From assembly GCA_964370115.1 (NCBI GenBank), contig CAYJIA010000002.1:9361-73360 (forward strand): 64,000 nucleotides of DNA, given 5' to 3'. Origin of the DNA: an uncultured Eubacteriales bacterium (GTDB lineage: Bacteria; Bacillota; Clostridia; Oscillospirales; Acutalibacteraceae). This document shows positions 1 through 64,000 of this stretch, piece by piece (the first letter of the stretch is position 1; the number at the start of each line of letters is the position of its first letter). The translations under genes were made by a program, and so were the position numbers. The notes beneath the pieces are model-generated. The model saw nothing but the letters and a program-made list of their open reading frames with translations. It did no database searches and was not told the DNA's origin.

Positions 1-687
1 ATATCCCAAATTTTTCAGATATAACACTAAGTTTGAACAGGCATCGGCACTTTTGGAATATCCTTTCATTGTTGCGAGTACCTGTTCTGCGTGTGGTGCA
101 CGATTTATTAAATCTTTATCAAGTGCAGATGCAACAACTATTGCATATTTATATGTAAGTTTGATTTCTTTGCCACTGTCACCTGTACCCATTATCCCAC
201 CTTTATGAGAATAGAGGTGTTCTGGTCTTAGCTTTACAACGCCTACCAAATCGCCACCGAAATACTTCGCAAGCTCTTTTACCTGCTTTGTTACTATCTC
301 TGGATTTGTAATCATTTTTTCCTTATTAACGTTAGCTTTTTTAGCCTTAGCTGATAATTTGTTTGCATTTTCCACTAACACATCACTAATTTTATTTTTA
401 GCTTTATCAATATTAGGGTTATCGCTGTGAAAAGCTGGCATACTGCCCATAGATGGCATTTTAATAAAAGGAACTTTGCTGACTACTTTCATCAGCTTCA
501 TCATCTTTTGCATATCAGGTGCTTTTTTACCGTCCCCATTAGACATCATGCTTGTCATATTTTTTCGCAGTTCATCATCAGCATTTTTATAATCCGGATT
601 GTTTTCATAATATTCTATATATTCTCGGCTTCCCTCAATCAAACTTATTCTATTGAACAAAACATCTCTCTCATCAAATTGTTTCAT
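1..687 (-). CDS. 5' part of a gene that runs off the window edge; reductive-dehalogenase-like / Fe-S protein N-terminal region (tentative)
   Basis: Absent from the ORF track because there is no in-window stop. The reverse strand has ATG at 687-685 behind AGAGGTG, then 229 open codons to position 1: MKQFDERDVLFNRISLIEGSREYIEYYENNPDYKNADDELRKN...VKELAKYFGGDLVGVVKLRPEHLYSHKGG. The N-terminal pattern recalls clostridial rdh-domain Fe-S proteins. The Cys-cluster part would lie outside the window. Confidence 0.45.
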   Translation of the reverse strand, partial: MKQFDERDVLFNRISLIEGSREYIEYYENNPDYKNADDELRKNMTSMMSNGDGKKAPDMQKMMKLMKVVSKVPFIKMPSMGSMPAFHSDNPNIDKAKNKISDVLVENANKLSAKAKKANVNKEKMITNPEIVTKQVKELAKYFGGDLVGVVKLRPEHLYSHKGGIMGTGDSGKEIKLTYKYAIVVASALDKDLINRAPHAEQVLATMKGYSKSADACSNLVLYLKNLGY

Positions 688-854
688 TTCGCACCTCTTT
701 TTTATATTGTATTAAACTTTAATTTTATTATCTTATATTTATCTTTACTAAACAAGCTACACTATAAGACAAACTGTCCTACTGATGTTTTAACTTTTAA
801 GCTTTAACATAAATAGGACAGTTTTTTATTAGTTTTATAGCATAAGTTTAGATG

Positions 855-2666
855 CTAAGCCACATCATCAAACTGGCTTAAATATAACTCTGCATAAAAT
901 CCTTTTTGTTGTAGCAATGTTTCATGATTTCCAGTTTCGATAATATTTCCGTCTTTCATAACTAAAATAACATCAGCATTTTTAATAGTCGAAAGTCTGT
1001 GTGCAATAATAAATGAAGTTTTGCCTTTTGAGAGTTTATCCATAGCATTTTGTATTAGTATCTCCGTTCTTGTGTCAACAGAACTTGTGGCTTCATCTAA
1101 AATTAACAGGTCTGACTTTTTCACCATTGCCCTTGCAATAGTGAGAAGCTGTTTTTCACCAACTGAAAGGGTAGCATTTGAGAGCATTGTGTCATAACCT
1201 TTTGACATTGTTTTTATCGTGTGGTGAAGTCCTATTGATTTGCAAGCCGAAATAATATCATTATCTGTTATATCTTCACGATTATAACGAATATTCTCTT
1301 TTATACTGCCCTCAAACATCCAGCTATCTTGAAGTACCATTGTGAATTTATTGTGTAGTGCCTCTCTTGTTATTTTTGATATATTCACACCATCGATTAA
1401 AATATTACCACTGTTAACCTCATAAAAACGCATTAGCAAATTTACAAGAGTGGTTTTCCCAGCACCGGTAGGGCCTACAATAGCGATTTTTTGTCCTGCT
1501 TTTATATCTGCGCTAAAGTTTTTGATAATAGGTTTGTTTTCATCATATCCGAAAACTATATTCTGGAAAGTCACATCGCCTTTAGATTGCTCATTTGAAC
1601 TTTCTGTTTTTTCTTTCTTTGTAAGTTCAGTTTCTTCTAAGACTTCAAACACTCTCTCGCTTGCAGCAAGTGCTGATTGCATAACATTTGCAGCCTGAGC
1701 CAATGTTGAAAGAGGCTGTGTGAATAATCTTACATATAGCATAAATGCAACGATTACACCAAAAGAAATTACACCATTCATAGCTAAAACAGCACCGACA
1801 ATACACACTGCAACATAAGCAAAGTTGCTAACAAAGCTCATAATAGGCATCATAAGCCCTGAAATAAACTGTGCTTTCCACGCAGATGTGTATAAATTGC
1901 TATTAAGACCATCAAATTCTTCTTCGCACTCATTTTCAGCATTATAAGCCTTAATTACTGTATGCCCTGAATAAATTTCTTCTATATGACCGTTAATTTT
2001 ACCAAGTTTTATTTGTTGCTCACTAAAATACTTTTGCGACTTTGAAATTAATATAATCATTAGTGAAAAACCAAGTAGTGATGACACAAGTGCCGTTATA
2101 GCCATAATCGTATTTGTCGCAAACATCAAAACGAGAGAACCGACCAAGGTTACCACGCCACTAACTACTGATGACAAACTCTGATTTAAGCTGTTTCCTA
2201 TGGTGTCAACATCGTTTGTAACACGACTTAAAGTATCACCATAAGCATTTTTATCGAAATATGATAAAGGCAGTTTATTGAGTTTTAGCGTCAAGTTTGT
2301 TCGCATTTTTTTGCAGATTTTTTGAGATATACCTGCAAATAAGCTACCTTGCATAAATCCAAAAACTAAACTTAAAACATAAATTACAGCAAGGAAAATC
2401 CCTATACTAAGCACTGCGTTTACATCAATCCCTGTCATCAAACCCTCGGTTATAAGGTCGGTAATTTCGCTTAGTTTCCCCGGTCCGATTAAAGATAAAA
2501 CTGCTGATAACACTGATAAAACTAAGGCAATAACCAATCCTTTTGCGTGCTCTTTTGAAAATGATATAAGTTTGTTTGCACTATCTTTTAAGCTCTTTGG
2601 TTTTTCGGCTACATTCATTCCACCCATAGCACCGGGGGGATTATTTGTTTTTTCTTGTTTAGGCAT
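855..2666 (-). CDS. ABC exporter, fused permease/ATPase subunit (heterodimer partner 2)
   Basis: 603 aa. TM domain followed by an NBD with Walker A GPTGAGKTT, signature LSVGEKQLL and Walker B LLILDEATS. Confidence 0.9.
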   Translation of the reverse strand: MPKQEKTNNPPGAMGGMNVAEKPKSLKDSANKLISFSKEHAKGLVIALVLSVLSAVLSLIGPGKLSEITDLITEGLMTGIDVNAVLSIGIFLAVIYVLSLVFGFMQGSLFAGISQKICKKMRTNLTLKLNKLPLSYFDKNAYGDTLSRVTNDVDTIGNSLNQSLSSVVSGVVTLVGSLVLMFATNTIMAITALVSSLLGFSLMIILISKSQKYFSEQQIKLGKINGHIEEIYSGHTVIKAYNAENECEEEFDGLNSNLYTSAWKAQFISGLMMPIMSFVSNFAYVAVCIVGAVLAMNGVISFGVIVAFMLYVRLFTQPLSTLAQAANVMQSALAASERVFEVLEETELTKKEKTESSNEQSKGDVTFQNIVFGYDENKPIIKNFSADIKAGQKIAIVGPTGAGKTTLVNLLMRFYEVNSGNILIDGVNISKITREALHNKFTMVLQDSWMFEGSIKENIRYNREDITDNDIISACKSIGLHHTIKTMSKGYDTMLSNATLSVGEKQLLTIARAMVKKSDLLILDEATSSVDTRTEILIQNAMDKLSKGKTSFIIAHRLSTIKNADVILVMKDGNIIETGNHETLLQQKGFYAELYLSQFDDVA

Positions 2667-4407
2667 GTTTTAGTTCCTCCTCTGAAAGTTGTGACTTTGC
2701 GATTTCTAAATAAACCTCGCAAGTTTTAAGTAGCTCGTTGTGTTTTCCTTTGCCTACAATTTTGCCTTTTTCAAGCACGATAATTTCATCAGCTTCTTTA
2801 ATTGTAGATATTCTTTGTGCAACAATTAGCTTGATTGCATCTTTTGTATTTTCAGTTAATGCTTTTCTTAAATTTCTATCGGTTTTGTAATCAAGAGCAG
2901 AAAAAGAGTCATCAAAAATATAAATCTCGGGTTTTTTGAACACCGCCCTTGCAATAGATAGTCTTTGTTTTTGCCCACCTGAAAGGTTAAGCCCACCTTG
3001 AGAGACTTCACCATCTACTCCTTTAGTGCTTACAAAATCTTTAGCCTGTGCTATATCTACAGCAGATAAAATCTCGTTTTCGGTTGCATTTCCCTTAGTT
3101 TTTCCAAGGACAATATTGCTTTTAACTGTGCCACTGAAAAGTGTTGCTTTTTGAGTTACAACTCCTATTAAATCTCGAAGTGTAGTAAGGTTATAATTTT
3201 TTATATTGTGTCCATTAACAAGTATTTCGCCATTTGAAACATCGTAAAATCGTGGGATTAGATTTATTAGTGTACTTTTTCCACTACCTGTCGAGCCGAT
3301 AAAAGCGACTGTTTGACCTTTTGTAGCTTTAAACGAAATATCTTTTAAAACAGGTTCTTCGCCATCTGTGTAGTAAAAACTTACATCTTTAAATTCTATT
3401 GAAGTTTCATTTGTTTTTTCGGTAATATCGCCATCTAAAATTTCATTTTCGCTGTCAGTTACTTCTGAAATTCTGTTAAGGGCAACGATAGTTCTTGGCA
3501 GTGTAACAAGGGTTATTGTAAGCATCATAAACGCCATAACTATCTGCATAGCATAAGATGAAAGCACAACCATATCTGAGAAAATAGTAAGCCTATCTGT
3601 CATCTCTGCTGAATTTATTAAGTACATTCCAATGATATAAATTGCAAGCGTTAAGCCTGACATCAAAAATGACATATATGGCGAAATAAATGAAGTTGTT
3701 TTATTTACAAAAGTGTTGGCTTTTGTTACTTCTTCGTTTACATCAGCAAATTTATCTTCTTGATATTTTTCTGCATTATATGCACGAACTACCCTAATCC
3801 CTGTTAAATGTTCACGAGTTACAAGGTTAAGTTTATCGGTAAGTGCTTGAATTTTTGCAGACTTTGGTACGGTTAGGTAAATAACAGTAGCTAAAACTAC
3901 GATTAAACTGATAATTGCAATTGCTGTTGCCATAGTAAAGTCTATATTTTTACCTGAAATTTTTGCCATTGCCCAAATAGCCATAAGTGGTGCTTTTATA
4001 ACTGCCACACAACCAAGAGATATAAACGATTGAATTTGTGTTATATCATTTGTAGAGCGAGTGATAAGGCTTGAAGATGAAAATTTGTTCATTTCATTCA
4101 TTGAGAATGACAAAGTTTTTTTATACACTTTTTCACGAAGTCGCATAGACACACCAGCTGCAATTTGTGCCACGAAATAAGAGGTTAGCAGTGTTACTGC
4201 AAGGCTACCGAGTGCACATAAAAGCATAAACCCACCGGCTATAAGAATATCAGCCATTGCACTACCTTCGGTTTGGACAAGCTGTGTGATTTCTGCCATA
4301 TAGTCCGGTAGTAGTAAATCCAGCCAAACTTGTACGATAAGTGCTATAAAAGTTATCGCTAAAAACCACTTTTCTTTTTTTCTAAGACACGAGATTATAT
4401 TTTTCAT
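2659..4407 (-). CDS. ABC exporter, fused permease/ATPase subunit (heterodimer partner 1)
   Basis: 582 aa. Walker A GSTGSGKST, signature LSGGQKQRL, Walker B IYIFDDSFSALD. An 8-nt overlap with the downstream ABC gene suggests translational coupling. Confidence 0.9.
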   Translation of the reverse strand: MKNIISCLRKKEKWFLAITFIALIVQVWLDLLLPDYMAEITQLVQTEGSAMADILIAGGFMLLCALGSLAVTLLTSYFVAQIAAGVSMRLREKVYKKTLSFSMNEMNKFSSSSLITRSTNDITQIQSFISLGCVAVIKAPLMAIWAMAKISGKNIDFTMATAIAIISLIVVLATVIYLTVPKSAKIQALTDKLNLVTREHLTGIRVVRAYNAEKYQEDKFADVNEEVTKANTFVNKTTSFISPYMSFLMSGLTLAIYIIGMYLINSAEMTDRLTIFSDMVVLSSYAMQIVMAFMMLTITLVTLPRTIVALNRISEVTDSENEILDGDITEKTNETSIEFKDVSFYYTDGEEPVLKDISFKATKGQTVAFIGSTGSGKSTLINLIPRFYDVSNGEILVNGHNIKNYNLTTLRDLIGVVTQKATLFSGTVKSNIVLGKTKGNATENEILSAVDIAQAKDFVSTKGVDGEVSQGGLNLSGGQKQRLSIARAVFKKPEIYIFDDSFSALDYKTDRNLRKALTENTKDAIKLIVAQRISTIKEADEIIVLEKGKIVGKGKHNELLKTCEVYLEIAKSQLSEEELKHA

Positions 4408-4417
4408 AAGTTTTCCT

Positions 4418-4900
4418 CTATTCTATTACAGGTTTTGTTCCTGTGTTATTTAGTTCGTTATAATAGATTTCGCCTTCGATTTCAACAAATTTTGAATTTG
4501 CTTTGCAGTGTCCAAAAATCGTGTTATCTTCCATATTGATTACAAGGGAGTCAAATCCATTTACCATATCTATCTCCCATGTTACAAAGTAAATGTCATC
4601 GCTGATTTTGCTATATTGTGGATATACAGTAGCTTCCATTCCATCAAAATCTCCAGCAAGTCCAGTCCAAACTATACTATCTTCTTTAATCTCTACATAA
4701 AAATCCCAACCGATGTCATATCGCCAAGCAAAAGATTTATCTATGAGTTCGGCTGGAATTTCTGTTTCCTCAAAAACAGGGTCTATGTTTGGAACATTGA
4801 AGTAGAATAAACTGTATCCTATTCCTGCGATAATTCCAATTATTATTAATATTCGATAAACTCTAAGTTCAATTTTTGACGACCATTTTAAATTTTTCAT
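4418..4900 (-). CDS. membrane-anchored hypothetical protein in the MarR/ABC operon
   Basis: 160 aa with one N-terminal TM helix (ILIIIGIIAGIGYSLFYF) and a beta-rich C-terminal part. It lies between marR and the ABC genes. A faint MoaF-like impression could not be verified. Confidence 0.6.
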   Translation of the reverse strand: MKNLKWSSKIELRVYRILIIIGIIAGIGYSLFYFNVPNIDPVFEETEIPAELIDKSFAWRYDIGWDFYVEIKEDSIVWTGLAGDFDGMEATVYPQYSKISDDIYFVTWEIDMVNGFDSLVINMEDNTIFGHCKANSKFVEIEGEIYYNELNNTGTKPVIE

Positions 4901-4984
4901 AAGTTTTCCTCTTTCTTTTCAAAATAATAGCTAACATTTAAAAGCTAACTGTTGATACCGCTAAAATATATGAGCCTTTCGGCT

Positions 4985-5401
4985 CTATATATTTTTATAT
5001 AATTTTAAAAGCAATTCACTTAGCTTAGCAATATCTTCATCACTAAAATTTTCAAATAACTCTTTTTCGTTTTTCATTCTTGCTTTATCAGCCTCTGCCC
5101 AAACTTTCATTCCAACTTCTGTTAGTTTGGCATTTTTAATGCGCTTATCATCAGGGGACACACTAAGCTCTATAAAATCTTTCTTCTCAAGTCGTGCTAT
5201 AGTTCCTTGCATCGTGGCTTGAGATACCTCAAATGCCTTTTCTAAGTTTTTGAGTGAAGCTGTTTGATTTTCCATTGCTGATAGATAACCTAAAACTCCA
5301 CATTGTCCTATAGTGAGTCCATAAGGTTTTAGATTAACATTAGCATTATTTTCCACTGAATCTTTAATTTTTTTAAATAAAAGAAATATATCTTTTTTCA
5401 T
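4985..5401 (-). CDS. MarR-family transcriptional regulator
   Basis: 138 aa with a winged-helix layout typical of MarR (LTIGQCGVLGYL...QATMQGTIARLEKKDFI...DDKRIK). First gene of the exporter operon. Confidence 0.85.
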   Translation of the reverse strand: MKKDIFLLFKKIKDSVENNANVNLKPYGLTIGQCGVLGYLSAMENQTASLKNLEKAFEVSQATMQGTIARLEKKDFIELSVSPDDKRIKNAKLTEVGMKVWAEADKARMKNEKELFENFSDEDIAKLSELLLKLYKNI

Positions 5402-5756
5402 TTTGCTTACCTCCTGTTGGACATATTATAACATATTAAAAGCACACTGTCAATAGTTAGCTTTTGATTTTTTTAAAAAAGTTCTTTGAGTGATTATTAA
5501 AATATCTTCTGCTGCAATTATATATTATTAATATCTACCTAACAAGCTACAGAATAAGATAAATCGTCCTATTTTAAACATAGTAAAATGTTGCAAAAAA
5601 TAACACTGTTGCATTGCTACAAAAGTGTTATTTCTCGTATTCAGTTGATTTGACCCCCTTGGTCAGTATGTTTCTTTACTGGTATCCGTATTTTTGGGTG
5701 GATTTTTTTTGATTATATATCGTAAGGCAGAGCCTTTGCCCTGAGATGTTTATTTT

Positions 5757-5929
5757 CTAAATATCAAATTTTCCTAAATATGTTTTTCTTTTTTTTGGTA
5801 ATAAAATTTCATCTGTGCTTACTTTATAAATCCTTGATAATGTAATAATCGTTTGTATACTTGGTTCTGAGTCATACCATTTTTTTCTCTTAGGCGTTTT
5901 AATCTGTGACCTATATTTGATTTTTCCAT
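5757..5929 (-). pseudogene. XRE-family HTH gene with its helix-turn-helix core deleted (paralogue of 10462..10701)
   Basis: ATG at 5929 reads MEKSNIGHRLKRLREKNGMTQ, then hits a stop after 15 more codons. A shifted frame continues EPSIQTIITLSRIYKVSTDEILLPKKRKTYLGKFDI*, which matches the C-terminus of the intact 79-aa paralogue (EPSLTSIVLLSKIYNVTTDEILLPKKRKIYLGKFDF*). About 22 codons (AEIASFLGITRSAYTYYETGKT) are missing and the frame is shifted. Confidence 0.7.
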
Positions 5930-5951
5930 TTTATTCACCTCAGGTATATTA

Positions 5952-5993
5952 TATGCGATTTACGCATATAATGCAATATGCAATTAACGCATA
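5952..5993. promoter_or_regulatory. two 17-bp operator-like palindromes between the divergent XRE genes
   Basis: TATGCGATTTACGCATA (5952-5968, perfect 6-bp arms) and TATGCAATTAACGCATA (5977-5993, one arm mismatch). Centres are 25 bp apart, in the 91-bp divergent intergenic region. Confidence 0.5.
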
Positions 5994-6020
5994 CTATATA
6001 ATTTCTTAGAGGTGATATAG

Positions 6021-6248
6021 ATGTATTCTCGTATAAGAAATTTAAGAGAAGATAAAGATTTAAAGCAAGTTCAAATGGCAGATTTTTTGTGCGTTTCTCA
6101 AACTACATATTCAAGATACGAAAGTGGTGTCTTAGATATCCCCACAGAAGTATTAAAGCAGTTAGCATTGTTTCATTGTGTTAGTGTTGATTATTTAATA
6201 GAAATGACAGATGTGAAAAAACCATATCCTAAAATTAATAAAAAATAG
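6021..6248 (+). CDS. XRE-family HTH transcriptional regulator (75 aa)
   Basis: Cro/CI-type HTH (QVQMADFLCVSQTTYSRYESG). Same length as 10800..11027 and about 40 percent identical by eye, including the shared C-terminal TD.KKPY. Confidence 0.85.
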   Translation: MYSRIRNLREDKDLKQVQMADFLCVSQTTYSRYESGVLDIPTEVLKQLALFHCVSVDYLIEMTDVKKPYPKINKK

Positions 6249-6260
6249 AATTATAATCAT

Positions 6261-6287
6261 AAGGACAACCACAAAATGGTTGTCCTT
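6261..6287 (+). terminator. hairpin downstream of the XRE gene
   Basis: AAGGACAACC-acaaaat-GGTTGTCCTT, a 10-bp stem followed by only a weak T tract. Confidence 0.5.
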
Positions 6288-6289
6288 AA

Positions 6290-6418
6290 TTCTTAAAAAA
6301 TAAAGGGCGCCGAAACGACGCCCTTACAATGTTAATTTGAAATTTGTGGAAAATATAATCATACCACGCCGACGGCGTGAACCATAATTATTCCTTATTC
6401 ATTATTAATTATCAATTA
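6290..6418 (-). repeat. intergenic composite repeat (AT arm + CACGCC hairpin + GC hairpin)
   Basis: Read from the pgm stop on the minus strand: a stop-rich arm (taattgataattaataatgaataaggaataatt), ATGG, then hairpin TTCACGCC-GTC-GGCGTGG (6364-6383). Next come the ttccacaaatttc motif and hairpin GGGCGTCG-TTT-CGGCGCCC (6305-6323) with a 5' GTAA. The same modules recur elsewhere in the window. Confidence 0.75.
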
Positions 6419-8095
6419 CTAAAACACTTCCGCAGCTTTTAGCTTCTCTATAATCTCTAGGCTTTCTTCTTTTGTTTTGCCTTTTGCAGATAGATAGGCT
6501 TTTATTTTTGGCTCTGTTCCTGATGGACGAACTATGTATTTTGATCCATTATCAAGTCTAAGCTCTATAACATTTGATTTAGGAAGTTTAATCTCTTCTT
6601 TAGTGTCGCCGTCGGTTTTCACAGAAAGTAGGTAGTCGCTTGTGCCTACTACTTTATATCCTGCTATGCTTTTTGGCGCTTCATTTCTAAGAGTGGACAT
6701 GATGTCAGACATTTTGTTCATTCCGTCTTCACCCTCAAATGTGAAAGTCATCAAGTCATTTTTATAGTATCCATATTTTTCATAAAGCTCTGTCATAACA
6801 TCGACTAGAGTTTTGCCGTTTTGTTTATGATATGACGCCATTTCGCAAATTAGCATAGATGCATTAACAGCATCTTTATCTCTTACATAAGTTCCTGATA
6901 GATAGCCATAGCTCTCTTCAAATCCAAGTACATATGCGCCCTCTTCCCCGTCTTTTTCAAGATCTGCAATTATGTCACCTATATATTTGAATCCTGTTAA
7001 AACTCTGTAGAATTCTATGTCATGCTCTTTTGCGATTGGGTCTACCATGTCTGTTGAAACTACTGTAGTAACCGCAACACGGCGTTTACCTACATTTTTA
7101 TTTTTTGCTATAAAGTCTAAAAGCATAATTCCGACTTCATTTCCTGACATCAAAACATACTCTCCACCTTGATTTACCGCGATACCCACACGGTCGCAGT
7201 CTGGATCTGTGGCAAGAAGAAGGTCAGGTTTTACTTTTTGACAAAGGTCTAAACCTTTTTGTAGTGCTTCTTTAATTTCTGGATTTGGATAAGGGCAGGT
7301 TGGGAAGTTTCCGTCTGGCTCTGATTGCTCTTTTACAAGTTCAATGTCTTTTACGCCTATTCTATCTAAAATAGAAAGAACACAGCGTTTACCACTACCG
7401 TTTAGAGGAGTGTATACAAGTTTTAGGTTTTCGCAAGAATTTGTAAGAACTCTTTGTCCGTTTACTGCATCTATAAATGCTGTCACTGTCTCTTCTGTTA
7501 TGTACTCAACCATGCCGTCTTGTAGTGCTTTTTCAAAGTCTACTTTCTTAACATCGTTAAAAATATCGGTGACTTTGATTTCTGCCATAATAGCATCTGC
7601 CATTTCTTCTGTTGCTTGGCAACCGTCGCTACCATATACTTTGTATCCGCTGTATTTTGCAGGGTTATGGCTTGCTGTTACACAGATACCCGCGTCTGTT
7701 TTTAAGTGCCTTACCGCAAATGAAAGCGCAGGAGTTGGCATAAGTTCGCTGTATAGGTAAACTTTAATTCCATTAGCAACTAAAACTCTCGCTGCTTCTT
7801 TAGAAAATAACTCACCTTTAATTCTGCTGTCGTATGCTATTGAGACGCTAGGCACATTGTCACCTTTTGTATTGTTTAGATAAGTTGCAAGACCTTGAGT
7901 AGCTTTTGCGATTGTATAAACATTAATTCTGTTTGTTCCGGCGCCTATAACACCTCTAATTCCACCTGTTCCAAAATCGAGGTCACGATAAAATCTATCG
8001 TTAATTTCCTCTTCATTGTCTTTTACTGAAACTAGCTCTTCTGTTAAATCTTTGTCCTCTAAATCGACACTAAGCCATCTTTTGTATTCGCTCAT
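6419..8095 (-). CDS. phosphoglucomutase / phosphomannomutase family protein
   Basis: Phosphoserine loop TASHNPAKYSGYKVY and Mg loop ATDPDCDRVG. Start moved from 8113 to ATG 8095, which follows GAGGGAG at good spacing. Confidence 0.9.
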   Translation of the reverse strand: MSEYKRWLSVDLEDKDLTEELVSVKDNEEEINDRFYRDLDFGTGGIRGVIGAGTNRINVYTIAKATQGLATYLNNTKGDNVPSVSIAYDSRIKGELFSKEAARVLVANGIKVYLYSELMPTPALSFAVRHLKTDAGICVTASHNPAKYSGYKVYGSDGCQATEEMADAIMAEIKVTDIFNDVKKVDFEKALQDGMVEYITEETVTAFIDAVNGQRVLTNSCENLKLVYTPLNGSGKRCVLSILDRIGVKDIELVKEQSEPDGNFPTCPYPNPEIKEALQKGLDLCQKVKPDLLLATDPDCDRVGIAVNQGGEYVLMSGNEVGIMLLDFIAKNKNVGKRRVAVTTVVSTDMVDPIAKEHDIEFYRVLTGFKYIGDIIADLEKDGEEGAYVLGFEESYGYLSGTYVRDKDAVNASMLICEMASYHKQNGKTLVDVMTELYEKYGYYKNDLMTFTFEGEDGMNKMSDIMSTLRNEAPKSIAGYKVVGTSDYLLSVKTDGDTKEEIKLPKSNVIELRLDNGSKYIVRPSGTEPKIKAYLSAKGKTKEESLEIIEKLKAAEVF

Positions 8096-8190
8096 TTTAA
8101 TACTCCCTCTCAAATTAATTTTGCCGCTTGTTAATAATTATACTATATTAAAAATACCAAAAAAAGTAAGTTATGTCAAACCATTTACTG

Positions 8191-8640
8191 TTAAATTTTC
8201 AATAAATTCACAAGTGTACCATTATCTTTTATATCAACAGTCGCATATTGACAAAAAACGTCGCAAGAGCCGGGATTTATTACATAAAGTCCGTCATCAT
8301 AATTTTTATATGGTACATGAGTATGCCCAAAAATAACAAAATCTGAATTTGCCTGCCTTGCCGAAAATATAAGGTCCTCTAAATCTCTTTTTACATAAAA
8401 AGTGTGACCATGGGTGAACATGAATTTTTTATCACCTAAACTTATGGTATCAACCATGGGTAAAGCAGAACCAAAGTCATTGTTCCCTCTCACTTTATAA
8501 ACAGGGATAGATAAATCCTGTGGAAAATCATTCTCGCCATCTCCACAAAAAATAACCGCATCATAGTTTTTTTCTTCATTTAAAATTTTCTTTAAATTAG
8601 CCTTATTTCCGTGGCTGTCGGATATTAATAGTACTTTCAT
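8191..8640 (-). CDS. YfcE/MJ0936-type metallophosphoesterase
   Basis: 149 aa with motifs ISDSHGN, GDGEND, GNNDF, THGH and GHTH. Confidence 0.85.
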   Translation of the reverse strand: MKVLLISDSHGNKANLKKILNEEKNYDAVIFCGDGENDFPQDLSIPVYKVRGNNDFGSALPMVDTISLGDKKFMFTHGHTFYVKRDLEDLIFSARQANSDFVIFGHTHVPYKNYDDGLYVINPGSCDVFCQYATVDIKDNGTLVNLLKI

Positions 8641-8688
8641 TTTTACCTCTTTTCATACAATGCACACGCACTGCATAATATATAATAT

Positions 8689-8798
8689 GACTAATGGCTA
8701 AAGGTGAATGACTAATGACTATTTTTATATAGTATTTAGCCTATATTGAGTCTTTCACCATTAATCATTAGTCTTTAGTCGCAAGTGCTAGCACTTGC
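8689..8798. repeat. AT-word inverted arms plus 18-bp perfect palindrome
   Basis: The left arm gactaatggctaaaggtgaatgactaatgac and the right arm gagtctttcaccattaatcattagtctttagtc are built from the same words in opposite orientation (GACTAA, ACTAATGA, GGTGAA). The same words occur at 19023-19055. They are followed by GCAAGTGCTAGCACTTGC (8781-8798). Confidence 0.5.
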
Positions 8799-8829
8799 AT
8801 ATAAATACATTATAAGGGATTTGATTACG

Positions 8830-9063
8830 GTGAACAATAGTCAACTTGAAAATCTTTTAAAAATTACTGCACAAAGACTTGGTACAACGCCAGATGCGTT
8901 AATGAATGCTGCAAAAAGTGGAGATATGTCCAGTATTTTAAAAAATGCAAAGGACGGCGAAAAAATTCAAAAAGTTTTATCAGACCCAAACGCTGCGCAA
9001 AAATTATTGTCAGGAAAACAGGCTCAAAACTTTATCAATATTTTGGGCAAAGAAAATAAATAG
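8830..9063 (+). CDS. small hypothetical protein, first gene of a 3-gene operon
   Basis: The track ORF starts at 8785 inside the palindrome. An in-frame GTG at 8830 behind AAGGGA is more plausible. Contains an LSDPN motif that also occurs in the next protein. Confidence 0.55.
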   Translation: MNNSQLENLLKITAQRLGTTPDALMNAAKSGDMSSILKNAKDGEKIQKVLSDPNAAQKLLSGKQAQNFINILGKENK

Positions 9064-9084
9064 AAATTCACGGAGGAAATATAA

Positions 9085-9873
9085 GTGGAAGATATCGTAG
9101 GGCAATTAAATCAAATTTTATCCGATCCAAATAGTATGGAGCAAATCAAAAACATAATGAGCGGAATAGATACCTCCTCACTCTCGTCAGTGGCAAATGC
9201 AGTATCTTCCACACCTGATGTTCCTGCACCACAAAATCCTGATATTTCCTCGCTACTAGGAGGGCTTACAGGTGGAGGCGGTGGAGGATTAGGCTCGATT
9301 TTGAGCACGGTTGCGAGTAATCCTCAGCTTTTAAACACAGTTTTGGGCAGTCTTGGCTCAGGTGGCGGAGGAGGACTTGGTTCTATTTTAGGCGGACTTA
9401 CAGGTGGTGGAGGCTCGGGAGGCGGCGGACTTGGCTCTATTTTAGGAGGGCTTACAGGCGGCGGAAATAGTGGAATAATGTCACAAATTTTGGGTGCAGT
9501 GGCAAAAAATCCTGCAATACTTAGTTCAGTTTTGGGAGGACTTGGTGGAGGAAACAACAACCAAGCTGCCCAGCAAAACTTCACTCAAAACGCTGACTTA
9601 GGAAATCTTAATGCCTTACTGTCTTCTGTATCCTCAAATAAGGAAAATGAAAATGTTGACAATTTAAACGCAATTTTAAATTCACCCGCAATGCGTTCAC
9701 AAAATATAAACTTACAAAACGACAATTCGGCAAAGTTATTAATGGCTTTAAGACCTTTGTTATCACAAAAAAGGCAGGAAAAAGTCGATACATCACTTAA
9801 AATTTTAAAGGCGATGAAGGTATTTCCTGGGCTAAAAGACACCGGAACTTTATCCACACTTCTAGGTAGATAG
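9085..9873 (+). CDS. glycine-rich repeat protein, unknown function
   Basis: GTG start behind GGAGGA. 262 aa with three or four copies of LGSILGGLTGGGG(S)GGGG, interleaved with (A/S)(S/K)NP..L..VLG motifs, and an Asn-rich C-terminal half. Confidence 0.75.
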   Translation: MEDIVGQLNQILSDPNSMEQIKNIMSGIDTSSLSSVANAVSSTPDVPAPQNPDISSLLGGLTGGGGGGLGSILSTVASNPQLLNTVLGSLGSGGGGGLGSILGGLTGGGGSGGGGLGSILGGLTGGGNSGIMSQILGAVAKNPAILSSVLGGLGGGNNNQAAQQNFTQNADLGNLNALLSSVSSNKENENVDNLNAILNSPAMRSQNINLQNDNSAKLLMALRPLLSQKRQEKVDTSLKILKAMKVFPGLKDTGTLSTLLGR

Positions 9874-9884
9874 GAGGTGTAAAT

Positions 9885-10205
9885 GTGGCTGAAAACTTTG
9901 ATTCTATGAGACGTGATGCAATACTGAGGGCAAGGGAGATTTACTCGAGGGCAAAACTTCCACATAACGAGTTTAGAACCGATCCGAGAGATGTAAACAT
10001 AGAAGCACCAGTTTCAAACGAAGTAGACGACAGTTCTATAACAAATTTTCTAAGTAGCATAACTTCAACAGGTTCGAGCAGTACATTAAATAATACATAT
10101 TTACAAGACGAAGAGTTAAAACTTATTTTATTTATAATAATTATTCTATGCCAAGAGAATGTAGACAGCGCGCTAATTTTTGCTCTTTTATACTTAATAA
10201 GCTGA
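9885..10205 (+). CDS. small hypothetical protein with C-terminal hydrophobic helix
   Basis: GTG start behind AGGAGG. 106 aa ending in LKLILFIIIILCQENVDSALIFALLYLIS. Confidence 0.65.
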   Translation: MAENFDSMRRDAILRAREIYSRAKLPHNEFRTDPRDVNIEAPVSNEVDDSSITNFLSSITSTGSSSTLNNTYLQDEELKLILFIIIILCQENVDSALIFALLYLIS

Positions 10206-10461
10206 AATGGTAATTGAAAATTGATAATTTAAAATTGATAATTGTGGTGAAAATCCTGCGGATTTTTTTGATTGTATTTTCTTTAATTTTGAATTAGTGG
10301 TGTAGGGGCGGTCATTGGTGCCCGTTTTGTAGACAGTAAACCTAGCGGACGACCAATGGTCGTCCCTACTTTATTTATCACAGATAATTAGTAGGCAGAA
10401 AACTTTGTGTTACGTGTAGGGGCTATCCTATGTGATAGCCCGAAAAGATTTCCACAAAAAT
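10206..10461. repeat. intergenic repeat cluster: AT arm, GTGG hairpin and three GTAG-flanked GC hairpins
   Basis: GTGG-TGAAAATCC-tgc-GGATTTTTTT (10244-10269). GTAGGGGCGGTCATTGGTGCCCG (10302-10324, decayed). GGACGACCAATGGTCGTCC-CTAC (10347-10369, minus orientation). GTAG-GGGCTATC-ctatgt-GATAGCCC followed by gaaaagatttccacaaaaatt (10416-10461). Confidence 0.8.
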
Positions 10462-10701
10462 TCAGAAATCAAACTTTCCTAAATAGATTTTCCTTTTTTT
10501 AGGTAATAAAATCTCGTCTGTAGTGACATTATATATTTTTGATAATAGTACAATACTTGTAAGGCTTGGTTCTGTTTTACCTGTTTCGTAATATGTATAT
10601 GCCGATCGTGTAATGCCTAAGAAAGATGCAATCTCTGCCTGTGTCATACCACTTTTTTCTCTTAATTTTTTTAATCGTTTTGGAAGTTGCGTTTCAAACA
10701 T
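10462..10701 (-). CDS. XRE-family HTH transcriptional regulator (79 aa)
   Basis: HTH MTQAEIASFLGITRSAYTYYETG. Intact paralogue of pseudogene 5757..5929. Confidence 0.85.
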   Translation of the reverse strand: MFETQLPKRLKKLREKSGMTQAEIASFLGITRSAYTYYETGKTEPSLTSIVLLSKIYNVTTDEILLPKKRKIYLGKFDF

Positions 10702-10744
10702 AATACTACCTTTTTAAATCAATAACAGTCCTACTGTTTATATT

Positions 10745-10779
10745 ATAGGTCAATTTAACCATATTTTCAATAGGTCAAT
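10745..10779. promoter_or_regulatory. direct repeats ATAGGTCAAT x2 in the divergent XRE intergenic region
   Basis: ATAGGTCAAT at 10745-10754 and 10770-10779, 25 bp apart, between 10462..10701 (-) and 10800..11027 (+). Confidence 0.4.
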
Positions 10780-10799
10780 CTGCCATAATAATTAATGAG

Positions 10800-11027
10800 G
10801 TGTTGTTAAATATGGATAGATTAAGAAATTTGCGCAAGGAAAAGGGTTTTACACAAATAAAAATGCAAATCCTTACAGGCATAGACCAAAGTGATTATTC
10901 CAAAATTGAAAATGGAAAAAGACATTATACTTTTGAACAGTGCAGAAAAATTGCCATTGCCCTTGACACGAGCATGGATTATTTGGCAGGTTTAACCGAC
11001 GAGAAAAAACCGTATACTAGAAGCTAA
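10800..11027 (+). CDS. XRE-family HTH transcriptional regulator (75 aa)
   Basis: HTH FTQIKMQILTGIDQSDYSKIENG and a C-terminal TDEKKPY shared with 6021..6248. Confidence 0.85.
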   Translation: MLLNMDRLRNLRKEKGFTQIKMQILTGIDQSDYSKIENGKRHYTFEQCRKIAIALDTSMDYLAGLTDEKKPYTRS

Positions 11028-11074
11028 GGTGGTATAAAAGATTTCAACAAAATTAAAATACACATATAATCCAA

Positions 11075-11143
11075 AAATCGGGTGGAAAATTTCCACCCGA
11101 TTTCACATCAATTATTAATTATTAACTATTAACTATTAATTAC
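11075..11143 (-). terminator. intrinsic terminator of maa preceded by a stop-rich AT arm
   Basis: On the minus strand the maa stop is followed by gtaattaatagttaatagttaataattaataattgatgtg. Then comes a 13-bp stem AAATCGGGTGGAA-att-TTCCACCCGATTT and TTTT. The architecture matches the composite repeats. Confidence 0.75.
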
Positions 11144-11779
11144 TTAAATAACTTTATTATCCGCAAGTATCTCTGGTTTATAAATCATGCTGTCTTTTTC
11201 TGTAATCTCGCGAATTACTCGACAAGGGTTTCCTGCCGCGAATGAATTCGCTGGTATGTCTTTTACTACCACACTTCCAGCGCCTATGACGCAGTTTTCA
11301 CCGATAGTCACACCAGGACAAATAACAACATTTGCACCAAGCCAACAGTCTTTTCCTACGGTCACAGGTTTTGCATAGCATAGATGCTTTGGATTTCCGT
11401 CTTTGTCTAGCATTGTTTTTCTCTCACTTGCTATCATTGGGTGAACAGGAGTCACAATAGTAACATTTGGTCCGAAATTGCAGTCGTCACCAATAGTAAC
11501 TTTTGCATCGTCTTGCACAGTGAAATTAAAATTGATAAAACAGCCTTTTCCTATAGTCGTATGTTTGCCATAGTGGAAAGTAATAGGCCCTTGTAAAAAA
11601 CTGCCCTCGCCTAAAAAGCCAAGTATCTCGCTTAAAATTTCCGCCCTTTCCTCCACTTGATTTTCATATAAGCGGTTGAAATCTTTGTTTAAGTTATGCG
11701 TTTTAAGCTTAATTGCTTTTAAATCTGGGTCTGCTGGACTAAAAAGTATGCCTTGCTCAATTTTCTGTTCTTCCCTCAT
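11144..11779 (-). CDS. maa: maltose/galactoside O-acetyltransferase (hexapeptide-repeat family)
   Basis: 211 aa with a Mac-type N-terminus and left-handed beta-helix repeats (IGDDCNFGPNVTI, VGKDCWLGANVVICPGVTIGENCVIGAGSVV). Confidence 0.8.
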   Translation of the reverse strand: MREEQKIEQGILFSPADPDLKAIKLKTHNLNKDFNRLYENQVEERAEILSEILGFLGEGSFLQGPITFHYGKHTTIGKGCFINFNFTVQDDAKVTIGDDCNFGPNVTIVTPVHPMIASERKTMLDKDGNPKHLCYAKPVTVGKDCWLGANVVICPGVTIGENCVIGAGSVVVKDIPANSFAAGNPCRVIREITEKDSMIYKPEILADNKVI

Positions 11780-11804
11780 ATCAAAAACACCCTTTCTTTA
11801 TAGA

Positions 11805-12506
11805 TTAAACCGTAATAATAGTTACGTCGTGGTGGAACTGAAGTACCGATGCAGGCACGTCAGTTGTTACTTTTCCATACATTGCACGTTCAATTATGTC
11901 GCCTTTGTCTGCACCTGCTATTAGCAGGATTTTTTTTGCCCTAAGTATGGTGCCTATGCCCATGGTTATTGCTTGTTTTGGCACTTCTTCTTCATTTTCA
12001 AACAATCTAGCATTTGCTGTAATTGTGCTTTCAGTTAAATTGGCACCATGAACAAAACGTGGAAATCTGTCGCAAGGTTCGTTAAAACCTATGTGACCGT
12101 TATGCCCTATTCCCAAAAGTTGTAAGTCCACGTTACCCATACTTTGTATAAGCTTTTCATAGTCCTCACACTCTTTTTCTAGGTCGTCTGCCATTCCGTT
12201 TGGCACGTGTGTATTTTCCTTGTTGATATTAACTTTATCAAATAAGTGTTCATTCATAAAATATCTGTAGCTTTGTGGGTGAGTTCCAGCAAGGCCGTAA
12301 TATTCGTCTAGGTTAACTGTTTTTACCTGAGAAAAATCTAGCAGACCTTTATTGTAATCCTCAACCAAATGCTTGTAGACACCAATTGGAGAAGAACCCG
12401 TTGCAAGGCCTAGTACCGATTTTGGATTTGACAAAACTTGTGCTGCAATAATTCTAGATGCCAAAGTGCTCATTTCTTCGTAACTTTTTACTTTAATAAT
12501 ATTCAT
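11805..12506 (-). CDS. nagB: glucosamine-6-phosphate deaminase
   Basis: 233 aa with LGLATGSSP and GIGHNGHIGFNEP motifs. Confidence 0.9.
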   Translation of the reverse strand: MNIIKVKSYEEMSTLASRIIAAQVLSNPKSVLGLATGSSPIGVYKHLVEDYNKGLLDFSQVKTVNLDEYYGLAGTHPQSYRYFMNEHLFDKVNINKENTHVPNGMADDLEKECEDYEKLIQSMGNVDLQLLGIGHNGHIGFNEPCDRFPRFVHGANLTESTITANARLFENEEEVPKQAITMGIGTILRAKKILLIAGADKGDIIERAMYGKVTTDVPASVLQFHHDVTIITV

Positions 12507-12521
12507 ATTTATTATCCTCCT

Positions 12522-13892
12522 TTATGCTTTCTTTTTTGTGTCTCGAGTTAAATTTTTAATCCAGTTATAATTTCTATTTATCTTTACAACGGCTACAAAG
12601 CATTTTAGTATTTGGTCACATTTTAGGCAAGCAAACACAATCCACGGTGCCGCACCTAACATTAGTGCTATTATTGACGATGGAATGACCACTAAAAATA
12701 CAAATATCGTGTCGTTTTTAAAGACAAAGCTTATGTCTCCGCCTGATTTAACCAGCCCAAACAGACAAGCCGCCTGATAGCAAGTACCTATAATCGTAAT
12801 GCTTATTACATTGATAAATTGCTTAGAGTAGCCAACTGCCTCGGGGCTTATGTCGTATAGTGAAATAAATCCGTCTCGAAGGAAAAACACCACTGCACCG
12901 GATATCACACCTACTACTAAGAACATAATTTGAACTGTTTTTGCAATTTCCTTTACTTTTTCTATCTTGCCCTCGCCCACTGTTTTTCCGACTATTATGC
13001 CGACACCGCCAGATAGACCTGTCATCCAGATATATACCATGTTGTGAAGCATTCCTGCAACTGCTGTCGCCGCTATAACCTCTGCGGAAAATCTGCCTAA
13101 AATAATTGTGTTTGCAATCATATTGCAACCCCAAACAACTTGTCCACCAAAGACGGGCAAGCCGTACTTGATGAAATCTTTAAATATCACTTTGTCGTGA
13201 CTTACTATGTCTTTTAGAGTTAGTTTTAGCTTTTTATCCCTAAATTTTACATAGTATAGTACAAATGCAAACTCCACTCCTCTTGAAATTAGAGTTGCAA
13301 TCGCTGCGCCCTTTACTCCCATTGCAGGAATTACGCCCTCGATACCAAAAATTAGTAAATAGTTAAGCCCTACATTAACGAATAATGCCATTATAGAAAC
13401 ATAGAGTCCGAGTTTTGCTGTTTCTACACTTCTTAATGAAGCAATAAACATTTGAGTAAATGCAAAGAGCAAATATGAGAAACCGACTATTCTAAGATAA
13501 ACTTCGCCCTCTTTTATGACATTAATATCATTTGTCAAAAGGCTTAAAACTTGATGTGGAAAAATTGTCGCCGCAAGTGTAAACAAAAGTCCACATACCA
13601 GTGCAAACTTAAATGCGACACCGGAAATTTTCTTTATACTGTCCACGTCTTTTTTTCCCCAGTACTGAGCACCAAGGATTAGTATTGCGCCCTCGATTCC
13701 AACCGTAAAAATTTGCAAAACTGTTTGTACTTGATTTCCCATGTACACGCCCGACACCGCATTGTCACCAAGCGAGCCTATCATTAAGTTATCGGCAAAA
13801 CCTACCATAAAGGTGATTAGGTTTTGTAGCGAAATAGGCACAGCGAGCGCCAAAAGCGTTTTGTAAAAGGATCTATCCCTTGAAATGAGCAT
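12522..13892 (-). CDS. MATE-family efflux transporter
   Basis: 456 aa, 12-TM pattern, MATE N-terminal consensus (LLALAVPISLQNLITFMVGFADNLMIG). Confidence 0.85.
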   Translation of the reverse strand: MLISRDRSFYKTLLALAVPISLQNLITFMVGFADNLMIGSLGDNAVSGVYMGNQVQTVLQIFTVGIEGAILILGAQYWGKKDVDSIKKISGVAFKFALVCGLLFTLAATIFPHQVLSLLTNDINVIKEGEVYLRIVGFSYLLFAFTQMFIASLRSVETAKLGLYVSIMALFVNVGLNYLLIFGIEGVIPAMGVKGAAIATLISRGVEFAFVLYYVKFRDKKLKLTLKDIVSHDKVIFKDFIKYGLPVFGGQVVWGCNMIANTIILGRFSAEVIAATAVAGMLHNMVYIWMTGLSGGVGIIVGKTVGEGKIEKVKEIAKTVQIMFLVVGVISGAVVFFLRDGFISLYDISPEAVGYSKQFINVISITIIGTCYQAACLFGLVKSGGDISFVFKNDTIFVFLVVIPSSIIALMLGAAPWIVFACLKCDQILKCFVAVVKINRNYNWIKNLTRDTKKKA

Positions 13893-13985
13893 AAAATATA
13901 TTCCCCCAAATTTATTTATTTTCTATCTTAACATATTATATTTACCGAATAAAGCCAGTTTATCTATAAAAGTATTACAATTCTA

Positions 13986-14732
13986 TTATAATGGAGATTT
14001 AGAAATTTTAGAGCCGTGTCTTGGGTATTTTTCGGGGGTTGGTTTTACCTTTTCAAAGATAGAAATATTTCTTTCACTTTTCTCTAAATCGGGTAAATAA
14101 AGTGTTTCTGATTTTGCAAGCTTTGCGCCCAAGGTCGTTACAGCCTTTTGCCCAGCTTTTAGCTCTTCGTCAAATTTTGGCCCTTTCATGCTGACAAATT
14201 TTCCGCCGACTTTCACAAGTGGTATGCAGTACTCGGACAAAACACTCAGCTTTGCCACTGCCCTTGCACAGGATATGTCAAACTGCTCTCTAAGCTCTTC
14301 GTCTCTTCCCGCGTCCTCTGCCCTCATGTGGATATAGTCAAGTTCAAGACCTAGCTCTTCGCCTAATGCTTTTAAGAAAACCAGTCTCTTATTAAGTGAA
14401 TCGAGCAAGGTCATTTTAATGTCGGGTCTGACTATTTTTATTACCACTCCAGGAAAACCGGCACCAGTGCCGACGTCTATGAAGCTTGAGTTTTGCGGTA
14501 TGTCTACGGTTTTTAATAGATATAGGCTGTCGATGAAGTGTTTAATGATTACGTCTTTAGGCTCTGTAATGGCCGTAAGATTAACTTTTTCATTCCACTC
14601 GACTAGCATTTCTAAATATCTAATCAGTTTTTCAGCCTGATTTTCAGAAATCTCTATTTCTTCGCTTTCGCAACTTGCGATAAGGAAGTCTAAAATTTTA
14701 TTGTCCAATATTTTCACCTTTAGTCGTTGCAA
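13986..14732 (-). CDS. rsmG: 16S rRNA (guanine527-N7)-methyltransferase
   Basis: SAM motif FIDVGTGAGFPG, directly downstream of mnmG. A TTG at 14708 behind AAAGGTGA is a likelier start than the track ATG at 14732, which overlaps mnmG by 35 nt. Confidence 0.9.
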   Translation of the reverse strand: MQRLKVKILDNKILDFLIASCESEEIEISENQAEKLIRYLEMLVEWNEKVNLTAITEPKDVIIKHFIDSLYLLKTVDIPQNSSFIDVGTGAGFPGVVIKIVRPDIKMTLLDSLNKRLVFLKALGEELGLELDYIHMRAEDAGRDEELREQFDISCARAVAKLSVLSEYCIPLVKVGGKFVSMKGPKFDEELKAGQKAVTTLGAKLAKSETLYLPDLEKSERNISIFEKVKPTPEKYPRHGSKISKSPL

Positions 14733-16578
14733 GATAAATTAGTAGTACCGAAATATCCGCAGGGCTTACTCCCGAAATCCTAGACGCTCTTGCTATATTT
14801 TCGGGTCTTATTTTGTTTAATTTTTCCACAGCCTCTATCCTTAGGCCTTTTATATTTTGATAATCTATATTTTGTGGAAGCTTTTTCTTCTCAAGCTTTT
14901 TCATTTGCTGAATATCTTCTTTTTGCCTTTTAATATATCCCATGTACTTTATCTCTATTTCCACAGCTTCAAAGACATAGTTTGAATAATTTGGGCGTGT
15001 TACATCTATTTTTTCCAAATCTTTGTATTTTATTTGCGGACGCTTTAACAAATCGCTGAGCCTTACGCCTGTTGTCACTTCAGATGTTTCACGTGAAACA
15101 AGTATGTCGTTTAGCTCTTTAGTTGGCTTAATTACTGTGTTTTCACAGCGCTTTAGCTCTGTTTCTTTTTGCTCTTGCTTTAATAAATAATCATTCCAGC
15201 GCTCGTCTGAGATTAGCCCTAGCTCTCGCCCAAGAGGTGTGAGTCTTTCGTCGGCGTTGTCTTGCCTTAGTATTAGTCTATACTCAGAACGCGAGGTCAT
15301 CATTCTATATGGGTCTGAGCAACCTTTTGTGATTAGATCGTCTATAAGTGTGCCTATATATGAGTTATCTCTACCCAATATAAATTTTTCCTTGCCAAGA
15401 ACTTTAAGTGCGGCGTTAACTCCTGCGACAAACCCTTGCGCCGCAGCTTCTTCATATCCCGACGAACCGTTGAACTGTCCTGCGCCATAAAGTCCGCTAT
15501 GCTCTTTAAACTCCAAGCAAGCGTCCATTTGTGTCGGGTCTACACAGTCGTACTCAATTGCATAGGCAAAGCGCATGATTTGCACATTTTCAAGTCCTTT
15601 TATAGAACGATAAAATGCAACTTGAACATCTTCTGGTAATGAGGAGCTCATACCCTGTAAATACATCTCTTCTGTATTTGTTCCACAAGGCTCTATGAAA
15701 AGTTGATGCCTAGGTTTTTCTGAAAATCTCACCACTTTATCCTCAATGCTCGGGCAATACCTAGGCCCTGCACCCTCAATTATGCCTCCATACAGTGGCG
15801 AGCGGTGGATATTTTCCATAATTATATCTTTCGTCTTTGAATTTGTCCAAGTGATATGGCAAACCTCGGTGTTTTTAAGTTCTTCTTTTGTATCATAAGA
15901 AAACGGTACTATTGGCTTGTCGCCTTCTTGTTCTTCTAGTTCAGAAAAATCTATCGAGCCCCTGTGAACTCTCGCTGGTGTTCCAGTCTTAAATCTTCTG
16001 AGCGATAGGCCAAGGTTTTTCAAAGATTTTGCTAAAAATGTTGCTGGGAACATTCCGTCTGGGCCACTGTCGTAGCTTAGGTCGCCTAAGTATATCTTGC
16101 CACCTAAAAATGTGCCAGTAGCCAAAATTACAGTGTTGCACTTGTGTACTGCGCCTGTTCTTGTCTCTAAAAGCCAAAAATCACCCTCTTTTTTAAGGTC
16201 TACTACCTCGGCTTGAATTAGGCTAAGTCTTTCTTGCTTTTCAAGCTTATGCTTCATAATTTGCATATACTTGTTTCTATCTATTTGTGCCCTAAGTGAA
16301 TGTACCGCTGGACCTTTGCCTAGATTTAGCATACGGCTTTGCAGTGTAGATTTGTCGGCAGTTTTTCCCATTTCACCGCCTAGAGCGTCTACTTCTCGCA
16401 CTAAATGGCCTTTTGCCGTTCCGCCTATGCTAGGGTTGCAAGGGCAGTTTCCAACGGCGTCCATGTTAATTGTAAAAACAGCAGTGGTGCAGCCAAGCCT
16501 TGCGCTTGCAAGCCCTGCCTCAATTCCCGCGTGTCCTGCGCCGATTACGGCGACTTCATAACTCTCTGATATATACAT
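14698..16578 (-). CDS. mnmG: tRNA uridine 5-carboxymethylaminomethyl modification enzyme
   Basis: 626 aa with FAD motif VIGAGHAGIEAG. Conserved GidA sequence throughout. Confidence 0.95.
   Translation of the reverse strand: MYISESYEVAVIGAGHAGIEAGLASARLGCTTAVFTINMDAVGNCPCNPSIGGTAKGHLVREVDALGGEMGKTADKSTLQSRMLNLGKGPAVHSLRAQIDRNKYMQIMKHKLEKQERLSLIQAEVVDLKKEGDFWLLETRTGAVHKCNTVILATGTFLGGKIYLGDLSYDSGPDGMFPATFLAKSLKNLGLSLRRFKTGTPARVHRGSIDFSELEEQEGDKPIVPFSYDTKEELKNTEVCHITWTNSKTKDIIMENIHRSPLYGGIIEGAGPRYCPSIEDKVVRFSEKPRHQLFIEPCGTNTEEMYLQGMSSSLPEDVQVAFYRSIKGLENVQIMRFAYAIEYDCVDPTQMDACLEFKEHSGLYGAGQFNGSSGYEEAAAQGFVAGVNAALKVLGKEKFILGRDNSYIGTLIDDLITKGCSDPYRMMTSRSEYRLILRQDNADERLTPLGRELGLISDERWNDYLLKQEQKETELKRCENTVIKPTKELNDILVSRETSEVTTGVRLSDLLKRPQIKYKDLEKIDVTRPNYSNYVFEAVEIEIKYMGYIKRQKEDIQQMKKLEKKKLPQNIDYQNIKGLRIEAVEKLNKIRPENIARASRISGVSPADISVLLIYLATTKGENIGQ
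15085..15100. promoter_or_regulatory. parS: parS centromere-like site inside mnmG
   Basis: TGTTTCACGTGAAACA, a perfect 16-bp palindrome that matches the Firmicutes parS consensus TGTTNCACGTGAAACA exactly. Confidence 0.85.
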
Positions 16579-16595
16579 CTTAATTTCCTATCTAT

Positions 16596-17975
16596 TTATT
16601 TTCCTACGCAGAATTTTTCAAACACTGCATTAACTACTTCTTCGCTGACACTTTTTCCGCTTAATTCTAGTAGTGCCTTTATAGCATCTTCAACACAAAC
16701 CGTAACGGCGTCTAGAGTCATACCCATTTGGTACGCAAAATCTGCCTCCTTGACACTGTCAAAAGCCCTAAGAGCAGTTTCCTTTTGTCTTAAAGTATTT
16801 AAAACTGCAACAGAGGCGTCGAGGTTTTCGGTGTGGAAGATTTTCTCCACGGCATCGGTAAGCTCTTGTAGCCCCGTTCCACTGAGAGCAGAAATGTACA
16901 CTACATACTCAAAGTTTTGTTCAATAAACTGAGTGTCTACCCTGCTTTCTAAATCGCTTTTATTTATAACAGCAATGCTAGGAACATCTTTTAAATCTTC
17001 AATCATCTTGATATCGTCGCTGTTTAGCTCCTCTGAAAAATCAAAGACTGCAAAAACAAGCTGGGCAGTTTGCATTTTATCTCTTGCAATTTTTACTCCT
17101 ATGCTCTCGACAGGGTCGTCGGTTTCTCTAATTCCAGCAGTGTCAGAGAGGTTAAGCGCTATGTTTCCTAGCATCACACTTTCCTCTACCACGTCTCTCG
17201 TCGTGCCTGCTATGTGAGTGACAATTGATTTTTGACAGCCAGCAAGCAAATTCATCAATGTAGACTTACCTGCATTTGGTCTTCCGACTATTGCCGTGTG
17301 AACTCCGTCTTTTAGAATTTTTCCCGCTCCGAAAGAATTTAGCAAAGTTTCTATTTCAATTATTGATAATGCAAGCGAGTCTTTAAGCATTTGCTCATCT
17401 ATTTGTGGAACGTCGTCGTCTGGGTAGTCAGCCCATGCGCTAAGGTGAGATGCTATGGTGATTAAATTTTCAGTCACAGTGTCGACTTTTTTAGAAAGTA
17501 AACCATCTTTTGCACCCATGGCGAGTCTTGCAGATTGCTTATTTTTTGCGCTTATGATATCCATTACCGCTTCGGCCTGAGTCAAATCCATTTTCCCATT
17601 TAGAAATGCCCTTTTAGAAAATTCACCTGCCTGTGCAGTCCTCGCACCTGCATTTATTACTAAATCTAATACCTGAGACAAAATAAAACTGCCGCCATGG
17701 CAAGAAAGTTCAACCACATTTTCGCCAGTATAACTCTTTGGTGCAACAAAATTTAGGGCTATAGCTTCATCAATTTTATTACCAGTCTCGTCCACAATTT
17801 TACCATATAAAAATGTATTCTCAGCACTTCTTTCAAGGCTTGCTCCATTTTTTGTCGGAACAAAAATTTTGTCCGCAATTTCCTGTGCCCTGCTACCAGA
17901 AATACGTATTATTCCAACAGCCGACGGCGCCTGTGCAGTGGTTATAGCGGCTATGGTTTCCAAGTTCAAACTCAT
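16596..17975 (-). CDS. mnmE: tRNA modification GTPase
   Basis: G1 GRPNAGKST, G3 DTAGIRE, G4 NKSD, C-terminal CVGK. Start moved to ATG 17975 (MSLNLETI...) behind ACGGAGA; the track start at 18032 adds 19 unlikely residues. Confidence 0.93.
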   Translation of the reverse strand: MSLNLETIAAITTAQAPSAVGIIRISGSRAQEIADKIFVPTKNGASLERSAENTFLYGKIVDETGNKIDEAIALNFVAPKSYTGENVVELSCHGGSFILSQVLDLVINAGARTAQAGEFSKRAFLNGKMDLTQAEAVMDIISAKNKQSARLAMGAKDGLLSKKVDTVTENLITIASHLSAWADYPDDDVPQIDEQMLKDSLALSIIEIETLLNSFGAGKILKDGVHTAIVGRPNAGKSTLMNLLAGCQKSIVTHIAGTTRDVVEESVMLGNIALNLSDTAGIRETDDPVESIGVKIARDKMQTAQLVFAVFDFSEELNSDDIKMIEDLKDVPSIAVINKSDLESRVDTQFIEQNFEYVVYISALSGTGLQELTDAVEKIFHTENLDASVAVLNTLRQKETALRAFDSVKEADFAYQMGMTLDAVTVCVEDAIKALLELSGKSVSEEVVNAVFEKFCVGK

Positions 17976-18145
17976 AAAATTCTCCGTTTCGATTAATACT
18001 ACTATTTTACAACTTTTTAAGGATATTTTCAAGTGGATAAGGCAAGTCGGAAATAAAAAAATTCATGCCGACATAATTAAACATTTTTTTCGCAATTACT
18101 ATGATATTATCTCATTAAAGAAATTCATTAAAAGGAGCGGAAAAA

Positions 18146-18937
18146 ATGTTTCTACCAGACAAGCAAAGGCAAAAATTAGTTACCGTTCCTGTGGCTAAAG
18201 TTTTGCCAAATCCAGCACAGCCAAGAAAGAAATTCAATAGCGAGGACATAAGCTCGCTTGCTAGAAGCATAGAGGAAAATGGCTTAATACAGCCAATTAT
18301 CGTTAAAAGAGTAGAAAAAAATTACATATTAATTGCAGGCGAGAGAAGATTTCGTGCAGCAAAAATGATAGGATTAAAAGAGATAAATGCAATAGTTTCT
18401 GAGTGCACAGACCGTGAGTCGGCAACGCTTGCAATAATTGAAAATATGCAAAGGAAAAATCTATCTATCTTTGAAGAGGCATATTCAATCTATGCACTTA
18501 TAAAAGAATGGGAGATTACTCAAGAAGAGGCATCGAGAAAACTCGACATGAGTCAGTCGGCAATTGCGAACAAGCTAAGGCTTTTGAAACTTTCGATTGA
18601 AGAGCAAAAACTAATAGAAGAAAAGAAGCTTACAGAAAGACACGCAAGGGCTATACTTAAAATTAGCGACAGAGAACTAAGGATTAAAACTTTAGGTGAA
18701 ATTATAGAAAGAGGACTAAATGTAAAAAAGTCTGAGGAATATATTGAAAAAGTCCTAAACCCTGTTAAAAAACAGGTAAAAAAGGGGTTTATACGTGGCG
18801 ACATAAGAGTTTTTATGAACACAATAAACCAGGCGGTTTCCACCATGCTCACGGCAGGAATTGAGGCAAAGTCGGAGAAAACCGAAACCGATGAGTACAT
18901 TGAATGTGTGGTAAGAATTGTAAAACCGCAAAATTAA
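18146..18937 (+). CDS. ParB/Noc-family DNA-binding protein (second ParB paralogue)
   Basis: 263 aa with a ParB N-terminal box IAGERRFRAAK and a central HTH (MSQSAIANKLRLLKL). It sits upstream of soj in the position Noc occupies in Bacilli. Confidence 0.8.
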   Translation: MFLPDKQRQKLVTVPVAKVLPNPAQPRKKFNSEDISSLARSIEENGLIQPIIVKRVEKNYILIAGERRFRAAKMIGLKEINAIVSECTDRESATLAIIENMQRKNLSIFEEAYSIYALIKEWEITQEEASRKLDMSQSAIANKLRLLKLSIEEQKLIEEKKLTERHARAILKISDRELRIKTLGEIIERGLNVKKSEEYIEKVLNPVKKQVKKGFIRGDIRVFMNTINQAVSTMLTAGIEAKSEKTETDEYIECVVRIVKPQN

Positions 18938-18981
18938 ATTAGAGTACAAGAGCGACCCATTCCCTTATTCATTTCCCAAAG

Positions 18982-19022
18982 GAAAAACACTCTCCAAAAA
19001 AAAAGGAGGGTGTTTTTCTTTT
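18982..19022 (+). terminator. intrinsic terminator after the ParB/Noc-like gene
   Basis: GAAAAACACTCTCC-aaaaaaaaa-GGAGGGTGTTTTTC followed by TTTT. Confidence 0.7.
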
Positions 19023-19125
19023 GGACTAATGACTAAAGGTGAAAGGTGAAAGACTTAAGGTTCACGCCAACGGCGTGTTATAAATATAAAAAATGCTTTG
19101 CATTTTTCACTACAATTATTAATTA
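19023..19125 (-). repeat. composite AT-armed repeat (minus orientation)
   Basis: The reverse complement reads taattaataattGTAGTGAAAAATGCaaaGCATTTTTTatatttataaCACGCCgttGGCGTGAACCttaag plus an arm gtctttcacctttcacctttagtcattagtcc. Its core is near-identical to the copy at 36598..36720. Confidence 0.8.
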
Positions 19126-19149
19126 CAAAATGGCAAGCCATTTTACAAA

Positions 19150-19165
19150 TGTTTCACGTGAAACA
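19150..19165. promoter_or_regulatory. parS: parS centromere-like site upstream of soj
   Basis: TGTTTCACGTGAAACA, identical to the copy at 15085..15100 and about 90 bp upstream of soj. Confidence 0.85.
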
Positions 19166-19257
19166 TTTTGTGAAAAGTCATAAATTTTAAAAAACAGCAT
19201 AAATATTAAAAGTCAACTCTTTATTTTAAGAAAAATATGTGGTAAAATAAATACAAC

Positions 19258-20046
19258 ATGCGAAAGGACTGGTATAATTATATGGGGAAAATAATCTCAA
19301 TTGCCAACCAAAAAGGCGGAGTTGGAAAGACTACTACTGCGGTAAACTTGTCCGCATCTTTAAGTTTAAAGGGAAACAAGGTCTTACTTGTCGACTTGGA
19401 CCCACAAGGAAACTCAACTAGCGGTGTCGGAATAGACAGGCGCTCGTTAAATCACAGCTCCTACACCCTTATTTCAGGCGAAAGTCAGGCGAAAAATGCG
19501 GTTATTAAGACAGAATTTCAAAATTTGAGTATAATTCCCTCTGATATTAACCTTGCAGCGGCAGAAATCGAGCTAGCTTCAATGGAAGATAGAGAATTTA
19601 GGGTAAAGTCCTTTTTAGCCCCTGTAAGGGAAGATTTTGATTATATAATTATAGATTGTCCACCGTCACTTGGCATGATTACAATTAATGCGCTCAGTGC
19701 AAGCGACACAATTTTAATACCAATTCAGTGCGAGTATTACGCACTTGAGGGCTTGTCCCAACTTATGAACAGCGTAAGAATTATAAAGAGACAGTTTAAT
19801 GAAAGACTTGAAATAGAGGGCGTTTTACTCACCATGTATGATGGAAGGCTCAACCTTACACAACAGGTTGTGGCTGAGGTGAAAAAATACTTTCCAAAAA
19901 AAGTGTTTAAAACCGTAATTCCAAGGGCGGTAAGACTTTCAGAGGCACCAAGTTTTGGACAGCCGATTACATATTATGACAAATCGGGAAAAGGCGCCAT
20001 AGCATACCTAGAGCTTGCGAAAGAACTTAAACAAAAAAACAAATAA
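19258..20046 (+). CDS. soj: chromosome partitioning ATPase ParA/Soj
   Basis: Deviant Walker A NQKGGVGKTT. ParA family throughout. The true start may be the ATG at 19282 (MGKIISIANQKGG). Confidence 0.93.
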   Translation: MRKDWYNYMGKIISIANQKGGVGKTTTAVNLSASLSLKGNKVLLVDLDPQGNSTSGVGIDRRSLNHSSYTLISGESQAKNAVIKTEFQNLSIIPSDINLAAAEIELASMEDREFRVKSFLAPVREDFDYIIIDCPPSLGMITINALSASDTILIPIQCEYYALEGLSQLMNSVRIIKRQFNERLEIEGVLLTMYDGRLNLTQQVVAEVKKYFPKKVFKTVIPRAVRLSEAPSFGQPITYYDKSGKGAIAYLELAKELKQKNK

Positions 20047-20061
20047 GGAGTGTTTATATAA

Positions 20062-20898
20062 ATGAAGAAGACAGGACTTGGCAAAGGTCTTGACAGCATT
20101 TTTGCTGAAAACACACAGGAAGATGGTGCAGTTTCACTAAAACTACACGACATAGAACCAAATAAAAGCCAGCCGAGAAAGGCGTTTGACGATAAAGCTC
20201 TAAACGAGCTTGCAGATTCAATAGCACAACACGGAATAATTCAGCCGATTTTGGTAAGACCGATATATACAGGTGGGTATCAAATCGTCGCAGGCGAAAG
20301 AAGATGGCGTGCCGCTAGAATGGCAGGATTAAAAGAAGTTCCAGCTCTTGTAAAAGAGATGGACGACACCACCTTTATGCAACTTGCGCTTATCGAAAAC
20401 TTACAAAGAGAAGACCTAAGCGCTATGGAAGAAGCAAAAGGATATGAAAACCTAATCGAAGAACATCAAATGAGCCAAGAAGAAGTAGCGAAAATTATAG
20501 GAAAATCTCGACCAGCAATTACAAACGCACTAAGGCTTTTAAACTTGCCGGAAGAAGTACAAAAAATGCTTGAAGAAGAGCAAATTTCCGCAGGACACGC
20601 AAGGGCGCTTTTAAGCTTAAAAAATGAAGAGCAAATGATAGAATACGCAAAAAAAACAGTGCAAAATTCTTACTCGGTAAGAGAGCTTGAAAGCATTTGC
20701 AAGAAAATTCTGAGCGAAGCAAAACCAAAACCAAAAGTCGAAAAAGCTCATTATTATAGCGAAGTGCAACTTGCGCTTAATGAATATTTAGGAAGAAAAG
20801 TTAATGTCTCTGGCTCAAAGAAAAAAGGAGTTTTGCAAATTGAGTTTTATGGAGAGGACGACCTAAAAGCACTGATAGACAGCATGAACATGAAGTAA
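20062..20898 (+). CDS. spo0J: chromosome partitioning protein ParB/Spo0J
   Basis: 278 aa with [11 protein letters not shown] and an HTH ([15 protein letters not shown]). Directly follows soj. Confidence 0.93.
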
Positions 20899-20912
20899 AA
20901 AGGAGTTTATTA

Positions 20913-23147
20913 ATGGAAAAATACACAGCATGGGAAAATTTTGAAGAAGGACTTTGGCAAGAAAAAATTGATGTAAGAAACTTTATTCAATTAAACTACA
21001 AACCATACGAGGGGAATGCAGATTTCCTAGCAAGCGCAACGGCTAGAACCACCGAACTTATGGATAAATTAAACGATTTGTTCAAGCAAGAGAGGGCAAA
21101 AGGTGGAGTTTTAGACGTAGATGCCGAAACAGTTTCGTCACTCACAAGCTATAAAGCAGGATATCTTGATAAAGAAAAAGAGCTTATTGTGGGTCTTCAA
21201 ACAGATGCACCGCTAAAAAGAGGTGTAAATCCATTTGGCGGAATTAAAATGGCGCGTTCGGCGCTTACTTCATACGGATATAAACTAAGCGATAAAATAG
21301 AAGACGAATTTAATTTTAGAACCACACACAATGACGGTGTTTTTAGGGCTTACACAACAGAGATGAAAAAGGCTAGAAAAAGCGGAATTGTCACAGGTCT
21401 TCCAGATGCATACGGTAGAGGCCGAATTATAGGCGACTATAGAAGGGCGGCGCTTTATGGAATTGATAGACTTATCGAGGAAAAAACTAAAGATAAAGAC
21501 GCCTTATCTGTTTTAAGTATGGAGTCAGACGTTGTTAGAAAAAGTGAAGAACTTTATCAACAAATCGTATTTTTAGGAAAAATGAAAGAAATGGCAGAAA
21601 TATATGGCTATGACATTTCAAAACCTGCAACAACTACAAAAGAGGCTATACAGTGGCTATACTTCTCGTATCTTGCTGCAATAAAAGAACAAAACGGCGC
21701 CGCTATGTCGCTTGGCAGAGTGAGCACTTTCTTAGATATATATATTCAAAGAGATTTTGAAAGAGGAATTTTAACGGAAGAAACAGCACAAGAGCTTGTG
21801 GACGATTTCGTTATGAAGCTAAGAATGGCAAGGCATCTAAGAACGCCAGAATACAACGAGCTTTTCGGAGGAGATCCTATGTGGATAACCGAAGCCTTGG
21901 GCGGAATGGGCGAAGACGGAAGAACGCTTGTTTCTAAAACGACATTTAGAATGTTAAACACCCTCTACACCCTAGGTAGCTCACCAGAGCCTAACCTTAC
22001 CATCCTATGGTCAAATAAACTTCCTAAAGGATTTAAAAATTTCTGTGCAAAAGTCAGCATAGACACAGACTCTATACAGTACGAAAATGACGACGTAATG
22101 CGCCCACATTTTGGCGATGATTACGCCATTGCGTGTTGTGTATCGGCTATGAAAATTGGCAAGCAAATGCAGTTTTTCGGTGCACGTTGCAACCTGCCAA
22201 AACTAATGCTTTTGGCTTTAAACGGTGGTTTTGACACCACAAGTGGTATAAATTTAGGACCTCAAAAGAATGTTGTAAATCAAGATGTTTTAGACTATGA
22301 AACAGTAAATTACAGGCTAAATGAATACATGGAGTGGCTGTCTCACCTATACGTCAACACCATGAATATAATTCACTATATGCACGATAAATATGCGTAT
22401 GAAAAATCTCAAATGGCACTGCACGACTCAGAGGTCGAAAGACTTATGGCGTTTGGTATAGCAGGACTTTCTGTCATGGCAGACTCTTTAAGCGCAGTAA
22501 AATACGCAAAAGTAATGCCGATTAAAGACGAAAACGGATATATAGTCGACTTTAAAGTAGAGGGAGATTTCCCAAAATACGGAAACGACGACGACAGAGT
22601 AGACCTAATTGCAAAAGATATCTGTCACAAGTTTATTAATTATTTAAGAAAAACAAAGACTTATAGAAAATCAATTCACACGCTTTCTGTTTTGACAATA
22701 ACTTCAAATGTAATGTACGGCAAAAAAACAGGTGCAACACCAGACGGAAGAAAAGCAGGACAAGCCTTTGCACCGGGTGCAAACCCAATGCACAACAGAG
22801 AAGAACACGGCGCACTTGCCTCGCTTAACTCAGTTGCAAAAATTTCTTACGAAGACTGCATGGACGGAATATCAAATACTTTCTCAATTACTCCTCAAGC
22901 CTTAGGAAATGAAGCGCTACAAAGAGTTGAAAACCTCGTCACGATTTTAGACGGATATTTCATTAAAAAAGCTCACCATATTAATGTAAACGTGCTAAAT
23001 CAAAAAATGCTTATGGAAGCATACGAAAACCCAGAAGCTTACCCAAATCTTACAATTAGGGTTTCGGGATACGCTGTAAACTTCAACAAGCTTTCAAAAG
23101 AGCAACAAAAAGAAGTAATAAGCAGGACTTTCCACATTTCTTTATAA
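20913..23147 (+). CDS. pflB: formate C-acetyltransferase (pyruvate formate-lyase)
   Basis: 744 aa with glycyl-radical motif RVSGYAV and active-site IACCVSAMK. It starts 14 nt after the spo0J stop with no intervening terminator. Confidence 0.95.
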
Positions 23148-23156
23148 AAAGGTAAA

Positions 23157-23867
23157 ATGATAGCTAAAATAAATTCACTGCAAAGTCTAGGCGCAAGCGA
23201 CGGCCCCGGCATAAGATACGTAGTTTTTATGCAGGGCTGTAACCTGCGTTGTGGCTGTTGCCATAACCCCGAAACTTGGGATATGACGGGCGGAACCGAC
23301 ATGACAAGTGACCAAGTTTTTGAAAAAATATTAAGATACAAACCGTACTTTGGAGAGCACGGCGGCATTACAGTATCTGGTGGAGAAGCTTTGTTGCAGG
23401 CAAAATTTGTGGCAGAGCTTTTTACTCTTGCCAAAAAGTCGAAGAAAAATAAAATTCACACCTGCCTTGACACAGCGGGACATATAATGAATTCAAACGT
23501 AACAGAACTGCTAAATGTAACAGACCATGTATTGCTAGATATTAAGTACTGCACCGAAGAGGACTACCAAAAGTACGTGCGCTGTTCGCTTAAAAAGGTC
23601 TTAGAATTTTTAGAAATACTAGGCGAAAAAAACATAAAAACAACGCTGAGAACAGTAATAATCCCAACAAAAAACGACAATGAAAAAATGATAGAGTTTT
23701 TAAACATGCTAAAACAAAAGCATAAAAACGTGGATAAAATAGAACTTTTACCGTTCAGTAACGTCTGTATAACAAAATATGAGAATATGGATACTCAGTT
23801 TCCATTTAAAGATATCCCAGTCCCGACAAAGGAAAAAATGGAGGAGCTGAGGAGACTAGTTAATTAA
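23157..23867 (+). CDS. pflA: pyruvate formate-lyase activating enzyme (radical SAM)
   Basis: CNLRCGCCHNPETW cluster motif and GGITVSGGEAL. Confidence 0.93.
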   Translation: MIAKINSLQSLGASDGPGIRYVVFMQGCNLRCGCCHNPETWDMTGGTDMTSDQVFEKILRYKPYFGEHGGITVSGGEALLQAKFVAELFTLAKKSKKNKIHTCLDTAGHIMNSNVTELLNVTDHVLLDIKYCTEEDYQKYVRCSLKKVLEFLEILGEKNIKTTLRTVIIPTKNDNEKMIEFLNMLKQKHKNVDKIELLPFSNVCITKYENMDTQFPFKDIPVPTKEKMEELRRLVN

Positions 23868-23990
23868 TAATTAATAATGAATAATTAATAATTGTGGAAC
23901 ACGCCTCTGGCGTGTTTTTAATTATAAAATCCGAAGGATTTTCGCAACAATTCTCCATTCTCCATTCTCCATTATTAATTCTCAATTCCA
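23862..23990. repeat. composite AT-armed repeat, module order rearranged
   Basis: Starts at the pflA stop: ttaattaataattaataatgaataattaataatt-GTGG-AACACGCC-tct-GGCGTGTT. Then AAAATCC-gaa-GGATTTTCGCAAC in the opposite orientation, and a right arm aattctccattctccattctccattattaattctcaatt. Confidence 0.75.
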
Positions 23991-24002
23991 AACTTTCAAC
24001 TA

Positions 24003-24033
24003 AAAAAAATCGACCCGAAGGTCGATTTTTTTT
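24003..24033. terminator. bidirectional intrinsic terminator (htrA / pflA side)
   Basis: AAAAAAAATCGACC-cgaa-GGTCGATTTTTTTT, with A and T tracts on both sides. Confidence 0.8.
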
Positions 24034-25471
24034 AGTTATCCACAGGATTATTAGCTATTACTCTTTCATACTGCGCTAGGGTCACGGTTATTTCCATTCC
24101 TATTTTGCCCTCTAGTTGTCTGTCTACTGTCAGTGTGACTGTGTCCCCTGGGCTTTTTGTTGTGACTAGTGAAGTTATAGTTTGAGCGGTTGTGACTTCT
24201 ACATCGTCGATATGTGTTATTATATCGCCCTCTTTTAGTCCTGCCGCCACAGCTTCTTCAGTTGTGACTTCAGCTACATACATACCAGAGCTTAGCCCGT
24301 AAAAACTAGCAGTCATAGCATCTAGATATTGTCCTGAAATACCAACTATTGCCCTGTCATATACATATCCGTACTCTCTAAGGTCAGATATAATAGGTTG
24401 CGCTACTTCTGTAGGTATCGCAAATCCTAGGCTTTCATAGCCCTCTGCAACGATTTTTATAGTGTTAATTCCTATTACTTGTCCGTACTCGTTTACAAGC
24501 GCACCGCCTGAGTTACCAGGGCTTATAGCTGCGTCTGTTTGAATGTAGTTCATAGTGTAGCCTGAGTCGCTTGTGACCTCACGGTTTAGTCCCGATACAT
24601 AACCCACTGTTACAGTCGAGCTAAATGCCACACCGCCTGGGTTTCCTATTGCCACAACTTGCTCACCTACTGATAGGTCGTCGGCCGAGCCAAACTCTGC
24701 TGGAGTAAGGCCTGTTGCCTCAATTTTTAAAAGTGCAAGGTCGGTTACTTCGTCTTGACCTACGAGTGTTGCCTCGTAAGTATCGCCGTTGTGTAAAACT
24801 ACTTTATAAGAAGTTGCGTCTGCAATAACGTGTTGATTTGTCACGATATAGCCGTCTTCTGTCATTACTATGCCAGAGCCCTCACCTATCGCTGTGGGTT
24901 CACTGCTTTGACCTCCCATAAAGCCTTGGCTAGTAGGGGCAAAAGCCTGTACAGCTACTACGGATGGAACAACTTTGTCAGAAATTTCTTCTGGAGTTAA
25001 AACGCCTGTCGAGCTCGTAGTGGTTTGCGTGGCGCTCTCGTCAATTATTTTTGTAATAGTAAATGCGCTGTTACCGTCTGTTCCACTTTCAACATTTATC
25101 ACGCCCGACTGTATCATCACCACAAATGCTCCAACGGATACCGCTGCCGAGAAAGCACAGCACAAGGCGCCTGCCATAACTTTTACCCAAGTCTTTGTAC
25201 CACTCTTAGCCTTTTTCTCATTTTGCGGTGGAAGTGGTGCCTGTGGTGGCACGTAATTTGTGTTTTGCTCACTCCCCCATGTGTAATAAGAGTTTTGATG
25301 CTCTACAGGTGGTGTGTATCTATAACTGCCGTCCTCTTGTATCGGTGAGGCGTTATTTATATTGTTGTTTTCATAAATATTATTTTGATTGTTAGTGTCT
25401 TGTGTGTCTTGTGGATTGTTGTGCTCTGGTTCTCTGTTGTTGTTTTCATATGGATTATACATAAAATTCAC
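24032..25471 (-). CDS. htrA: HtrA/DegP-family serine protease with PDZ domain
   Basis: 479 aa. Catalytic residues appear in TNQHVI, DLALLKI and GNSGGAL. There is a C-terminal PDZ, an N-terminal Asn/Gln-rich low-complexity tail, then one TM helix. Confidence 0.9.
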   Translation of the reverse strand: MNFMYNPYENNNREPEHNNPQDTQDTNNQNNIYENNNINNASPIQEDGSYRYTPPVEHQNSYYTWGSEQNTNYVPPQAPLPPQNEKKAKSGTKTWVKVMAGALCCAFSAAVSVGAFVVMIQSGVINVESGTDGNSAFTITKIIDESATQTTTSSTGVLTPEEISDKVVPSVVAVQAFAPTSQGFMGGQSSEPTAIGEGSGIVMTEDGYIVTNQHVIADATSYKVVLHNGDTYEATLVGQDEVTDLALLKIEATGLTPAEFGSADDLSVGEQVVAIGNPGGVAFSSTVTVGYVSGLNREVTSDSGYTMNYIQTDAAISPGNSGGALVNEYGQVIGINTIKIVAEGYESLGFAIPTEVAQPIISDLREYGYVYDRAIVGISGQYLDAMTASFYGLSSGMYVAEVTTEEAVAAGLKEGDIITHIDDVEVTTAQTITSLVTTKSPGDTVTLTVDRQLEGKIGMEITVTLAQYERVIANNPVDN

Positions 25472-25596
25472 TCCTTCTATTAATATCGTCGTATAATCGG
25501 TGGTTTGTTGTTATGTTAGTATTATGCACCGACTATGTGAAGACAATGTGATAGAAAGAGTGAATGTTTGATGAAGATTTGATGATAGTTTAGAGC

Positions 25597-25745
25597 GAAT
25601 TTAAATTGTGGTAAATTTCGGGCGAATGATATCCGCCCCTACAACGGAAAACATTAAATTATACTGTAGGGGCGAACCTGTGTGTTCGCCAGTAGGGTTT
25701 CCGCAAATCCAAGGCAAGAGCAGAGCCCTTGCCCTACGATTTAAA
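25597..25745. repeat. REP-like hairpin cluster (types D, A, B)
   Basis: GGGCGAAT-gat-ATCCGCCC-CTAC (25621-25643, minus orientation). GTAG-GGGCGAAC-ctgtgt-GTTCGCC (25667-25691). GGCAAGAGC-aga-GCCCTTGCC-CTAC (25714-25738, minus orientation). All carry the same linker motifs as the array at 26300..26852. Confidence 0.85.
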
Positions 25746-25772
25746 ATGTAGTTTATATGAACTCGGCTAGAG

Positions 25773-26138
25773 TTAGCGCAGTATATATCGCCTGCTTTTT
25801 GCCATATTCGCTATCATCATATTTATGGGAATTACAAATAAATTAATCGCAAGTAAGCTGAAAAAAATATTTTGAGGATACCATGCTACGCCTGTTTGTG
25901 AACCTATATTTAGAAATTGAAATATATTCATAGGACCTAAATCATTATAAGAATGAAGTTCAATCCACGGGAAAATCAGTCCAAATTTATAAAAATAGGC
26001 AATAAATGTGTTATCGGCACCACCAGAAAATAAATATGGAGTTGCTCCGACAGTATGAATGAAGGAAAATAAAAATAGGAATAAAGAAGTTCCAATATTT
26101 GTAGCTTTGTTAAGTCCGTATTTTTTGAACAGTTTCAT
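25773..26138 (-). CDS. small hydrophobic hypothetical protein embedded between repeat clusters
   Basis: 121 aa with several hydrophobic segments and no recognisable motif. Flanked on both sides by the same A+B hairpin pair in direct orientation. Confidence 0.5.
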   Translation of the reverse strand: MKLFKKYGLNKATNIGTSLFLFLFSFIHTVGATPYLFSGGADNTFIAYFYKFGLIFPWIELHSYNDLGPMNIFQFLNIGSQTGVAWYPQNIFFSLLAINLFVIPINMMIANMAKSRRYILR

Positions 26139-26299
26139 AAGTCCACCTCAAAGTTCTATCCAATTAAAAAAATGAATGATAAATAGTGCACATTATTATC
26201 ACCTACTAATTAAAGCCTTTATATATCTATTATATAATAAGCTGCAACAAATATATATTTATATTAGCAATATAATAATATGAAAAAAATCTTATTTTA

Positions 26300-26852
26300 G
26301 GTGTAGGGGCGACCATTGTTCGCCAGTAGGGTTTCCGCAAATCCAAGGCAAGAGCAGAGCCCTTGCCCTACGGTTAGAAATTGAAATTTGTGAAAAATAA
26401 AAGGGTGCCGAAACGACACCCTTGCAGCGGAAATTTAAATTGTGGTATATTTCGGGCGGATGATATCCGCCCCTACAACGGAAAACATTAAATTTAGGTG
26501 TGGGGTTTCCGCAAATCCAAGGCAAGAGCAGAGCCCTTGCCCTACGATTTTAAATGAAAATTTGTGAAAAATAAAAGGGTGCCGAAACGACACCCCTACG
26601 GTTTTAATTTAAATTGTGGTAAATTTCGGGCAGATGATATCCGCCCCTACAACGGAAAACATTAAATTTAAGTGTAGGGGCGAACCTGTGTGTTCGCCAG
26701 TGGGGTTTTCGCAAAACCCAAGGCAAGAGCAGAGCCCTTGCCCTACGGTTAGAAATTGAAATTTGTGAAAAATAAAAGGGTGCCGAAACGACACCCTTGC
26801 AGCGGAAATTTAAATTGTGGTATATTTCGGGCGGATGATATCCGCCCCTACG
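26300..26852. repeat. tandem array (3 units, 174 and 201 bp spacing) of four GTAG-flanked GC-rich hairpin types
   Basis: Type A: GTAGGGGCGA..TTCGCC at 26303 and 26673 (missing in unit 2). Type B: GGCAAGAGCAGAGCCCTTGCC-CTAC at 26347, 26521, 26722. Type C: GGGTGCCGAAACGACACCC at 26403, 26577, 26778. Type D: GGGCGGATGATATCCGCCC-CTAC at 26454, 26628, 26829. Linkers are conserved: gtttccgcaaatccaa, aaattgaaatttgtgaaaaataaaa, aaatttaaattgtggtatatttc, aacggaaaacattaaattta. Confidence 0.9.
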
Positions 26853-26935
26853 ATTTTAAATTAAAAAATCCAAAGGATTTTCACAACAATTCTACATTCT
26901 CAATTCTACATTCTCCATTATTAATTCTCAATTAT
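26853..26935 (-). repeat. AT-armed repeat abutting the ECF-S gene stop
   Basis: The minus strand reads gat aat TGA (gene end), then gaattaataatggagaatgtagaattgagaatgtagaatt-GTTG-TGAAAATCC-ttt-GGATTTTTT. Confidence 0.75.
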
Positions 26936-27491
26936 CCAAAAGCCCGCTTTTGGATAAAGCCAATTTCACCGTCATACATAGTGGAACTGCTATTATTATT
27001 GCTATTACTGCGTTAATGCTTGATGTGCCCAGTCTTGTTATCATTGACGGGATAAGTGCCTCGGGGACACTTCCCTCTAATAGCCCCGACACATAGCTTT
27101 TTGAAAGATATAAGATTATATAGGCAATTTGCCCCATTGCACAAAAGCTTATTCTGGTAACTAAAAGTTTTACACCTGTGGATTTTGACTTTGCTATAAA
27201 TCCAGGCAGCATTGCGAGTATGAATTTAAACACAAAGGTAAACGGCGCCGAGGTGATGTACACAGGGTTTGTAAGGTCGTATAGTGCCGAGCCTATGCCT
27301 GCCGAAAGTCCACCGCCCACAGGGCCTAAAATCAGTCCAGACAATAGGCAAAATACATTGCCTAAATGTATACGGCTGACGTCTCCTATTGCGATTGGTA
27401 TAGGTATGCTGATAAAGTTTGAAACAAATACCAGTGCGCCAAACACGCCGATAAGCGCAGTTCTATGTATTTTCTTTTTCTCCAAGTTCAT
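26928..27491 (-). CDS. ECF-transporter substrate-specific (S) component
   Basis: 187 aa, about 6 TM, Gly-rich helix pattern typical of ECF S components (GNVFCLLSGLILGPVGGGLSAGIGSALYDL). Substrate not assignable. Confidence 0.7.
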   Translation of the reverse strand: MNLEKKKIHRTALIGVFGALVFVSNFISIPIPIAIGDVSRIHLGNVFCLLSGLILGPVGGGLSAGIGSALYDLTNPVYITSAPFTFVFKFILAMLPGFIAKSKSTGVKLLVTRISFCAMGQIAYIILYLSKSYVSGLLEGSVPEALIPSMITRLGTSSINAVIAIIIAVPLCMTVKLALSKSGLLDN

Positions 27492-27515
27492 TTCCTCCTA
27501 AATAAAAACCCTAAA

Positions 27516-28688
27516 TTAAATCCTTGCTACGCCACTGTCTTTTGCAGCCCTTGCAACTTCTTTTGCAACTTCCATAGAGACAGTCTTGTCCAAGGCACTT
27601 GGAATTATATACTCCTCGTTTAATTCATCTGCTTTAACATAGTTTGCAATCGCATGAGCCGCCGCTATTTTCATCTCGTCGTTTATGTCGCTTGCCCTTA
27701 CATCAAATGCACCTCTGAATATTCCAGGGAATACAAGCACGTTGTTTATTTGATTGTTAAAGTCTGAGCGCCCTGTGCCGACTACTCTTGCCCCACCTTT
27801 TTTCGCCTCGTCTGGGAAAATCTCAGGAGTTGGGTTTGCCATTGCAAAAACGATGGCGTCGTCGGCCATGGTGGATACCATTTCGGCAGTAACTATATTA
27901 GGTGCAGAAACTCCGACAAATACATCCGCATTTTTCATCGCATCGGCAAGTGTTCCTGTCATGTTGTCTTTATTAGTAAACTCGGTCATGTCCTTTTGAG
28001 CAAAAGTCATACCCTCGGCATTTTTATGTAAAATTCCGATTTTATCACAAAGAGTGATGTTTTTTACGCCATAGCTTAAAAGAAGTTTTGCTATGGCAAT
28101 ACCAGCAGCACCTGCGCCGTTTATTACCATTTTAATGTCTTCTTTGTTTTTGTTTACTATTTTAAGTGCATTAATAAGAGCCGACAAAACAACTACAGCT
28201 GTTCCGTGTTGGTCGTCGTGAAAAACAGGTATGTCCAAGTTTTTCTTGATAATCTCTTCGATTTCAAAGCATTTTGGTGCGGCAATGTCCTCTAAATTTA
28301 TACCGCCGAATGAACCTGCTATAAGCTCTATAGTCTTTGCCACTTCTTCTGTGTCTTTTGATGATATACAAATAGGAAACGCGTCCACATCGCCAAAGGC
28401 TTTAAACAAGGCGCATTTGCCCTCCATAACAGGCATAGACGCCTCAGGGCCTATGTCGCCAAGACCTAAAACCGCAGTACCATTTGTGATAACCGCAACA
28501 AGGTTTTTACGGCTTGTATATTTATAAGAATTGTTTACGTCCTTGGCAATTTCAAGACAAGGTGCCGCAACGCCTGGTGTATAAGCCACCGACAAGTCAT
28601 GTTTGTTTTCTAAAGGACAGGTAGTCTCTACTCTAATTTTACCGCCCCATTCTTCGTGTTTTTCAAGTGCAAGTTTATTGTAATCCAT
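27516..28688 (-). CDS. NAD(P)-dependent malic enzyme
   Basis: 390 aa with VFHDDQHGTAVV, dinucleotide fold NGAGAAGIA, and GVAAPC in the N-terminal domain. Confidence 0.9.
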   Translation of the reverse strand: MDYNKLALEKHEEWGGKIRVETTCPLENKHDLSVAYTPGVAAPCLEIAKDVNNSYKYTSRKNLVAVITNGTAVLGLGDIGPEASMPVMEGKCALFKAFGDVDAFPICISSKDTEEVAKTIELIAGSFGGINLEDIAAPKCFEIEEIIKKNLDIPVFHDDQHGTAVVVLSALINALKIVNKNKEDIKMVINGAGAAGIAIAKLLLSYGVKNITLCDKIGILHKNAEGMTFAQKDMTEFTNKDNMTGTLADAMKNADVFVGVSAPNIVTAEMVSTMADDAIVFAMANPTPEIFPDEAKKGGARVVGTGRSDFNNQINNVLVFPGIFRGAFDVRASDINDEMKIAAAHAIANYVKADELNEEYIIPSALDKTVSMEVAKEVARAAKDSGVARI

Positions 28689-28859
28689 AACATTAACTCC
28701 TTTTTTGACATAATAATATATTCTATATTATAGCATATATTATTAAAATTTACACTATAATATTTTATAGCAATTTGTGACAAAATAAGAATAAATATGT
28801 TTTACTTGACAAAATGTCCTCATTTAACATACAATTACGTAAAAGCTTGAGAAAGTTTA

Positions 28860-29720
28860 ATGAAAAATAAAGGGGTAATGAATATGACACAAGCGGTAAA
28901 TCGCGACGGTAAGCGATTTAAAGATGCGTCACAAGGCGTGGCGTTTTTCACATCAAACAAACTAAAAGTAATTGCGGTTTTAACAATGGTGGCGGACCAC
29001 TTTGTAGATGGAATTTTTCCTCCTGACTTAAGCATGGGACCTCCGGCTTGGTGGTGGATGGCGGTTAAATGCCTAGGAAGACTTTCAATTGCGCTGATGT
29101 GCTTTTTTATAGCAGAGGGTTTTCACTACACCTCTAACAAATGGAAGTATCTTTCAAGAATGGCAATTTTTGCGATAATTTCACACGCACCTTATAACCT
29201 ACTTTTTAGTAGGGTAGACGCACCGATTTTGTCAGTATTAAACCCACTAAACGGGACAAGCGTTATCTGGGCACTCACAATGGGACTTTTAGCGCTCATG
29301 ATAGTAAAAAGTGAAGCTATAAAAAATAATGTTTTAGGCATACTTTTAAAAGTAATAGGAGTTGGAGTTTGCTGCGCCCTAGCATATACAGCAAACTGGA
29401 ACTATATAGCAGTACTTTGGATAGTAGGATTTGGAATTTTTAGAGGAAATGTAAAACTACAAACTTTATCATTTATCATAATAGGTACAGGAATTTACGT
29501 CGCACCTATGCTACTTGATTTTTACCAAGGTGACATAAGTTACCTAAAATGGTTCTTCTTTGGAATATACGCCGCAATACCTTTCTACTTCTTATACAGT
29601 GGCAAAAGAGGAAAAAAATCAAAAGCAGTAACTTGGTCGTTCTATATCGTATATCCAGGGCATCTACTGCTGTTCTACGCGATAAAAGCACTGGACTTTT
29701 ATGGGATAATAAATATTTGA
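28860..29720 (+). CDS. TraX-family membrane protein
   Basis: Polytopic membrane protein with the TraX-type N-terminus KVIAVLTMVADHF. The likely start is ATG 28884 behind AAGGGG. Confidence 0.7.
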   Translation: MKNKGVMNMTQAVNRDGKRFKDASQGVAFFTSNKLKVIAVLTMVADHFVDGIFPPDLSMGPPAWWWMAVKCLGRLSIALMCFFIAEGFHYTSNKWKYLSRMAIFAIISHAPYNLLFSRVDAPILSVLNPLNGTSVIWALTMGLLALMIVKSEAIKNNVLGILLKVIGVGVCCALAYTANWNYIAVLWIVGFGIFRGNVKLQTLSFIIIGTGIYVAPMLLDFYQGDISYLKWFFFGIYAAIPFYFLYSGKRGKKSKAVTWSFYIVYPGHLLLFYAIKALDFYGIINI

Positions 29721-29841
29721 GTAATTTATAATTGAGAATGTAGAATGAATAATTGTGGTGAAAATCCTTCGGATTTTTTTATTTAAAACACGCTGTAGGC
29801 GTGAACCTTAATTCTCAATTCTACATTCTCAATTCTCAATT
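29721..29841 (+). repeat. composite AT-armed repeat, best-preserved copy (perfect 17-bp terminal inverted repeat)
   Basis: AATTGAGAATGTAGAAT (29730-29746) is the exact reverse complement of ATTCTACATTCTCAATT (29818-29834). Between them lie GTGG-TGAAAATCC-ttc-GGATTTTTTT (29755-29780) and CACGC-tgtag-GCGTGAACC (29789-29807). Confidence 0.85.
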
Positions 29842-29872
29842 AAAAAAGAGGAGGGCATCGCCCTCCTCTTTT
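29842..29872. terminator. bidirectional intrinsic terminator
   Basis: AAAAAAGAGGAGGGC-atc-GCCCTCCTCTTTT. Confidence 0.8.
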
Positions 29873-30065
29873 ACCCTATTAACCTCAAATTCGTTTCTTT
29901 TGATTCAATATACATGTCCTCGCATTTTCTTTGACTTTCAATAAGTCTAATTGCCGCAGTGCAAGAGTTTACGGTTGCGTCGGCATGGCTTGATTTTGTC
30001 AGCAAATCAATTGCCGCCTCCGCTGCTATAAACATTTCCATATACATTTTTTTGTAGTTTGCCAT
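29871..30065 (-). CDS. small hypothetical protein (64 aa)
   Basis: ORF behind AAAGGAGA with a helical sequence (MANYKKMYMEMFIAAEAAIDLL...). Resembles small conserved clostridial ORFs of unknown function. Confidence 0.5.
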   Translation of the reverse strand: MANYKKMYMEMFIAAEAAIDLLTKSSHADATVNSCTAAIRLIESQRKCEDMYIESKETNLRLIG

Positions 30066-30235
30066 TTCTTTGTCTCCTTTTAATTTTGAGTGGGTGCTAA
30101 ATTTATATTATCATGTTTCAAAGCAAATATACCCGCCTTTGCCCATTTAATTTAATCAAAACATGTAATAAACAAATGAATTTTGATAGAAAATGTCGAT
30201 AAAATAAAAAAATAAAAATTTTTTTATAAAAACAG

Positions 30236-30264
30236 TTGACAAATTATTAAATCCATACTATAAT
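30236..30264 (+). promoter_or_regulatory. sigma-A-type promoter of the tRNA pair
   Basis: TTGACA (30236-30241), 17 nt, TATAAT (30259-30264), about 38 nt upstream of tRNA-Met. Confidence 0.8.
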
Positions 30265-30302
30265 GTCTAAGTCGCGGTGGTAAATAACACGACACTTTAT
30301 AT

Positions 30303-30379
30303 GGCGGCATAGCTCAGCTGGCTAGAGCATTCGGTTCATACCCGGAGTGTCGATGGTTCAAGTCCATTTGCCGCTACCA
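30303..30379 (+). tRNA. tRNA-Met (CAU), elongator type
   Basis: 77 nt, GGCGGCATAGCTCAGCTGGCTAGAGC...GGTTCATACCC...GGTTCAAGTCC...GCCGCTACCA. Cloverleaf with anticodon CAT and an encoded CCA. The G1-U72 pair argues against an initiator. A lysidine-modified Ile2 tRNA cannot be excluded. Confidence 0.85.
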
Positions 30380-30384
30380 TACAA

Positions 30385-30459
30385 GGCCCGTTGGTCAAGC
30401 GGTTAAGACACCGCCCTTTCACGGCGGTAACACGAGTTCGATTCTCGTACGGGTCACCA
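30385..30459 (+). tRNA. tRNA-Glu (UUC)
   Basis: 75 nt, GGCCCGTTGGTCAAGCGGTTAAGACACCGCCCTTTCACGGCGG...GTTCGATTCTCGTACGGGTCACCA. Anticodon TTC, encoded CCA. Confidence 0.92.
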
Positions 30460-30465
30460 CACATT

Positions 30466-30503
30466 AAAGCAACTTCTGATTATTTGAAGTTGCTTTAATT
30501 TTT
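30466..30503 (+). terminator. intrinsic terminator after the tRNAs
   Basis: AAAGCAACTTC-tgattattt-GAAGTTGCTTT, followed by AATTTTT. Confidence 0.75.
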
Positions 30504-30673
30504 GAATTTAAAGCAAACTTCATAAAATGTTGTATTTAAAAGTATTATACATCTTCAAAGTGTTTTATATTGTATTATACAACTTATTGTTGTTTGACAT
30601 CATTATACAGCGGTAAACCACAATATTTTGTTGTAATTTGTCGACTGAAAATAAATTTTTTAAGGAGCACGTT

Positions 30674-31168
30674 ATGAAGAAAATTTTAATGGCTTTAGTG
30701 TGCATGATAGCACTACTTTTCACAGCTTGTACATCGACTGGAAACACAGCGACAGAGCTTACTTATGATAAGGATAACGACGACGTAGTGGCAGAAGATT
30801 TTGACAACAATCTTGACGGCCTTGCAGATTACCTAGAGGAAAAAACACTAATAGGCGGTGAGGCGTTTGAAATGTCATACGACTTTATTTCTGCGATAGG
30901 CGGAGAAAAATACTTCTTTGTGTCCGAAGGTATTACAATGTCTTGTGAATTATACGAATACGACCTAGAAAATATGGACGACAAGGCAAATGAAGTAATA
31001 AATTCGATAAAAGAAAACGGATACTTCATGTCACTGGATACACAAGTAGAGGCAATACTAAGCGATAACGGAAAATACGTAATGGTTCTAGGCGGAGAAG
31101 TAGAAAACGACGCAGTAAAAGAGCAAACAGAAGATTTAAAAGAAAGCTTTAACGAGTTTTATAAATAA
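30674..31168 (+). CDS. lipoprotein, unknown function
   Basis: Start moved to ATG 30674 behind AAGGAG. Signal peptide MKKILMALVCMIALLFTAC with a lipobox. Acidic mature part. Confidence 0.75.
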   Translation: MKKILMALVCMIALLFTACTSTGNTATELTYDKDNDDVVAEDFDNNLDGLADYLEEKTLIGGEAFEMSYDFISAIGGEKYFFVSEGITMSCELYEYDLENMDDKANEVINSIKENGYFMSLDTQVEAILSDNGKYVMVLGGEVENDAVKEQTEDLKESFNEFYK

Positions 31169-31199
31169 AAAAAAATCCACCCTTGGGTGGATTTTTTTT
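31167..31199. terminator. bidirectional intrinsic terminator
   Basis: AAAAAAAAATCCACCC-tt-GGGTGGATTTTTTTT. Confidence 0.8.
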
Positions 31200-31200
31200 G

Positions 31201-31318
31201 AAGTAATAAGTAAAAGTTAATAAGTGTAGTTCACGCCTACGGCGTGTTTTAATCGAAAAAATCCGAAGGATTTTCACCATAATTATTAATTATTAATTAT
31301 TCATTATTAATTAATTCT
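31201..31318 (-). repeat. composite AT-armed repeat (minus orientation) supplying the DUF1015 gene stop
   Basis: The minus strand reads ctt gag aat TAA (gene end), then ttaataatgaataattaataattaataatt-ATGG-TGAAAATCC-ttc-GGATTTTTTC-gattaaaa-CACGCC-gta-GGCGTGAAC-tacacttattaacttttacttattac. Confidence 0.8.
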
Positions 31319-32597
31319 CAAGCCCATTCATAACCATTCCTGTAATTACCTTTGGATAGAAGTATGTTGATTTTTGTGGCATTTTTTCGCCTTTGGCGGC
31401 TACCATTGCTATTTCCTCTACCCTTGTTGGGTTCATGATTACTGCGCATTGTACAGTTTTATTTTTTACACTCTCTACTGCTTCGTCAAATGAACGTGTA
31501 TAGGTGAGGTTTACTTGATTTGCCATGTTCTCCTTGTCTATGCCTAAGACTCTTTCGAGTACTAGGTTATGTAGAATAGACACGTCTAGGTTTTTGTATG
31601 CTTCGCTTTTGTCTGGCAAGATGTCGTTCATTACAGATATGTCTTTTAGCACCATCAAAATATATTTATCCTCGCCTGTGTAAAATACATAGGCTTTTTT
31701 GTCGTCATTATAAAGCTTTTCTAGTTCGTCGTTTGCGGTGCTTATGTCGTCTTTATAAGAAATGTCAAAATACTTTTCGCAGTCTTTTACAAGTTTTTCC
31801 ATAGAGAAATTTTCTAAATCTCTTAAAAGTCTATGGGTTGGAAAAACTACCAAGCCCTCGTTTTCCATGTCGCATAAAAGCATCATCACATAGTCGGAGC
31901 CTTTTAGATAAATATTGTTTTCTTCGCAGTATTTTTTGTAGTTAAGAGCGGTTTCGTATCTGTGGTGGCCGTCTGCTATATAGATTTTTCTGCCAACAAA
32001 ATCCTCGCAGATAGAAGATATAGAAAGCTCGTCGTTTACAAGCCATAGCTTGTGGTTTACCAGCCCGTCAAAGTATTCATATCTGGGTTTTTGTATCTTT
32101 GTGTGGTTTTCTAGTTTTTTTAGTGTGACCTGCTCTTTGTCTGAATAAAGAGAATAAATTTGGCTGAAATTGCAGTTAGTCGCCTGCATAAGGTTAAACC
32201 TGTCGGTTTTTGCCTTGGACAAAGTTTCTTCATGTGGCAAAACGATACCGCTTGAAAACTCCTCTAGCTTCACCCTGCAAATAAGTCCTTTAAGGCTTTT
32301 GTCCTCGCCATGGCTTGCCTTTGACTTAAATTCTTGCTCGTAAATATAAATAGCTTCACTCATGTCGTGGGTCAAAATATCGTTTTCTATCCAATCGTTT
32401 AAAGTCTTTTGCGCATCTTCATAGGCGTTTTCACCCTTTGGAAGCTCAAGCCTTATAACATTGTACTCGTTGGTTTTTAAAAAGTTAAGCCTTTGCTCCT
32501 CGCTTATTATGTCGTAAGGAGGACAGCAAAGCTCTCCTATCTTACCTGCCTTTTCCAAATTATACCTAAGCGCCTTAAATCCCTTAATTTCTGCCAT
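31311..32597 (-). CDS. DUF1015-family protein
   Basis: 428 aa. N-terminus MAEIKGFKALRYN...PPYDIISEEQR and the central ADGHHRYETAL are characteristic of DUF1015. Confidence 0.8.
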   Translation of the reverse strand: MAEIKGFKALRYNLEKAGKIGELCCPPYDIISEEQRLNFLKTNEYNVIRLELPKGENAYEDAQKTLNDWIENDILTHDMSEAIYIYEQEFKSKASHGEDKSLKGLICRVKLEEFSSGIVLPHEETLSKAKTDRFNLMQATNCNFSQIYSLYSDKEQVTLKKLENHTKIQKPRYEYFDGLVNHKLWLVNDELSISSICEDFVGRKIYIADGHHRYETALNYKKYCEENNIYLKGSDYVMMLLCDMENEGLVVFPTHRLLRDLENFSMEKLVKDCEKYFDISYKDDISTANDELEKLYNDDKKAYVFYTGEDKYILMVLKDISVMNDILPDKSEAYKNLDVSILHNLVLERVLGIDKENMANQVNLTYTRSFDEAVESVKNKTVQCAVIMNPTRVEEIAMVAAKGEKMPQKSTYFYPKVITGMVMNGLEN

Positions 32598-32618
32598 AGT
32601 TATATCCTCCCTTTTAAT

Positions 32619-33686
32619 TTAACAAATTGTTCCTCCGCCTAAAACCGTGTCGCCGTCATATAAAACGACCGCTTGTCCTGGGCTTATCGCCCTTTGAGGT
32701 TCGTCAAACACAAGCTCTATCTCGTCCTTGCCGTTTGTGTACACCGTACATGGTTGCTCGGTGTGGCGATACCTTATCTTTGCACATGCCCTAAGCTCTT
32801 TTGGCGGGGTTTCAAAGGCTATCCAGTTGAATTTTTCTGCCTTTAAATCTTTTCTAAACAGTTCTTCGTCACTTACAAGTATTACCTTGTTGTCCTCTAC
32901 AGATTTTTCACCCACATACAAAGGAGATTTTAAAGAAAGCCCAAGGCCTTTTCTTTGTCCTATGGTATAGTGTATTATGCCTTTATGCTTGCCTAGTATA
33001 TTATTGTCCTTGTCCACAAAATCTCCCGTAGGATAAACTCTGCCCGAATAGTCTTTAATGGTTTTTGCATAGTCGCCGTCGGGTGCAAAACAAATGTCTT
33101 GGCTGTCTTTTTTGTTGGCATTTATAAAGTCTTGCTCATTTGCAATCTCTCTTGTAGCTGTCTTTTTCATAGTGCCAAGTGGGAACAAAGTCCTAGAAAG
33201 CTGTTCTTGCGACAGAGTGTGAAGCACATAGCTTTGGTCTTTTGTGGGGTCGTCTGCTTTCTTTAAAAGATATCTGCCATTTTCAAATTCCACTTTAGCG
33301 TAGTGACCTGTTACCACGTAATCATACCCTAATTCTTTCGCCCTGTAAAGTAGTTTTTCAAATTTTAAAAATCTATTGCACTGAATACATGGGTTTGGGG
33401 TGTATCCTTTTTCATACGCCTCTATAAAATAATTTATAACAAGCTCTTCAAACTCGCCCGTAAAATTATATAAGTGATGCTCAATGCCAAGCTTAGAGCA
33501 AACTTTTTTTGCGTCTTCTATATCGTCAGCAGTACAGCAGGAATTTTCTTTCTGCAAGCTTTCGTCCTTGTTGTTGTGTAGTTTTAGGGTGATGCCCATA
33601 CAGTCATACCCTTTTTGCACCATAAGATACGCGGCGACACTGCTGTCTACTCCGCCACTCATGGCAATTAATGCTTTTTTGCTCAT
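32619..33686 (-). CDS. mnmA: tRNA 2-thiouridine(34) synthase
   Basis: PP-loop AMSGGVDSSVAA and conserved Cys (NPCIQCN, DICF). Confidence 0.93.
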   Translation of the reverse strand: MSKKALIAMSGGVDSSVAAYLMVQKGYDCMGITLKLHNNKDESLQKENSCCTADDIEDAKKVCSKLGIEHHLYNFTGEFEELVINYFIEAYEKGYTPNPCIQCNRFLKFEKLLYRAKELGYDYVVTGHYAKVEFENGRYLLKKADDPTKDQSYVLHTLSQEQLSRTLFPLGTMKKTATREIANEQDFINANKKDSQDICFAPDGDYAKTIKDYSGRVYPTGDFVDKDNNILGKHKGIIHYTIGQRKGLGLSLKSPLYVGEKSVEDNKVILVSDEELFRKDLKAEKFNWIAFETPPKELRACAKIRYRHTEQPCTVYTNGKDEIELVFDEPQRAISPGQAVVLYDGDTVLGGGTIC

Positions 33687-33786
33687 AGCCTTAATCTCCT
33701 TGTTATATTTTTAACATCATTCTAACATATTTTTCACCATAGGTAAATGAAAAATCTTAATTAAACATTGAATTTTTTTAGAAAAA

Positions 33787-35190
33787 GTGGTAAAATTTGA
33801 AAGAATAAAAAAGAATGGAGTAACTACTTTTAAAATGCCAGAAAAAATTAAATCAGCACAAAAACTTGGTGAGGCAAAAATGCTTCCCTTGATTTTGACA
33901 ATGTCACTGCCCGTTATGTTCTCAATGATGGTACAAGCCCTTTATAACATAGTGGACAGTTATTTCGTGTCACAGTACAGCACAGAGGCGCTGGCGGCGG
34001 TGTCGCTTGCCTTTCCTATTCAGAACTTAATAATTGCCTTTGCTGTGGGCACGGCAGTGGGCGTGGGCTCGCTAATTTCAAGAAAACTTGGCGAGGGAGA
34101 CGTAAAATACGCACAAAAGGTCGCAACACACGGACTACTACTAAGTGTTTTAAGCTGGGTATTGTTCTTAGTATTTAGCCTAGTTGCCTGTGAAGCGTTC
34201 TTTAGACTTTATGAAAGCAACGAAAATATAATATCAATGGGTACGTCGTATCTATCCATAGTAACAATGTTTTCTTTCGGTTCGTTCATACAAATTTCCT
34301 TTGAAAAAATCCTACAGTCAACAGGAAATATGATGGTGCCGACATTAATTCAGCTTTTAGGCGCAGGTATAAACATAGCACTTGACCCTGTATTTATTTT
34401 CGGCTACTTCGGTGTTCCTGCAATGGGTGCAACCGGTGCGGCAATCGCAACAGTTGTCGGACAAATTATCGCAGGTATCACGGTTATGATAGTTGTGTTT
34501 GTTAAAAAAGACGGTTTAAAACTAGACTTTAAAAACTTTAAACCGAGCGGAAAAATTATAAAAGACATCTATGCCGTAGGCATACCTTCAATCATCATGC
34601 AGGCAATAGGAACAGTTATGACCATGGCGTTAAACTTCATACTTGCAGGTTTTTCGGCGGCTGCATACACAGTTTGCGGTATACTTATTAAACTGCAATC
34701 CTTTGTGTTTATGCCAATTTTTGGACTTTCAAGCGGACTTATGCCGATATTCGGTTATAACTTTGGCGCAAAAAATAGAAAAAGACTCATGTCTTGTCTA
34801 AAAATCGGCTGTGTAATTGCACTGATAATTAACATAAGCGGAACACTTGCCTTTATGATTTTTCCAGTACAGCTATTAAATATTTTCAACCCTACACCTG
34901 AAATAATTGAAATAGGTGTGCCGGCGATGAGGATTTTCTCTAGCGGATTTTTCCTTGCCGCCTTGGGTATAACAATATCCACGCTGTTCCAAGCAATGGG
35001 AAAAGGTGTATACAGCCTATTTAACTCGGTGTTAAGACAACTTGTAGTACTGGTTCCAATGGCCTATGTTTTATCACATATAAGTGTGTTTGCACTGTGG
35101 TTTGCATTCCCAATCAGCGAAGTGGTATGTATGATATACATTTTCATAATGTTTGCAAGGCTATATCATAAACAAATAAAACATTTATAA
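33787..35190 (+). CDS. MATE-family efflux transporter
   Basis: 467 aa, 12 TM, MATE N-terminal consensus. The true start may be a downstream ATG (33835). Confidence 0.85.
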   Translation: MVKFERIKKNGVTTFKMPEKIKSAQKLGEAKMLPLILTMSLPVMFSMMVQALYNIVDSYFVSQYSTEALAAVSLAFPIQNLIIAFAVGTAVGVGSLISRKLGEGDVKYAQKVATHGLLLSVLSWVLFLVFSLVACEAFFRLYESNENIISMGTSYLSIVTMFSFGSFIQISFEKILQSTGNMMVPTLIQLLGAGINIALDPVFIFGYFGVPAMGATGAAIATVVGQIIAGITVMIVVFVKKDGLKLDFKNFKPSGKIIKDIYAVGIPSIIMQAIGTVMTMALNFILAGFSAAAYTVCGILIKLQSFVFMPIFGLSSGLMPIFGYNFGAKNRKRLMSCLKIGCVIALIINISGTLAFMIFPVQLLNIFNPTPEIIEIGVPAMRIFSSGFFLAALGITISTLFQAMGKGVYSLFNSVLRQLVVLVPMAYVLSHISVFALWFAFPISEVVCMIYIFIMFARLYHKQIKHL

Positions 35191-35207
35191 GGTGGAAAAG
35201 CGAAAAA

Positions 35208-36230
35208 ATGAAAGTTTTTTTGAAGAAAAATATTACTGTAGTTATAATGATTGCATTTTTGCTATTGGTGGCACTTCTTTACTTTTTCGTTAAAGGAGAC
35301 GAAAAAGAGGAGCTCACCACTTTTTCCATGGGTTCATATGTAACACAAACCGTGTATGGAAGCAGTGGACAAGAGGCAATGGCTCAGGTAGCAAGTGAAA
35401 TAACAGAGCTTGAAAACAGAATATCGTGGCGGATAGATGGCAGCGACACTTCGCTTATAAACAAAAGTGAAGAACCAATAAGCGTGGAGCAAGACAGCAT
35501 GGATTTAATAAATCTATGTCTTGAAGTATCTAAAAAAACTCAGGGTGCATTTGACATAAGCATAGCACCCTTAAGCCTTTTATGGGACTTTGACAGTTCC
35601 CCCACCACACTGCCAAGCGATGAAGATATCAAAGAAAAACTAGAGCTTGTACATTATGAAAATATAATAGTTCAAAACGATACAGTGCTTCTTAAAGAAA
35701 ACTCACAAATAGACCTAGGAGCAGTTGGTAAAGGCGCCGCCTGTGATACTGCGGTAGCCGTGTATGAAAGCATGGGAATAAACTCGGCGATAATTGCCGT
35801 GGGAGGCAGTATAGGTACCCTTGGTGAAAACCCTGTAAACGGCAAGTGGAATATAGCTATAAGAGATCCATACGGCTCGCAAAATGCTATGGCATCACTG
35901 AGTATAGAAGAGGGATTTGTGTCGACCTCGGGCACATACGAAAAAACTTTCGAGTATGAAGGTAAAAGCTATCACCATATATTAAACCCAAAAACAGGAT
36001 ATCCGTCGGACAGCGACATAATAAGTGTAACGGTAGTGTGTGACAGCGGAGCATTAAGCGACGCGCTGTCTACCGCCTGCCTCGTATTAGGATATGAAGA
36101 AAGTCTTGCCGTTTTAGAAGACTTTAACGCGCAGGCAGTGTTTGTAACAAAAGACCACGAGATTTATATGACAGATGAAATTAAAGGACAGTTTGAGTTA
36201 TTGTCGGAGGATTTTACCGTAAATGGATAA
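35208..36230 (+). CDS. apbE: FAD:protein FMN transferase (ApbE family)
   Basis: 340 aa with an N-terminal TM anchor and ApbE motifs (AFDISIAPL, DLGAVGKGAA, STSGTYEK, HHILNPKTG). Confidence 0.88.
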   Translation: MKVFLKKNITVVIMIAFLLLVALLYFFVKGDEKEELTTFSMGSYVTQTVYGSSGQEAMAQVASEITELENRISWRIDGSDTSLINKSEEPISVEQDSMDLINLCLEVSKKTQGAFDISIAPLSLLWDFDSSPTTLPSDEDIKEKLELVHYENIIVQNDTVLLKENSQIDLGAVGKGAACDTAVAVYESMGINSAIIAVGGSIGTLGENPVNGKWNIAIRDPYGSQNAMASLSIEEGFVSTSGTYEKTFEYEGKSYHHILNPKTGYPSDSDIISVTVVCDSGALSDALSTACLVLGYEESLAVLEDFNAQAVFVTKDHEIYMTDEIKGQFELLSEDFTVNG

Positions 36231-36600
36231 GAGGAAACTTTTTTCAAAAAGAGATTTAATTATAGTGCTAATACTTTTGGGATTTAGCCTTGTTTTATAC
36301 CTTGCATTAAACAGCTCAGAGCAAGGAATGACCTTTACCGTGAAATCACCACAAAATGAAGATTACCATATAAATTTTGACAAGGCACAGGAAGAAAAAA
36401 CGCTGACGATAGACGGCGATTATCCCCTTGAAGTGCATTATAGTGAGGGCGCAGTATGGATAGAAAACGCCACCTGTCCCGACAAAGTATGTGAGCACTC
36501 GGGCAAAATAAGCAAACAAGGACAAAGCATAATATGCATACCAGCAGGAGTGTCGGTCGAAATAGACGGAGAAGACGAGTTTGACGGGAGGACGTATTGA
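36223..36600 (+). CDS. NusG domain II-containing membrane protein
   Basis: 125 aa. TM anchor plus CPDKVCEHSGKISKQGQSIICIPAGVSVEI, the usual signature of this family next to ApbE and Gx transporter genes. Confidence 0.75.
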   Translation: MDKRKLFSKRDLIIVLILLGFSLVLYLALNSSEQGMTFTVKSPQNEDYHINFDKAQEEKTLTIDGDYPLEVHYSEGAVWIENATCPDKVCEHSGKISKQGQSIICIPAGVSVEIDGEDEFDGRTY

Positions 36601-36720
36601 TAATTAATAATTAATAATGAATAATGAATAATTGTAGTGAAAATGCAAAGCATTTTTTAAAATTAATATCACGCCAATGGCGTGAACCTTACTTATTAAC
36701 TATTAATTATTAATTAATAA
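36598..36720 (+). repeat. composite AT-armed repeat starting at the stop codon of the preceding gene
   Basis: TGA-taattaataattaataatgaataatgaataatt-GTAG-TGAAAATGC-aaa-GCATTTTTT-aaaattaatat-CACGCC-aat-GGCGTGAACC-ttacttattaactattaattattaattaataag. Confidence 0.85.
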
Positions 36721-36729
36721 GAAGTTGCT

Positions 36730-37254
36730 ATGAAAAATACAAAAAAACTTACTACTTATGCCTTGCTTGGGGCTATGGCTATTGTTATGTCGGCGGTGGA
36801 GGGCTTAATTCCTCCGCTTCCTATATTGCCACCGGGTGCAAAGGCTGGATTTTCTAATATAATAACAATGTTTGCTGTGGGAAGCATAAGCTTTCCTTGT
36901 GCTCTTTTTATCGTGCTATTAAAGGCAGGATTTGCGCTTTTGACAAGGGGCTTTACAGCATTTTTGATGAGCTTTTTTGGCGGATTAATAAGCCTTGTTA
37001 TCATGTATTTCTTATTTAGAAAAACAAAGGCGTCGATTTTGTTAATAGGCATAGTGTCGGCACTTAGTCACAGCTTGACCCAACTTGCAGTGGCTTTTTT
37101 CATAACCTATGCAGGCGTTATTTTTTATATGCCGTCTATGCTTATATTCTCGGTGTTTTCAGGGCTTGCAATAGGCCTTATTTTAAGGGTTTTGTATCCC
37201 TTGCTCAAAAAAATATTTGAACAAATATGCAAAGGGCATATTGCATATCTTTAA
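36730..37254 (+). CDS. Gx transporter family protein (heptaprenyl diphosphate synthase component I-like)
   Basis: 174 aa, 5 TM. N-terminal ALLGAMAIVMSAVEGLIPPLPILPPGAKAGFSNIITM matches the family consensus. Confidence 0.75.
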   Translation: MKNTKKLTTYALLGAMAIVMSAVEGLIPPLPILPPGAKAGFSNIITMFAVGSISFPCALFIVLLKAGFALLTRGFTAFLMSFFGGLISLVIMYFLFRKTKASILLIGIVSALSHSLTQLAVAFFITYAGVIFYMPSMLIFSVFSGLAIGLILRVLYPLLKKIFEQICKGHIAYL

Positions 37255-37341
37255 GATATTTGTTATGATGATATTTAGAGCAATTTACAAAATATGAAAT
37301 TGGTTTGATATTTATATAAAACTTAGGGAGGATGATTAAAA

Positions 37342-38658
37342 ATGGCTTTAGATTTCCCCAAAAAACCGTTTAAAACTCATGGTGGAGCACATGTGCCTCA
37401 CCATAAAAATACGGCAAATATGGAATCTGTATTTATGCCGACGCCAAAAACCGTAATTATACCAATGACTCAACACATAGGAGCACCATGTAAGCCCGTC
37501 GTCAAAAAAGGCGACTATGTTTATGTTGGACAATTTGTAGGAGACAGCGAGGCGTTTGTGTGTGCACCCGTGCACGCATCGGTTTCGGGTACGGTCAAAG
37601 AGATTAAGCAAATTATGCTTACAGGCGGACAGATGATAGACGCAGTTGTAATAGAGTCTGACGGCAAAAACGAACTGCACCCAGACATAAAAGCACCTGT
37701 TGTGACAGACAAAAAAAGCCTATCTCAGGCAGTGAGGGAGTCGGGGCTAGTTGGTCTTGGCGGTGCTGGATTTCCCGCGCACGTCAAACTAAATGTGCCA
37801 GACGACAAAAAAGTCGACACTCTTGTAATAAATGCGGCAGAGTGTGAGCCATATGTCACCTGTGACCATAGAGAAGCCCTTGAAAACTCCAAGAACGTAA
37901 TTGCAGGAATAAACAAGGTAAAAGAACTTTTGGGCATAGAAAGAGTCATTATAGGAATAGAAAGTAACAAGCCCGACGCTATTAAAAAAATGCGCGAAAT
38001 GGCAGGCGAGGGCGTCATGGTAATGGCGCTTAAATCTATGTATCCACAAGGTGCAGAGAAAATCCTCATAAAAGCCACAACGGGCAGAGAAGTACCGGCA
38101 GGTAAACTTCCATTAGACGTCGGCTGTATAGTTATGAATATAGGATCTGTGTCGTATATCGCTTCATACCTTAGAAACGGTATACCTCTTACAAAAAAGA
38201 GAATTACAGTAGACGGCACTGCAGTAAAAAATCCAAAGAACATAATAGCGCCTATAGGCACTCCTATAAGCGAGATAATAGAGTTTTGTGGCGGATATAA
38301 AGAAGAACCACATAAAATCATCATGGGTGGACCTATGATGGGTGTCGCCGTGACTTCAGACGATTTACCTATTTTAAAGCAAAATAACGGTATTTTAGCA
38401 TTTGGCAAAAAAGAAGCAGAGCTAATGGAGCCCACAGACTGCATACGCTGTGGGCGCTGTGTGTCGGCGTGTCCCATGAAACTCATGCCAACTCTTTTGG
38501 AAAAATATTCGATTTTAGATAAACCTGTCGAACTCGAAGAGCTTGACATTATGACCTGTATGGAATGTGGATGCTGTTCTTTCTCATGTCCAGCAGGCAG
38601 ACGTTTGGTACAGTCTATAAGACTTGGAAAATCTCATTTAAGAAAGAGTAAGGGGTGA
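37342..38658 (+). CDS. rnfC: Rnf electron transport complex subunit C
   Basis: 438 aa with GLVGLGGAGFP and two 4Fe-4S motifs (CIRCGRCVSACP, CMECGCCSFSCP). Confidence 0.93.
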   Translation: MALDFPKKPFKTHGGAHVPHHKNTANMESVFMPTPKTVIIPMTQHIGAPCKPVVKKGDYVYVGQFVGDSEAFVCAPVHASVSGTVKEIKQIMLTGGQMIDAVVIESDGKNELHPDIKAPVVTDKKSLSQAVRESGLVGLGGAGFPAHVKLNVPDDKKVDTLVINAAECEPYVTCDHREALENSKNVIAGINKVKELLGIERVIIGIESNKPDAIKKMREMAGEGVMVMALKSMYPQGAEKILIKATTGREVPAGKLPLDVGCIVMNIGSVSYIASYLRNGIPLTKKRITVDGTAVKNPKNIIAPIGTPISEIIEFCGGYKEEPHKIIMGGPMMGVAVTSDDLPILKQNNGILAFGKKEAELMEPTDCIRCGRCVSACPMKLMPTLLEKYSILDKPVELEELDIMTCMECGCCSFSCPAGRRLVQSIRLGKSHLRKSKG

Positions 38659-38665
38659 TTGTAGT

Positions 38666-39589
38666 ATGGAAAAAATGATAGTGTCTTCATCACCGCATTT
38701 TAGGAGTAAGTCTACAACCACTACTATAATGCTTGATGTAATAATAGCCATGGTGCCGGCGGCGATTGCTTCCGTGGTATTTTTTGGTATGAGCGCCGCC
38801 ATGCTTCTTGCTGTCAGTGTATTCTCTTGTTTTGCGTTTGAATACCTCTCAAGAATAGTGATGAAAAGAAAACAAACTGTATCGGATTTAAGCTGTGTAG
38901 TAACTGGTATTCTTCTAGCGTTTAACCTTCCACCGTCTGCACATCCGCTTTTAGCCGTGTTTGGCGCGCTTGTTGCAATAGTTGTTGTAAAGCAAATGTT
39001 TGGAGGTATAGGACAAAACTTTGTTAACCCAGCGCTTACAGCAAGAATAGTTTTGATGAACTCTTTCCCTGTGAGAATGACAACTTGGACATCTCCTTTT
39101 GATGCAACAACAACGGCGTCTCCCCTAGCTCTTTTAGAGACAGGAGAACCGCTTCCAAGCTATCTAGATATGCTCATAGGAAACCGTGCAGGCTCTTTGG
39201 GTGAAACCTGTATTATCGCTTTAATAGTAGGCGGAATTTATTTAGTAATAAGAAAAGTAATAAGCCCTGTAATCCCACTTACCTTTATGGCAAGTGCCGC
39301 TGTGATGTCACTTATCCTAGGTCGTGACCCGATATTTGACCTGCTTGCAGGCGGACTTGTTTTGGGTGCCGTGTTCATGGCGACAGACTATGCGACAAGC
39401 CCAATACATACAAAGGCAAGAATAGTTTATGCCATAGGTTGCGGTGTGATGTCTATATTAATTAGAGAGTTTGCATCACTGCCAGAGGGCGTGTCTTATT
39501 CGATTATGATAATGAATATCTTAGTGCCTCTAATTGAAAGAGTGGTAAAAGTTAGACCATTCGGAAAACTAAAGGAGGCGACAAAATGA
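38666..39589 (+). CDS. rnfD: Rnf complex subunit D
   Basis: 307 aa polytopic protein, NqrB/RnfD family (FGGIGQNFVNPAL, TDYATSP). Confidence 0.92.
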   Translation: MEKMIVSSSPHFRSKSTTTTIMLDVIIAMVPAAIASVVFFGMSAAMLLAVSVFSCFAFEYLSRIVMKRKQTVSDLSCVVTGILLAFNLPPSAHPLLAVFGALVAIVVVKQMFGGIGQNFVNPALTARIVLMNSFPVRMTTWTSPFDATTTASPLALLETGEPLPSYLDMLIGNRAGSLGETCIIALIVGGIYLVIRKVISPVIPLTFMASAAVMSLILGRDPIFDLLAGGLVLGAVFMATDYATSPIHTKARIVYAIGCGVMSILIREFASLPEGVSYSIMIMNILVPLIERVVKVRPFGKLKEATK

Positions 39590-40143
39590 AACTGAGTTTT
39601 AAAAGTGTTTTTGTCCCTGCCTTGGTACTTGTGATAATCTGTGCGTGCGTGACTGCTCTTTTGGGCGTTACAAACGAACTTACAAAAGATACGATTGAAC
39701 AGGCAGCAATAGAAAAACAAGAAAATTCAAGAAAAATAGTACTGCCCACGGCAGAAAGCTTTGAGGCATCTTCGGACGAGAGCTACTATATAGGAAAAGC
39801 TTCTGACGGAAGTGTTGTGGGTTATGTGTTTGTGACTTCTTTTGCAGGTTACTCCGGAAACGTCGAAGTCATGACAGGTATAGCCGCTGATAGCAACATT
39901 TCGGGCATAGTAATTTTAGAGCAAACCGAAACACCGGGTCTTGGCGCAAATGCCACAGCGACTACTTTTACAGATCAGTATAAACAAGCCGTGCCAGAAG
40001 GCGGACTTGAAGTTGTGAAAAGCCCAGAGGCATCAGAGGGTCAAATCTCGGCACTTACAGGCGCTACAATCACAACAGATGCGGTAACAAATGCTGTGAA
40101 CGAAGCGATAGACTTGTACAACAACATAGAAAAGGAGGCGTAA
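39586..40143 (+). CDS. rnfG: Rnf complex subunit G (FMN-binding)
   Basis: 185 aa with an N-terminal anchor and flavinylation motif SALTGATITT. Confidence 0.9.
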   Translation: MKLSFKSVFVPALVLVIICACVTALLGVTNELTKDTIEQAAIEKQENSRKIVLPTAESFEASSDESYYIGKASDGSVVGYVFVTSFAGYSGNVEVMTGIAADSNISGIVILEQTETPGLGANATATTFTDQYKQAVPEGGLEVVKSPEASEGQISALTGATITTDAVTNAVNEAIDLYNNIEKEA

Positions 40144-40146
40144 AAG

Positions 40147-40839
40147 ATGAAGAAAAATAGTTTGGCCCATGTATTTACAAGAGGACTTATAAAAGAAAAT
40201 CCAGTTTTGCGCCTTATGCTTGGTGCTTGTGCTACTCTTGCCGTTACAACAGCGGCAATAAACGGCATAGGCATGGGCGTTGCAACAATGTTTGTTTTGG
40301 TATGTTCCAATGCCGTGGTTGCACTTTTAAGAAATGTAATACCAGACAAGGTTAGAATACCAGCATTTATCACAATCATTGCAGGCTTTGTTACCATAGT
40401 TCAACTTTTGGTAAAGGCATATGTTCCGTCTTTGGACGAAAGCCTTGGCGTGTTTTTGCCACTGATAGTTGTTAACTGTATAATCTTGGGAAGAGCCGAG
40501 ATGTATGCGAGCAAAAACAGGGTAATACCTGCAATCATAGACGGTCTTGGCATGGGTATAGGCTTTACCGCGGCGCTTTTAGCCATGGGCATAATAAGAG
40601 AGCTTTTAGGCGCTGGAACAGTTTTTGGCATACCTGTTTTGTCAGGGTTTATGGAGCCTATAATAATTTTCCTATTACCACCGGGCGGATTTTTCGTCTA
40701 TGGTATGCTAATAGCCTTAGCAGGCAAAATGTCCGAAGAGGGCAAGGCGCCCGAGGCTATGGGATGCGGAATGTGTCCAATGGCAAAACACTGCGATTTA
40801 TTAAAAGAAAGAAATAAGGAGGCAGAAAACAATGGCTGA
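40147..40839 (+). CDS. rnfE: Rnf complex subunit E
   Basis: 230 aa, NqrD/RnfE family (NPVLRLMLGACATLAVT, IVVNCIILGRAE). Confidence 0.92.
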   Translation: MKKNSLAHVFTRGLIKENPVLRLMLGACATLAVTTAAINGIGMGVATMFVLVCSNAVVALLRNVIPDKVRIPAFITIIAGFVTIVQLLVKAYVPSLDESLGVFLPLIVVNCIILGRAEMYASKNRVIPAIIDGLGMGIGFTAALLAMGIIRELLGAGTVFGIPVLSGFMEPIIIFLLPPGGFFVYGMLIALAGKMSEEGKAPEAMGCGMCPMAKHCDLLKERNKEAENNG

Positions 40840-41449
40840 TACAATAAGAGTCTTAGTTGGCGTGTTTCTTGCCGCCATACTTACAGAAAACTATATTTTA
40901 AACAAATTCTTGGGAATTTGCCCATTTTTAGGCGTTTCAAAGAAAATAGGAACAGCCGCTGGAATGAGCGGTGCCGTAACTGTTGTTATGCTGATAGCAA
41001 CTGCGGTTACTTGGCCTATACACACTTATATATTAATACCAACAGGACTTGAGTACCTACAAACCATAGTGTTTATCTTGGTTATAGCATCTTTAGTTCA
41101 ACTTTTAGAGATAGTTTTAAGAAAATATATGCCACCTCTTTACAATTCTCTAGGAGTATACCTACCGCTTATCACAACAAACTGTGCGGTTTTGGGTGTT
41201 ACTATGCTAGTTTTAGAAAAAGGTGCGGCAGACCCTAGCTTTGGCTATGTGGCATCTCTTGTAAATTCACTGGGTGCAGGTGTCGGTTTCTTGGTTGCTA
41301 TGGTTCTTTTTGCTGGAATACGCGAAAAATTAGAGCTTTGCGACGTTCCAAAGTTTATGAAAGGCTTGCCAATTACCTTGGTAGCCGCCTCACTTTTAGC
41401 CGTATCTTTCCTAGGTTTTACAGGAATAGTAGACGGCTTACTAGCATAA
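40832..41449 (+). CDS. rnfA: Rnf complex subunit A
   Basis: 205 aa, NqrE/RnfA family (ENYILNKFLGICPFLGVS, ITTNCAVLG). Confidence 0.92.
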   Translation: MADTIRVLVGVFLAAILTENYILNKFLGICPFLGVSKKIGTAAGMSGAVTVVMLIATAVTWPIHTYILIPTGLEYLQTIVFILVIASLVQLLEIVLRKYMPPLYNSLGVYLPLITTNCAVLGVTMLVLEKGAADPSFGYVASLVNSLGAGVGFLVAMVLFAGIREKLELCDVPKFMKGLPITLVAASLLAVSFLGFTGIVDGLLA

Positions 41450-41461
41450 GGGAGGTATCAT

Positions 41462-42247
41462 ATGAACGATATATTAGTAGCGGTTATAATAGTTGTGGCG
41501 ATAGGCCTTGTTGCAGGCATAGGACTTGCAATAGCTTCTATAGTCATGGCTGTGCCGAAAAATGAAAAAGCCGAGGCGCTAAACGAGGCACTGCCAGGTG
41601 CCAACTGTGGTGCCTGTGGATACTCAGGCTGTGCAGGCTATGCCCTAGCACTTGCAAACGGTGAGGCGACCCTTGGGCTATGTTCACCCGGCGGTCAAGA
41701 ATGTGTAGATGCCTGTGGTGAGATTTTGGGAATATCTGTCAGTATGGAACTTAAAACCGCCGTGGTGCACTGCGCCGGCGACTATGAAGTGACGACAGAC
41801 AAAATGAACTATGACGGCATAGAAAGCTGTGCGGCGGCATCACTTCTTGCAGGTGGTATATCGAGCTGTCGTTTTGGCTGCATGGGCATGGGCGACTGTC
41901 AAAGAGTATGTCAATATGACGCGGTTGTAATCGAAAACGGTCTTGCAAAAATTGACCCAGCAAAATGCAAATCATGCGCAATGTGTGTGACAGCATGTCC
42001 GAAAAATCTTATTTCTATAATTCCGATAAAAGAGCAAGCCTTTGTAAAATGTAGTAACTGCGACAAGGGTGCAGGCGTTATGAAAATTTGCAAAATAGGC
42101 TGCATAGGATGCATGAAATGCGTAAAAGTCTGCGAGGAAAAAGCAGTGAGCGTGACAAGCTTTATGGCAAGAATTGACCACGACAAATGCACAGGATGTG
42201 GAAAATGCGTAGAGGCATGTCCGAGGAATATAATTGAGATACTTTGA
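41462..42247 (+). CDS. rnfB: Rnf complex subunit B (polyferredoxin)
   Basis: 261 aa with an N-terminal anchor, CGACGYSGC and several CxxCxxCxxxCP clusters. Confidence 0.92.
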   Translation: MNDILVAVIIVVAIGLVAGIGLAIASIVMAVPKNEKAEALNEALPGANCGACGYSGCAGYALALANGEATLGLCSPGGQECVDACGEILGISVSMELKTAVVHCAGDYEVTTDKMNYDGIESCAAASLLAGGISSCRFGCMGMGDCQRVCQYDAVVIENGLAKIDPAKCKSCAMCVTACPKNLISIIPIKEQAFVKCSNCDKGAGVMKICKIGCIGCMKCVKVCEEKAVSVTSFMARIDHDKCTGCGKCVEACPRNIIEIL

Positions 42248-42470
42248 TTAATTAATAGTTAATAATTATTAATTAATAGTTGTGGTGAAATGCTACGCAT
42301 TTTTGATTTTATATTGTAGGGCAAGGGCTATGCTCTTGCCTTAGTTTTTGCAGTAAATTTTAATTTTCCGTTGTAGGGGCGACGTTTCGTCGTCCGAAAT
42401 CCACCACAAATCAAAATGATAATTGTAGAGGCGGTCATCGGCCGCCCGAAGTTTACAACAAAACTACTAT
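42248..42470 (+). repeat. intergenic repeat cluster: AT arm, GTGG hairpin and three GTAG-flanked GC hairpins
   Basis: Arm ttaattaatagttaataattattaattaatagtt. GTGG-TGAAATGC-tac-GCATTTTT (42282-42305). GTAG-GGCAAGGGC-tat-GCTCTTGCC (42316-42340). GTAG-GGGCGACG-ttt-CGTCGTCC-gaaatccaccacaaat (42373-42410). GTAG-AGGCGGTC-atc-GGCCGCCC-gaagtttacaac (42425-42459). Confidence 0.85.
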
Positions 42471-42492
42471 CAACTAAAAAAAGGAGCAAGCT

Positions 42493-43266
42493 ATGACCTC
42501 ACAGCCCAAGGTGTCTATAATAATGCCAGTTTTCGGCACTGAAAAATACATTAAGGCGTCTATAGAAAGCGTTTTGGCTCAGGATTATCAAAACTGGGAA
42601 CTCGTAATTGTAAACGACTGCTCAAAGGATAAGTGCGAGGAGATTATTTTAGGCTTTGACGACAGTAGGATAAAATATATAAAAAACGAAAAAAACTCTG
42701 GCGCGCTTGTCACAAGAAACAATGCGATGAAAAATGCGACAGGCGACTATATAGCTTTTTTAGACAGCGACGACTTGTGGAAAAAAGAAAAACTTTCAAC
42801 GCAAATTGAGTTTATGCAGAAAAATAATTACGATTTTAGCTGTACAAACTACGAGCATATAGACGAAAACTCTAAGGCACTGAACACTTTTTCCACAGCA
42901 CCAAAAAAAATCACCGCAAAGAATTTTATGCGGTGGAACTGGTGTGGCTGTCTGACCGTTATGTATAATGCAAAAAAGCTAGGGAAGTTTTATCTTGAAA
43001 ACTACAAAATGAGAGACGACTGGGCACTGTGGATTAAAATAAGCAAAAAATCGCCCTGTTATCTACTGGACGAAAGCCTTGCGTATTACAGAGTGAGAAC
43101 AGGCTCACAGTCGACAAGCGGAACAATAAATCTGTTAAAGCAACACTACCGCATATTTAGATTTTCAGAAAAAATGGGAAGAGTGAAAAGCCTTAGCACA
43201 ACACTGCTGTCCCTGTTTGGATTTTTTTTAGCAAGAAAGAAATATAGGCGTAAAGTTAGTAAATAA
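42493..43266 (+). CDS. family 2 glycosyltransferase
   Basis: 257 aa with the GT-A N-terminus VSIIMPVFGTEKYI and a DSDD motif. Confidence 0.85.
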   Translation: MTSQPKVSIIMPVFGTEKYIKASIESVLAQDYQNWELVIVNDCSKDKCEEIILGFDDSRIKYIKNEKNSGALVTRNNAMKNATGDYIAFLDSDDLWKKEKLSTQIEFMQKNNYDFSCTNYEHIDENSKALNTFSTAPKKITAKNFMRWNWCGCLTVMYNAKKLGKFYLENYKMRDDWALWIKISKKSPCYLLDESLAYYRVRTGSQSTSGTINLLKQHYRIFRFSEKMGRVKSLSTTLLSLFGFFLARKKYRRKVSK

Positions 43267-43268
43267 AC

Positions 43269-43301
43269 GTAGAGGCTAAGGGTGTTCCACCCTTAGCCTC
43301 T
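43269..43301. terminator. 14-bp perfect hairpin between convergent genes
   Basis: AGAGGCTAAGGGTG-ttc-CACCCTTAGCCTCT, with GTAG overlapping its 5' foot and no clear T tract on either side. Probable bidirectional terminator at the distal end of the phage-like locus. Confidence 0.5.
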
Positions 43302-43322
43302 AGTAATTAATTCAACCCGCAA

Positions 43323-43787
43323 CTACAAATATTCAAAAGCTATATTGACATTTATTGGCAGAGTTTGTTTTGCCACTTGCTCAAATTCTTCTTGGCTTAG
43401 GTTATTAAGACTTTGTACTCTTAGGGTGCAAAGATTGTTTTCACCCTCCACTAACTCTCCGACAAAGCCTATATCCGAAAGTTTTTGTAGCACAGTGGTT
43501 TTAGAAAACGGATTTTCGTAAAGCCTAACTTTTGCCAAAATCTTGTTTTTTCTGTCCTCTATAGTGCCAAGAGCCGTGCTACCCGTGATTTTTTCGAATT
43601 TTTTCAGCGTTTGCTCATCACAGCTTTTTATAAAAAAGTTATCAATCGTTTGTTCTATATAGCTGTTAATCAACTCAAATCCTTTGGCCCATGCGCTGAG
43701 TTTTGCCTCTATAAGTGGTGTGCTGGGACTTAGGATTTTTATTTCTTCAAGTACTTTTACCATGTTTAAGTAATTTAAGTTCTCCAT
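43323..43787 (-). CDS. baseplate/tail protein, XkdU / Mu gp48 / P2 gpI-like (DUF2313)
   Basis: 154 aa directly after the baseplate J-like gene. The N-terminal LNYLNMVKVLEEIKILSPS...AKLSAWAK pattern and the gene position fit DUF2313. Confidence 0.5.
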   Translation of the reverse strand: MENLNYLNMVKVLEEIKILSPSTPLIEAKLSAWAKGFELINSYIEQTIDNFFIKSCDEQTLKKFEKITGSTALGTIEDRKNKILAKVRLYENPFSKTTVLQKLSDIGFVGELVEGENNLCTLRVQSLNNLSQEEFEQVAKQTLPINVNIAFEYL

Positions 43788-43796
43788 AGCTCACCT

Positions 43797-44855
43797 CTAA
43801 AGTGTCGACGTGATAGAAATATGTCCGGGAACCAAAACTTCACTCACAGCGGCAAGAAAATCATTTAGATAGGCAGAAGTCTTTGTAGTATAAATCTCGG
43901 CATTCTCGAGCAAAAGTTTTGTCAAAGAGGAGATATACAAATCTTCGCCAACTTTTAAATTATTGATGTAATCTGTGACAAGTGTTTTGCAGTGGTCAAG
44001 TACGGTGACAGTGTCAAATCCCTTGTTTATTTTTACGCCTATCGGAACATCAACAGTACGCTGGGTGGCAGAAACTACGTCTATAGTTGTGTTAATTTCT
44101 CTGTATGATTTAAGCAAGGCTTCAAGCTCGGATATAGTCGCACTTGGAACGGCGCTGTCCTTGCCCCAAACGTATACGTAAATATGGGTGGGGTCCTCGT
44201 CGTCTCGGTAAATACTTGCGGAAAAAACACCATCAAAGTTTTCTGCTATCGTCTTAAAAAAGGCATAGTTTGTACCGTTTGATATATCGCTCATTGTGGC
44301 AATTACTCGCTCGCGGTAGCTTTCTATATTTTCCTCGTCTTCGCCACCATAAAAAGCTTCGGGATTTGTGACCGAGATTATACCCTCGGGCGAGGTTATC
44401 AAGGTGGTTATTGTATTAGGTGCGGCGTTGTATATCTTTCCCCCATTTACAGACTCGGCATAGGCAAAGCCTTCTGTTGATCCAGCGCGTATAATAGAAG
44501 GTTTTGTGGTTTGATACTGTGCCTGTGCATCTCCACTTATAGCGCACAGCGTTCCTGTGGGTATTGCTAAGTCATAACTTGCTGCCTCTGCGCGATTAAA
44601 TAAAAGGGTGCCCTGTGCCACGACGGCAGGTTTTTTTTCTATGCTTCGGTCAAGTGCGTGTCTGTCAAGATATTCACCACTTGCCGTTGTTAAAAATGCC
44701 TGATCTTTTATCCAGTCCAGACTTTTAGAAAGTGCATAAATTTCGCCTGCTAAAATCTGGATTTGAATACCATCTACAGAGCTTAGATGTGGGGTATATC
44801 CGCTTTTTTCTTTAAATGCTTCATTCATTTGCAAAAGTATTTCTTCGTAGTCCAT
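43797..44855 (-). CDS. baseplate J-like protein (XkdT / Mu gp47)
   Basis: 352 aa from ATG 44855 (GGGAG 8 nt upstream; the track start at 44885 overlaps the upstream gene). Size, position and sequence pattern (MDYEEILLQMNEAF...SGYTPHLSSVDG...) are typical of Baseplate_J. Confidence 0.65.
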   Translation of the reverse strand: MDYEEILLQMNEAFKEKSGYTPHLSSVDGIQIQILAGEIYALSKSLDWIKDQAFLTTASGEYLDRHALDRSIEKKPAVVAQGTLLFNRAEAASYDLAIPTGTLCAISGDAQAQYQTTKPSIIRAGSTEGFAYAESVNGGKIYNAAPNTITTLITSPEGIISVTNPEAFYGGEDEENIESYRERVIATMSDISNGTNYAFFKTIAENFDGVFSASIYRDDEDPTHIYVYVWGKDSAVPSATISELEALLKSYREINTTIDVVSATQRTVDVPIGVKINKGFDTVTVLDHCKTLVTDYINNLKVGEDLYISSLTKLLLENAEIYTTKTSAYLNDFLAAVSEVLVPGHISITSTL

Positions 44856-44856
44856 T

Positions 44857-45192
44857 TTATTGCTCCCTTCTAATAAAAATTTCACCTTCTGAAAACGGAG
44901 TTTTTATTGTGAAAATATAGTGTTCGTCGTCTTCAATGACGCCAAGTACACTTAGGTCAGGGTATTTTCTAAGCGCAAGACTTGCATAGGAAAACACTTT
45001 TTCCAGCCTGTGCTCGTCGCTTGATTTTACCGTGTGAATTTTACTGCCCAAAGTTTTATTATAAACAAATTTGCCAAGCGGAACGGCTATTAAAACAAGA
45101 GCACGCTGTAAAAATTCTTCGTGCCCATTTATCTGTACAGGCATCCCTTGGGCATTTGTGGCGATATCGCCTAAAGTTATTTTTGTATCCAT
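44857..45192 (-). CDS. baseplate wedge protein, gp25/GpW-like (XkdS, DUF2634)
   Basis: 111 aa between the spike-like and J-like genes, with pattern LGDIATNAQG...EFLQRALVLIAVPLGKFVYNKTLGSKIH. Confidence 0.5.
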   Translation of the reverse strand: MDTKITLGDIATNAQGMPVQINGHEEFLQRALVLIAVPLGKFVYNKTLGSKIHTVKSSDEHRLEKVFSYASLALRKYPDLSVLGVIEDDEHYIFTIKTPFSEGEIFIRREQ

Positions 45193-45195
45193 TAT

Positions 45196-45528
45196 TTAAC
45201 CTCCAGCAGATGTAAAAACTTGATTGTTTATCACAACGTCACCGTTGTTTTTAAGATGAATAAAGGCGCCACTTGCCGAGTAAAGGCAAATTTCACCTGC
45301 CTCTATGCTTATCGGTGACTGTTCTAAACTTCCAATGACCGCGCCATTTTGTAAAAATACAGGAGTGCCCGTAGGTGGCTTTGAGTAAAGACCGTAGGGT
45401 GTAGCAGTTTTTGGCTGTTTAAAGTTTTCATCTGCAACTACGGTGTAATGCTCGTTTTGAGACAAGACAAAGCCCGTGCTTGTGGCTGCCTCTGTTTTAA
45501 GTTCTGAAAGTTTTTGTGTAAGCCACAT
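45196..45528 (-). CDS. Mu Gp45-like baseplate spike/assembly protein V-like
   Basis: 110 aa. PYGLYSKPPTGTPVFLQNGAVIG...AGEICLYSASGAFIHLKNNGDVVI follows the Gp45 pattern (YG.sS.P..G..v....g; GE..ly...G..i.l...G.i.i). Confidence 0.55.
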   Translation of the reverse strand: MWLTQKLSELKTEAATSTGFVLSQNEHYTVVADENFKQPKTATPYGLYSKPPTGTPVFLQNGAVIGSLEQSPISIEAGEICLYSASGAFIHLKNNGDVVINNQVFTSAGG

Positions 45529-45530
45529 GA

Positions 45531-46406
45531 TTACACCTCCCTCACTCCTGAAATCTCGCTTTCCTCTTTGCCAAATTCATAGCTGTATTCTATATTTTTC
45601 ACCTTAATATTTACCCTGTCTTCACCGCTGTAAAATTCAAAATTGTCGTCAATTTCAAGAGGAATGAGCTTAGGGAATTTCAAGTGATAGGTCTCGTAAA
45701 CTTTAAATCGTTCAAAAGGAGGAATTGAATTTTGTGCGAAACGTATCCTTAAAATTCCCTTTGCTTTCTCATTTTCAAAGCAAGTAGCATAGGCTCCTGT
45801 GCTGGCGTCTTTATAGTACATGTGAGAGCAAACATCGTAGTTATTTCGGGAAAACTCAAAAAATTCTGGCGTGTCGTCCTCGTATACGCTCATAGTGTCC
45901 TTCTCTCCAAAGAGCACGGTATTATTATCTAAAACATGGAAAGAAGTAGAAAGGTAGTTTTCTGCAAAATTGCTTAAAACTTCATAAACACTGCTGCCCT
46001 TGTGCACGACAAATTCTGCCGACAGGGCATCATTTTGTTCTGAAATAACGCTCGAAAAGCCCAAGTCGCTTAAAAACCTGTGCTTTAGCAAAGGTACAGA
46101 AGGAAAGAAAATTGTTTGTGGCATGGCTTCGTTGTCAAGAAGAAGCGCCTCTATGCTCCTTGCGTAAATTTCGAGCAATTTACCGCTTTCGCCGTCGGTA
46201 AAAATAATTTCGTCGACAAGCCCCCAAAAGAGAGTACCGGTTGCTCCTTCAAGCTTAATATTAGTAAAATTTTCCGGTATTTTATCACAAGAGAAAACCG
46301 CGTGTAAGGCATCGGCAGGAGTTTTTTCATCTTTATGTATGCTAAAGTTCAGCACATTTTCGAGGCTTACAGTCTTTCCACTTTGTGTTGTTGCTAAAAA
46401 AATCAT
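45531..46406 (-). CDS. baseplate hub protein, XkdQ/YqbQ / P2 gpD-like
   Basis: 291 aa. Position after the LysM-like gene and the pattern F.G.V.EI.....g..LEIYARS.EALLLDNEA fit the XkdQ family. Confidence 0.5.
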   Translation of the reverse strand: MIFLATTQSGKTVSLENVLNFSIHKDEKTPADALHAVFSCDKIPENFTNIKLEGATGTLFWGLVDEIIFTDGESGKLLEIYARSIEALLLDNEAMPQTIFFPSVPLLKHRFLSDLGFSSVISEQNDALSAEFVVHKGSSVYEVLSNFAENYLSTSFHVLDNNTVLFGEKDTMSVYEDDTPEFFEFSRNNYDVCSHMYYKDASTGAYATCFENEKAKGILRIRFAQNSIPPFERFKVYETYHLKFPKLIPLEIDDNFEFYSGEDRVNIKVKNIEYSYEFGKEESEISGVREV

Positions 46407-46894
46407 CGTATAACCACCTGTTCCCCTTCTTTTAAATTATTGATATGCCTTATATGCCTGTTGTGTGAAACTAACCAGTCTATGCTTTTGCTACCGACAA
46501 AATCCCAAAGCCTGTCGCCTTGTTTTGCATAGAGCACACAGTTGTTTTCGACACTGCTTTTTTCGTTTGCCTCTACAAAGATAAAGTCGTATTTTAAGAG
46601 ATCATTATCGGGTAAAAACTGTGCACGAAGCTCGGTAAGCACCGCGTAAAAAGGCGTGAGCTTTGGTAAAATTAAATAGTTTGCGCCGTCTTTTGCAATC
46701 TTTGAAAGCTGTTCAAATTTTGCAGCACAGTCGCTACCAAAAAAATAGCCCTCACCCTTGACAGATTGCTGTTTTGTGCCAAGATAAAACATGGTAGAGC
46801 TGGTGTTTTCCATATTTTCGCCACCGCTAATTATAAGGGTCTCTGGGTTTACATCAAAGTCAAAGCTTCCAAAGCTAAGTTTCATCAAATCCAT
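46403..46894 (-). CDS. tail/baseplate-associated protein with C-terminal LysM-like segment (XkdP / Mu gp43 position)
   Basis: Likely start is ATG 46894 (AGGGGG 7 nt upstream). The C-terminus YAKQGDRLWDFVGSKSIDWLVSHNRHIRHINNLKEGEQVVI resembles a LysM / tail protein X fold. Confidence 0.45.
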   Translation of the reverse strand: MDLMKLSFGSFDFDVNPETLIISGGENMENTSSTMFYLGTKQQSVKGEGYFFGSDCAAKFEQLSKIAKDGANYLILPKLTPFYAVLTELRAQFLPDNDLLKYDFIFVEANEKSSVENNCVLYAKQGDRLWDFVGSKSIDWLVSHNRHIRHINNLKEGEQVVIR

Positions 46895-46970
46895 AACCAT
46901 ACCCCCTAAAAAAGCTTTGCTATATAACGTCTTGAGTCTCTTTGTATAGCATAGGAAAGTTGTTTTGCAT

Positions 46971-47615
46971 TCATATATGTACCCCCTCTATTTCAAGCTC
47001 TTTACAATGCCCACTTTCGTCAAATGCTGAGCTTAGAACACGGCAGTTTGTAAAGGAAAAATTATTGTAGCTAAAGTCAAAAATCGCCTCGTCGTCAAAA
47101 AGATTTGGGCTTGGTGCGACTATTTTTATGATATATTTTGGCTTAGAGATAAGTATGCTCTTAGCGCTTCCTATCGGTCTTATCTCCTGCCTTGCCTGTC
47201 TCGTTACGCTGACAGCCTTTGCCTTTACTTTTTTTCCGTCCACCAAAATCGTCTTGTTTAATAGGTCGATACTTAAAGTGCAGGGCAAAATTATAGAGTT
47301 AATATCATCGTCCTCTTTTATTTTTCCCCTTGTAATTGCAGTGATTTCATGAACACTGTTTTTTAAGACAGAACAAATTTGAGAAAAAATCTCCCCACCT
47401 GCCTTTGCGCCTTTGGTGACAGAAACATAAAGGGCTATTTCAAGCACTAAATGATTGTCACTTTGGTAATCTTCCTCTAAAACCGATAAAACGGCTATGG
47501 GCCTGTCAAAAAATCTGCTCGCCTGTGTATTTTCAAATTGATGTACAAAATCAATGTCAGAAATTTGGCCTTTTAAAAGCTCTATCATCTCATCAAGAAT
47601 TACTTCGCTCATCAC
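46971..47615 (-). CDS. phage structural protein, unknown (sits where tail completion, sheath, tube and tape measure genes would be)
   Basis: 214 aa, ATGA-coupled to the upstream connector gene and followed by the only sizeable gap (about 70 bp) in the locus. The N-terminal half vaguely resembles tail-completion proteins. Too short for a sheath. Confidence 0.5.
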   Translation of the reverse strand: MMSEVILDEMIELLKGQISDIDFVHQFENTQASRFFDRPIAVLSVLEEDYQSDNHLVLEIALYVSVTKGAKAGGEIFSQICSVLKNSVHEITAITRGKIKEDDDINSIILPCTLSIDLLNKTILVDGKKVKAKAVSVTRQARQEIRPIGSAKSILISKPKYIIKIVAPSPNLFDDEAIFDFSYNNFSFTNCRVLSSAFDESGHCKELEIEGVHI

Positions 47616-47935
47616 ATATCTCCCTCCTCTAAAATTATTTCAAGCACTGCCTTCATACAAAAAACACTGCCAAAAGTCTTTAGTAGTCCTGCCGACAATA
47701 CACGGTAGCTTTTTTCCTCAAAGTGCAAGGTGTCACCTGCTTTAAGGGTTAGGGCGTTTCCCATATAAAGGTAGGTAGGCGCGCTTAAAACTCCTGTCGG
47801 GTGAGGCTTCTTTTTAAAATTTCCGTTTTCTTTGTGCTCGGTTATAATTCCACGACAATTAAAACTCTCGTTCTCTTTAAAAACGGTGATAATATCTGCC
47901 TTTTTAAAAATTTTATTCACCATAAGGGCAGTCAC
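47612..47935 (-). CDS. head closure / head-tail adaptor protein
   Basis: 107 aa at the position, and of the size, of SPP1 gp16/XkdH-like head closure proteins. Confidence 0.5.
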   Translation of the reverse strand: MTALMVNKIFKKADIITVFKENESFNCRGIITEHKENGNFKKKPHPTGVLSAPTYLYMGNALTLKAGDTLHFEEKSYRVLSAGLLKTFGSVFCMKAVLEIILEEGDM

Positions 47936-48299
47936 CTTCTTCCAAAACGCTTATAAAGGCAAAATCGGTGGACTTTAAAATAGGACTAATTGCGCTTAGG
48001 GCATTGTTTATCATAGCCTGAGACTTACCTGTATCGGGATTTTTTATCTTCATTTCGCCAACGGTCATCTCAGAGGGTGTGTTTAAGCTCTCAAGATTTA
48101 TATGCTTGCAAAAAACAAGCGTAACCACGGCAAAATCAAGGCTTTCTTTATAACTGTTTATCACACGCGGGTCTAGGTCGTGCCTTAGCATATTATTTAT
48201 TTTTTCCATACTGCTGTTTATCAGTGTGTCAAAGTAGGGCGTGGAAACATCTGTGTCAAGCAGTGAGGAGAGTTTTTCGCTTATAGTAGCCTTGTTCAA
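47913..48299 (-). CDS. head-tail connector (gp6-like)
   Basis: Start moved to TTG 48299 behind GGAGGTG (track ATG 48353 has no RBS). 129 aa directly after the capsid gene. Confidence 0.5.
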   Translation of the reverse strand: MNKATISEKLSSLLDTDVSTPYFDTLINSSMEKINNMLRHDLDPRVINSYKESLDFAVVTLVFCKHINLESLNTPSEMTVGEMKIKNPDTGKSQAMINNALSAISPILKSTDFAFISVLEEGDCPYGE

Positions 48300-48366
48300 A
48301 TTTACACCTCCGTTTAAAATAATTAGGCGACGGCGACAATTGCCATCGCCCAATTTTTATATCACA

Positions 48367-49380
48367 TTAAGCCTTGTTAACTTTTATTGCCTTGGCTGCA
48401 TCTTTGAAGATTTTTGCAAAGCCAGTAATAGAGCTAATAACTGCTCTTTCAAGTTGTCTGTCTATAAGTTTGTCAAATTCTGTGAGAACTTGGCCAGCTT
48501 GAACCATTTCAAGCGCGCAGTTTTTGTCAAGGCCTATGATTGTATCTGCCGCCATGCTAGGCACATGGATTACATTTGCGCCAAGAGGAGTAGAAAGCTT
48601 GCCACTGCCGTGGAAGTTTAGCCCTGCATTAGCGTCTTTAAACTCGCTTATTTGCATAAGCTTTTTAATCATTTCTGTGCCTGCAACAATAGTGTTTAGC
48701 CCAAACGGAGCCAAATCTCCCCAAAGAGTCACTACATCAGAGTAGCTAGGGTCAGCCGTAATTGTTGTAGATGTAATAGCGTTAGAGTTTCCGTCTCCAG
48801 ATATAAGCACGTTAACGGCGTCTTTCATTTGCTGAGTGGCAATATATGAGCCGATTTGTCTTAAAGTAACGGTCAGTAAATCAATTTTTTGGAACCTTAA
48901 AGCCTCGTAAGAAGCCTGAAGCATTCTGCCACGCTTTTTAAGTGCGACAAGGTTTGCCGAAACTGTAATCTCTGTCTCGGGAATGGCAGTGCCCTCGCTT
49001 GTGTCCTTTAATTCTTTTGCAGAATCTGTAAGATTTGACACCACACTGCGATAATCCATAGAGTCAATATTTGTAACCGTTGCTACCATTTCGGGCAGAC
49101 GGTTGACGTCGTCCATGCCGATTTTTACAGAGCGTGAGATATACTCAGGAAAAAGCGCGGCACTAGAGGAAGTAGAGAAGAATTTCTCGATATTGTCAGA
49201 AGCAGAACCTGATACTTTAATGTCAAAACGCTTTAGCTGTCTTTGGAAGGCGTCGAATTTTTCGAGCTCAGTTCCTATGTAGTTTTTTGAGCTATCAAGG
49301 CTCTCTAAAACCTGTGTAAATGATTTACCCGGTACTCTGTACATGTCTTTTTCAATAGTGATATTTTCAAAATGTGCCAT
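48367..49380 (-). CDS. phage major capsid protein
   Basis: 337 aa from ATG 49380 (AAAGGA upstream). It follows the protease/scaffold gene, and the LFPEYISRSV... pattern and size fit XkdG-type capsid proteins. Confidence 0.7.
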   Translation of the reverse strand: MAHFENITIEKDMYRVPGKSFTQVLESLDSSKNYIGTELEKFDAFQRQLKRFDIKVSGSASDNIEKFFSTSSSAALFPEYISRSVKIGMDDVNRLPEMVATVTNIDSMDYRSVVSNLTDSAKELKDTSEGTAIPETEITVSANLVALKKRGRMLQASYEALRFQKIDLLTVTLRQIGSYIATQQMKDAVNVLISGDGNSNAITSTTITADPSYSDVVTLWGDLAPFGLNTIVAGTEMIKKLMQISEFKDANAGLNFHGSGKLSTPLGANVIHVPSMAADTIIGLDKNCALEMVQAGQVLTEFDKLIDRQLERAVISSITGFAKIFKDAAKAIKVNKA

Positions 49381-49395
49381 AAAATACATCCTTTC

Positions 49396-50331
49396 TTAAA
49401 TTACAAATTCATTGTAATCACTTTCGTTTTTTATTGGTTTTGAGTAAAGTTGTGGACTAAGTGGCAAGCTCTTTGATGCCTCGTTTATAAATACACTTTC
49501 AAGCAGAGAAAGTTCGTTTGTATCAAGCGATTTTATCATGTTGTCCACTATGCTTTGTGGCAGGTCTTTGTAAGCAATTTTAGAATAGAGTTTTATAGAA
49601 TTTTCAAGTTTTTCCCTATACATTTTGCCAAAAGCTGCGTCTTTTTTAAGACTTTCAATTTCCTTTGAAAGCTCTCTAAAAGACTTTTCATCAAAGCTTT
49701 GAAGCTTATGTGTCTCTTCGCTGTCAATTAAATCTAAAAGCTTTGTGACACCCGCCTTTCTTTGTGCAGGAACGGCGACGAATGAAAATTCATAGGCGTC
49801 TGTTGCCCCTATAAGTATTTTCACACAAAGAGAACCGCTATAGAGTTTTCCCTTTTGGTGGCTACAGTCTTCTTTTTTACAGATACTACAAATAGACTTT
49901 TCCACCTTGCAAGAAATGCTTACTTCCTTTAAAATACCGCTGTCTATTTTAGAGATAAGCTCTTCGTTCTTTTCGGTTTTAGGAATATAAGCCCAAGCCT
50001 TGAGTGCTGTGTAAACTTCGTTTAAAGAAGTAAGTTTTTCTTCGTCACGCACTACTTCGGTCTTGTAAATTCTTGCAGTTTGGTTTTCGCTTTTTCTCTC
50101 ATGGTTTAAAATGCCTGTCTTTCCCACAAACAACTGTGAGAGCTCGGTTAGGGTGTCGGGTGCAAAGCTTTCGTAGTCGCGGTCTACAAGGTTGTCGCAA
50201 AGTATTACAGAAAAAGTATAGACTTCGTCCTGTTTAAACTCACGCCTCGTGTAGCCGTTTATAAGCTTTATGTCCTCGCTGTTTTGTGCGGCTTCGTTTT
50301 TAATTACCGCCTGTCTGGTTTGATAGTTCAT
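49396..50331 (-). CDS. XkdF-like prohead protease / scaffold protein
   Basis: 311 aa. The N-terminal domain (ILNHERKSENQ..., AYEFSFVAVPAQRKAGV) resembles the XkdF family. The C-terminal third is coiled-coil-like, as expected for a scaffold. Confidence 0.55.
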   Translation of the reverse strand: MNYQTRQAVIKNEAAQNSEDIKLINGYTRREFKQDEVYTFSVILCDNLVDRDYESFAPDTLTELSQLFVGKTGILNHERKSENQTARIYKTEVVRDEEKLTSLNEVYTALKAWAYIPKTEKNEELISKIDSGILKEVSISCKVEKSICSICKKEDCSHQKGKLYSGSLCVKILIGATDAYEFSFVAVPAQRKAGVTKLLDLIDSEETHKLQSFDEKSFRELSKEIESLKKDAAFGKMYREKLENSIKLYSKIAYKDLPQSIVDNMIKSLDTNELSLLESVFINEASKSLPLSPQLYSKPIKNESDYNEFVI

Positions 50332-51421
50332 AGGCCTTTACCTCCAAATCTTTTGCCCTTGCATTATTAAGTCTTGCCACAGAGTGATCCACCTCGTCTT
50401 GAAGACTGATGTCGTCCCAAATGATTTCAAGTTCCTCGTCTTTTCCACAAAGTCTTAGCCACATAGTGCAAATTTTCATTAGCACGGGCTCCAAAAGTCG
50501 TCGATAGGCCTCGAGCTCACTTGTTAAAATATCCGCCTGTTGGCTGGACATTCTCTCAGTCGATGACCAAGAGAGCCCAAGTAAAAACGGAGGCAAGCCG
50601 ATTTTTGCAACAATCTGTTCAAGCATTTGCCTTACGGGGATGTTGCTATCTAGAATTTGGTTGTCGGCGCCTATAGCCTTGATGTTTACGTCTCCCACGG
50701 CAACAAAGTCGTTTATCTCATTGCTTCGCATGGCTTTTTGCCATTCTTTTGCAATGTTTTTTGCCTTTTCTGGCGCGTATACACTGTCGTCGCTTTTTGC
50801 AGTTACCGCAAAGCGCACGTTGCCTACCCTGTCCCAATTTTTGCCCATGGTCTTATAAATTTTTAAGAGTATGTCGCTGACAAAAGGAAGTCCCTCTAAA
50901 ATAGATACACCCATAATTTTGCCCGATGGCGGATTAAGTGCGCTCATCAGTAAAAGTTCGGGATATCTACAAGGCAGTTTTCGTCCGGTAGAAATAAGGG
51001 AGACTTGTACATTTAAAGGTGATACTTCTTTAAGCTCAATACTGTCGAGACTAGCGTTATAAAGTGCATATGGAACATGGTCTTTGAGTATTATTTCACC
51101 TATCGCAGTGCCATAGGTGAGTAAATCTTCTAAGTAAGTCGCGATAAAACAGTGTATGCCCTGCCCCATTGCACCCACTTTTACAGTTTTTAAAAATTTT
51201 GTGAGCTCATAACTGTCTGCATCGTTTTGGCACTTTACTTCAAAATCACCTATAAGCCGACAAATTTTGCCAATTGATGCCGAAATAATCGGTACACTTT
51301 CCTTTAAACTTTTGTAAAGAGCCCTGTCAAAATAGGTGGGTGGGTACTGATAAAGCTCTTTTTCTCTTGTTTGTACAGCAAGCGCAATGTCACCGCTAGG
51401 TTTTTTCTTTATTAATCCCAA
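50300..51421 (-). CDS. phage portal protein
   Basis: 373 aa, overlapping the terL stop. Position and the LPPFLLGLSWSSTE... core fit small HK97/PBSX-type portals. Confidence 0.65.
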   Translation of the reverse strand: MGLIKKKPSGDIALAVQTREKELYQYPPTYFDRALYKSLKESVPIISASIGKICRLIGDFEVKCQNDADSYELTKFLKTVKVGAMGQGIHCFIATYLEDLLTYGTAIGEIILKDHVPYALYNASLDSIELKEVSPLNVQVSLISTGRKLPCRYPELLLMSALNPPSGKIMGVSILEGLPFVSDILLKIYKTMGKNWDRVGNVRFAVTAKSDDSVYAPEKAKNIAKEWQKAMRSNEINDFVAVGDVNIKAIGADNQILDSNIPVRQMLEQIVAKIGLPPFLLGLSWSSTERMSSQQADILTSELEAYRRLLEPVLMKICTMWLRLCGKDEELEIIWDDISLQDEVDHSVARLNNARAKDLEVKAYELSNQTGGN

Positions 51422-52689
51422 GGTTTTTCTCCTTTCTCGCTTTGTGTTTCTCTTTTTACAGCATAGGTAAGTATGCCTTGTGAGTCCTCTAAAAATGTCG
51501 AAACAAAGTAGCGAATGTCGTCCATTGCATGGTCATTTTCTTTTTTAGGGCTGTCGTTTCCTCCGCTATTCCAAGAGTAAAGTGAAAATTCTTTTATGGC
51601 GCTGTGGCAGCTATGGCAAATTTTAATTTTGCCACTTTTTAAGGCACTGCTAACCCGCCTTATGCCATCAACGACATTATTTTTTGCAGGAATAACGGGA
51701 AATTTTCCAAACTTTTTTACGAGGGCTATAAAACTCGCTGCGGACGGGTCGATTATTAAGGCAGATATAGTCTTACCCTCACATAAAGCGCACATCTGTT
51801 TATAATGCTCTTCATCCGTTCTTTGATAGCCCTCTTTTCTCGAGTCGAAGTAGTACTCATCTACCCTGAACCAACAGCCCTTGTTCTCGCCCCAAAGACC
51901 TATAGAGCTAGGGTTTACAGTACCGTAGTCCATGGAAAGCGCCCAGCGCTCGAAAATTAGTGAATGATAATCATAAAACATTTTTTCATTCATAAAAGGA
52001 TAGACAAGGCCCTGTGCCTGTACCCACTCGCCAAGGATAAAGCGCTTATAAAAAACACCCGAAAACAAGTTTTGGTAGCGCTTTTTTGTATCAGCCGACA
52101 ATGATGGATTGTCTTCCATGGTAAAGTGTAGGTACAAGACATTTTTTTCTTCTAGTTTTGTTATCCAGTTAAGATAAAACCAGTGATAAGGGCTTTCGGG
52201 ATTACAATTAAACCAAAACTTTGCCCCCTCGACAGAACACCTTGCAAGTGCCTGCTCCACAAAAGAGCGAGGCATCAAGGCGACCTCGTCAAACAAAACG
52301 CCCGACAAAGTCATGCCTTGAATTAAAGCAGGGGAAGACTCGTCTTTTCCTCCAAATAAATAAAAATTAATGCTTATTCCGCTTGATGAAACAATCAGTC
52401 GATTTTCAGAAATTTTAAAAACAGTTTTAAAGCCAAGTTCATGAAGTACCGGCAGTATTTCGGCAATAATATTACGCCTTACAGCCCTAATGGTTTTTCC
52501 GCATATTGCAAAACTTCCCTGTCCCATTTCAAAAAATGCCCACATGATAAATGAGACCGACATGCAAAGCGTCTTGCCACTTCTTACTGCCCCGTCACAG
52601 ATAAGCGCAGTTTTTGTGTTTAGCGGGCTATCTTTGCACCACCAACACAAAGCCCTCATCTGCTTTTTTGAAAAAGCCACCGCCCTCAT
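51412..52689 (-). CDS. terminase large subunit (PBSX/XtmB family)
   Basis: 425 aa with Walker A DGAVRSGKT, Walker B-like GVLFDEVA, and a C-terminal nuclease region with DHAMDDIRY. Confidence 0.85.
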   Translation of the reverse strand: MRAVAFSKKQMRALCWWCKDSPLNTKTALICDGAVRSGKTLCMSVSFIMWAFFEMGQGSFAICGKTIRAVRRNIIAEILPVLHELGFKTVFKISENRLIVSSSGISINFYLFGGKDESSPALIQGMTLSGVLFDEVALMPRSFVEQALARCSVEGAKFWFNCNPESPYHWFYLNWITKLEEKNVLYLHFTMEDNPSLSADTKKRYQNLFSGVFYKRFILGEWVQAQGLVYPFMNEKMFYDYHSLIFERWALSMDYGTVNPSSIGLWGENKGCWFRVDEYYFDSRKEGYQRTDEEHYKQMCALCEGKTISALIIDPSAASFIALVKKFGKFPVIPAKNNVVDGIRRVSSALKSGKIKICHSCHSAIKEFSLYSWNSGGNDSPKKENDHAMDDIRYFVSTFLEDSQGILTYAVKRETQSEKGEKPWD

Positions 52690-52985
52690 GTTTCATCACC
52701 GTTTAATGATTTTGCCCCGTCAAGCAAAGCCTTGTAAAAACTTGGGGTAGCGTTGTTTGATGCGCTGAAATTTTCCATGCATTCAAGAGCCTTTAGCCTG
52801 TCGAAGAACTTAATCTCCATGGCGCCTCCCTTTGCCCGTTTAATTTCAGAAACAGAGAATAAATCCAAGTTTTTTAAAGTCCTGTAGCTAATGTCTTCGC
52901 AAAATAATAGCCTAACAGGGTCTGCAATGCTGCCGAAAGCTATTTTTTCATAACCTTCTAAGATTTTGTCGTTTTCCATAAACAC
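52686..52985 (-). CDS. terminase small subunit, C-terminal half only (P27/Terminase_4-like)
   Basis: 99 aa. ...IAFGSIADPVRLLF...LFSVSEIKRAKGG.MEIKFFDRLKALECMENF matches the oligomerisation half of P27-type small terminases. The N-terminal HTH half is absent. ATGA-coupled to terL. Confidence 0.55.
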   Translation of the reverse strand: MFMENDKILEGYEKIAFGSIADPVRLLFCEDISYRTLKNLDLFSVSEIKRAKGGAMEIKFFDRLKALECMENFSASNNATPSFYKALLDGAKSLNGDET

Positions 52986-53044
52986 CTCTTGAACAATATA
53001 TATTTAAAAGAGACTTCGGCCGAAAAGCCCTTTCACTTATGGGC

Positions 53045-53086
53045 AAAAAAATAAGAAAAGTTTCCCTAAAAAAGGAAACTTTTCTT
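53045..53086 (-). terminator. canonical intrinsic terminator oriented with, and about 60 bp upstream of, the phage-like operon
   Basis: The minus strand reads AAGAAAAGTTTCC-ttttttag-GGAAACTTTTCTT-AT-TTTTTTT (13-bp perfect stem plus T7). There is no minus-strand gene upstream of it. Confidence 0.7.
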
Positions 53087-53235
53087 TAAAAATTTATTTT
53101 TTTACAAATTTTGCAAAGATTTTGACACTTGAATGTGATATATAATTAAAAAATAAACATTTAATTTTATGTTCATTTATGATATAATCCTTATGTATAT
53201 TATGTAGGGAAGAAACAAATAGAGGGAGATTTATT

Positions 53236-54618
53236 TTGAAGATAGATTTAGGTAGCGATAAAATATCAAAACTTTTATGGCATTTAAGCATACCTGCCAT
53301 AATGGGAATGTTAAGCGGTGCTATATTAAATGTGGCTGACAGAATTTTTGTGGGCAGTATTAACGAGTATGCTCTGACAGCCGTTGGAATTACCATGCCC
53401 GTACAAGTCTTGCAAATGGCTTTTGTACTTTTAATAGGCGTCGGCTCCTCGTCCTTGATATCCATAAAACTAGGTGAGGAAAAAGTAGACGAGGCAAACG
53501 GCATTTTATTTCTGGCGTTTAAGTACATATTTATAAGCCTTGCGGTGTTTACCGTGGTTTTTATGATTTTTATAGATCCAATACTAAGTTTTATGGAAAT
53601 ACCCGAAAGCTCGTTTGACATGGCAAAAGAATATATATCCGTGCTTGTAATAGGCTCGGTGTTTGGGCTTCCCGGATACTGTCTTTCAAGCTCTTTAAGG
53701 GCAGTGGGTAAGGCAAGCGTCACCATGAAAATAATTATCTACACATCAATTTTAAATGTGATTTTAAATCCAATATTTATATATTTTTTAAACATGGGTG
53801 TAATGGGCGCAGGTATTGCGACAGTTATATCGCAAACCACACTAACAGTATATGTGATTTACTATTTTATAAAGGCAAAAGACATACCTGTAAATCTAAG
53901 ATTTAAAAATCCGCCAAAGGCTATGTCTCTTTTATGGCAAATAATGAAAACAGGTTCGCCGTCTTTTTATGTGCAAATATTTGCAACTGGTGTTAATACC
54001 TATGTAAACATATGCATAGTAAGCGTCGGAACAGATTTAGACATAGGAGCATTTACCATAGCCTCAACGATTTTCTCAGTCTATCAAATGGTGGTAGTAG
54101 GCTTGGGTCAAGGCGCACAGCCTTTGTTTGGGTACAACTGGGGAGCAAAAAAATATGGAAGAGTAGAAAAAACCGCAAGACTTTCGCTTATATACAGCTT
54201 TGTTTTGTCCACGGCGTTTTTTGCGGTGAGTATGCTAATTCCATATATATTAGTGCTTCCATTTGCAAGTAGCCCTCAGCTTATAGAGGCAGGAATAACT
54301 GCGACACGCTGGTATATGTGCATGGTACCTTTAATGGGTATGCAAGTAATATGTGCCCAGTATTTCCAAGCGGTAAACAAAACAAAGCTAACTACACTTT
54401 TAATGCTTTTAAGATACGGCCTAGCCCTTGCCCCACTTGTGTGGATTTTATCGCCACCATTAAAAATAACAGGCGTATACCTAGCCTATGCCCTATCAAA
54501 CTTCATAGCGGCAAGTATAGCGATAATGTTTATGTGGGTAGAGCTTAAAAAACTTAAAAAGATGAAAGAAGAACAAAAAAATACTGCAGAAGATTTCTCC
54601 TCTGCAGTCGGTTCATAA
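53236..54618 (+). CDS. MATE-family efflux transporter
   Basis: 460 aa, 12 TM, MATE consensus (LLWHLSIPAIMGMLSGAILNVADRIFVG). Confidence 0.85.
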   Translation: MKIDLGSDKISKLLWHLSIPAIMGMLSGAILNVADRIFVGSINEYALTAVGITMPVQVLQMAFVLLIGVGSSSLISIKLGEEKVDEANGILFLAFKYIFISLAVFTVVFMIFIDPILSFMEIPESSFDMAKEYISVLVIGSVFGLPGYCLSSSLRAVGKASVTMKIIIYTSILNVILNPIFIYFLNMGVMGAGIATVISQTTLTVYVIYYFIKAKDIPVNLRFKNPPKAMSLLWQIMKTGSPSFYVQIFATGVNTYVNICIVSVGTDLDIGAFTIASTIFSVYQMVVVGLGQGAQPLFGYNWGAKKYGRVEKTARLSLIYSFVLSTAFFAVSMLIPYILVLPFASSPQLIEAGITATRWYMCMVPLMGMQVICAQYFQAVNKTKLTTLLMLLRYGLALAPLVWILSPPLKITGVYLAYALSNFIAASIAIMFMWVELKKLKKMKEEQKNTAEDFSSAVGS

Positions 54619-54624
54619 AATTTA

Positions 54625-55278
54625 TTATCCAACAGCCTCGCCTGAATTATCGACGATTTCTATTTCGCCGCTATTTTCAAATTCAAGGGTAAAAAGTGCA
54701 AGTGCACGCTCTCTGTATAAAAGCATAACTCTGTAAGCATATTCAAGTGATCCGCTAGAGCCTAATTCCTCGGTCTCTTCTTGGAACTGCTCAAGATATA
54801 TTGGAAGCTCATTGCGCCACGCGTCTTGCTCTAGTTCAAGCTGAGTTTTATCGTCTTCGCTTAAAGTATTTATAAGGTTGGTGTATGTGTAATTAAGCTG
54901 AGTCTCCCACTCACGAGTAGCAAGGTTTGTCGACTCTATAGATTCTTGAGTAGAAGCGGCAGTAGTGATGCCGTCGCTATATTTTGTGTCTATCGCATTA
55001 CCCGTTAAAAGAGCAACAAAGGCTTCGCTTCCCTCAATTGCAGGCAAGCCTTGGGAAGAGCTAGGAACATCGCTTGATGTATCAGAAGTAGAAGCGGTAG
55101 GTGCAGGCGTTGCAGTAGTCTCAGGTTCGCTCTCGTCTTCACTTTCTGGTGCTGGAGTAGCCGTCGCCGTCGCAGTAGGTGCTGGCTCAGGCGTCACAGC
55201 AGGAGCGCTGTTTTGAGTACAAGCGACCAAAGCAAAGCTTAAAGTTAGTATAAGTAATAAAAAAAGTGATTTTTTCAT
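54625..55278 (-). CDS. lipoprotein with DUF1311 (LprI-like) C-terminal domain
   Basis: Lipobox LSFALVAC and a Thr/Pro/Ala-rich linker. The C-terminal LNYTYTNLINTL...QLELEQDAWRN pattern fits DUF1311. Confidence 0.7.
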   Translation of the reverse strand: MKKSLFLLLILTLSFALVACTQNSAPAVTPEPAPTATATATPAPESEDESEPETTATPAPTASTSDTSSDVPSSSQGLPAIEGSEAFVALLTGNAIDTKYSDGITTAASTQESIESTNLATREWETQLNYTYTNLINTLSEDDKTQLELEQDAWRNELPIYLEQFQEETEELGSSGSLEYAYRVMLLYRERALALFTLEFENSGEIEIVDNSGEAVG

Positions 55279-55382
55279 ATCTGTTTCTCCTATGGAATTT
55301 TATAGTTTACATAATTGTAGCATATAAATATGAATTAATCAAATACTTTGTATAAAATTATAGTAGAAAATTGGAGGGTAAA

Positions 55383-56396
55383 ATGGTAGATTTAATTAAT
55401 ACTAATTCAGAAGAAACTTACGAAAAGATAAGAAACAGTGTAGTAAATGCTCAAAAAAAGATAATTTCTGCGGTGAATTTAGCGATGGTATTAGCCTACC
55501 ATGAAATAGGAGAACAAATTTACATAGCTTGTGGAGAAAACGACAGAGCACAGTATGGAAAAAATCTGCTGAAATTTTTATCAGAACAGCTTACCAAAGA
55601 ATTTGGCAAAGGCTTTACAGTAACAAACTTAAAATATATGAGACAGTTCTATTTAGCGTTTCCAATTCGCCACACACTGTGTGACCAATTGAGTTGGTCA
55701 CATTATAGAGCCCTTATGAAAATAAAAAAAGAAAAAAACCGCGCTTGGTATATGGAAGAATGTATCAAGAGTAATTGGAGTGTAAGGCAACTTGAAAGGC
55801 AAATTAACACCATGTTTTACGAAAGACTTTTGGCAAGCGAAGACAAAGAGTCAGTGTCCGCTGAGGTGAGTGAAAAAGAGCCAAGGCCAGAGTATGAAAA
55901 AATTATTCGAGACCCATACATTATGGAGTTTTTGAATTTAGAGAAAAGCTCAAGATATTATGAAAAAGACTTGGAAACCACAATTATAAATCATTTGCAA
56001 AAGTTCTTATTGGAGCTTGGTAGAGGTTTTTGCTTTGAAGCCAGACAAAAGCATTTTAGGATTGATGACGAGCATTATTATATAGATTTAGTTTTTTACA
56101 ACTATATTTTGAAATGTCATGTGTTGATTGACTTGAAAATGGGAAAACTTACACATCAAGACTTAGGACAAATGCAGATGTATACAAATTATTACACAAG
56201 AGAGCTAATGAGCGAGGGAGACAATCCGCCAATAGGTCTTGTATTGTGTGCCGATAAAGCAGATGCTGTGGTAAAATATACATTGCCTGAAGACAACAAG
56301 CAAATTTTTGCATCAAAATATATGACATACCTTCCTACAGAGGAAGAGCTTAAACGTGAAATAGACCTTGAGGAATTTATAAAAATGGAGGAATAA
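55383..56396 (+). CDS. YhcG-type PDDEXK nuclease-domain protein (DUF1016)
   Basis: Start at ATG 55383 behind GGAGGG. LSWSHYRALM, GRGFCFEARQKHFRIDDEHYYIDLVFYNYILKCHVLIDLK match the DUF1016 nuclease core. Confidence 0.8.
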   Translation: MVDLINTNSEETYEKIRNSVVNAQKKIISAVNLAMVLAYHEIGEQIYIACGENDRAQYGKNLLKFLSEQLTKEFGKGFTVTNLKYMRQFYLAFPIRHTLCDQLSWSHYRALMKIKKEKNRAWYMEECIKSNWSVRQLERQINTMFYERLLASEDKESVSAEVSEKEPRPEYEKIIRDPYIMEFLNLEKSSRYYEKDLETTIINHLQKFLLELGRGFCFEARQKHFRIDDEHYYIDLVFYNYILKCHVLIDLKMGKLTHQDLGQMQMYTNYYTRELMSEGDNPPIGLVLCADKADAVVKYTLPEDNKQIFASKYMTYLPTEEELKREIDLEEFIKMEE

Positions 56397-56398
56397 TT

Positions 56399-56944
56399 TT
56401 GAAATTATTTGAAAAGACACTTAAAAGCGAAGAGATATTTAAAGGAAAAATAATGACAGTCACCCTAGACGAGGTGGAGCTTGAAAACGGAGCCTTAGCA
56501 AAAAGAGAGGTAGTCCACCACAGCGGAGGAGTGTGTGTTGTAGCACTTAATGAAAAAGACGAGATATTTTTTGTAAAACAGTTTAGATATCCTTACAAAA
56601 AAGTGATACTTGAAGTGCCTGCTGGAAAACTAGAGGTCGGCGAAGACCCGTTTGAGGCAATGAAAAGAGAGCAAAGAGAAGAAACAGGAACCACTGCCGA
56701 CAGCTACATTTATCTTGGCGACCTATACCCAAGCCCTGGATATTGCGGCGAGATAATAAGGATATGGGCGTGCAGAATAAGTTCGTATGTCGACATGGAT
56801 TTAGACGAAGACGAGTTTATAGAAGTAGAAAAAATTCACATAGAAAAAGCATTTGAAATGGTAATGAATAACGAAATAGAAGACTCAAAAACACAGGTGG
56901 CAATAATGAAAGCCTATATATTATTTAAGGAGAAGAAAATATGA
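56399..56944 (+). CDS. NUDIX hydrolase (ADP-ribose pyrophosphatase-like)
   Basis: TTG start behind GGAGGA. Nudix box GKLEVGEDPFEAMKREQREETG. Confidence 0.85.
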   Translation: MKLFEKTLKSEEIFKGKIMTVTLDEVELENGALAKREVVHHSGGVCVVALNEKDEIFFVKQFRYPYKKVILEVPAGKLEVGEDPFEAMKREQREETGTTADSYIYLGDLYPSPGYCGEIIRIWACRISSYVDMDLDEDEFIEVEKIHIEKAFEMVMNNEIEDSKTQVAIMKAYILFKEKKI

Positions 56945-57615
56945 TTAACTTAATGAAAACAGAGAAGCTTTTAGACCTTACAAAAACACTGGCTAAAGAA
57001 TATTTTGAAAAATGCGAGTATCCATGGCAAATTCTGCCTAAAATTGGTGATATGGTAATAGAGATTGGCAAAAACCTTGATAAAAAGGAGTATACAGAGG
57101 TAGAAAAAAATGTATGGGTGTCAAACTCTGCAAAAATTTTCCCAAATACCTACATAGCTCCTCCTTGCATAATAGGACATAACACAGAGGTAAGACCGGG
57201 TGCGTTTATAAGAGGAAGCGTCTTAGTTGGCGAAAACTGCGTTGTGGGAAATTCCACAGAGCTTAAAAATGTAGTATTATTTAATAATGTTCAAGTCCCT
57301 CACTATAACTATGTAGGAGACTCGGTTCTAGGCTATAAGGCGCATACGGGAGCCGGCGCAATAACATCAAATGTTAAACAGGACAAAAGCCTTATATCTG
57401 TAAATTTTGAAAAAGAAAAAGAAGACACTGGGCTTAAAAAATTCGGTGCGATTTTAGGCGACAATGTAGAAATAGGTTGTAACACAGTCATGAACCCCGG
57501 CACCGTTGTTGGACGTGGCTCGAGAGTGTACCCTCTGTCAATGGTAAGAGGATTTGTAAAGGAAAATCATATTTACAAAACAAAGGGAGAAGTGGCAGAG
57601 ATTTTAGATATTTAA
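56941..57615 (+). CDS. hexapeptide-repeat (left-handed beta-helix) transferase, GlmU C-terminal-like
   Basis: 224 aa with repeated [LIV]G..... hexapeptides (IGHNTEVRPGAFIRGSVLVGENCVVGNSTELKNVVLFNNVQV). Confidence 0.65.
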   Translation: MINLMKTEKLLDLTKTLAKEYFEKCEYPWQILPKIGDMVIEIGKNLDKKEYTEVEKNVWVSNSAKIFPNTYIAPPCIIGHNTEVRPGAFIRGSVLVGENCVVGNSTELKNVVLFNNVQVPHYNYVGDSVLGYKAHTGAGAITSNVKQDKSLISVNFEKEKEDTGLKKFGAILGDNVEIGCNTVMNPGTVVGRGSRVYPLSMVRGFVKENHIYKTKGEVAEILDI

Positions 57616-57632
57616 AAAGTAAGAGGTGAAAT

Positions 57633-59321
57633 ATGCAAGAATTTATAAGCAATATAATGAACTCACCCGTGATTTCATTTATAATGCTAATGCTAAGGAT
57701 AATAACTCCGCTTATTGCAGTCTTTGTGGTATGGCAGTGCTATAGCTCTTTTAGACAAGGGTTAAGAAGAACAAAACCATTGGTGGTGTTAAGAGATGTG
57801 GACACGGGAAACGTCTACCCCGTCTTGTACTGGGAAAACTCCATAGGAAGAAGTAAAAGCAGTGATATCACCCTGCTTGACAACACGGTTTCAAGAGACC
57901 ACGCAGTGCTTTTTAGGCGTGACGCAGGCTGGTTTATAAGCGACACAGACTCTAAGGCAGGAGTGTACTTAAACGAAAGACAAGTAAAAGAGAAAAAAAG
58001 AGTCGCAATAGGCGATGTGATAAACATAGGCATGTCTTTTCTAGAGCTTGCAAACACCACAGACATAGAAAGCCACAGCCAGATGAATAAAAGATACAAC
58101 AAGGGTTTAAGCTCGTTTATGCTCATGTTTTTTACAAGCGTGGTGCATGCCTTGTTGGGATTTCAGTTAACATTTGGTACGGGCGAATTTAGACCCGACG
58201 GACTCGTGATTTTTGCGGCGATTTTTATACTATCTTGGCTTTTTTATATAGTATCGGTAAAAATCTTAAACAGGGTGAGTTTTGAGGTCGAAACCATAGG
58301 AATACTCTTAAGCGGAATAGGCATAATGCTCTTGTCGGGCAGAACAGTGTTGCATGTCGTGACACAGTTTGCCTCTTTCGGAATAGGACTTATAGTATTT
58401 ATATTTTTAATTTGGTTTATGTCAGACCTTGAAAGGGTGACAAAGTTCAGGCTGTTTTTCGCAATAGGTTCAATACTGTTTTTTGTAGTGAACTTAGTCT
58501 TGGGCTCGACAATAAACGGCTCGACTAACTGGATAATGATAGGCCCTATAAGCGTTCAACCCTCAGAGCTTATAAAAATAGGTTTTATAATAGTCGGCGC
58601 GTCTACACTAGACCGACTACAAACAAAAAAGAACATAGGTGAATTTATTTTGTTTGCCATGATTTGTATGGGATTTTTATTTGTCATGCGAGATTTTGGC
58701 TCGGCACTCATATATTTTGTAGGATTTTTAATAATCGCATTTATGCGCTCGGGTAACCTTAGAACGATAGCGCTAATCATTGCCGCAGCCGCAATAGGCG
58801 CCGTGATGATAATTTACTTTATGCCGTATGTTGCACAGCGTTTTGCAGGGTGGACAAATGTATGGGATCATGTAAACGACAGCCTTGGATATCAACAAGT
58901 AAGAACCCTTACCTATATGGCAAGTGGCGGATTTTTTGGAATGGGACTTGGAAATGGCTTTTTACACTATGTCGCAGCGGCAGAAAACGACTTGGTTTTC
59001 GGCCTGATGACAGAGGAGCTAGGCTTGATAATGGGGCTTTGTGTCCTCCTTGCGATAAGCCTGTTTACAATGTATGCAAAGGCAGACGCAACAAAGACAA
59101 GGTCGGCGTTTTACTCGATATGCGCCTGTTCTGCCGCAGGATTTTTGCTCTTTCAGACGGCACTAAACGTGTTTGGCGCAACAGATGTCTTACCGCTTAC
59201 GGGCGTTACCCTGCCTTTTATAAGCATGGGCGGTACAAGCATGATTTCCGTATGGGGAATGCTCGCGTTTATCAAAGCATCAGACGAAAGAGTATATGCC
59301 GTGCGAAGAAAGAAGGTGTAA
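57633..59321 (+). CDS. FHA domain fused to FtsW/RodA/SpoVE (SEDS) family protein
   Basis: 562 aa. One TM, then an FHA core (IGRSKSSDITLLDNTVSRDHAVLFRRDAGWFISDTDSKAGVYLNERQV), then a 10-TM SEDS body (IGPISVQPSELIKI, LPLTGVTLPFISMGGTSM). Confidence 0.85.
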   Translation: MQEFISNIMNSPVISFIMLMLRIITPLIAVFVVWQCYSSFRQGLRRTKPLVVLRDVDTGNVYPVLYWENSIGRSKSSDITLLDNTVSRDHAVLFRRDAGWFISDTDSKAGVYLNERQVKEKKRVAIGDVINIGMSFLELANTTDIESHSQMNKRYNKGLSSFMLMFFTSVVHALLGFQLTFGTGEFRPDGLVIFAAIFILSWLFYIVSVKILNRVSFEVETIGILLSGIGIMLLSGRTVLHVVTQFASFGIGLIVFIFLIWFMSDLERVTKFRLFFAIGSILFFVVNLVLGSTINGSTNWIMIGPISVQPSELIKIGFIIVGASTLDRLQTKKNIGEFILFAMICMGFLFVMRDFGSALIYFVGFLIIAFMRSGNLRTIALIIAAAAIGAVMIIYFMPYVAQRFAGWTNVWDHVNDSLGYQQVRTLTYMASGGFFGMGLGNGFLHYVAAAENDLVFGLMTEELGLIMGLCVLLAISLFTMYAKADATKTRSAFYSICACSAAGFLLFQTALNVFGATDVLPLTGVTLPFISMGGTSMISVWGMLAFIKASDERVYAVRRKKV

Positions 59322-59324
59322 AAA

Positions 59325-60659
59325 TTGAAGACGACAGGAAGACGATCTATAGTCTTATATGTGCTATTATTAGCGTTTATAGGAGGTGTGGCGTATTTGG
59401 TTTTTAATATGTTTACACAGGGCGGAAAGTGGATAGCACAGCCGTATAACGGTCATATTTATGCCGAGAGCTCAACTGTGCAAATTGGAGATATACTAGA
59501 CACTAACGGTGTGCTTTTGGCAACAACCGAAGACGGCGTTAGAACCTATAGCGACAACAGCGACATAAGACATTCGCTTTTGCACACAATAGGAGACAGC
59601 AATGGATATATAGGAACAAGCGTTCAAAACAATATGCTAGAGCACTTGATGGGATACAACCCAATTTTTGGATTAAACGACTTGCCTTTTGGGCAAAATG
59701 ATTTGAAACTCAGCATAGATGCAAATATAAACTCCATAGCGTATGAGGGACTAAACGGAAAAAACGGCGCTGTGCTTATGTACAACTACAAAACAGGCGA
59801 AATTATAGCAAAGGTGAGCGCGCCGACATTTGACCCGTCAAACCAACCTGAAGATTTGCTTACAAATGAAGACTACGACGGTGTACTGCTAGACAACACT
59901 GTGTCGTCGAGTTATACTCCAGGTTCTGTGTTCAAGACTGTCACCTCGGCGGCGCTTATGGAAAATGTACCAAACTGGGAGGACACCACTTATTATTGTG
60001 GAGGACACTTAGACGTGGGAGTCGACAGGATAACCTGCCTTGGAACCCACGGTGACATAGACGTATACGAGGCGTATGGCAGGTCATGTAACATCTTCTT
60101 TGCAAAAGCGGCTATGGACATGGGTGCCGATACCTTAGAGCAGGTGTCAGAGGATTTAGGGTTTAACCAAAATTTAGACTTAGGTGAGTTTACGACGGTA
60201 AAAAGCGTCATAGACCTAGAGGACGTGGCAGAGGTAAACCTCGGTTGGTCAAGCGTAGGACAGTACACAAACACTGCAAACCCCATGCATATGCTAATGC
60301 TCGTTGGAGCTATTGCAAATGGCGGAGAATACGTGCACCCGACAGTGCTAGAGGGTTCAAACGCAGGACAAAAAACAAGGCTTATGAGCACCGAACTTTC
60401 AAACGAGTTATCAGGTCTTATGAGAAATGCAGTAGAAAACTACTACTATGACTCAAGGTTTCCAAGTGGCATGCAAATTGCCGCAAAAACAGGCACAGCA
60501 GAAGTAGGAGAAGGCAAAGAGCCAAACGCATGGTTTATGGGCTTTTCCCAAAACCCCGAAACCCCTTATGCCTTTGTGGTAGTAGTAGAAGAAGGCGGAG
60601 GCGGCATAGACATAGCGCTAGACATAGCGGTGGATATGCTTTCTTTAATTGAGAATTAA
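59325..60659 (+). CDS. class B penicillin-binding protein (transpeptidase)
   Basis: 444 aa with an N-terminal anchor and motifs SVFK (SxxK), SCN (SxN) and KTGT. The last four codons and the stop (TTA ATT GAG AAT TAA) lie in the adjoining repeat arm. Confidence 0.88.
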   Translation: MKTTGRRSIVLYVLLLAFIGGVAYLVFNMFTQGGKWIAQPYNGHIYAESSTVQIGDILDTNGVLLATTEDGVRTYSDNSDIRHSLLHTIGDSNGYIGTSVQNNMLEHLMGYNPIFGLNDLPFGQNDLKLSIDANINSIAYEGLNGKNGAVLMYNYKTGEIIAKVSAPTFDPSNQPEDLLTNEDYDGVLLDNTVSSSYTPGSVFKTVTSAALMENVPNWEDTTYYCGGHLDVGVDRITCLGTHGDIDVYEAYGRSCNIFFAKAAMDMGADTLEQVSEDLGFNQNLDLGEFTTVKSVIDLEDVAEVNLGWSSVGQYTNTANPMHMLMLVGAIANGGEYVHPTVLEGSNAGQKTRLMSTELSNELSGLMRNAVENYYYDSRFPSGMQIAAKTGTAEVGEGKEPNAWFMGFSQNPETPYAFVVVVEEGGGGIDIALDIAVDMLSLIEN

Positions 60660-60783
60660 TAATTGAGAATTAATAATTGAGAATTGAGAATTGTGGCGAA
60701 AATCCTTTGGATTTTTTATTTTAAAGAAAATGCTTTGCATTTTTCGCCACAATTCTGCACTCTGCATTCTCCATTCTCAATTA
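60647..60783. repeat. palindromic double copy of the AT-armed repeat
   Basis: Arms of (aattgagaattaat)n, with GAATTGTGGCGAAAA (60688-60702) the exact reverse complement of TTTTCGCCACAATTC (60741-60755). Inside are hairpins GAAAATCC-ttt-GGATTTT and GAAAATGC-ttt-GCATTTTT in opposite orientations. Confidence 0.85.
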
Positions 60784-60791
60784 CTAAATCT

Positions 60792-60821
60792 TTGACACCT
60801 CGTATTCGCCTATGATATAAT
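60792..60821 (+). promoter_or_regulatory. sigma-A-type promoter of metA
   Basis: TTGACA (60792-60797), 18 nt, TATAAT (60816-60821), 35 nt before the metA start codon. Confidence 0.7.
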
Positions 60822-60856
60822 GTAATATAATTTTCAAAAAAAATTAGGAGGAATTT

Positions 60857-61786
60857 ATGCCTATAGTTATGAGTGGCGATTTGCCGGCACTTGAAGTTTT
60901 AAGCTCGGAAAATATTTTTGTAATGAGTCATAAAGACGCAGATATTCAAGATATAAGACCCTTAAATATTTTGCTTTTAAACTTAATGCCAACTAAGATT
61001 GAGACAGAAACACAAATTTTAAGACTTTTGGGAAATTCTCCTTTGCAAGTGAATGTCGATTTTTTGCACATGGCATCACACAAAAGTAAAAATACTTCTC
61101 AAACACATATAAACACTTTTTATAAAGAGTTTTCACAGATAAAAGAAAACCGTTACGACGGTATGATAATAACAGGCGCACCGGTAGAGAAACTTCCGTT
61201 TGAAGAAGTCGACTACTGGGACGAGCTATGCGACATTATGCGCTGGTCGATAACAAATGTCTATTCGACCATGCATATATGCTGGGGAGCACAGGCAGGG
61301 ATGCACTTTCACTATGGAATAGACAAGCATATGTTGCCGCAAAAACTCAGCGGTATATATAACCACAAGGTGCTAAACCCCTATCACCCACTAATGCGCG
61401 GGTTTGACGACAACTACTTTGCACCACACTCAAGATACACAGATGTTACGACAGTAGACGTTAAAAATCATCCTGATTTAATAGTCTTGTCGCTGTCAAA
61501 ACTTGCAGGGCTACATATAGCCGCATCAAAAAGCGGTAGACAGTTTTTCGTTACAGGTCACGCAGAGTACGACAGGGACACCTTGGCAAAAGAGTATTTC
61601 AGGGATTTAAACAAGGGGCTTAACCCCACGGTGCCATACAATTATTTCCCAGAGGACGACGACACAAAAACACCACCGTTTACGTGGAGAAGCAACGCAC
61701 ACCTGCTTATTTCAAACTGGCTTAATTACTATGTATATCAGCAAACACCATTTGATCTAAAAGATTTACAAGCATGGAAAGTATAA
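60857..61786 (+). CDS. metA: homoserine O-acyltransferase (MetA family)
   Basis: 309 aa with conserved MetA N-terminus MPIVMSGDLPA...IRPLNILLLNLMP and ICWGAQA around the catalytic Cys. Confidence 0.92.
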   Translation: MPIVMSGDLPALEVLSSENIFVMSHKDADIQDIRPLNILLLNLMPTKIETETQILRLLGNSPLQVNVDFLHMASHKSKNTSQTHINTFYKEFSQIKENRYDGMIITGAPVEKLPFEEVDYWDELCDIMRWSITNVYSTMHICWGAQAGMHFHYGIDKHMLPQKLSGIYNHKVLNPYHPLMRGFDDNYFAPHSRYTDVTTVDVKNHPDLIVLSLSKLAGLHIAASKSGRQFFVTGHAEYDRDTLAKEYFRDLNKGLNPTVPYNYFPEDDDTKTPPFTWRSNAHLLISNWLNYYVYQQTPFDLKDLQAWKV

Positions 61787-61798
61787 GGAGTATTAGAC

Positions 61799-62425
61799 AT
61801 GAATAAAAAATACGACAGCATAATTTTCGATTTAGACGGAACACTTTGGAACTCCACCCCTCAGATATCTATATGCTGGGAAGAAGTTCTAAAAGGAACA
61901 AAGTACAAAGCACCAAGCCTTGATGCACTCTACAAAGTAATGGGTTTGCCCGACGACGAACTTATGCAAATTTTATTCCCGGGAATAGACCCAAAAGAGG
62001 GAAAAAGGCTGTTTGATCTTTGCTGTGACCTTGAAAACGTCCACTTAGAAAAGCAAGGAGGAACGGCGTATGAGGGAATAGAAGAAACCTTAAAAGAACT
62101 GTCAAAAAAATACCGCCTTGCAATAGTAAGTAACTGCAACGACGGCTATATAGAGGCTTATTTTGCATCTATGGGCACAAAAGAGTATTTTGAAGACTAT
62201 GAAAGTTTCGGCAGGACAGGACTTTCAAAAAAAGATAATATTATAGATGTAATTAAAAGAAACGGCTACAAAAATGCAGTCTATGTAGGCGACACGATAT
62301 GGGATATGCAGTCGGCGCAAGGTGCTGGAATAGACTTCATCCATGCAAACTATGGCTTTGGCGACTTTGAAGCCTGTGGAGAAGTGATAAACAGCCCAAA
62401 AGAGTTGCTCGATATTTTGGGTTGA
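61799..62425 (+). CDS. HAD-superfamily hydrolase (phosphoglycolate phosphatase-like)
   Basis: Motif I IIFDLDGTLW, motif II VSNC, motif IV VGDTIWD. Confidence 0.8.
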   Translation: MNKKYDSIIFDLDGTLWNSTPQISICWEEVLKGTKYKAPSLDALYKVMGLPDDELMQILFPGIDPKEGKRLFDLCCDLENVHLEKQGGTAYEGIEETLKELSKKYRLAIVSNCNDGYIEAYFASMGTKEYFEDYESFGRTGLSKKDNIIDVIKRNGYKNAVYVGDTIWDMQSAQGAGIDFIHANYGFGDFEACGEVINSPKELLDILG

Positions 62426-62439
62426 TAAAAGTTTTCTAA

Positions 62440-62625
62440 ACTTCGATTTGCAGAAAACCCAAAGGCAAGAGCAGAGCCCTTGCCCTACAGTTACGCCTTA
62501 TATTTTGTGTAACCCTCACGAGCGGTCATTGACCGCCCGAAATCCACCAGTGATTTTAAATTAACACGTAGGGGCGACGTTTCGTCGTCCAAAAATTTCC
62601 ACAAAATCCCACTAAAATATTAAAA
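62440..62625. repeat. REP-like hairpin cluster
   Basis: GGCAAGAGC-aga-GCCCTTGCC-CTAC (62464-62488, minus orientation). GAGCGGTCA-tt-GACCGCCC-gaaatccaccag (62520-62550). GTAG-GGGCGACG-ttt-CGTCGTCC-aaaaatttccacaaaat (62568-62607); this hairpin is identical to the one at 42373-42395. Confidence 0.85.
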
Positions 62626-62638
62626 AGGAGTAGACACC

Positions 62639-63703
62639 ATGAAACAGGAATTTTTATTTTCAAGCTTTCCTTTTATAGCAGGAAACGAGATAACTCTGTC
62701 CCAGATTTATTCATCAGATGCTAAAAAGATAGAAGAGCTTATAAAAACGACAAAATACGCAAAATATTCGGCAAATAATTTTTTAAGACTTACGCAAGAA
62801 GCTTTTAAGGCGAGGGCGTATATTTTTCTTGGTGCCTATCAAAAATCCGACTTGACAAAACTTTTGGGCATAGTAAAGCTGGGAGATTTTAACCAACAGC
62901 TTTCCGCAATGTCCATAGACCTGTTTTTAGGAAGCGATGCAACAGAGGAAATGACTTCTCTAATACTAAGTACTACGGTGTCACATTTATTTGAAATAGT
63001 GAAAGTAAACAGAGTTTACAGCACATTAAACTTTGAAAAACCAATGTTTGAAGAAGCTCTTTCGGACTGCGGTTTTGTAAAAGAGGGAGTGTTAAGACAA
63101 GGGTATTATGACAGTGAATTCGGAGTGTTAAGCCCCGTTACATACTCAATGATTAAATCCGACTATGCGCAAAGCATGGGGACAAGCCTTGTGATAAAAG
63201 ACGGCGATTTTTGCCTTACAAAAATGACGGAAGACGACTTTTCGGTACTAACCGAGTGGTTCGACGACTATAAACTGACGAGAATGTTTTGCGAAGAAGG
63301 CGAGTTTTTGAACTTCCCACAAATAGTGCAAAAATTCTCACCATACATAGAAAGCAAAAGCGAAATTTTAAGCTTTATAATAAAAAATCAAGAAGATTTC
63401 TTGGGATATATCCAGCTAGACCCTATAAAAGACGAGCTAAAACACTATCATTTAAAATCAAATGATAAGGCGTATACAGTAAAAATGTTTATTGCAAACG
63501 AAAAAATGCGCGACAAAGGATATGGAAGTCACGCACTGAATATTTTAAGCCACTATATGTTTAAAAAAGGCATGGCAACAGCATTTGCAGTGGGTATAGA
63601 GAAAGAAAACACGCAGGCGGTGTCGGCGTTTGTGAGGGCGGGTTTTGAGAAACAAAGCTCGCACTTTAGCGACGAAACAGTACTTTTACATAAATTACTT
63701 TAG
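62639..63703 (+). CDS. tandem GNAT-family N-acetyltransferase
   Basis: 354 aa. Two acetyltransferase-like halves, the second with R..GYGS (MRDKGYGSHAL) and ENTQAVSAFVRAGFE. Confidence 0.7.
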   Translation: MKQEFLFSSFPFIAGNEITLSQIYSSDAKKIEELIKTTKYAKYSANNFLRLTQEAFKARAYIFLGAYQKSDLTKLLGIVKLGDFNQQLSAMSIDLFLGSDATEEMTSLILSTTVSHLFEIVKVNRVYSTLNFEKPMFEEALSDCGFVKEGVLRQGYYDSEFGVLSPVTYSMIKSDYAQSMGTSLVIKDGDFCLTKMTEDDFSVLTEWFDDYKLTRMFCEEGEFLNFPQIVQKFSPYIESKSEILSFIIKNQEDFLGYIQLDPIKDELKHYHLKSNDKAYTVKMFIANEKMRDKGYGSHALNILSHYMFKKGMATAFAVGIEKENTQAVSAFVRAGFEKQSSHFSDETVLLHKLL

Positions 63704-63719
63704 GAAATGAGAAAGCGTT

Positions 63720-64000
63720 ATGAGCCACTATTTTACAAATAATGACGATTTAAAAGACGAGGAAAAGGAAATTGATTTCTACTTTGGTGGAGAAAAATTC
63801 TCTTTTAAGACAAACAGCGGAATGTTCTCGCCCGACAGTGTGGACGAGGGCACGATAATCATGCTAGAAAATATAAAAAGCCTAAACGGCGATATACTAG
63901 ACCTAGGTTGTGCCTATGGCGTGGTGGGAATTACCATGGGAAAAATATTTAAAGAGCAGATAAAAAGCATTACTATGTCAGATGTAAACGAAAGAGCGCT
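63720..64000 (+). CDS. class I SAM-dependent methyltransferase (RsmC/YbxB-like), 5' part, runs off the window
   Basis: ATG 63720: MSHYFTNNDDLKDEEKEIDFYFGGEKFSFKTNSGMFSPDSVDEGT...ILDLGCAYGVVG (SAM motif I). There is no stop before the window ends. Confidence 0.7.
   Translation, partial: MSHYFTNNDDLKDEEKEIDFYFGGEKFSFKTNSGMFSPDSVDEGTIIMLENIKSLNGDILDLGCAYGVVGITMGKIFKEQIKSITMSDVNERA

Follow-up and report, generated by a model that had tools for sequence, protein, structure and literature searches.

The window, by which we mean the whole 64-kb stretch of DNA analysed here, comes from a low-GC bacterium of the order Oscillospirales (Clostridia), for which the closest available species is the uncultured Eubacteriales MAG CAYJJU01. 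The spacer between its ECF-S and HtrA genes contains an array (25597-26874) of 14 GC-rich hairpins of four types, A to D, which occupy positions 25597-25745 and 26303-26851. Between these two groups, on the minus strand, lies a reading frame for a hydrophobic protein of 121 amino acids (25773-26138), preceded by a GAGGTGG Shine-Dalgarno sequence and bordered on both sides by clusters of hairpins. This is probably a real gene that does not belong to the repeat; its product matches no Pfam family, and we found seven distant homologues of about 110 amino acids among 1.8 billion representative proteins.

The larger group of hairpins is built from three tandem units in register (26326-26499, 26500-26673 and 26701-26874), with spacings of 174 and 201 bp, and TRF reports a repeat of period 174 at 26329-26680 (91% matches, score 592). 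The smaller group forms a partial unit (25598-25747) which is 93% identical to 26606-26718 and represents a direct copy of the segment D-A-B. This architecture of three tandem units plus a partial one had been proposed in a preliminary description of the same DNA, and direct reading, repeat finding and TRF all bear it out. The order A(+) B(-) C(-) D(-) recurs in three rounds, so that the hairpins do not alternate strictly; the mixed orientation, the conserved linkers and the variant but still complementary stems were correctly described before. Hairpin A is missing from one 174-bp unit, the absent segment being exactly the GTAG, the stem-loop and one A (26 nt).

The partial unit starts with D0 (25598-25642, minus strand), in which GTAG and the hairpin GGGCGGAT-atc-ATTCGCCC (25620-25642) are followed by the tail GAAATTTACCACAATTTAAATT, as read on the minus strand. 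Next come A1 (25666-25690, plus strand; GTAG-GGGCGAAC-ctgtgt-GTTCGCC) and B0 (25713-25737, minus strand; GTAGGGCAAGGGCtctGCTCTTGCC), which together form an inverted doublet with the GTAG ends outward. Beyond the small gene, the first round consists of A2 (26303-26324, plus strand; GTAG-GGGCGACC-att-GTTCGCC, with one mismatch in the stem), B1 (26347-26371, minus strand, from the hairpin scan), C1 (26401-26423, minus strand; AAGGGTGTCGtttCGGCACCCTT then TTATTTTTCA, without GTAG and terminator-like on that strand) and D1 (26432-26476, minus strand; hairpin GTAGGGGCGGATatcATCCGCCC at 26454-26476 and tail GAAATATACCACAATTTAAATT). In the second round, B2 (26521-26545, minus strand) belongs to the tandem unit devoid of hairpin A, and is accompanied by the terminator-like C2 (26577-26599, minus strand), the sole C copy tagged with GTAG, and by D2 (26606-26650, minus strand; hairpin 26628-26650 plus tail), which has a G.T wobble in the stem on the GTAG strand. 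The third round comprises A3 (26674-26698, plus strand) and B3 (26722-26746, minus strand), both from the hairpin scan, the terminator-like C3 (26776-26798, minus strand) and D3 with its tail (26807-26851, minus strand; hairpin 26829-26851).

According to the hairpin scan, the array hairpins span 19-23 nt, with 7-10 bp in the stem and 3-6 nt in the loop, and a 5' GTAG precedes A in 3/3 copies, B in 4/4, D in 4/4 and C in 1/3, the two other C copies reading CTGCAAGG instead. The earlier view of four GC-rich triloop types, each with a 5' GTAG, therefore stands for base composition and for the tag of every A, B and D copy, and needs correcting for the tag of C and for A, whose loop is 6 nt long in two of three copies and is thus not a triloop. 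We counted 13 occurrences of GTAGGGG in the window; shuffled sequence gave 2.44 +/- 1.67, and none of 100 shuffles reached 13.

In hairpins of the GGGCG class the repeated unit exceeds the hairpin itself, as a 3' tail, GAAAT..CCACAA, is conserved and TTTTCCGTT is often present on the 5' side. G/GAAAT or TTGG follows the A, B and D hairpins, and a T-run is found only after C. The tails do not derive from RAYT transposase sequence. Instead, the tail is the reverse complement of TTGTGGTGAAA, a motif belonging to another intergenic module, one flanked by heptamers. The array is nested in this second intergenic module, whose right border (26864-26938, no strand assigned) consists of a small AT hairpin, AAAATCCaaaGGATTTT with CACAACAA, followed by tandem TTCTCAA-like heptamers (TRF, 26887-26938). 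This module, the terminator-like nature of C and the occurrence of the hairpins inside transposase genes (see below) go beyond the preliminary description. A scan of the window at Rfam gathering thresholds returned two tRNAs and nothing else, and an E-value scan of 25500-26950 gave matches at chance level only, so that no Rfam family accounts for the array. No match to plasmids was obtained with blastn, and promoter-like matches in the region were not more frequent than in shuffles.

Eleven further hairpins are found at five other sites, all of them previously listed and all real and intergenic, which brings the window to 25 hairpins at six loci in 64 kb. They comprise a degenerate B-like hairpin (5722-5747, minus strand; GGCAAAGGCtctGCCTT), a C-like hairpin with a T-rich tail (6303-6329, minus strand; AAGGGCGTCGtttCGGCGCCCTT) downstream of the minus-strand gene 6419-8113, and three clusters: J (plus, degenerate), I (minus, GTAGGGACGACCattGGTCGTCC) and H (plus, GTAGGGGCTATCctatgtGATAGCCC and tail) at 10302-10441; B4, E1 (GTAGGGGCGACGtttCGTCGTCC and tail) and F, all on the plus strand and between plus-strand genes, at 42316-42448; and B5 (minus), G (plus) and E2 (plus) at 62464-62590. 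All 25 hairpins are intergenic in a window with a coding fraction of 0.86, in keeping with the extragenic restriction expected earlier, and the exception across species is the transposase gene itself.

The hairpins are asymmetric with respect to strand. We took a census of hairpins in 113 related loci and the window; as its pre-filter misses B, in which the third inner pair is G.T, B was counted by pattern. Among 737 GC-rich hairpins GTAG led the 5' tetramers with 112 cases, well ahead of the second with 40. On the strand that carries GTAG, 29 stem mismatches were G.T, 2 were A.C and 13 were of other kinds, and in the B, C, D and E stems of the window every mismatch is a G.T on that strand. 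With respect to the neighbouring genes, GTAG mostly lies on the sense strand. When folded as RNA, the array reaches -201.5 kcal/mol on the minus strand (z -9.3) and -188.8 kcal/mol on the plus strand (z -5.5). Hairpin C combines a stem with a T-run on the transcribed strand, and most likely corresponds to a Rho-independent terminator carried along with the duplicated block.

The same hairpins are widespread in related bacteria. Among the matches listed, exact copies of hairpin B are present in at least 113 stretches, and these come from about 33 species-representative assemblies of Oscillospirales, which span 38-60% GC and include Gemmiger, Ruminococcus, Ruthenibacterium, Pygmaiobacter, Acutalibacteraceae and Oscillospiraceae. 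Neighbouring B copies in these matches are mostly inverted with GTAG outward, and 11 places show a doublet of 50-52 bp; the GTAG-outward doublets of the window join unlike hairpins, A with B. One related MAG, CAYJAS01, contains B in at least 20 blocks of 8 kb. No close DNA-level relative of the window was found by blastn against the 113 related loci. Comparison with the nearest species shows an insertion in the window relative to it: the ECF-S/HtrA spacer measures 1456 bp in the window and 126 bp, free of hairpins, in the nearest species. The NusG_II/Hpre spacer holds two such elements in the nearest species and none in the window.

RAYT (TnpA-REP) proteins are Y1/HUH enzymes which bind and cut a single-stranded hairpin with GTAG in front of the stem. 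The preliminary description had reported no transposase in the window, and we likewise found no RAYT gene within the 64 kb. A RAYT-type enzyme is nevertheless encoded in related Oscillospirales genomes and metagenomes, with B and D present exactly inside its genes. In B-bearing genomes a Y1/HUH protein of 160 amino acids is encoded by a gene which holds, in frame, a pair of inverted GTAG hairpins, one before and one after the HUH motif. This protein, which also has the motifs MPNHIHMI and YIxxNP, the latter with the catalytic Tyr, scored 28.8 bits against Pfam Y1_Tnp PF01797 (cutoff 23) and 77.1 bits against NCBIfam REP_Tyr_transpos NF047646, just below the cutoff of 80. A profile search of the PDB matched 4er8 alone (E=6.3e-8), and the best Foldseek match of its AF2 model (pLDDT 84) was 4er8_A, the E. 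coli TnpA-REP (E=4e-8). With its HUH and YIxxNP motifs and a fold nearest to TnpA-REP, the linked protein belongs to the RAYT/TnpA-REP family; its homologues number roughly 5,200.

An inverted GTAG pair lies inside the RAYT gene in 50 of 80 metagenomic relatives, at about nucleotides 110 and 285 with HUH in between, and inside the reading frame of all five intact RAYT genes in the genome loci. RAYT-internal arms folded in 98/100 cases, as compared with 13/608 control windows. The 50 genes contain 47 distinct stems; hairpin sequence varies with RAYT lineage, and where the arms of a single gene differ they do so in a compensatory way, so that pairing is kept. Five RAYT-like genes (L041, L064, L042, L004 and L035) each have two in-frame copies of B, translated as VGQGLCSC and RQEQSPCPT. 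In a sixth RAYT (L046) the segment between the hairpins is precisely deleted, L042 is accompanied by tandem partial RAYT copies, and L039 and L096 have short RAYT-like peptides beside B. A minority shows the classical layout with flanking hairpins (L156, L158). Clostridial RAYTs are lone genes amid housekeeping genes.

Several hairpins of the window have counterparts within these genes. B0 exactly matches RAYT-internal hairpins, window B is identical to that of L115 in 25/25 bases, and D1 is identical to arm 2 inside the RAYT locus L138 in 23/23 bases, D0 differing from the hairpin inside the same locus by one mismatch. A2 and I are within two mismatches of arms inside the RAYT loci L166/L169, and no RAYT-internal counterpart of C, F, G or H was found among the sampled relatives.

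We are therefore fairly confident that the region represents GTAG-type REP elements clustered in the manner of a BIME, from families that have cognate RAYTs in relatives. The REP/BIME reading made earlier from the clustered, intergenic GTAG palindromes is thus supported, and the anatomy of the array, its strand asymmetry, its membership of a cross-species family and the RAYT link on which we draw are all direct observations. A different view would be that the hairpins act purely at the RNA level, as terminators or 3'-end stabilisers of ECF-S and other transcripts, having arisen by local duplication and convergence, with an incidental GTAG and no transposase involved. The terminator-like C, the better folding of the transcribed strand and the G.U-compatible mismatches on the mostly sense strand all speak for such a function, and the last of these, together with the location of GTAG, means that an RNA-level role fits equally well. 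As a full account of the array we nevertheless consider this view unlikely, since A, B and D lack the T-run found in C, the GTAG-outward inverted doublets follow the REPIN pattern, and convergence would not be expected to yield either an identity of 23-25 nt with hairpins internal to the RAYTs of other species or, among the matches listed, an exact B in about 33 species of 38-60% GC.

Fragments of RAYT genes that have kept their hairpins do exist (L046, L042, L039 and L096), and the array could be imagined as the debris of decayed RAYT genes, with hairpins left behind after deletion instead of REPs inserted independently. We regard this as very unlikely, given that a phmmer search with a RAYT query detected no RAYT-like coding remnant in the window at E<=0.01, that the linkers consist of conserved, AT-rich tails with no relation to RAYT sequence, and that the fixed order of four hairpin types would demand four decayed genes. 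The orphan-like small gene, flanked by direct D-A-B copies which are 93% identical, is reminiscent of yet other repeat classes, namely a MITE with terminal inverted repeats, an integron attC arrangement around a 121-aa gene cassette or a CRISPR-like array. However, the array shows neither uniform direct repeats separated by unique spacers nor a target-site duplication, its neighbourhood contains no integrase or cas gene, attC-type R'/R'' motifs are missing, and the hairpins, at 19-23 nt and tagged with GTAG, match RAYT-internal REPs. On this anatomy we discarded a CRISPR, integron attC or MITE identity, which appears extremely improbable.

If the region is indeed a REP cluster, each element would be meaningful on one strand alone, that on which GTAG precedes the stem, and A, B and D would be members of REP families for which the cognate RAYT gene, in relatives, holds the hairpin twice, inverted and with GTAG outward. 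Single REPs or doublets may first have been placed in the ECF-S/HtrA spacer, after which the B-C-D(-A) block could have been amplified by unequal recombination or slippage between the repeated hairpins, giving rise to the 174/201-bp tandem units and to the D-A-B copy beyond the small gene. The tandem structure by itself can be explained by recombination alone. A RAYT of the host genome may have made the copies in the window or may move them, and the transcribed hairpins may end or stabilise the upstream mRNA. More tentatively, the clostridial RAYT gene could house the master REP doublet in two surface loops flanking the HUH strand, making enzyme and substrate inseparable and co-evolving, with the dispersed REPs, doublets and arrays of Oscillospirales, that of the window among them, as offspring produced by the enzyme from single-stranded DNA.

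Among the closest known systems are the REP/BIME elements and rayT (yafM) REPtron of E. coli (Ton-Hoang 2012, PMC3333891; Messing 2012, PMC3479197, PDB 4er8; Corneloup 2021, PMC8266576). They share with the window GC-rich, extragenic imperfect palindromes with a 5' GTAG and, in BIMEs, clusters of alternating orientation with conserved linkers, the orientation in the window being mixed. The E. coli and clostridial systems also agree in having a Y1/HUH enzyme, with a common fold, that is tied to these hairpins, and in tolerating G.T on the tagged strand. However, clostridial stems are short (7-10 bp), with loops of 2-6 nt and no central bulge, unlike E. coli REPs, and in the E. coli control the REPs flank rayT with none inside, whereas the clostridial family has two in frame flanking HUH. 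We found no description of an in-frame REP pair within a RAYT gene, nor any mention of Bacillota as REP hosts, in the REP/RAYT literature searched.

As in the REPIN-RAYT systems of Pseudomonas and Enterobacteria (Bertels and Rainey 2011, PMC3116915; Bertels 2017, PMC5581495), there are inverted short-spacer doublets (B at 50-52 bp in several genomes), lone RAYT genes and several coexisting REP families, each with its own RAYT lineage, although a REPIN consists of two identical inverted REPs and the doublets of the window pair A with B. Group 1 RAYTs are present in Clostridia and, judging by flanking 16-mers, were considered not to be REP-associated (Bertels 2017, PMC5581495); REPs located inside the RAYT gene would be missed when flanks are examined. 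The 24 families listed for the GTAG REP superfamily (Di Nocera 2013, PMC3733652) are spread over eight phyla; no Clostridia or Bacilli hosts turned up when the text of the paper was searched. The members of this superfamily resemble the elements described here in their terminal GTAG, stems of 6-13 bp, loops of 2-3 nt, complementary changes between sub-families, frequent G.T pairs, GTAG-outward dimers and tandem groups reiterated with flanking DNA, and its RAYT genes are flanked by REPs or TIRs that overlap a gene end at most (PMC3733652). The IS200/IS605 elements IS608 and ISDra2 have in common with the clostridial system the Y1/HUH fold (Foldseek matches 2-30), recognition of a single-stranded hairpin and the position of a 5' tetranucleotide 'guide'; their ends, however, are direct and outside tnpA, whereas the clostridial hairpins are inverted and within the gene, and they are multi-copy, whereas clostridial RAYT genes look single and domesticated.

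To our knowledge, nearly all work on REPs and RAYTs has concerned Proteobacteria, and the mode of REP spread is not yet settled. The abundant gut Clostridia offer a rich, multi-family population of GTAG REPs, and the 47 stems in 50 genes supply dozens of naturally occurring pairs of enzyme and hairpin, which could reveal a recognition code for testing in vitro. In-gene hairpins would explain why surveys of flanking repeats left clostridial RAYTs unlinked to REPs, and they provide a handle, via synonymous disruption, on whether RAYTs generate REPs.

On the practical side, such hairpins fragment metagenomic assemblies, flag rearrangement-prone spacers in gut MAGs and yield spurious ORFs. Those at 26292, 26609 and 26756, already judged to be artefacts, fall almost wholly within the array, with ORF 26756-27016 extending over the flanking heptamer repeats, and the two artefact ORFs on the minus strand read VGQGLCSC, which is the translation of hairpin B.

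We confirmed, by direct reading of 25300-27200, repeat finding and TRF, the array of GTAG-tagged hairpins (types A to D) given in the preliminary description, and the five other hairpin sites it had named in the window are all real. Copies of a 174-nt repeat at 26326, 26500 and 26701 lie in register, with 91% and 87% identity and spacings of 174 and 201; TRF reports a tandem repeat of period 174 at 26329-26680 (score 592), and a 113-nt repeat links 25598-25710 to 26606-26718 with 93% identity. On the plus strand the hairpins, numbered by copy, read D0(-) A1(+) B0(-) to the left of a 121-aa gene (25773-26138, minus strand) and, beyond it, A2(+) B1(-) C1(-) D1(-), then B2(-) C2(-) D2(-) with no A, then A3(+) B3(-) C3(-) D3(-). 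Two details required amendment: GTAG, ascribed to all four types, is missing from two of the three C copies, and the triloop does not apply to A, whose loop is 6 nt long in two of its three copies. The 121-aa ORF, hydrophobic and with a good Shine-Dalgarno sequence, is flanked by the 93% identical D-A-B copies; it matched no Pfam family and has 7 distant homologues of ~110 aa among 1.8 billion representatives.

Scanned for hairpins over its full length, the window yields 35 GC-rich ones, 14 of them within 25620-26851. GTAGGGG is present 13 times where 2.4 are expected, a count reached in none of 100 shuffles. All 25 hairpins at the six sites lie in non-coding DNA, though only 14% of the window is non-coding. 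Units of the GGGCG class (D and the variants E, F, G and H) have a common 3' tail, GAAAT-N2-5-CCACAA, and often TTTTCCGTT on the 5' side, while their stems vary among units by complementary changes.

The window (~38% GC) includes genes for PflB/PflA, an HtrA-like protease, an ECF-S component, malic enzyme and the Rnf operon. In the nearest genome available, the uncultured Eubacteriales MAG CAYJJU01 (GCA_964370635.1), the ECF-S protein is 83% identical, and the malic, ECF-S and HtrA genes follow one another as in the window. CAYJJU01 has a plain spacer of 126 bp between ECF-S and HtrA, where the window has 1456 bp, and the NusG_II/Hpre spacer holds two REPs (one of them B) in CAYJJU01 and none in the window.

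Searching one genome per species with the pattern GTAGGGCAAGGGCNNNGCTCTTGCC, we found hairpin B in at least 113 stretches from about 33 assemblies. Among the matches listed, all but two are from Clostridia of the Oscillospirales, with hosts in Oscillospiraceae, Ruminococcus, Gemmiger, Ruthenibacterium, Pygmaiobacter and Acutalibacteraceae. GTAG stands on the 5' side of GC-rich hairpins in these loci far more often than any other tetramer (112 versus 40 for the next); the loci contain many distinct stems, often as GTAG-outward pairs and mosaics. Adjacent B copies mostly form '+-' pairs and, among the matches listed, a 50-52-bp doublet occurs at 11 places in several genomes. These pairs, doublets and mosaics are REP, REPIN (inverted REP doublet) and BIME (mosaic REP cluster) patterns. 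The high-GC MAG Gemmiger sp. JAQUSS01 has long arrays of the same AT-context hairpin B (L099 2975-3600, L034, L009, L025 and L071); in L099, for example, direct copies are spaced 76 bp apart. The arrays make long spurious ORFs. Exact B is also present in contigs of two non-Oscillospirales MAGs, labelled Bacteroides sp. (L090) and Selenomonadaceae (L081), and could reflect mis-binning or horizontal transfer.

A motif scan (HUH...Y..NP) of the fetched loci identified five 160-180-aa ORFs, each with hairpin B inside. These RAYT-type Y1/HUH genes (L041 3-482, L064 596-1126, L042 2006-2536, L004 4883-5428 and L035 2358-3008) carry two in-frame inverted GTAG hairpins. The first (...ATT GTT GTA GGG CAA GGG CTC TGC TCT TGC CGA...) encodes VGQGLCSCR; the second, its reverse complement ~150 nt downstream (...CGG CAA GAG CAG AGC CCT TGC CCT ACA...), encodes RQEQSPCPT, and the HUH motif (MPNHIHMI) lies between them. 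The protein scores above the cutoff for Pfam Y1_Tnp and reaches 77.1 bits, under the cutoff of 80, for NCBIfam REP_Tyr_transpos. The family profile has a single match in the PDB, E. coli TnpA-REP 4er8 (E=6.3e-8), and Foldseek with an AlphaFold model (pLDDT 84.3) ranked 4er8_A best, followed by ISDra2, IS608 and IS200 transposases. Both hairpin-coded peptides are predicted to be loops, residues 39-47 between two strands and residues 89-97 between the HUH strand and the next helix. Compared with E. coli TnpA-REP, the latter segment is an insertion in the clostridial protein; the E. coli K-12 rayT gene, used as a control, contains no GTAG, whereas six GTAG REPs surround it.

At E<=1e-5 the family numbers ~5,200 members. 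Across the protein alignment both hairpin-coded segments change jointly, VGQGLCSCR pairing with RQEQSPCPT, VGQGLAPAE with TAGASPCPT and CRGGAL with RAEQSPAPT, and the GTAG falls in differing reading frames among members. Scanning metagenomes with the family alignment gave 80 loci (L115-L194, 33-56% identity), 50 of which have a GTAG-anchored inverted pair at nt ~110 and ~285. Their arms fold into a hairpin right after GTAG in 98 of 100 cases; among control windows taken from these genes, 13 of 608 do so. These 50 genes hold 47 distinct stems, and within-stem differences between the two arms of one gene comprise 9 compensatory and 6 one-sided changes. The internal hairpins are a feature of the DNA and co-vary with RAYT lineage. 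The other 30 loci mostly have GTAG hairpins partly inside the gene or classically flanking it, so the layouts form a continuum.

Several window hairpins have exact or near matches inside RAYT genes. D1 (GTAGGGGCGGATATCATCCGCCC) is identical at 23/23 positions to the second arm inside L138, and B at 25/25 to both arms of L115 and to the five genome-locus RAYTs. A2 differs by 2 mismatches from the arms of L166/L169, and hairpin I (10369) by 2 compensatory mismatches from L169; for hairpin C, no RAYT-internal counterpart was found in the sample of RAYT loci compared. By these shared hairpins the array is tied to a RAYT family of related bacteria. Together with the GTAG-tagged extragenic hairpins and mosaic clusters, this family with the same hairpins supports the REP/BIME reading of the preliminary description: the array is of REP/BIME type, in a phylum unusual for REPs. 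In the searchable REP/RAYT papers (Nunvar 2010; Ton-Hoang 2012, PMC3333891; Di Nocera 2013, PMC3733652; Quentin 2018; Corneloup 2021, PMC8266576; Bertels and colleagues), REPs flank RAYT genes or at most overlap the gene end, and Clostridia or Firmicutes are not mentioned as REP hosts. Group 1 RAYTs do occur in Clostridia and, by flanking 16-mers, are not REP-associated (Bertels 2017, PMC5581495); gene-internal hairpins would be missed by that test. The gene-internal layout is unreported within the papers searched, which cannot prove it undescribed.

TnpA-REP binds folded single-stranded REPs, requires GTAG and cuts nearby, GTAG probably working like the guide tetranucleotide of IS200/IS605 (PMC8266576; PMC3479197). 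Window hairpins A, B and D may be substrates or products of the clostridial RAYT family that reached the ECF-S/HtrA spacer either singly or as GTAG-outward doublets, the block later being amplified, possibly, via recombination between hairpins. The 174-bp unit differs from the 201-bp units in lacking exactly GTAGGGGCGAACCTGTGTGTTCGCCA (tag, stem-loop and one base), a seamless unit-level indel as expected from Y1-type chemistry; slippage on the repeated GT(A/G)GGG is an alternative. RAYT genes themselves undergo rearrangement via their own hairpins: in L046 (5833-6177) the HUH-coding segment between the two hairpins is precisely deleted (VGQGLCSC|PTVGD), and in L042 (2006-3147) three partial gene copies lie in tandem with a period of 358 bp. 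Short RAYT-like fragments adjoin B hairpins at L039 3656-3730 and L096 6787-7014.

Stem mismatches of B, C, D and E in the window are all G.T on the strand with GTAG 5' of the stem, and A.C on the opposite strand. When the 113 related loci are counted together with the window, the GTAG strand has 29 G.T, 2 A.C and 13 other mismatches. RNA folding gives -201.5 kcal/mol (z -9.3) for the minus strand of the array and -188.8 (z -5.5) for the plus strand. Hairpin structure is therefore relevant on just one of the two strands, in the form of either single-stranded DNA or RNA. Most GTAG strands are the sense strand of adjacent genes, which would fit equally well exposure on the template of lagging-strand synthesis, provided that these genes are co-oriented with replication, and a secondary RNA role such as termination or 3'-end protection. 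Hairpin C scores as terminator-like, with a T-run on the transcribed strand, and we read it as a terminator duplicated together with the REPs.

A second intergenic module consists of tandem AT-rich heptamers (AATTGAG/TAATTAA), TTGTGG(T/C)GAAAA, small hairpins, TTTTCGCCACAA and reverse-complemented heptamers; to our knowledge it belongs to no known family. It occurs in the window at 60646-60775, 29735-29845, 23861-23990, 36596-36729, 31230-31315, 10211-10270, 42240-42300 and 26853-26938, and GTAG REP clusters are located within such modules. The sister-species locus L114 has modules of the same layout with another heptamer (AGTGAAA/G) at 2820-3080 and 8625-8809. A CACGCC-N3-GGCGTG hairpin, with constant stem, variable loop and no GTAG, has six copies in the window, all intergenic and mostly within heptamer modules (6365-6379, 19063-19077, 23900-23914, 29789-29803, 31232-31246 and 36670-36684), and also occurs at L114 ~8703-8717. 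Gene order differs between window 24032-42492 and L114 1-12105: malic/ECF-S/HtrA directly follow RnfB in the sister species, and in the window this block is inverted and precedes the Rnf operon by ~13 kb. Spacers bearing REPs or modules lie at the junctions, such as 42248-42492 after RnfB. After HtrA the sister species has an AbiEii/DUF6088 pair and a prophage-like block with terminase, portal and capsid genes (L114 12261-20588), which is missing on the matching side of the window.

Follow-up and report, generated by a model that had tools for sequence, protein, structure and literature searches.

REP elements are among the most abundant non-coding repeats of bacteria; they are known mainly from Proteobacteria, and both their spread and their function are debated. 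Small dispersed repeats (SDRs), often within tandem heptamers, reportedly occur in Nostoc punctiforme and its relatives (Elhai et al. 2008) and are said to be 21-27 nt long and hairpin-forming, with compensatory mutations and nested insertions. By the published rule, a REP has a GT[AG]G tag 0-2 nt before a stem of 7-20 bp with a loop of 2-5 nt (PMC6006769), and the canonical definition requires a GC-rich basal stem as well (Quentin et al. 2018). In head-to-head REP dimers the tags point outward (PMC3733652). TnpA-REP of E. coli binds GTAG REPs and cuts nearby single-stranded DNA between C and T with low specificity, and its strand transfer can build tandem copies (PMC3333891). Among heptamer arrays, intergenic TAACTGA arrays have been described in Beggiatoaceae, Cyanobacteria and Bacteroidetes, those of the Beggiatoaceae lying mostly just upstream of start codons (PMC4679880), and GGGAATC and GGGGA(C/T)T arrays are found in Xanthomonas and Nostoc, respectively (PMC4692102).

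Here we describe a repeat family in a window of 64 kb, the whole stretch of DNA analysed. The family is real, present in many intergenic copies, and belongs to an uncultured Clostridia lineage. We regard the locus at 29721-29841 as, on balance, probably one copy of a lineage-specific, non-autonomous mosaic repeat that is REP/BIME/REPIN-like and carries heptamer arrays on the tag side. It resembles the REP/BIME/REPIN elements and their RAYTs (TnpA-REP; E. coli, Pseudomonas) in a 5′ GT[AG]G-like tag, exact in about half of the H1 units, 0-2 nt before a hairpin, in stems with compensatory changes, in its many intergenic copies that lie mostly after genes, in doublets with outward tags, and in mosaic clusters with nested insertions. 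Moreover, its two hairpins (H1 and H2) share the genome with canonical GC-rich GTAG REPs, and a family of the latter is found inside RAYT genes of metagenome contigs. In contrast to the described elements, H1 has an AT-rich stem with a T run behind it, half of the tags are one base off, tag-side heptamer arrays are nearly universal, and no RAYT was found in the sampled DNA of the lineage. We know of no description of tag-side heptamer arrays for proteobacterial REPs.

The Nostoc SDRs reportedly have a similar architecture of small hairpin repeats among tandem heptamers with nested insertions, but they belong to Cyanobacteria rather than Clostridia and the sequences are presumably unrelated. 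The window encodes an Rnf complex, pyruvate formate-lyase with its activase, and NusG_II, and its mnmE-mnmG-rsmG / noc-parA-parB region is Firmicute-style. This gene content, together with matches to Eubacteriales MAGs, rules out a cyanobacterial (Nostoc-type SDR/STRR) setting. The published heptamer arrays share the period of 7, the intergenic position, a variable copy number, occasional inverted pairs and stops in three forward-strand frames, which limit overlap with coding ends. However, they are described without an attached tagged hairpin, and those of the Beggiatoaceae precede start codons whereas the arrays described here follow stop codons. A literature search for descriptions of heptamers combined with hairpins returned nothing relevant.

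Structure of the repeat at 29721-29841

The element begins 3 nt past the TGA of a TraX-family gene. Its parts and immediate neighbours are as follows.

29718-29720, + strand: TGA stop of the upstream TraX-family gene (28860-29720), from the ORF list, Pfam TraX and the sequence
29723-29757, + strand: left heptamer array, AATTTAT AATTGAG AATGTAG AATGAAT AATTGTG
29755-29780, + strand: H1, with tag GTGG, T, stem GAAAATCC, loop TTC, stem GGATTTT(T) and T run
29781-29788, no strand: AT spacer ATTTAAAA, from the sequence
29789-29809, - strand: H2, with tag AAGG, T, TCACGCC, loop, stem AGCGTG and TTTT
29810-29841, - strand: right heptamer array, in the opposite orientation to the left array, AATTCTC AATTCTA CATTCTC AATTCTC AATT
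29844-29872, no strand: canonical bidirectional terminator with a 13-bp perfect GC-rich stem, directly adjoining the repeat and outside the family

A first-pass annotation had reported inverted arms enclosing two hairpins at this position, and the sequence is as claimed, including the perfect 17-bp complementarity between AATTGAGAATGTAGAAT (29730-29746) and 29818-29834. Over the wider arms (29722-29759 and 29805-29842), complementarity is 82%. That the arms are rich in stops was also borne out, and the stops lie on the strand that meets an incoming gene; the left array has them in all three frames, and its last unit includes the first 3 bases of the tag. The arms are, however, not fixed terminal inverted repeats but arrays of variable length made of several heptamer variants. 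On the top strand the spacer prolongs the H1 T run, and on the bottom strand it provides that of H2. On the top strand, H2 reads CACGCT-GTA-GGCGTG followed by AACCTT, its stem (CACGCT/GGCGTG) containing one G-T pair; read on its own strand it has the layout xxGG-T-TCACGCC, the same as H1. The predicted RNA folds are -5.4 kcal/mol for H1 and -7.4 kcal/mol for H2, and -22.2 kcal/mol for the adjoining terminator.

The H1 stem comprises seven Watson-Crick pairs and a G-T pair around a loop of 3-4 nt, the H2 stem six pairs around a loop of 3 nt, and the H1/H2 hairpins agree with REPs in stem length (7-20 pairs), loop length (2-5 nt) and compensatory change. In both hairpins the loops vary while the stems are preserved by compensatory change, with 95.8-98.2% of cells paired and one covarying pair per hairpin. 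The compensatory change that had been proposed for hairpin 1 (TCC/GGA versus TGC/GCA) is confirmed: the pair is C:G in 13, G:C in 12 and A:U in 1 of 28 distinct units, in which 95.8% of cells are paired. Two features of the hairpins speak against a REP. The AT-rich H1 stems break the rule of a GC-rich basal stem, their basal pairs being G-T and four A-T (H2 does have a GC-rich base), and one in two H1 tags departs from GT[AG]G. GTGG or GTAG stands 1 nt ahead of the stem in 26 of 51 H1 units, and the other tags are mostly one-base variants (ATGG 6, GAGG 5, GCGG 3, GTTG 2). H2 tags are AAGG, GTAG, GTGG, ATGG and GCGG.

Copies in the window and in related genomes

The window holds ten H1 units and one variant together with six H2 units at 11 intergenic sites, where chance predicts next to none; all of these units are intergenic or touch last codons only. 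The H1 pattern GTGAAAATCC-TTC-GGATTTTTT with up to 3 mismatches gave 6 matches against 0.00 expected, and the H2 pattern CACGC-N4-GGCGTGAACC gave 6 against 0.04. A covariance-model scan returned ten H1 units at E<1e-5 and a strong-stem variant at 11067-11111, all of which had been in the training set. The other loci are:

6344-6418, - strand: decayed H1, intact H2 (6365-6379) and an array that abuts the stop of the phosphoglucomutase gene (6419-8113)
8687-8780, no strand: inverted pair of heptamer arrays (ATGACTA/AAGGTGA type) without H1 or H2 between them
10206-10273, + strand: array and single H1 directly past the stop of ORF 9885-10205, then GC-rich GTAG hairpins
11067-11147, - strand: array and H1-like unit with a long GC-rich stem (AAATCGGGTGG/CCACCCGATTT; fold -20.6 kcal/mol), after the stop of gene 11144-11779
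19023-19115, - strand: doublet of H1 (GTAG, TGC type) and H2 between the parB-like and parA genes; its H2 side bears an AAGGTGA-type array
23861-23990, - strand: full doublet between convergent genes, with an array on each side, one of which overlaps the stop of 23157-23867; canonical terminator at about 23995-24031
26858-26938, - strand: array and single H1, the array being the stop source of the ECF-S gene (26928-27491)
31201-31316, - strand: full doublet with both arrays between convergent genes, adjoined by a canonical terminator at 31169-31199
36596-36720, + strand: full doublet with a GTAG tag and a TGC stem, taking up the 129-nt spacer that separates the NusG_II gene from the heptaprenyl-diphosphate-synthase gene
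42247-42310, + strand: array and single H1 (GAAATGC type) directly after rnfB, then three GC-rich GTAG REPs
60646-60782, + strand: H1/inverted-H1 doublet (GTGGCGAAAAT...ATTTTTCGCCAC) with both arrays, the left one supplying the stop of a PBP gene; as a whole it folds at -41.7 kcal/mol (z = -6.25)

A dispersed, modular repeat, as read earlier, is supported, and at least one module is present at every locus then listed. At 10206-10273, 26858-26938 and 42247-42310, which had been taken for rearranged or partial versions, the single H1 is present but H2 is absent, and GC-rich GTAG hairpins follow instead. The cores had been called nearly identical; mean column identity is only 81% over 8 doublets, the loops and spacer being free to vary. 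Seven loci have an inverted partner for the hairpin, 6344-6418 with its decayed H1 partner among them, and in doublets tags and arrays face outward. Besides H1/H2, the combinations H1/H1, H1 with a GC REP behind it and H3-array-H1 occur, as do arrays on their own. By sequence, the hairpins fall into three or more classes, namely H1, H2 and a GTAG-TGAACGCAT class found in relatives (H3).

Of the 95 stretches listed in a contig search with H1 lacking the tag prefix, most were chance matches or unrelated terminators, and the only informative genomes among them were three ERP123703 MAGs. H1/H2 modules recur in these three related MAGs, one of which has more than 14 stretches among the matches listed, and in syntenic spacers with differing module content. 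The spacer between NusG_II and HepS contains H1/H2 in the window versus H3+H1/H1 in one related locus (L048), and in another (L096) the latter arrangement with a nested GC-REP doublet, roughly 150-190 nt. The ECF-S gene (26928-27491) has its 3′ end truncated by the array and is 10 residues shorter than its L096 ortholog, with a spacer of 1455 nt versus 125 nt there. At one orthologous site a GC REP is exchanged for another family. An H3-array-H1 block at one orthologous site is identical in two MAGs that are about 90% identical there, and arrays are therefore not always fast-changing. For the H1/H2 doublet itself, no clean pair of filled and empty sites, which had been proposed as a check, was found among the MAG sites compared. 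This and the identical block count against a REP-like repeat. The sibling MAGs GCA_964370775.1, GCA_964371675.1 and GCA_964368625.1 are without H1/H2. H1 with a TTGTRG prefix had zero exact matches in JGI metagenome contigs or viral contigs, a plasmid search for H1 gave chance matches only, in Parabacteroides, and Rfam gave no family at gathering score, its permissive matches being generic hairpins far under threshold.

The copies had been likened to a MITE. Like Correia/NEMIS, ERIC, RUP and BOX, the repeat is roughly 100-150 nt long, non-coding and dispersed, with inverted ends and a position at gene borders, and BOX is modular like the H1/H2 element. A classical MITE would be a deletion derivative of an IS, moved whole by a DDE transposase that reads the inverted arms and generates a target-site duplication. 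The size of about 120 nt, the long inverted arms, the many intergenic copies and the fold of the whole element (-38.4 kcal/mol, z = -6.3) agree with this. Linked variants across both hairpins also suggest that the doublet is copied as a unit: the copies at 29753 and 31281 have both loops in common, and those at 36632 and 19115 have tag, stem and H1 loop in common. Yet the arms vary in length and heptamer type from copy to copy, and even from side to side within a copy, and the modules also occur alone and in other combinations. Neither constant termini nor target-site duplications are visible at the 11 loci, where arrays would mask short duplications, and no transposase gene or longer parent with these ends was found by Pfam in the window and fetched loci. 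In contrast to the MITEs named above, the repeat shows, in the window, no fixed terminal inverted repeats, target-site duplication or cognate IS, and its arms are tandem arrays. A MITE in the strict sense is not borne out, and we consider this origin very improbable.

Position at gene ends and termination

In the window, 10 of 11 loci begin 0-10 nt past a stop codon or overlap it. In 33 cases the tag side points toward the 3′ end of a co-oriented gene, in 7 toward a gene start; these counts include ten units of one tandem gene family (L067). Such a strong orientation bias is equally expected from a selected function at the RNA level. The repeat could be a portable gene-end cassette under selection, in which the heptamer array is a three-frame translation stop and the two inward-facing hairpins, with a common T/A-rich spacer, make up a bidirectional intrinsic terminator or 3′-end stabiliser. 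On the incoming strand, arrays of at least 28 nt mostly have stops in 2-3 frames; where the units contain G, the opposite strand has few. Both hairpins have a T run behind them on their own strands, a simple terminator scan accepts H2, and several genes, such as those at 36601 and 60660, are without any other terminator-like hairpin. In E. coli, moreover, REPs act as context-dependent terminators and stabilisers (bioRxiv 10.64898/2026.03.23.713779).

Like intrinsic (Rho-independent) terminators, the repeat combines a hairpin with a T run in co-orientation, and the doublet resembles two convergent terminators. Its stems are, however, far weaker than the canonical ones of the genome: the folds of H1 and H2 compare with -20 to -22 kcal/mol for canonical terminators in the window, and H1 fails the scan's rule of three GC pairs. 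The repeat is also often redundant with such terminators or downstream of them. Copies adjoin canonical terminators at 29844, 31169 and 23995, and in the MAGs they often lie directly past a terminator T run and ahead of a promoter-like site. The copy in the 129-nt spacer lies between co-oriented genes, upstream of the rnf genes, and the flanking genes may be co-transcribed. Of the features of an intrinsic terminator, the U run and the co-orientation are found, and the stem stability is not. The earlier proposal of a terminator cassette holds for the T run and the orientation but is weak as regards a dedicated terminator, as the folds are weak and canonical terminators stand beside many copies. 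We consider the selected cassette possible but unlikely. An AT-rich relative of REP/BIME remains our best reading, ahead of a classical MITE or a dedicated terminator. Any termination or 3′-end protection by the weak hairpins and T runs would then be a context-dependent side effect, as in the E. coli REPs. Both mobility and terminator activity are putative properties, read from the sequence.

Heptamer arrays and GC-rich GTAG REPs

The units that flank the hairpins are inverted arrays of degenerate heptamers with the consensus A[AG]T[GT][AG]A[GAT], and among tandem repeats of the window those of period 7 predominate (15 of 43 TRF arrays). At least two in-phase heptamers lie upstream in 37 of 51 H1 units; the arrays are confined to the tag side and are in phase with the tag, and their stop codons are on the tag strand, the one that an incoming gene meets. 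We take promoter-like matches within arrays to be a by-product of AT-rich periodic sequence and give them no weight.

Two further explanations concern the arrays themselves. The loci could be immobile heptamer microsatellites that expand by replication slippage in AT-rich spacers beside local hairpins, their similarity reflecting convergence on terminator-like sequence. Heptamers are the most over-represented long simple repeats in many bacteria, for which slippage has been proposed (PMC4679880; PMC4692102), and array length in orthologous spacers differs (26 versus 12 nt). However, the H1 sequence of 22-26 nt, together with tag and 3′ flank (TTTTGATTATA), is found at dozens of unrelated loci in three genomes, and convergence fails to account for the common loops, tags and spacers. 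The arrays, in phase and on the tag side only, the nested insertion and the truncated gene end also argue against slippage, which we consider quite unlikely. Alternatively, a protein or RNA of the host, such as a nucleoid protein or an RNA-binding regulator, could bind and read 7-nt periodic sites, with the hairpins as positioning signals. The period and the consensus hold across loci and genomes, and binding of a post-transcriptional regulator has been proposed for the TAACTGA arrays of Beggiatoaceae (PMC4679880). Against such a binding platform, no candidate protein was identified, the heptamers vary in sequence from genome to genome and from one arm of a copy to the other, and the arrays are mostly at gene 3′ ends instead of ahead of start codons as in Beggiatoaceae. 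This explanation, too, we find improbable.

The suggested kinship with the GC-rich GTAG hairpins is supported by the common geometry of the GT[AG]G tag. The window contains about 20 GC-rich GTAG hairpins (tagged hairpins number 41 versus 11.5 in shuffles), and these do have the GC-rich basal stem. One GC-rich GTAG 25-mer (REP-A) is common to the window and MAG co2_14 and was found in at least 120 metagenome stretches. RAYT-like ORFs are present at 11 of its metagenome loci, and in those examined the 25-mer lies inside the coding sequence. The RAYT-like proteins score above the cut-off for Pfam Y1_Tnp, have the REP-associated tyrosine transposase as best NCBIfam match, and have 3045 homologues, some of which are named RayT. 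RAYT-like genes with REP-A were found in metagenome contigs and in sibling MAGs. With IS200 and RAYT sequences and then the RAYT-like proteins from metagenome loci as queries, searches of the window and of 146 kb of related-MAG loci, a small part of each genome, yielded no Y1/RAYT gene; the only matches were translated REP-A fragments. Of 135 REP-A copies taken from unrelated metagenome contigs, 8 have a period-7 array no more than 45 nt away on the tag side and 0 have one on the other side, and periods of 5, 6, 8 and 9 gave 0-1.

For a REP-like repeat, the following course of events can be proposed. The building block would be a short hairpin whose stem is preceded, one base away, by a GT[AG]G-like tag, with an in-phase heptamer array on the tag side, and two blocks face to face, with tags and arrays outward, would give the long imperfect palindrome. 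The hairpins would be recognised on single-stranded DNA by a trans-acting RAYT-type HUH/Y1 transposase, as for the GC-rich GTAG REPs. The arrays may be made and resized by loose cleavage and strand transfer of the enzyme near the tag, or may stem from polymerase slippage at a stalled hairpin. Stops in every frame on the incoming strand would allow insertion even into last codons to be tolerated, and we propose that copies pile up just after stop codons because the arrays carry these stops.

We further put forward, as a speculative and rather doubtful idea, that heptamer arrays are a by-product of REP processing, arising as in-phase 7-nt duplications on the tag side only. A tag-bound RAYT-type Y1 enzyme might repeatedly cut and rejoin nearby single-stranded DNA, or stall replication. 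The Clostridia lineage would thereby acquire a self-contained unit able to land in last codons because the arrays supply the stops.

These results extend the REP kind in two ways, with an AT-rich, terminator-looking version in an uncultured Clostridia lineage and with a strict spatial rule that places 7-base arrays in phase with the tag and solely on its side. In unrelated metagenome contigs from gut and digester, a GC-rich REP family shows this rule too, though less often, and the rule provides a concrete biochemical hypothesis for the origin of heptamer arrays. If arrays are indeed by-products of REP processing, this would join two long-unexplained features, the excess of heptameric repeats in Nostoc, Xanthomonas and Beggiatoaceae and the REPs. 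The elements can reshape gene ends, as in the truncated ECF-S gene and one spacer enlarged by 1.3 kb, and sit at junctions of cassette exchange, and such repeats will get in the way when gene ends are called, terminators predicted and these genomes assembled.

Anatomy of the repeat and its hairpins

The repeat at 29721-29841 contains two small hairpins, H1 and H2, each carrying a tag (a GT[AG]G-like tetranucleotide one base before the stem), and is flanked by tandem arrays of degenerate heptamers. The first-pass annotation of this element, made from the sequence alone, is borne out by the sequence itself. The perfect 17-nt inverted repeat that it described is real, and the wider arms extend over 38 nt with 82% complementarity. 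The element and its surroundings are arranged as follows.

29718-29720: TGA stop codon of a TraX-family gene (ORF list and Pfam)
29723-29757: left array, five in-phase heptamers AATTTAT AATTGAG AATGTAG AATGAAT AATTGTG
29755-29780: H1, GTGG-T-GAAAATCC-TTC-GGATTTT and a T run
between H1 and H2: AT spacer of 8 nt
29789-29809: H2, CACGCT-GTA-GGCGTG, then AACCTT
ending at 29841: right array, inverted, AATTCTC AATTCTA CATTCTC AATTCTC AATT
29844-29872: separate bidirectional terminator with a 13-bp GC-rich stem, directly adjoining the element

Among 51 H1 units, the tag (the four bases separated from the stem by a single nucleotide) was GTGG in 22 and GTAG in four, with the one-base variants ATGG (6), GAGG (5), GCGG (3) and GTTG (2). 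Read on its own strand, H2 has an H1-like layout of tag, T, TCACGCC-NNN-GGCGTG and T run, its tags being AAGG, GTAG, GTGG, ATGG and GCGG. A third class found in relatives, H3, reads GTAG-TGAACGCAT-TNT-ATGCGTTCA. Published REPs carry GT[AG]G 0-2 nt 5' of a stem of 7-20 bp, whose loop has 2-5 nt (PMC6006769). The geometry here is of this kind, apart from the one-base tag variants and the AT-rich basal stem of H1. In doublets (two facing hairpins) the tags point outward, as in head-to-head REP dimers (PMC3733652). The hairpin partners are interchangeable between loci (L-numbers denote fetched loci, either from MAGs or, for L097-L216, from metagenome contigs):

H1/H2 doublets: 29753, 31281, 36632, 19115, 23949, L002 and L096 (twice)
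H1/inverted H1 doublets: 60691-60752 and L048
H1 then a GC-rich GTAG REP in direct order: 10242, 26889, 42280 and many MAG loci
H3-array-H1: L001, L026, L048 and L096

Pairing holds in 95.8% of cells of the H1 stem and in 98.2% of those in the doublet alignment, which has one compensatory pair per hairpin; slid controls gave 31-70%. The compensatory change noticed earlier in H1 is confirmed, as one pair switches between C:G (13), G:C (12) and A:U (1). The stems are maintained, while covariation is limited and amounts to two or three subfamilies. The doublet cores, which had been called nearly identical, are only similar (mean column identity 81%): stems are conserved, and loops and spacer vary freely.

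H1 matched the window six times at up to three mismatches (0.00 expected) and H2 six times (0.04 expected). The copy catalogue, compiled by regular expression and a covariance model trained on these same copies, comprises 11 intergenic loci with 10 H1 units (E<1e-5), six H2 units and one strong-stem variant (11067-11111).

Heptamer arrays on the tag side

All array units together give the consensus A[AG]T[GT][AG]A[GAT]; AATTGAG, AATTAAT, AATGTAG and AATGGAG occur in the window, and AGTGAAG, AGTTGAT and AGTTAAT in the MAGs. Because the final unit of an array, A[AG]TTGTG, includes the first three bases of the tag, array and tag share one phase. Under strict scoring, at least two in-phase heptamers lie upstream of 37 of the 51 H1 units. 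Where H1 stands as a single unit, its 3' side carries no array. Tandem arrays in the window most often have period 7 (15 of 43 TRF arrays; 42 of 303 in 561 kb of unrelated loci). In our reading of the array list, a tagged hairpin abuts 15 of the 17 period-7 arrays in the window, the exceptions being an inverted array pair without hairpin (8687-8780) and a weak intragenic match. Stop codons in all three frames had been suggested for the arrays; those of at least 28 nt usually stop two or three frames on the tag strand, and the other strand of G-containing array families has no stops.

Distribution, turnover and position

The genes flanking the elements are an anaerobic Firmicute set (Rnf complex, pyruvate formate-lyase and its activase, malic enzyme, HtrA, NusG_II, mnmE-mnmG-rsmG and noc-parA-parB). 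An H1 scan of species-representative genomes gave mostly noise. H1 occurred many times in three MAGs (uncultured Eubacteriales bacterium ERP123703_co2_14, co1_308 and co2_141), in the same context as in the window: heptamer array, TTGTGG-T, hairpin. Prefixed H1 was not matched exactly by any JGI metagenome contig or viral contig, and was absent from 471 kb of metagenome contigs carrying the GC-rich 25-mer REP-A; on this account the H1 family looks lineage-specific.

Two MAG loci are syntenic with the window, L048 (75% identity over 5 kb) and L096 (over 20 kb, proteins 70-97% identical). Across the three, the NusG_II/HepS spacer shows three arrangements: H1/H2 in the window, H3, array and H1/inverted H1 in L048, and the latter in L096 with a shorter right array and, between the H1 units, an insert of roughly 150-190 nt carrying two inverted GC-rich REPs. 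Downstream of rnfB, the window has an array, H1 and three GC REPs, and L096 a GC REP, an array and H2/H1. The ECF-S protein ends in ...SGLLDN* in the window, where the stop falls within the first heptamers, and in ...SGLLKKPQNLSQEKTT* in L096. The following spacer, up to HtrA, has a length of 125 nt in L096. In the window it measures 1455 nt and contains H1, a REP cluster and an ORF of 121 aa; this putative membrane ORF (25773-26138), flanked by REP clusters, is absent from the L096 spacer. At one site in two MAGs about 90% identical, the H3-array-H1 block is identical and the downstream GC REP family differs. Between L006 (1-1000) and L045 (5640-7440), also from MAGs about 90% identical, the inverted H1 pair encloses different cassettes of about 0.75 kb and 1.55 kb, and the DNA upstream of H1 differs, with upstream arrays of different heptamer types. 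These differences point to recombination or an exchange of cassettes at the repeats. Among the syntenic loci compared, no clean filled-versus-empty pair was found for the H1/H2 doublet.

Ten of the 11 window loci start 0-10 nt past a stop codon or overlap it, so the earlier claim of a bias to gene 3' ends stands. Over window and MAG loci, the tag side lay within 250 nt of a co-oriented gene 3' end in 33 cases and of a gene start in seven, with 10 units coming from one tandem gene family (L067), which makes part of these orientation counts mutually dependent. The tag lies a median of 58 nt from the stop. In L067 (CAYJJU010000002.1, 600-7400) five tandem paralogous gene cassettes lie about 1.5 kb apart, each preceded by an array, a GTGG-CGAAATGC hairpin, an AATTAAT array and H1.

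The proposed terminator role finds agreement in gene-end orientation and T runs, but the folds are weak (H1 -5.4 and H2 -7.4 kcal/mol; canonical terminators in the window -22.2, the 11067 variant -20.6) and the elements often sit beside strong terminators. A simple terminator scan accepted H2 and not H1. The contexts are mixed:

29721: between stop codon and strong terminator
23995, 31169: beside strong terminators
L002, L006, L045, L085, L090: directly past a terminator T run, before a promoter-like site
36601, 60660: no other terminator

Such contexts are more readily explained by a passenger that is tolerated or mildly useful than by an obligatory terminator. Any RNA-level effect would be of the kind reported experimentally for E. 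coli REPs, context-dependent termination and stabilisation (bioRxiv 10.64898/2026.03.23.713779).

Several separate observations were made. The mnmE-mnmG-rsmG (minus) and noc-like/parA/parB (plus) genes diverge at about 18033-18145, and the cumulative GC skew of the window is lowest near 18 kb. A switch close to a replication origin could account for this, and so could a mere change of gene strand. Within the window, H1 units are oriented with the genes around them, irrespective of the side of this point on which they lie. A long block of minus-strand genes extends over 43.3-52.7 kb; the ORF at its edge (43323-43787) matches phage Mu Gp48 in Pfam weakly, below the cut-off. The H1 pattern also caught an unrelated motif, AAAAATCCGTAG..TTTCATCT.., then GTGAAAATCCTACGGATTTTTT, then CATTT.ATGTGCTTTTTCTATCGCCG, in rumen/gut Clostridia MAGs (L013, L025, L032, L054, L056, L059, L063, L064, L069, L075, L084, L091, L092), which looks like an alternative terminator/antiterminator pairing or another repeat family. 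The start of L092 has a tRNA-like match to window 30383-30439.

Probable GC-rich REPs, RAYT-like genes and a possible mechanism

The window holds 41 GT[AG]G-tagged hairpins versus 11.5 in shuffles, about 20 of them of the GC-rich GTAG type in several families. Dense clusters with at least five sequence families lie at about 25600-26860, 10300-10440, 42316-42450 and 62460-62600; in the first, a 174-nt unit in about two tandem copies (26329-26680) looks BIME-like. Next to REP and H1 modules lie two paralogous cassettes coding for small proteins (75-79 aa) with a helix-turn-helix, XRE-like by eye; at 10462-11027 both genes are divergent, and at 5760-6250 one partner looks decayed.

REP-A (GTAGGGCAAGGGCTCTGCTCTTGCC) is identical in the window and MAG co2_14, and occurs in at least 120 metagenome stretches on contigs of 33-62% GC. 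Eleven of these metagenome loci contain ORFs resembling RAYT, the REP-associated Y1 transposase (for example L104 4461-5111, L146 112-579 and L200 321-896). They match Pfam Y1_Tnp above cut-off, and in NCBIfam they score best against 'REP-associated tyrosine transposase', under that model's equivalog cut-off. Some of their 3045 homologues, from Oscillospiraceae, Eubacteriales and Ruthenibacterium, bear the name RayT or transposase. In the ORFs examined, REP-A lies within the coding sequence, read as VGQGLCSC or, inverted, RQEQSPCPT; the putative transposase gene holds its own REP doublet. Because REP-A lies within these Y1_Tnp ORFs, the GC-rich hairpins are very likely true REPs. Neither the window nor 146 kb of the related MAGs yielded a RAYT gene.

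A classical MITE is very unlikely: the 11 window loci show no fixed ends and no evident target-site duplication (short ones would be masked by the arrays), and no parent IS was found in the window or the fetched loci. The closest kind is REP/BIME/REPIN, although compared with canonical REPs the element has AT-rich stems, degenerate tags and near-universal tag-side heptamer arrays. Elhai reportedly described, in 2008, hairpin SDRs embedded in heptamers in Nostoc. The architecture here recalls these, as well as the intergenic heptamer arrays of Beggiatoaceae, Xanthomonas and Nostoc (PMC4679880, PMC4692102).

Anatomy, tag-side rule, turnover and positional bias are direct observations; the enzyme, the way the elements move and any effect on RNA are deduced from them. 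We infer that the elements are most likely REP/BIME-like DNA handled as single strands by a RAYT-type Y1 transposase. TnpA-REP of E. coli binds GTAG-tagged REP and cuts nearby single-stranded DNA between C and T with low specificity, and its strand transfer can build tandem copies (PMC3333891). If the enzyme acted repeatedly by the tag, or the polymerase slipped at the hairpin, 7-nt units in phase with the tag could arise, and on that side alone. With stops on the incoming strand, copies would be able to survive at the ends of genes and even within them.

The tag-side array rule also shows up outside the lineage, in a small sample. For 135 REP-A copies on metagenome contigs, a period-7 array within 45 nt lay on the tag side in eight cases and on the other side in none, a pattern noticed before counting; periods 5, 6, 8 and 9 gave 0-1. 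Such arrays lie by the REP-A tag in L099, L107, L127, L148, L154, L168, L178, L179, L185 and L197. The heptamers beside these tags are mutually unrelated (TAGAAAT, GTTTAAT, GTATATT, GGCCAGA, CTAGCCT, AATTCGG and others). In L144, L154, L177 and L179, inverted GCTAGAG-type arrays surround a core of roughly 55 nt containing TTGTGGAAAAGC...GGCGTGTTCC, with a faint likeness to the H1/H2 core. Among all these findings, the placement of heptamers on the tag side offers the most promising lead.

Follow-up and report, generated by a model that had tools for sequence, protein, structure and literature searches.

A candidate gene transfer agent-like operon with a fused terminator-tube protein in an uncultured Acutalibacteraceae bacterium

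The window analyzed here is a stretch of 64,000 nucleotides from contig CAYJIA010000002.1 of an uncultured Eubacteriales bacterium (assembly GCA_964370115.1, family Acutalibacteraceae). At positions 43323-52985 it carries 14 intact ORFs (g01 to g14), all on the minus strand. Neighboring ORFs overlapped by 4-32 nt or were separated by 2-13 nt, the exception being a 70-nt gap between g08 and g09, and the GC content of the locus was that of its flanks. Both borders were host genes, with rnfCDGEAB and a GT2 gene on one side and a MATE gene on the other. It encodes TerS, TerL of the PBSX family, a portal, a protein resembling a scaffold and a capsid protein of HK97 type, along with two neck proteins and a baseplate of the Mu/PBSX type. 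The genes are ordered as in the late operon of a myovirus, but with gaps. The first-pass annotation, which was made from the letters of the sequence, had placed the 14 tightly packed ORFs at exactly these coordinates between ordinary chromosomal genes (GT2 and MATE), and both points were confirmed, with rnfCDGEAB adjoining on the GT2 side. Its calls of terminase, portal, capsid, Baseplate J and Mu gp48-like (DUF2313) proteins were upheld by Pfam, PHROGs and NCBIfam matches, while those of g04, g10, g11 and g12, made by eye, drew the weaker matches given below. The genes of the head module were as follows.

g01, 52686..52985, minus strand: small terminase without the N-terminal HTH DNA-binding domain (Terminase_2, C-terminal part only)
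g02, 51412..52689, minus strand: large terminase, PBSX family (Terminase_6N and Terminase_6C; phrog_2, E 1e-44; TIGR01547, E 2.5e-54)
g03, 50300..51421, minus strand: portal protein (phrog_30703, E 4e-114; Phage_portal, E 5.5e-9)
g04, 49396..50331, minus strand: conserved head-assembly protein (phrog_16951, E 1e-89, function unknown in PHROGs)
g05, 48367..49389, minus strand: major capsid protein, HK97-type family PF25209 (PF25209; phrog_3922, E 3e-89)
g06, 47913..48353, minus strand: putative head-tail adaptor (by position, first gene after the capsid gene)
g07, 47612..47935, minus strand: putative neck or head-closure protein (by position)

The g01 product is 97-99 aa long, with the ATG at 52979 as its likely start, and covers only positions 62-124 of the 141 in the Terminase_2 profile. 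In the alignment, long TerS relatives had an additional N-terminus of 50-60 aa with the motif LTxKEKxFCxxY..GN..AA.KAGY, which was missing from g01 and from its counterparts in loci L099, L008, L010, L011, L014, L019 and L026. The match of g02 to the NCBIfam model TIGR01547 exceeded the curated cut-off. For g04, an N-terminal domain with invariant Cys/His residues (C141, C148, C151, C156 and H158) was followed by a helical C-terminal half; the match to the XkdF protease was sub-threshold (E 0.043) and no PDB relative was found by sequence. This protein is probably a scaffold and possibly a protease-scaffold. Relatives of g05 made up more than 8000 clusters at 90% identity among the matches listed and, where named, were called 'phage major capsid protein'; g05 itself matched no NCBIfam model. 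Weak HMM matches linked g06 to families c0 and c19, which occupy the adaptor position in relatives, and its orthologue in a congener (genome G008) was 38% identical (pN 0.39, pS 0.77). The 11 members of the g07 family always lay between the adaptor and g08, and their HMM found the protein of this genome with E 3e-36; g07 has no family in Pfam or PHROGs.

The only component of a tail shaft encoded at the locus is g08, in which two domains were recognized.

g08, 46971..47615, minus strand: fusion of tail terminator and tail tube, 214 aa (hhalign, AF2 model and Foldseek)
g08 terminator domain, about residues 1-118, 47262-47615, minus strand: lambda gpU fold (hhalign to family c14)
g08 tail-tube domain, about residues 119-214, 46974-47261, minus strand (hhalign to family c15)

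With hhalign, columns 10-129 of g08 matched family c14 (98.4%, E 6e-15) and columns 141-234 matched family c15 (97.5%, E 8e-12). The AF2 model of g08 had a pLDDT of 92.9, and Foldseek matched its N-domain to lambda gpU, the Mu terminator and the collars of pyocin, diffocin and monocin. The top matches of the c15 model (pLDDT 87.4) were tube proteins, all with probability 1.00, from phage 812, PVC, diffocin, Mu, Hcp, lambda gpV and RcGTA. A profile search with g08 recovered full-length fusions as well as stand-alone N-only and C-only proteins, and in relatives the terminator and tube are separate genes flanking a sheath gene. Among the relatives examined, 7 loci had sheath and tube, 15 had a tube without a sheath and 14 had the fusion. 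The fused form is rare in the host family (about 11 of 301 sampled species), and a few relatives had in-frame stops in the g08 homologue. The terminator-tube fusion is nevertheless a conserved, confidently folded protein family and not a deletion scar. The first-pass annotation had found no tube and had described the locus as tail-less. Since the 214-aa protein provides a terminator and one tube domain in cis, its C-terminal half being a tube homologue, that description does not hold for the locus as a whole. A sheath or tube homologue at this position had also been named as a result that would count against domestication; the tube domain is there, fused to a terminator, and it revises the picture of the particle without rescuing the reading of the locus as a remnant.

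The remaining six genes belong to the baseplate module.

g09, 46403..46900, minus strand: XkdP-like protein with a degenerate LysM (family of 34-35 members at the same position)
g10, 45531..46406, minus strand: baseplate hub, Mu gp44 / P2 gpD-like (profile against the PDB, weak scores)
g11, 45196..45528, minus strand: putative central spike, Mu gp45 / gpV-like (PDB profile, position and Gly-rich end; weak evidence)
g12, 44857..45192, minus strand: gp25 / XkdS-like 'sheath initiator' wedge protein (Pfam matches of pooled families)
g13, 43797..44885, minus strand: Baseplate J-like wedge protein (PF04865, E 6e-36; phrog_6, E 2e-55; sole copy in the genome)
g14, 43323..43787, minus strand: Mu gp48 / P2 gpI-like wedge protein, last gene of the operon (PF10076, E 1.5e-6; phrog_521, E 1.6e-9)

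The earlier LysM-like call for g09 was correct for its homologues, as LysM was detected in that of locus L029 (E 3e-14), but the window copy gave no LysM match and only a weak match to a GpU-like PHROG. The protein probably forms a tube-initiator or baseplate-to-tube adaptor ring, because its gene precedes the hub gene, as in PBSX. No Pfam match was obtained for g10. Three of the eight PDB matches of its profile, at ranks 1, 2 and 8, were 3d37 (43-kDa tail protein, E 0.002), 1wru (Mu gp44, E 0.31) and 3cdd (MuSo2, E 0.66). The g11 profile matched Mu gp45 (9ki1_V) with E 0.24, and an invariant Gly-rich C-terminus and a location after the hub gene both fit the spike assignment. When 98 sequences of five families, 17 of them g12, were searched as one pool, there were five matches to PF10934 Sheath_initiator (best E 7.5e-7) and two to Mu GP46; the matching members are not named and their attribution to g12 is our own. 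The window copy of g12 had no Pfam match. A 'sheath initiator' has been kept at this locus although the genome has no sheath gene. The PF10076 match of g14 was under the curated cut-off, and phrog_521 is a tail protein family. In many relatives a 157-aa fibre-like gene (family c7) follows g14; none is present in the window locus.

Three signals were found around the operon.

53053..53086, minus strand: probable insulating terminator, or possibly attenuator (strong hairpin with a 15-bp stem, then a T7 run, about 70 nt upstream of terS)
53016..53023, no strand: perfect 8-bp palindrome TCGGCCGA, between the hairpin and terS
43270..43302, minus strand: intrinsic terminator closing the operon (15-bp stem, 8 GC pairs, T-rich tail)

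The upstream hairpin probably marks the edge of the element, and no co-directional gene lies upstream of it in the window. A hairpin with a T-run occupied the equal position upstream of terS in L099, L100, L008, L010, L011, L014, L019, L020 and L026, with stem sequences that differed among these loci. The palindrome core TTTTCGGCCGA was kept in the two closest relatives, L099 and L100, and the palindrome, which overlaps the -35 position of a putative promoter, might be bound by a regulator.

The whole genome (2.28 Mb, 97.5% complete) was then searched for tail genes. It contained no sheath gene (PF04984), no tape-measure gene (PF10145), no stand-alone tube gene and no second Baseplate_J, so that the lack of sheath and tape measure seen at the locus extends to the entire genome. 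The first-pass suggestion that the locus draws on unlinked sheath, tube and tape-measure genes was not borne out, since the genome has none of them. Integrase, excisionase, replication and repressor genes were absent from within and beside the locus, and no lysis or regulatory genes were identified for it; a dependence on unlinked lysis and regulatory genes is likely.

The congener G008 carries the same 14 genes in identical order (locus L099). Between the two genomes pS was 0.66-0.84, i.e. saturated, and pN 0.08-0.40, with pN far below pS in every gene; for the baseplate genes, including hub and spike, pN was 0.29-0.37 and pS 0.66-0.84. All 14 genes have therefore been under purifying selection past synonymous saturation, and because dS is saturated the dN/dS values are upper-bound estimates only. 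The two loci are orthologous and chromosomally fixed: the flanks of L099 map to the same 64-kb neighborhood of this genome, locally rearranged, and head-gene identity (74-86%) was similar to that of neighboring host genes (55-82%).

A related portal was encoded by at least 590 species genomes, usually in one copy. A single copy was found in 11 of 17 congeners, the other six lacking a portal; in another genus, 39 of 41 genomes had one copy. The identified conserved flanks of relatives were host genes (HflX, HtrA, a two-component system, MATE and NagB), with no integrase among them. In nine species the cluster ended 13-570 bp before hflX, and there portal/capsid identity tracked HflX identity (Mantel r 0.90, p 0.0002), indicating co-divergence with a host gene. 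The 14-gene layout was also present in a cultured isolate, Scatolibacter rhodanostii Marseille-P3890 (L008). The lineages of the other carriers in the genus shared only about 56% identity; their tail modules differed, as did the flanking genes wherever these were examined. Together with the absence of the portal from 6 of 17 genomes, this implies that inheritance was not purely vertical and involved replacement or transfer.

On balance we favor, with somewhat better than even confidence, a host-kept, gene transfer agent (GTA)-like particle operon of phage origin whose non-contractile tail is reduced to an extreme degree; it would be neither a prophage in decay nor an element able to move by itself. 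The first-pass preference for a domesticated GTA-like locus over a decaying remnant is supported by orthology and by saturated pS with low pN, single-copy relatives and hflX co-divergence. Such an operon would be expected to make particles whose head module packages DNA by means of the PBSX-type terminase. Because the HTH domain that would read the sequence is gone from the small subunit, packaging would probably not be element-specific and uptake of host DNA would be expected; the particles may thus carry random host DNA and may deliver it in the manner of a GTA. The tail would have been reduced from that of a contractile ancestor to almost nothing, through deletion of the sheath gene and the chaperone / tape-measure block and fusion of the tube gene to the tail-terminator gene. 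From the portal outwards, the predicted order is neck rings g06 and g07, one g08 ring uniting terminator and tube in one protein, the g09 adaptor ring and a Mu/PBSX-type baseplate with hub g10, spike g11 and wedge g12-g13-g14. The head would then sit almost directly on the baseplate, with a short non-contractile channel. In this model a single tube ring, without a tape measure, would have to assemble on the hub and pass DNA.

Gut virus-like particles from Ruminococcaceae and Oscillospiraceae contain random host DNA of 4.6-8.9 kb, and outside Faecalibacterium the gene clusters behind host-DNA particles of the gut are unidentified (PMC12946183 among other published sources). Since its head would join the baseplate almost directly, one fused protein replacing the tail, the locus is a candidate source of gut Oscillospirales GTA-like particles that lack an assigned gene cluster.

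A host-kept particle might also serve a function other than delivery, DNA-filled heads being made and nothing injected into recipients, as in PBSX-like altruistic lysis or killing, DNA release for biofilm or nutrition, or a phage decoy; we consider this unlikely, but worth weighing. PBSX, which among characterized systems comes closest in terminase family and gene order, packages host DNA but is not known to transfer it, and the missing fibre gene after g14 and the degenerate LysM might indicate weakened adsorption. The particles of FpGTA, the GTA of Faecalibacterium prausnitzii (Borodovich et al., Nat Commun 2026, PMC12946183), are likewise without demonstrated transfer. However, a complete baseplate under purifying selection is hard to explain without adsorption or penetration, and killing by contraction is impossible because there is no sheath gene.

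We regard as improbable a satellite of the capsid-forming PICI type, which would build its own small heads, take tail parts, lysis and induction from a helper phage and package itself. The locus is compact, has its own terminase, portal and capsid and no lysis genes, and at 9.7 kb approximates the capacity of a small capsid; many relatives have a long HTH-bearing TerS that would permit specific packaging, and capsid clusters resembling satellites have been noted for Oscillospiraceae in a study of the mouse gut. Yet integrase, excisionase, replication and repressor genes are missing from the locus and its borders and from the surroundings of the relatives examined, site fixation and hflX co-divergence argue against mobility, and the TerS of this lineage has no DNA-recognition domain. 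Nor could a resident helper supply a sheath or tape measure, for which the genome has no gene, and with terminator, tube ring and complete baseplate self-encoded, nothing obvious is left to borrow from a helper.

That the locus is a remnant of a PBSX/Mu-like myovirus which lost its tail-shaft, lysis, lysogeny and replication segments so recently that the ORFs are still open is very hard to believe: the gapped late-operon order and the stops in some g08 homologues would suit it, and the relatives with a sheath, plus L079 with an apparent sheath and 772-aa tape measure (judged from ORF sizes), do make the ancestor a contractile-tailed phage, but it is contradicted by synonymous saturation against G008 with all 14 ORFs intact in both genomes and pN far below pS, by the same layout in S. 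rhodanostii and the fusion in 14 of the loci examined, by co-divergence with hflX over deep host divergence, and by the conserved, confidently folding fusion family.

PBSX (xtmA-xtmB-xkdE...xkdV) is a defective phage-like element of Bacillus subtilis. The likeness, drawn from terminase family and gene order, covers the large terminase (TIGR01547, E 2.5e-54), the head order (TerS, TerL, portal, XkdF-position protein, capsid, neck genes) and the order after the neck (LysM protein, hub, spike, then the gp25-like, J-like and I-like proteins). Each of the two elements lies in a chromosome and has no replication functions. PBSX differs in its contractile tail, with sheath xkdK, tube xkdM, chaperone xkdN and long tape measure xkdO, whereas in the window locus sheath, chaperones and tape measure are missing and the tube is fused to the terminator. 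Regulators and lysis genes lie within PBSX; the window locus has none.

In RcGTA and the other GTAs of Alphaproteobacteria, a domesticated head-tail cluster is under purifying selection and is passed on with the chromosome, and genes at other sites supply lysis and regulation. RcGTA belongs to an unrelated lineage (Alphaproteobacteria), and its siphovirus-type tail includes a tube gene and a tape measure, whereas the tail of the window locus would derive from a contractile ancestor and be reduced to a single fused ring. Capsid-forming PICIs (Alqurainy et al. 2023) are also small and chromosomal, with their own terminase, portal, capsid and connector and no normal tail, but they carry modules for integrase, regulation and replication and need the tails of a helper; the window locus has none of these modules and has its own baseplate.

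FpGTA is also a roughly 10-kb integrase-less operon of an Oscillospirales gut bacterium, encoding a TerS without a DNA-binding domain, TerL, portal, scaffold and capsid, and it was present in all Faecalibacterium genomes examined (PMC12946183). Its particles appear tail-less and carry about 8.5-9 kb of host DNA, and its TerS and that of RcGTA were both reported to lack the DNA-binding HTH, like the window TerS (PMC12946183). In contrast, the FpGTA capsid is annotated as N4-gp56 family while the window capsid matches no NCBIfam model, and FpGTA has a podovirus-type nozzle in operon I where the window locus has a myovirus-type J/gp25/gp44 baseplate in cis. A second FpGTA operon encodes a BppU-like fibre, a receptor-binding protein, a holin and an endolysin. 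By its published description, FpGTA is the nearest functional precedent for the window locus.

The locus comprises 14 successive minus-strand ORFs, running in the window from 52985 down to 43323. Their junctions overlap by 4-32 nt or leave gaps of 2-13 nt; only from the eighth ORF (g08) to the ninth (g09) is the gap longer, at 70 nt. The GC content of the cluster (0.38-0.42) was the same as that of its flanks, and the borders were formed by rnfCDGEAB and a GT2 glycosyltransferase gene on one side and a divergent MATE transporter gene on the other. A 210-aa ORF at 53094-53726 on the minus strand was rejected as a gene; it was taken as probably spurious because it matched no family and overlaps the opposite-strand MATE gene. 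The following components were assigned.

Small terminase (TerS): C-terminal part of Terminase_2 only
Large terminase (TerL): passes the NCBIfam cut-off of the PBSX family (TIGR01547)
Portal: phrog_30703, E 4e-114
g04: conserved protein of unknown function, phrog_16951
Capsid, HK97-type: PF25209; phrog_3922
Baseplate_J protein: E 6e-36
g14: Mu gp48-like protein, from profile search
43302-43270, minus strand: terminator with a 15-bp stem, closing the operon

No significant match to g04 was obtained in Pfam and PDB searches, and the capsid had no NCBIfam match. Integrase, replication and lysogeny genes were found neither in the cluster nor adjoining it, and no regulator or lysis genes were identified there. 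The profile searches and the host flanks showed that the gene set and borders described in the first-pass annotation were accurate.

When the profile of g10, the putative hub gene, was compared with PDB, Mu gp44-type hubs were among the top matches (3d37, E 0.002; 1wru; 3cdd), and g11, the putative spike gene, gave a weak match to Mu gp45 (E 0.24). In a pooled set of 98 sequences searched against Pfam, five proteins matched PF10934 Sheath_initiator (best E 7.5e-7) and two matched Mu GP46; the members were unnamed in the output and these matches were attributed to the g12 family. The homologues of g09 have a LysM domain (E 3e-14), and the g09 of the window has no recognisable LysM. The baseplate assignments made earlier by eye were right in kind, several of them with weak scores. 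The gp25/XkdS-type 'sheath initiator' family, to which g12 (44857-45192) is assigned, was kept in lineages having no sheath gene, suggesting that the essential role of this protein in sheathless lineages is that of a baseplate wedge component.

A word-indexed homologue search with g08 (46971-47615, 214 aa) returned the query itself only, and relatives (n = 156) were recovered when 1.84 billion representative proteins were searched exhaustively with a profile. The stronger matches were mostly full-length fusions (213-249 aa); the relatives also included separate proteins that correspond to the N-terminal part (133-148 aa) or the C-terminal part (119-130 aa) alone. In profile-profile comparison, g08 columns 10-129 matched c14, the terminator-like family of related loci (98.4%, E 6e-15), and columns 141-234 matched their tube family c15 (97.5%, E 8e-12). 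In the AlphaFold2 model of g08 (pLDDT 92.9, from a 78-sequence alignment) the N-terminal domain matched tail terminators, namely lambda gpU, the Mu terminator and the collars of pyocin R2, diffocin and monocin. For a stand-alone c15 protein from the related locus L029 (model pLDDT 87.4), the top matches were tail-tube proteins, every one with probability 1.00, including those of phage 812, PVC, AFP, diffocin and Mu, lambda gpV, Hcp and the RcGTA tube. These profile and fold matches show that g08 is a terminator-tube fusion. The locus is then not strictly tube-less, and it has exactly one tube domain, covalently capped. The first-pass annotation had recorded no tube and had offered to give up its reading if the 214-aa protein and its neighbours proved to be sheath or tube homologues; a tube domain does form the C-terminal half of g08, but it is fused to a terminator and no sheath was found. 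Full-length fusions occurred in about 11 of 301 sampled species of the family, and a few g08 homologues in this sample had an in-frame stop.

The whole 2.28 Mb assembly (97.5% complete) was searched for the missing tail genes. Neither Phage_sheath_1 (PF04984) nor the PhageMin_Tail tape measure (PF10145) was present in the genome, Baseplate_J occurred in a single copy, and HMMs built from the sheath (c23), tube and chaperone (c21) families of the relatives detected nothing outside the locus. The absence of sheath and tape measure noticed in the 64-kb sequence was thus borne out genome-wide. Supply of tail genes in trans was rejected by these HMM and Pfam searches: since the genome has no unlinked sheath, tube or tape-measure genes, the particle cannot draw on them, and the earlier suggestion that the locus may depend on genes elsewhere is not supported for these three components.

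In a portal-based scan using one genome per species, at least 590 genomes had a relative. Among the matches listed, all carriers were Oscillospirales-type Clostridia, the best portal being 60% identical to that of the window; Scatolibacter rhodanostii is a cultured carrier. The same-strand ORFs of about 100 loci were clustered. A head module of TerS, TerL, portal, g04, an optional 113-aa gene and capsid was common to all loci, and the tail side was tallied over 87 of them.

Tail-side layouts of 87 related loci
7 of 87: c14, true sheath (c23; PF04984 and PF17482), c15, two small genes, then baseplate
15 of 87: c14 and c15, without sheath
14 of 87, including the window: one 213-243-aa gene (g08) replacing c14 and c15
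12 of 87: other arrangements, J-type baseplate kept
21 of 87: head, two neck genes and a 270-300-aa protein (c7) only, then host genes
7 of 87: ending after a c14-like gene or otherwise head-only
11 of 87: contigs too short for classification

A long tape measure was present in none of the seven sheath-bearing loci. In these relatives with sheath and tube (L029, at 12095-14417, L036, L065, L072, L085, L004 and L107), no more than two ORFs (about 128 and 125 aa) separate the tube gene from the LysM gene; the tape measure may be miniature and the contractile tail accordingly very short, or another mechanism may determine the length of the tail. At the other end of the series, the last gene of the c7 loci (L022:6144-6977 and about 20 others) encodes a fusion protein with a terminator-like N-terminal domain (hhalign 92.6% to the N-part of g08) and the C-terminal domain of a 157-aa fibre-like protein, the gene for which follows g14 in baseplate-bearing loci. 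This head-only form appears to be the final stage in the reduction of the tail. Baseplate_J was absent from all four tested genomes with head-only relatives.

Some related loci were on contigs from human faecal samples deposited as 'Bacteriophage sp.'. Two such records, MT835508.1 (46.7 kb) and MT835952.1, are bacterial chromosome fragments in which ribosomal-protein operons, rnf operons and ABC-type genes surround the relative; in the 46.7-kb contig this relative is head-only. These phage-labelled chromosome contigs fit the presence of host DNA in particles, and they fit contamination just as well. The public label of CAVAMJ010000001.1, 'Bacteroidaceae bacterium', looks wrong, as its genome falls in the window's Clostridia genus.

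One congener (G008) carries all 14 genes in the same order, with 37-86% amino-acid identity to the window. Across the 14 genes pS was saturated (0.66-0.84) and pN was 0.08-0.40, with the smallest values in the terminase and portal genes and the largest in the neck and baseplate genes. As the 14 ORFs are still open after saturating synonymous divergence, all of them are under purifying selection. The genes that flank the G008 locus, among them HtrA and a PBP-FtsW block, have their counterparts within the 64-kb window in another arrangement and are 55-82% identical to them, comparable to the head genes. The shared neighbourhood and the comparable identity of flank and head indicate that the two loci are orthologous and locally rearranged. 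Between HtrA and terS of the G008 locus (L099, oriented 2518-4054) lie two genes, of 208 and 308 aa, without homologues in the window genome; they are possible cargo or regulatory genes of the element.

Nine species belonging to several genera have hflX 13-570 bp beyond the end of the cluster, and upstream of the cluster several of them share genes for a response regulator, a kinase and HtrA. When the nine species were compared in pairs, the identity of portal and capsid tracked that of HflX (Mantel r 0.90, p 0.0002). None of the examined loci had an integrase, repressor or replication gene beside it. The portal was present in 11 of 17 congeners. In two of them it was 76-78% identical to that of the window; in the other carriers it was about 56% identical, and these had other tail modules and, where examined, other flanking genes. 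In the genus of G061, labelled 'uncultured Faecalibacterium sp.', 39 of 41 genomes had one portal copy, and each carrier genome tallied in two genera had a single copy. Evidently the cluster undergoes loss, replacement and some horizontal movement.

The long TerS of relatives has an extra N-terminal helix-turn-helix segment of 50-60 aa with the motif LTxKEKxFCxxY..GN..AA.KAGY; TerS of the window and its nearest lineages begins after this segment. The absence of a DNA-binding domain from TerS is the explanation offered for non-specific packaging in the gene transfer agent (GTA) RcGTA, and a TerS lacking this domain was also reported for FpGTA, the GTA of Faecalibacterium prausnitzii (PMC12946183). 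Two features were found in the terS leader.

53053-53086: strong hairpin with a T-run, upstream of terS
53016-53023: perfect 8-bp palindrome TCGGCCGA, between the hairpin and the start codon, kept in the two closest relatives

Ten lineages have a hairpin with a T-run that precedes terS by 60-110 nt, with stem sequences that differ between them; in the window there is no co-directional gene ahead of the hairpin. The best reading of the hairpin is that of an insulating terminator which belongs to the element, or possibly that of an attenuator. A TD-1 RNA candidate on the leader (52974-53091) scored 30 bits in Rfam against a gathering score of 64.5 and was taken as chance.

It is well supported that the host maintains this operon and that it encodes a DNA-packaging head whose one-ring tail is non-contractile and goes back to a contractile ancestor; its function is inferred to be GTA-like packaging and delivery of host DNA. 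Borodovich et al. (Nat Commun 2026, PMC12946183) found random host DNA of 4.6-8.9 kb, for the most part from Ruminococcaceae and Oscillospiraceae, in virus-like particles from faeces; Faecalibacterium is the only genus for which a gene cluster responsible for such packaging is known. We tentatively propose a joint reading, possible as a whole though somewhat short of probable. The particles would have a new architecture, a DNA-filled icosahedral head on a myovirus-type baseplate via a single terminator-tube ring, without sheath or tape measure; they would be the agents of short-host-DNA packaging in gut Oscillospirales outside Faecalibacterium; and their relatives would record a stepwise loss, from sheath and tube to tube only, to the fusion, and to a terminator-fibre fusion without baseplate. 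If this is true, a contractile-tail baseplate can work, or can at least be selected for, without sheath, tape measure and tube stack, and the graded relatives are an unusually clear record of phage-tail dismantling during domestication. The family, with at least 590 species genomes, a single copy and a TerS lacking the helix-turn-helix in the window lineage, is a concrete candidate, open to testing in the cultured S. rhodanostii, and the terminator-tube fusion gives a prediction testable by cryo-EM. No description of such a fusion or of a head-on-baseplate particle was found in the literature. An exact-sequence cluster look-up for the G061-genus line gave MAG accessions labelled 'Clostridia / Oscillospiraceae bacterium' alone, and none of the RCH508xx proteins of FpGTA. 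The authors of a mouse-gut preprint did not succeed in locating GTA clusters of Oscillospiraceae.

The most plausible rival is a PBSX-like particle that does not transfer DNA. The locus has the PBSX-family large terminase and the PBSX late-gene order of such defective myoviruses, but not their contractile tail of sheath, tube, chaperone and tape measure, its tube being a fused domain only. A satellite is less plausible: capsid-forming elements of the cf-PICI type have integrase, regulatory and replication modules and strain-variable site-specific insertion, whereas no such modules were found at the locus or in the examined relatives, and the site is fixed adjoining hflX in nine species. Least plausible is a decaying remnant, against which the first-pass annotation had already cited the intact, coupled ORFs, an argument strengthened by pN far below saturated pS, by orthology with L099 and by co-divergence with hflX.

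Among known systems, R-type tailocins and contractile injection systems are headless sheath-tube-baseplate assemblies, whereas the window encodes head and terminase and no sheath. FpGTA, compared by component description only, consists of two operons and has capsids of about 40 nm with no visible tails (PMC12946183). It has an N4-gp56-type capsid and a podovirus nozzle, and its second operon encodes a BppU-like fibre, a receptor-binding protein, holin and endolysin (PMC12946183). This set differs from the myovirus-type baseplate of the window, where no nozzle-sized gene was present. The locus agrees with the GTA class in being a phage-derived structural cluster among host genes without replication, integration or lysogeny genes, in its purifying selection and inheritance with the host chromosome, with a patchy distribution and several lineages within the genus, and in a small terminase without a sequence-specific DNA-binding domain.
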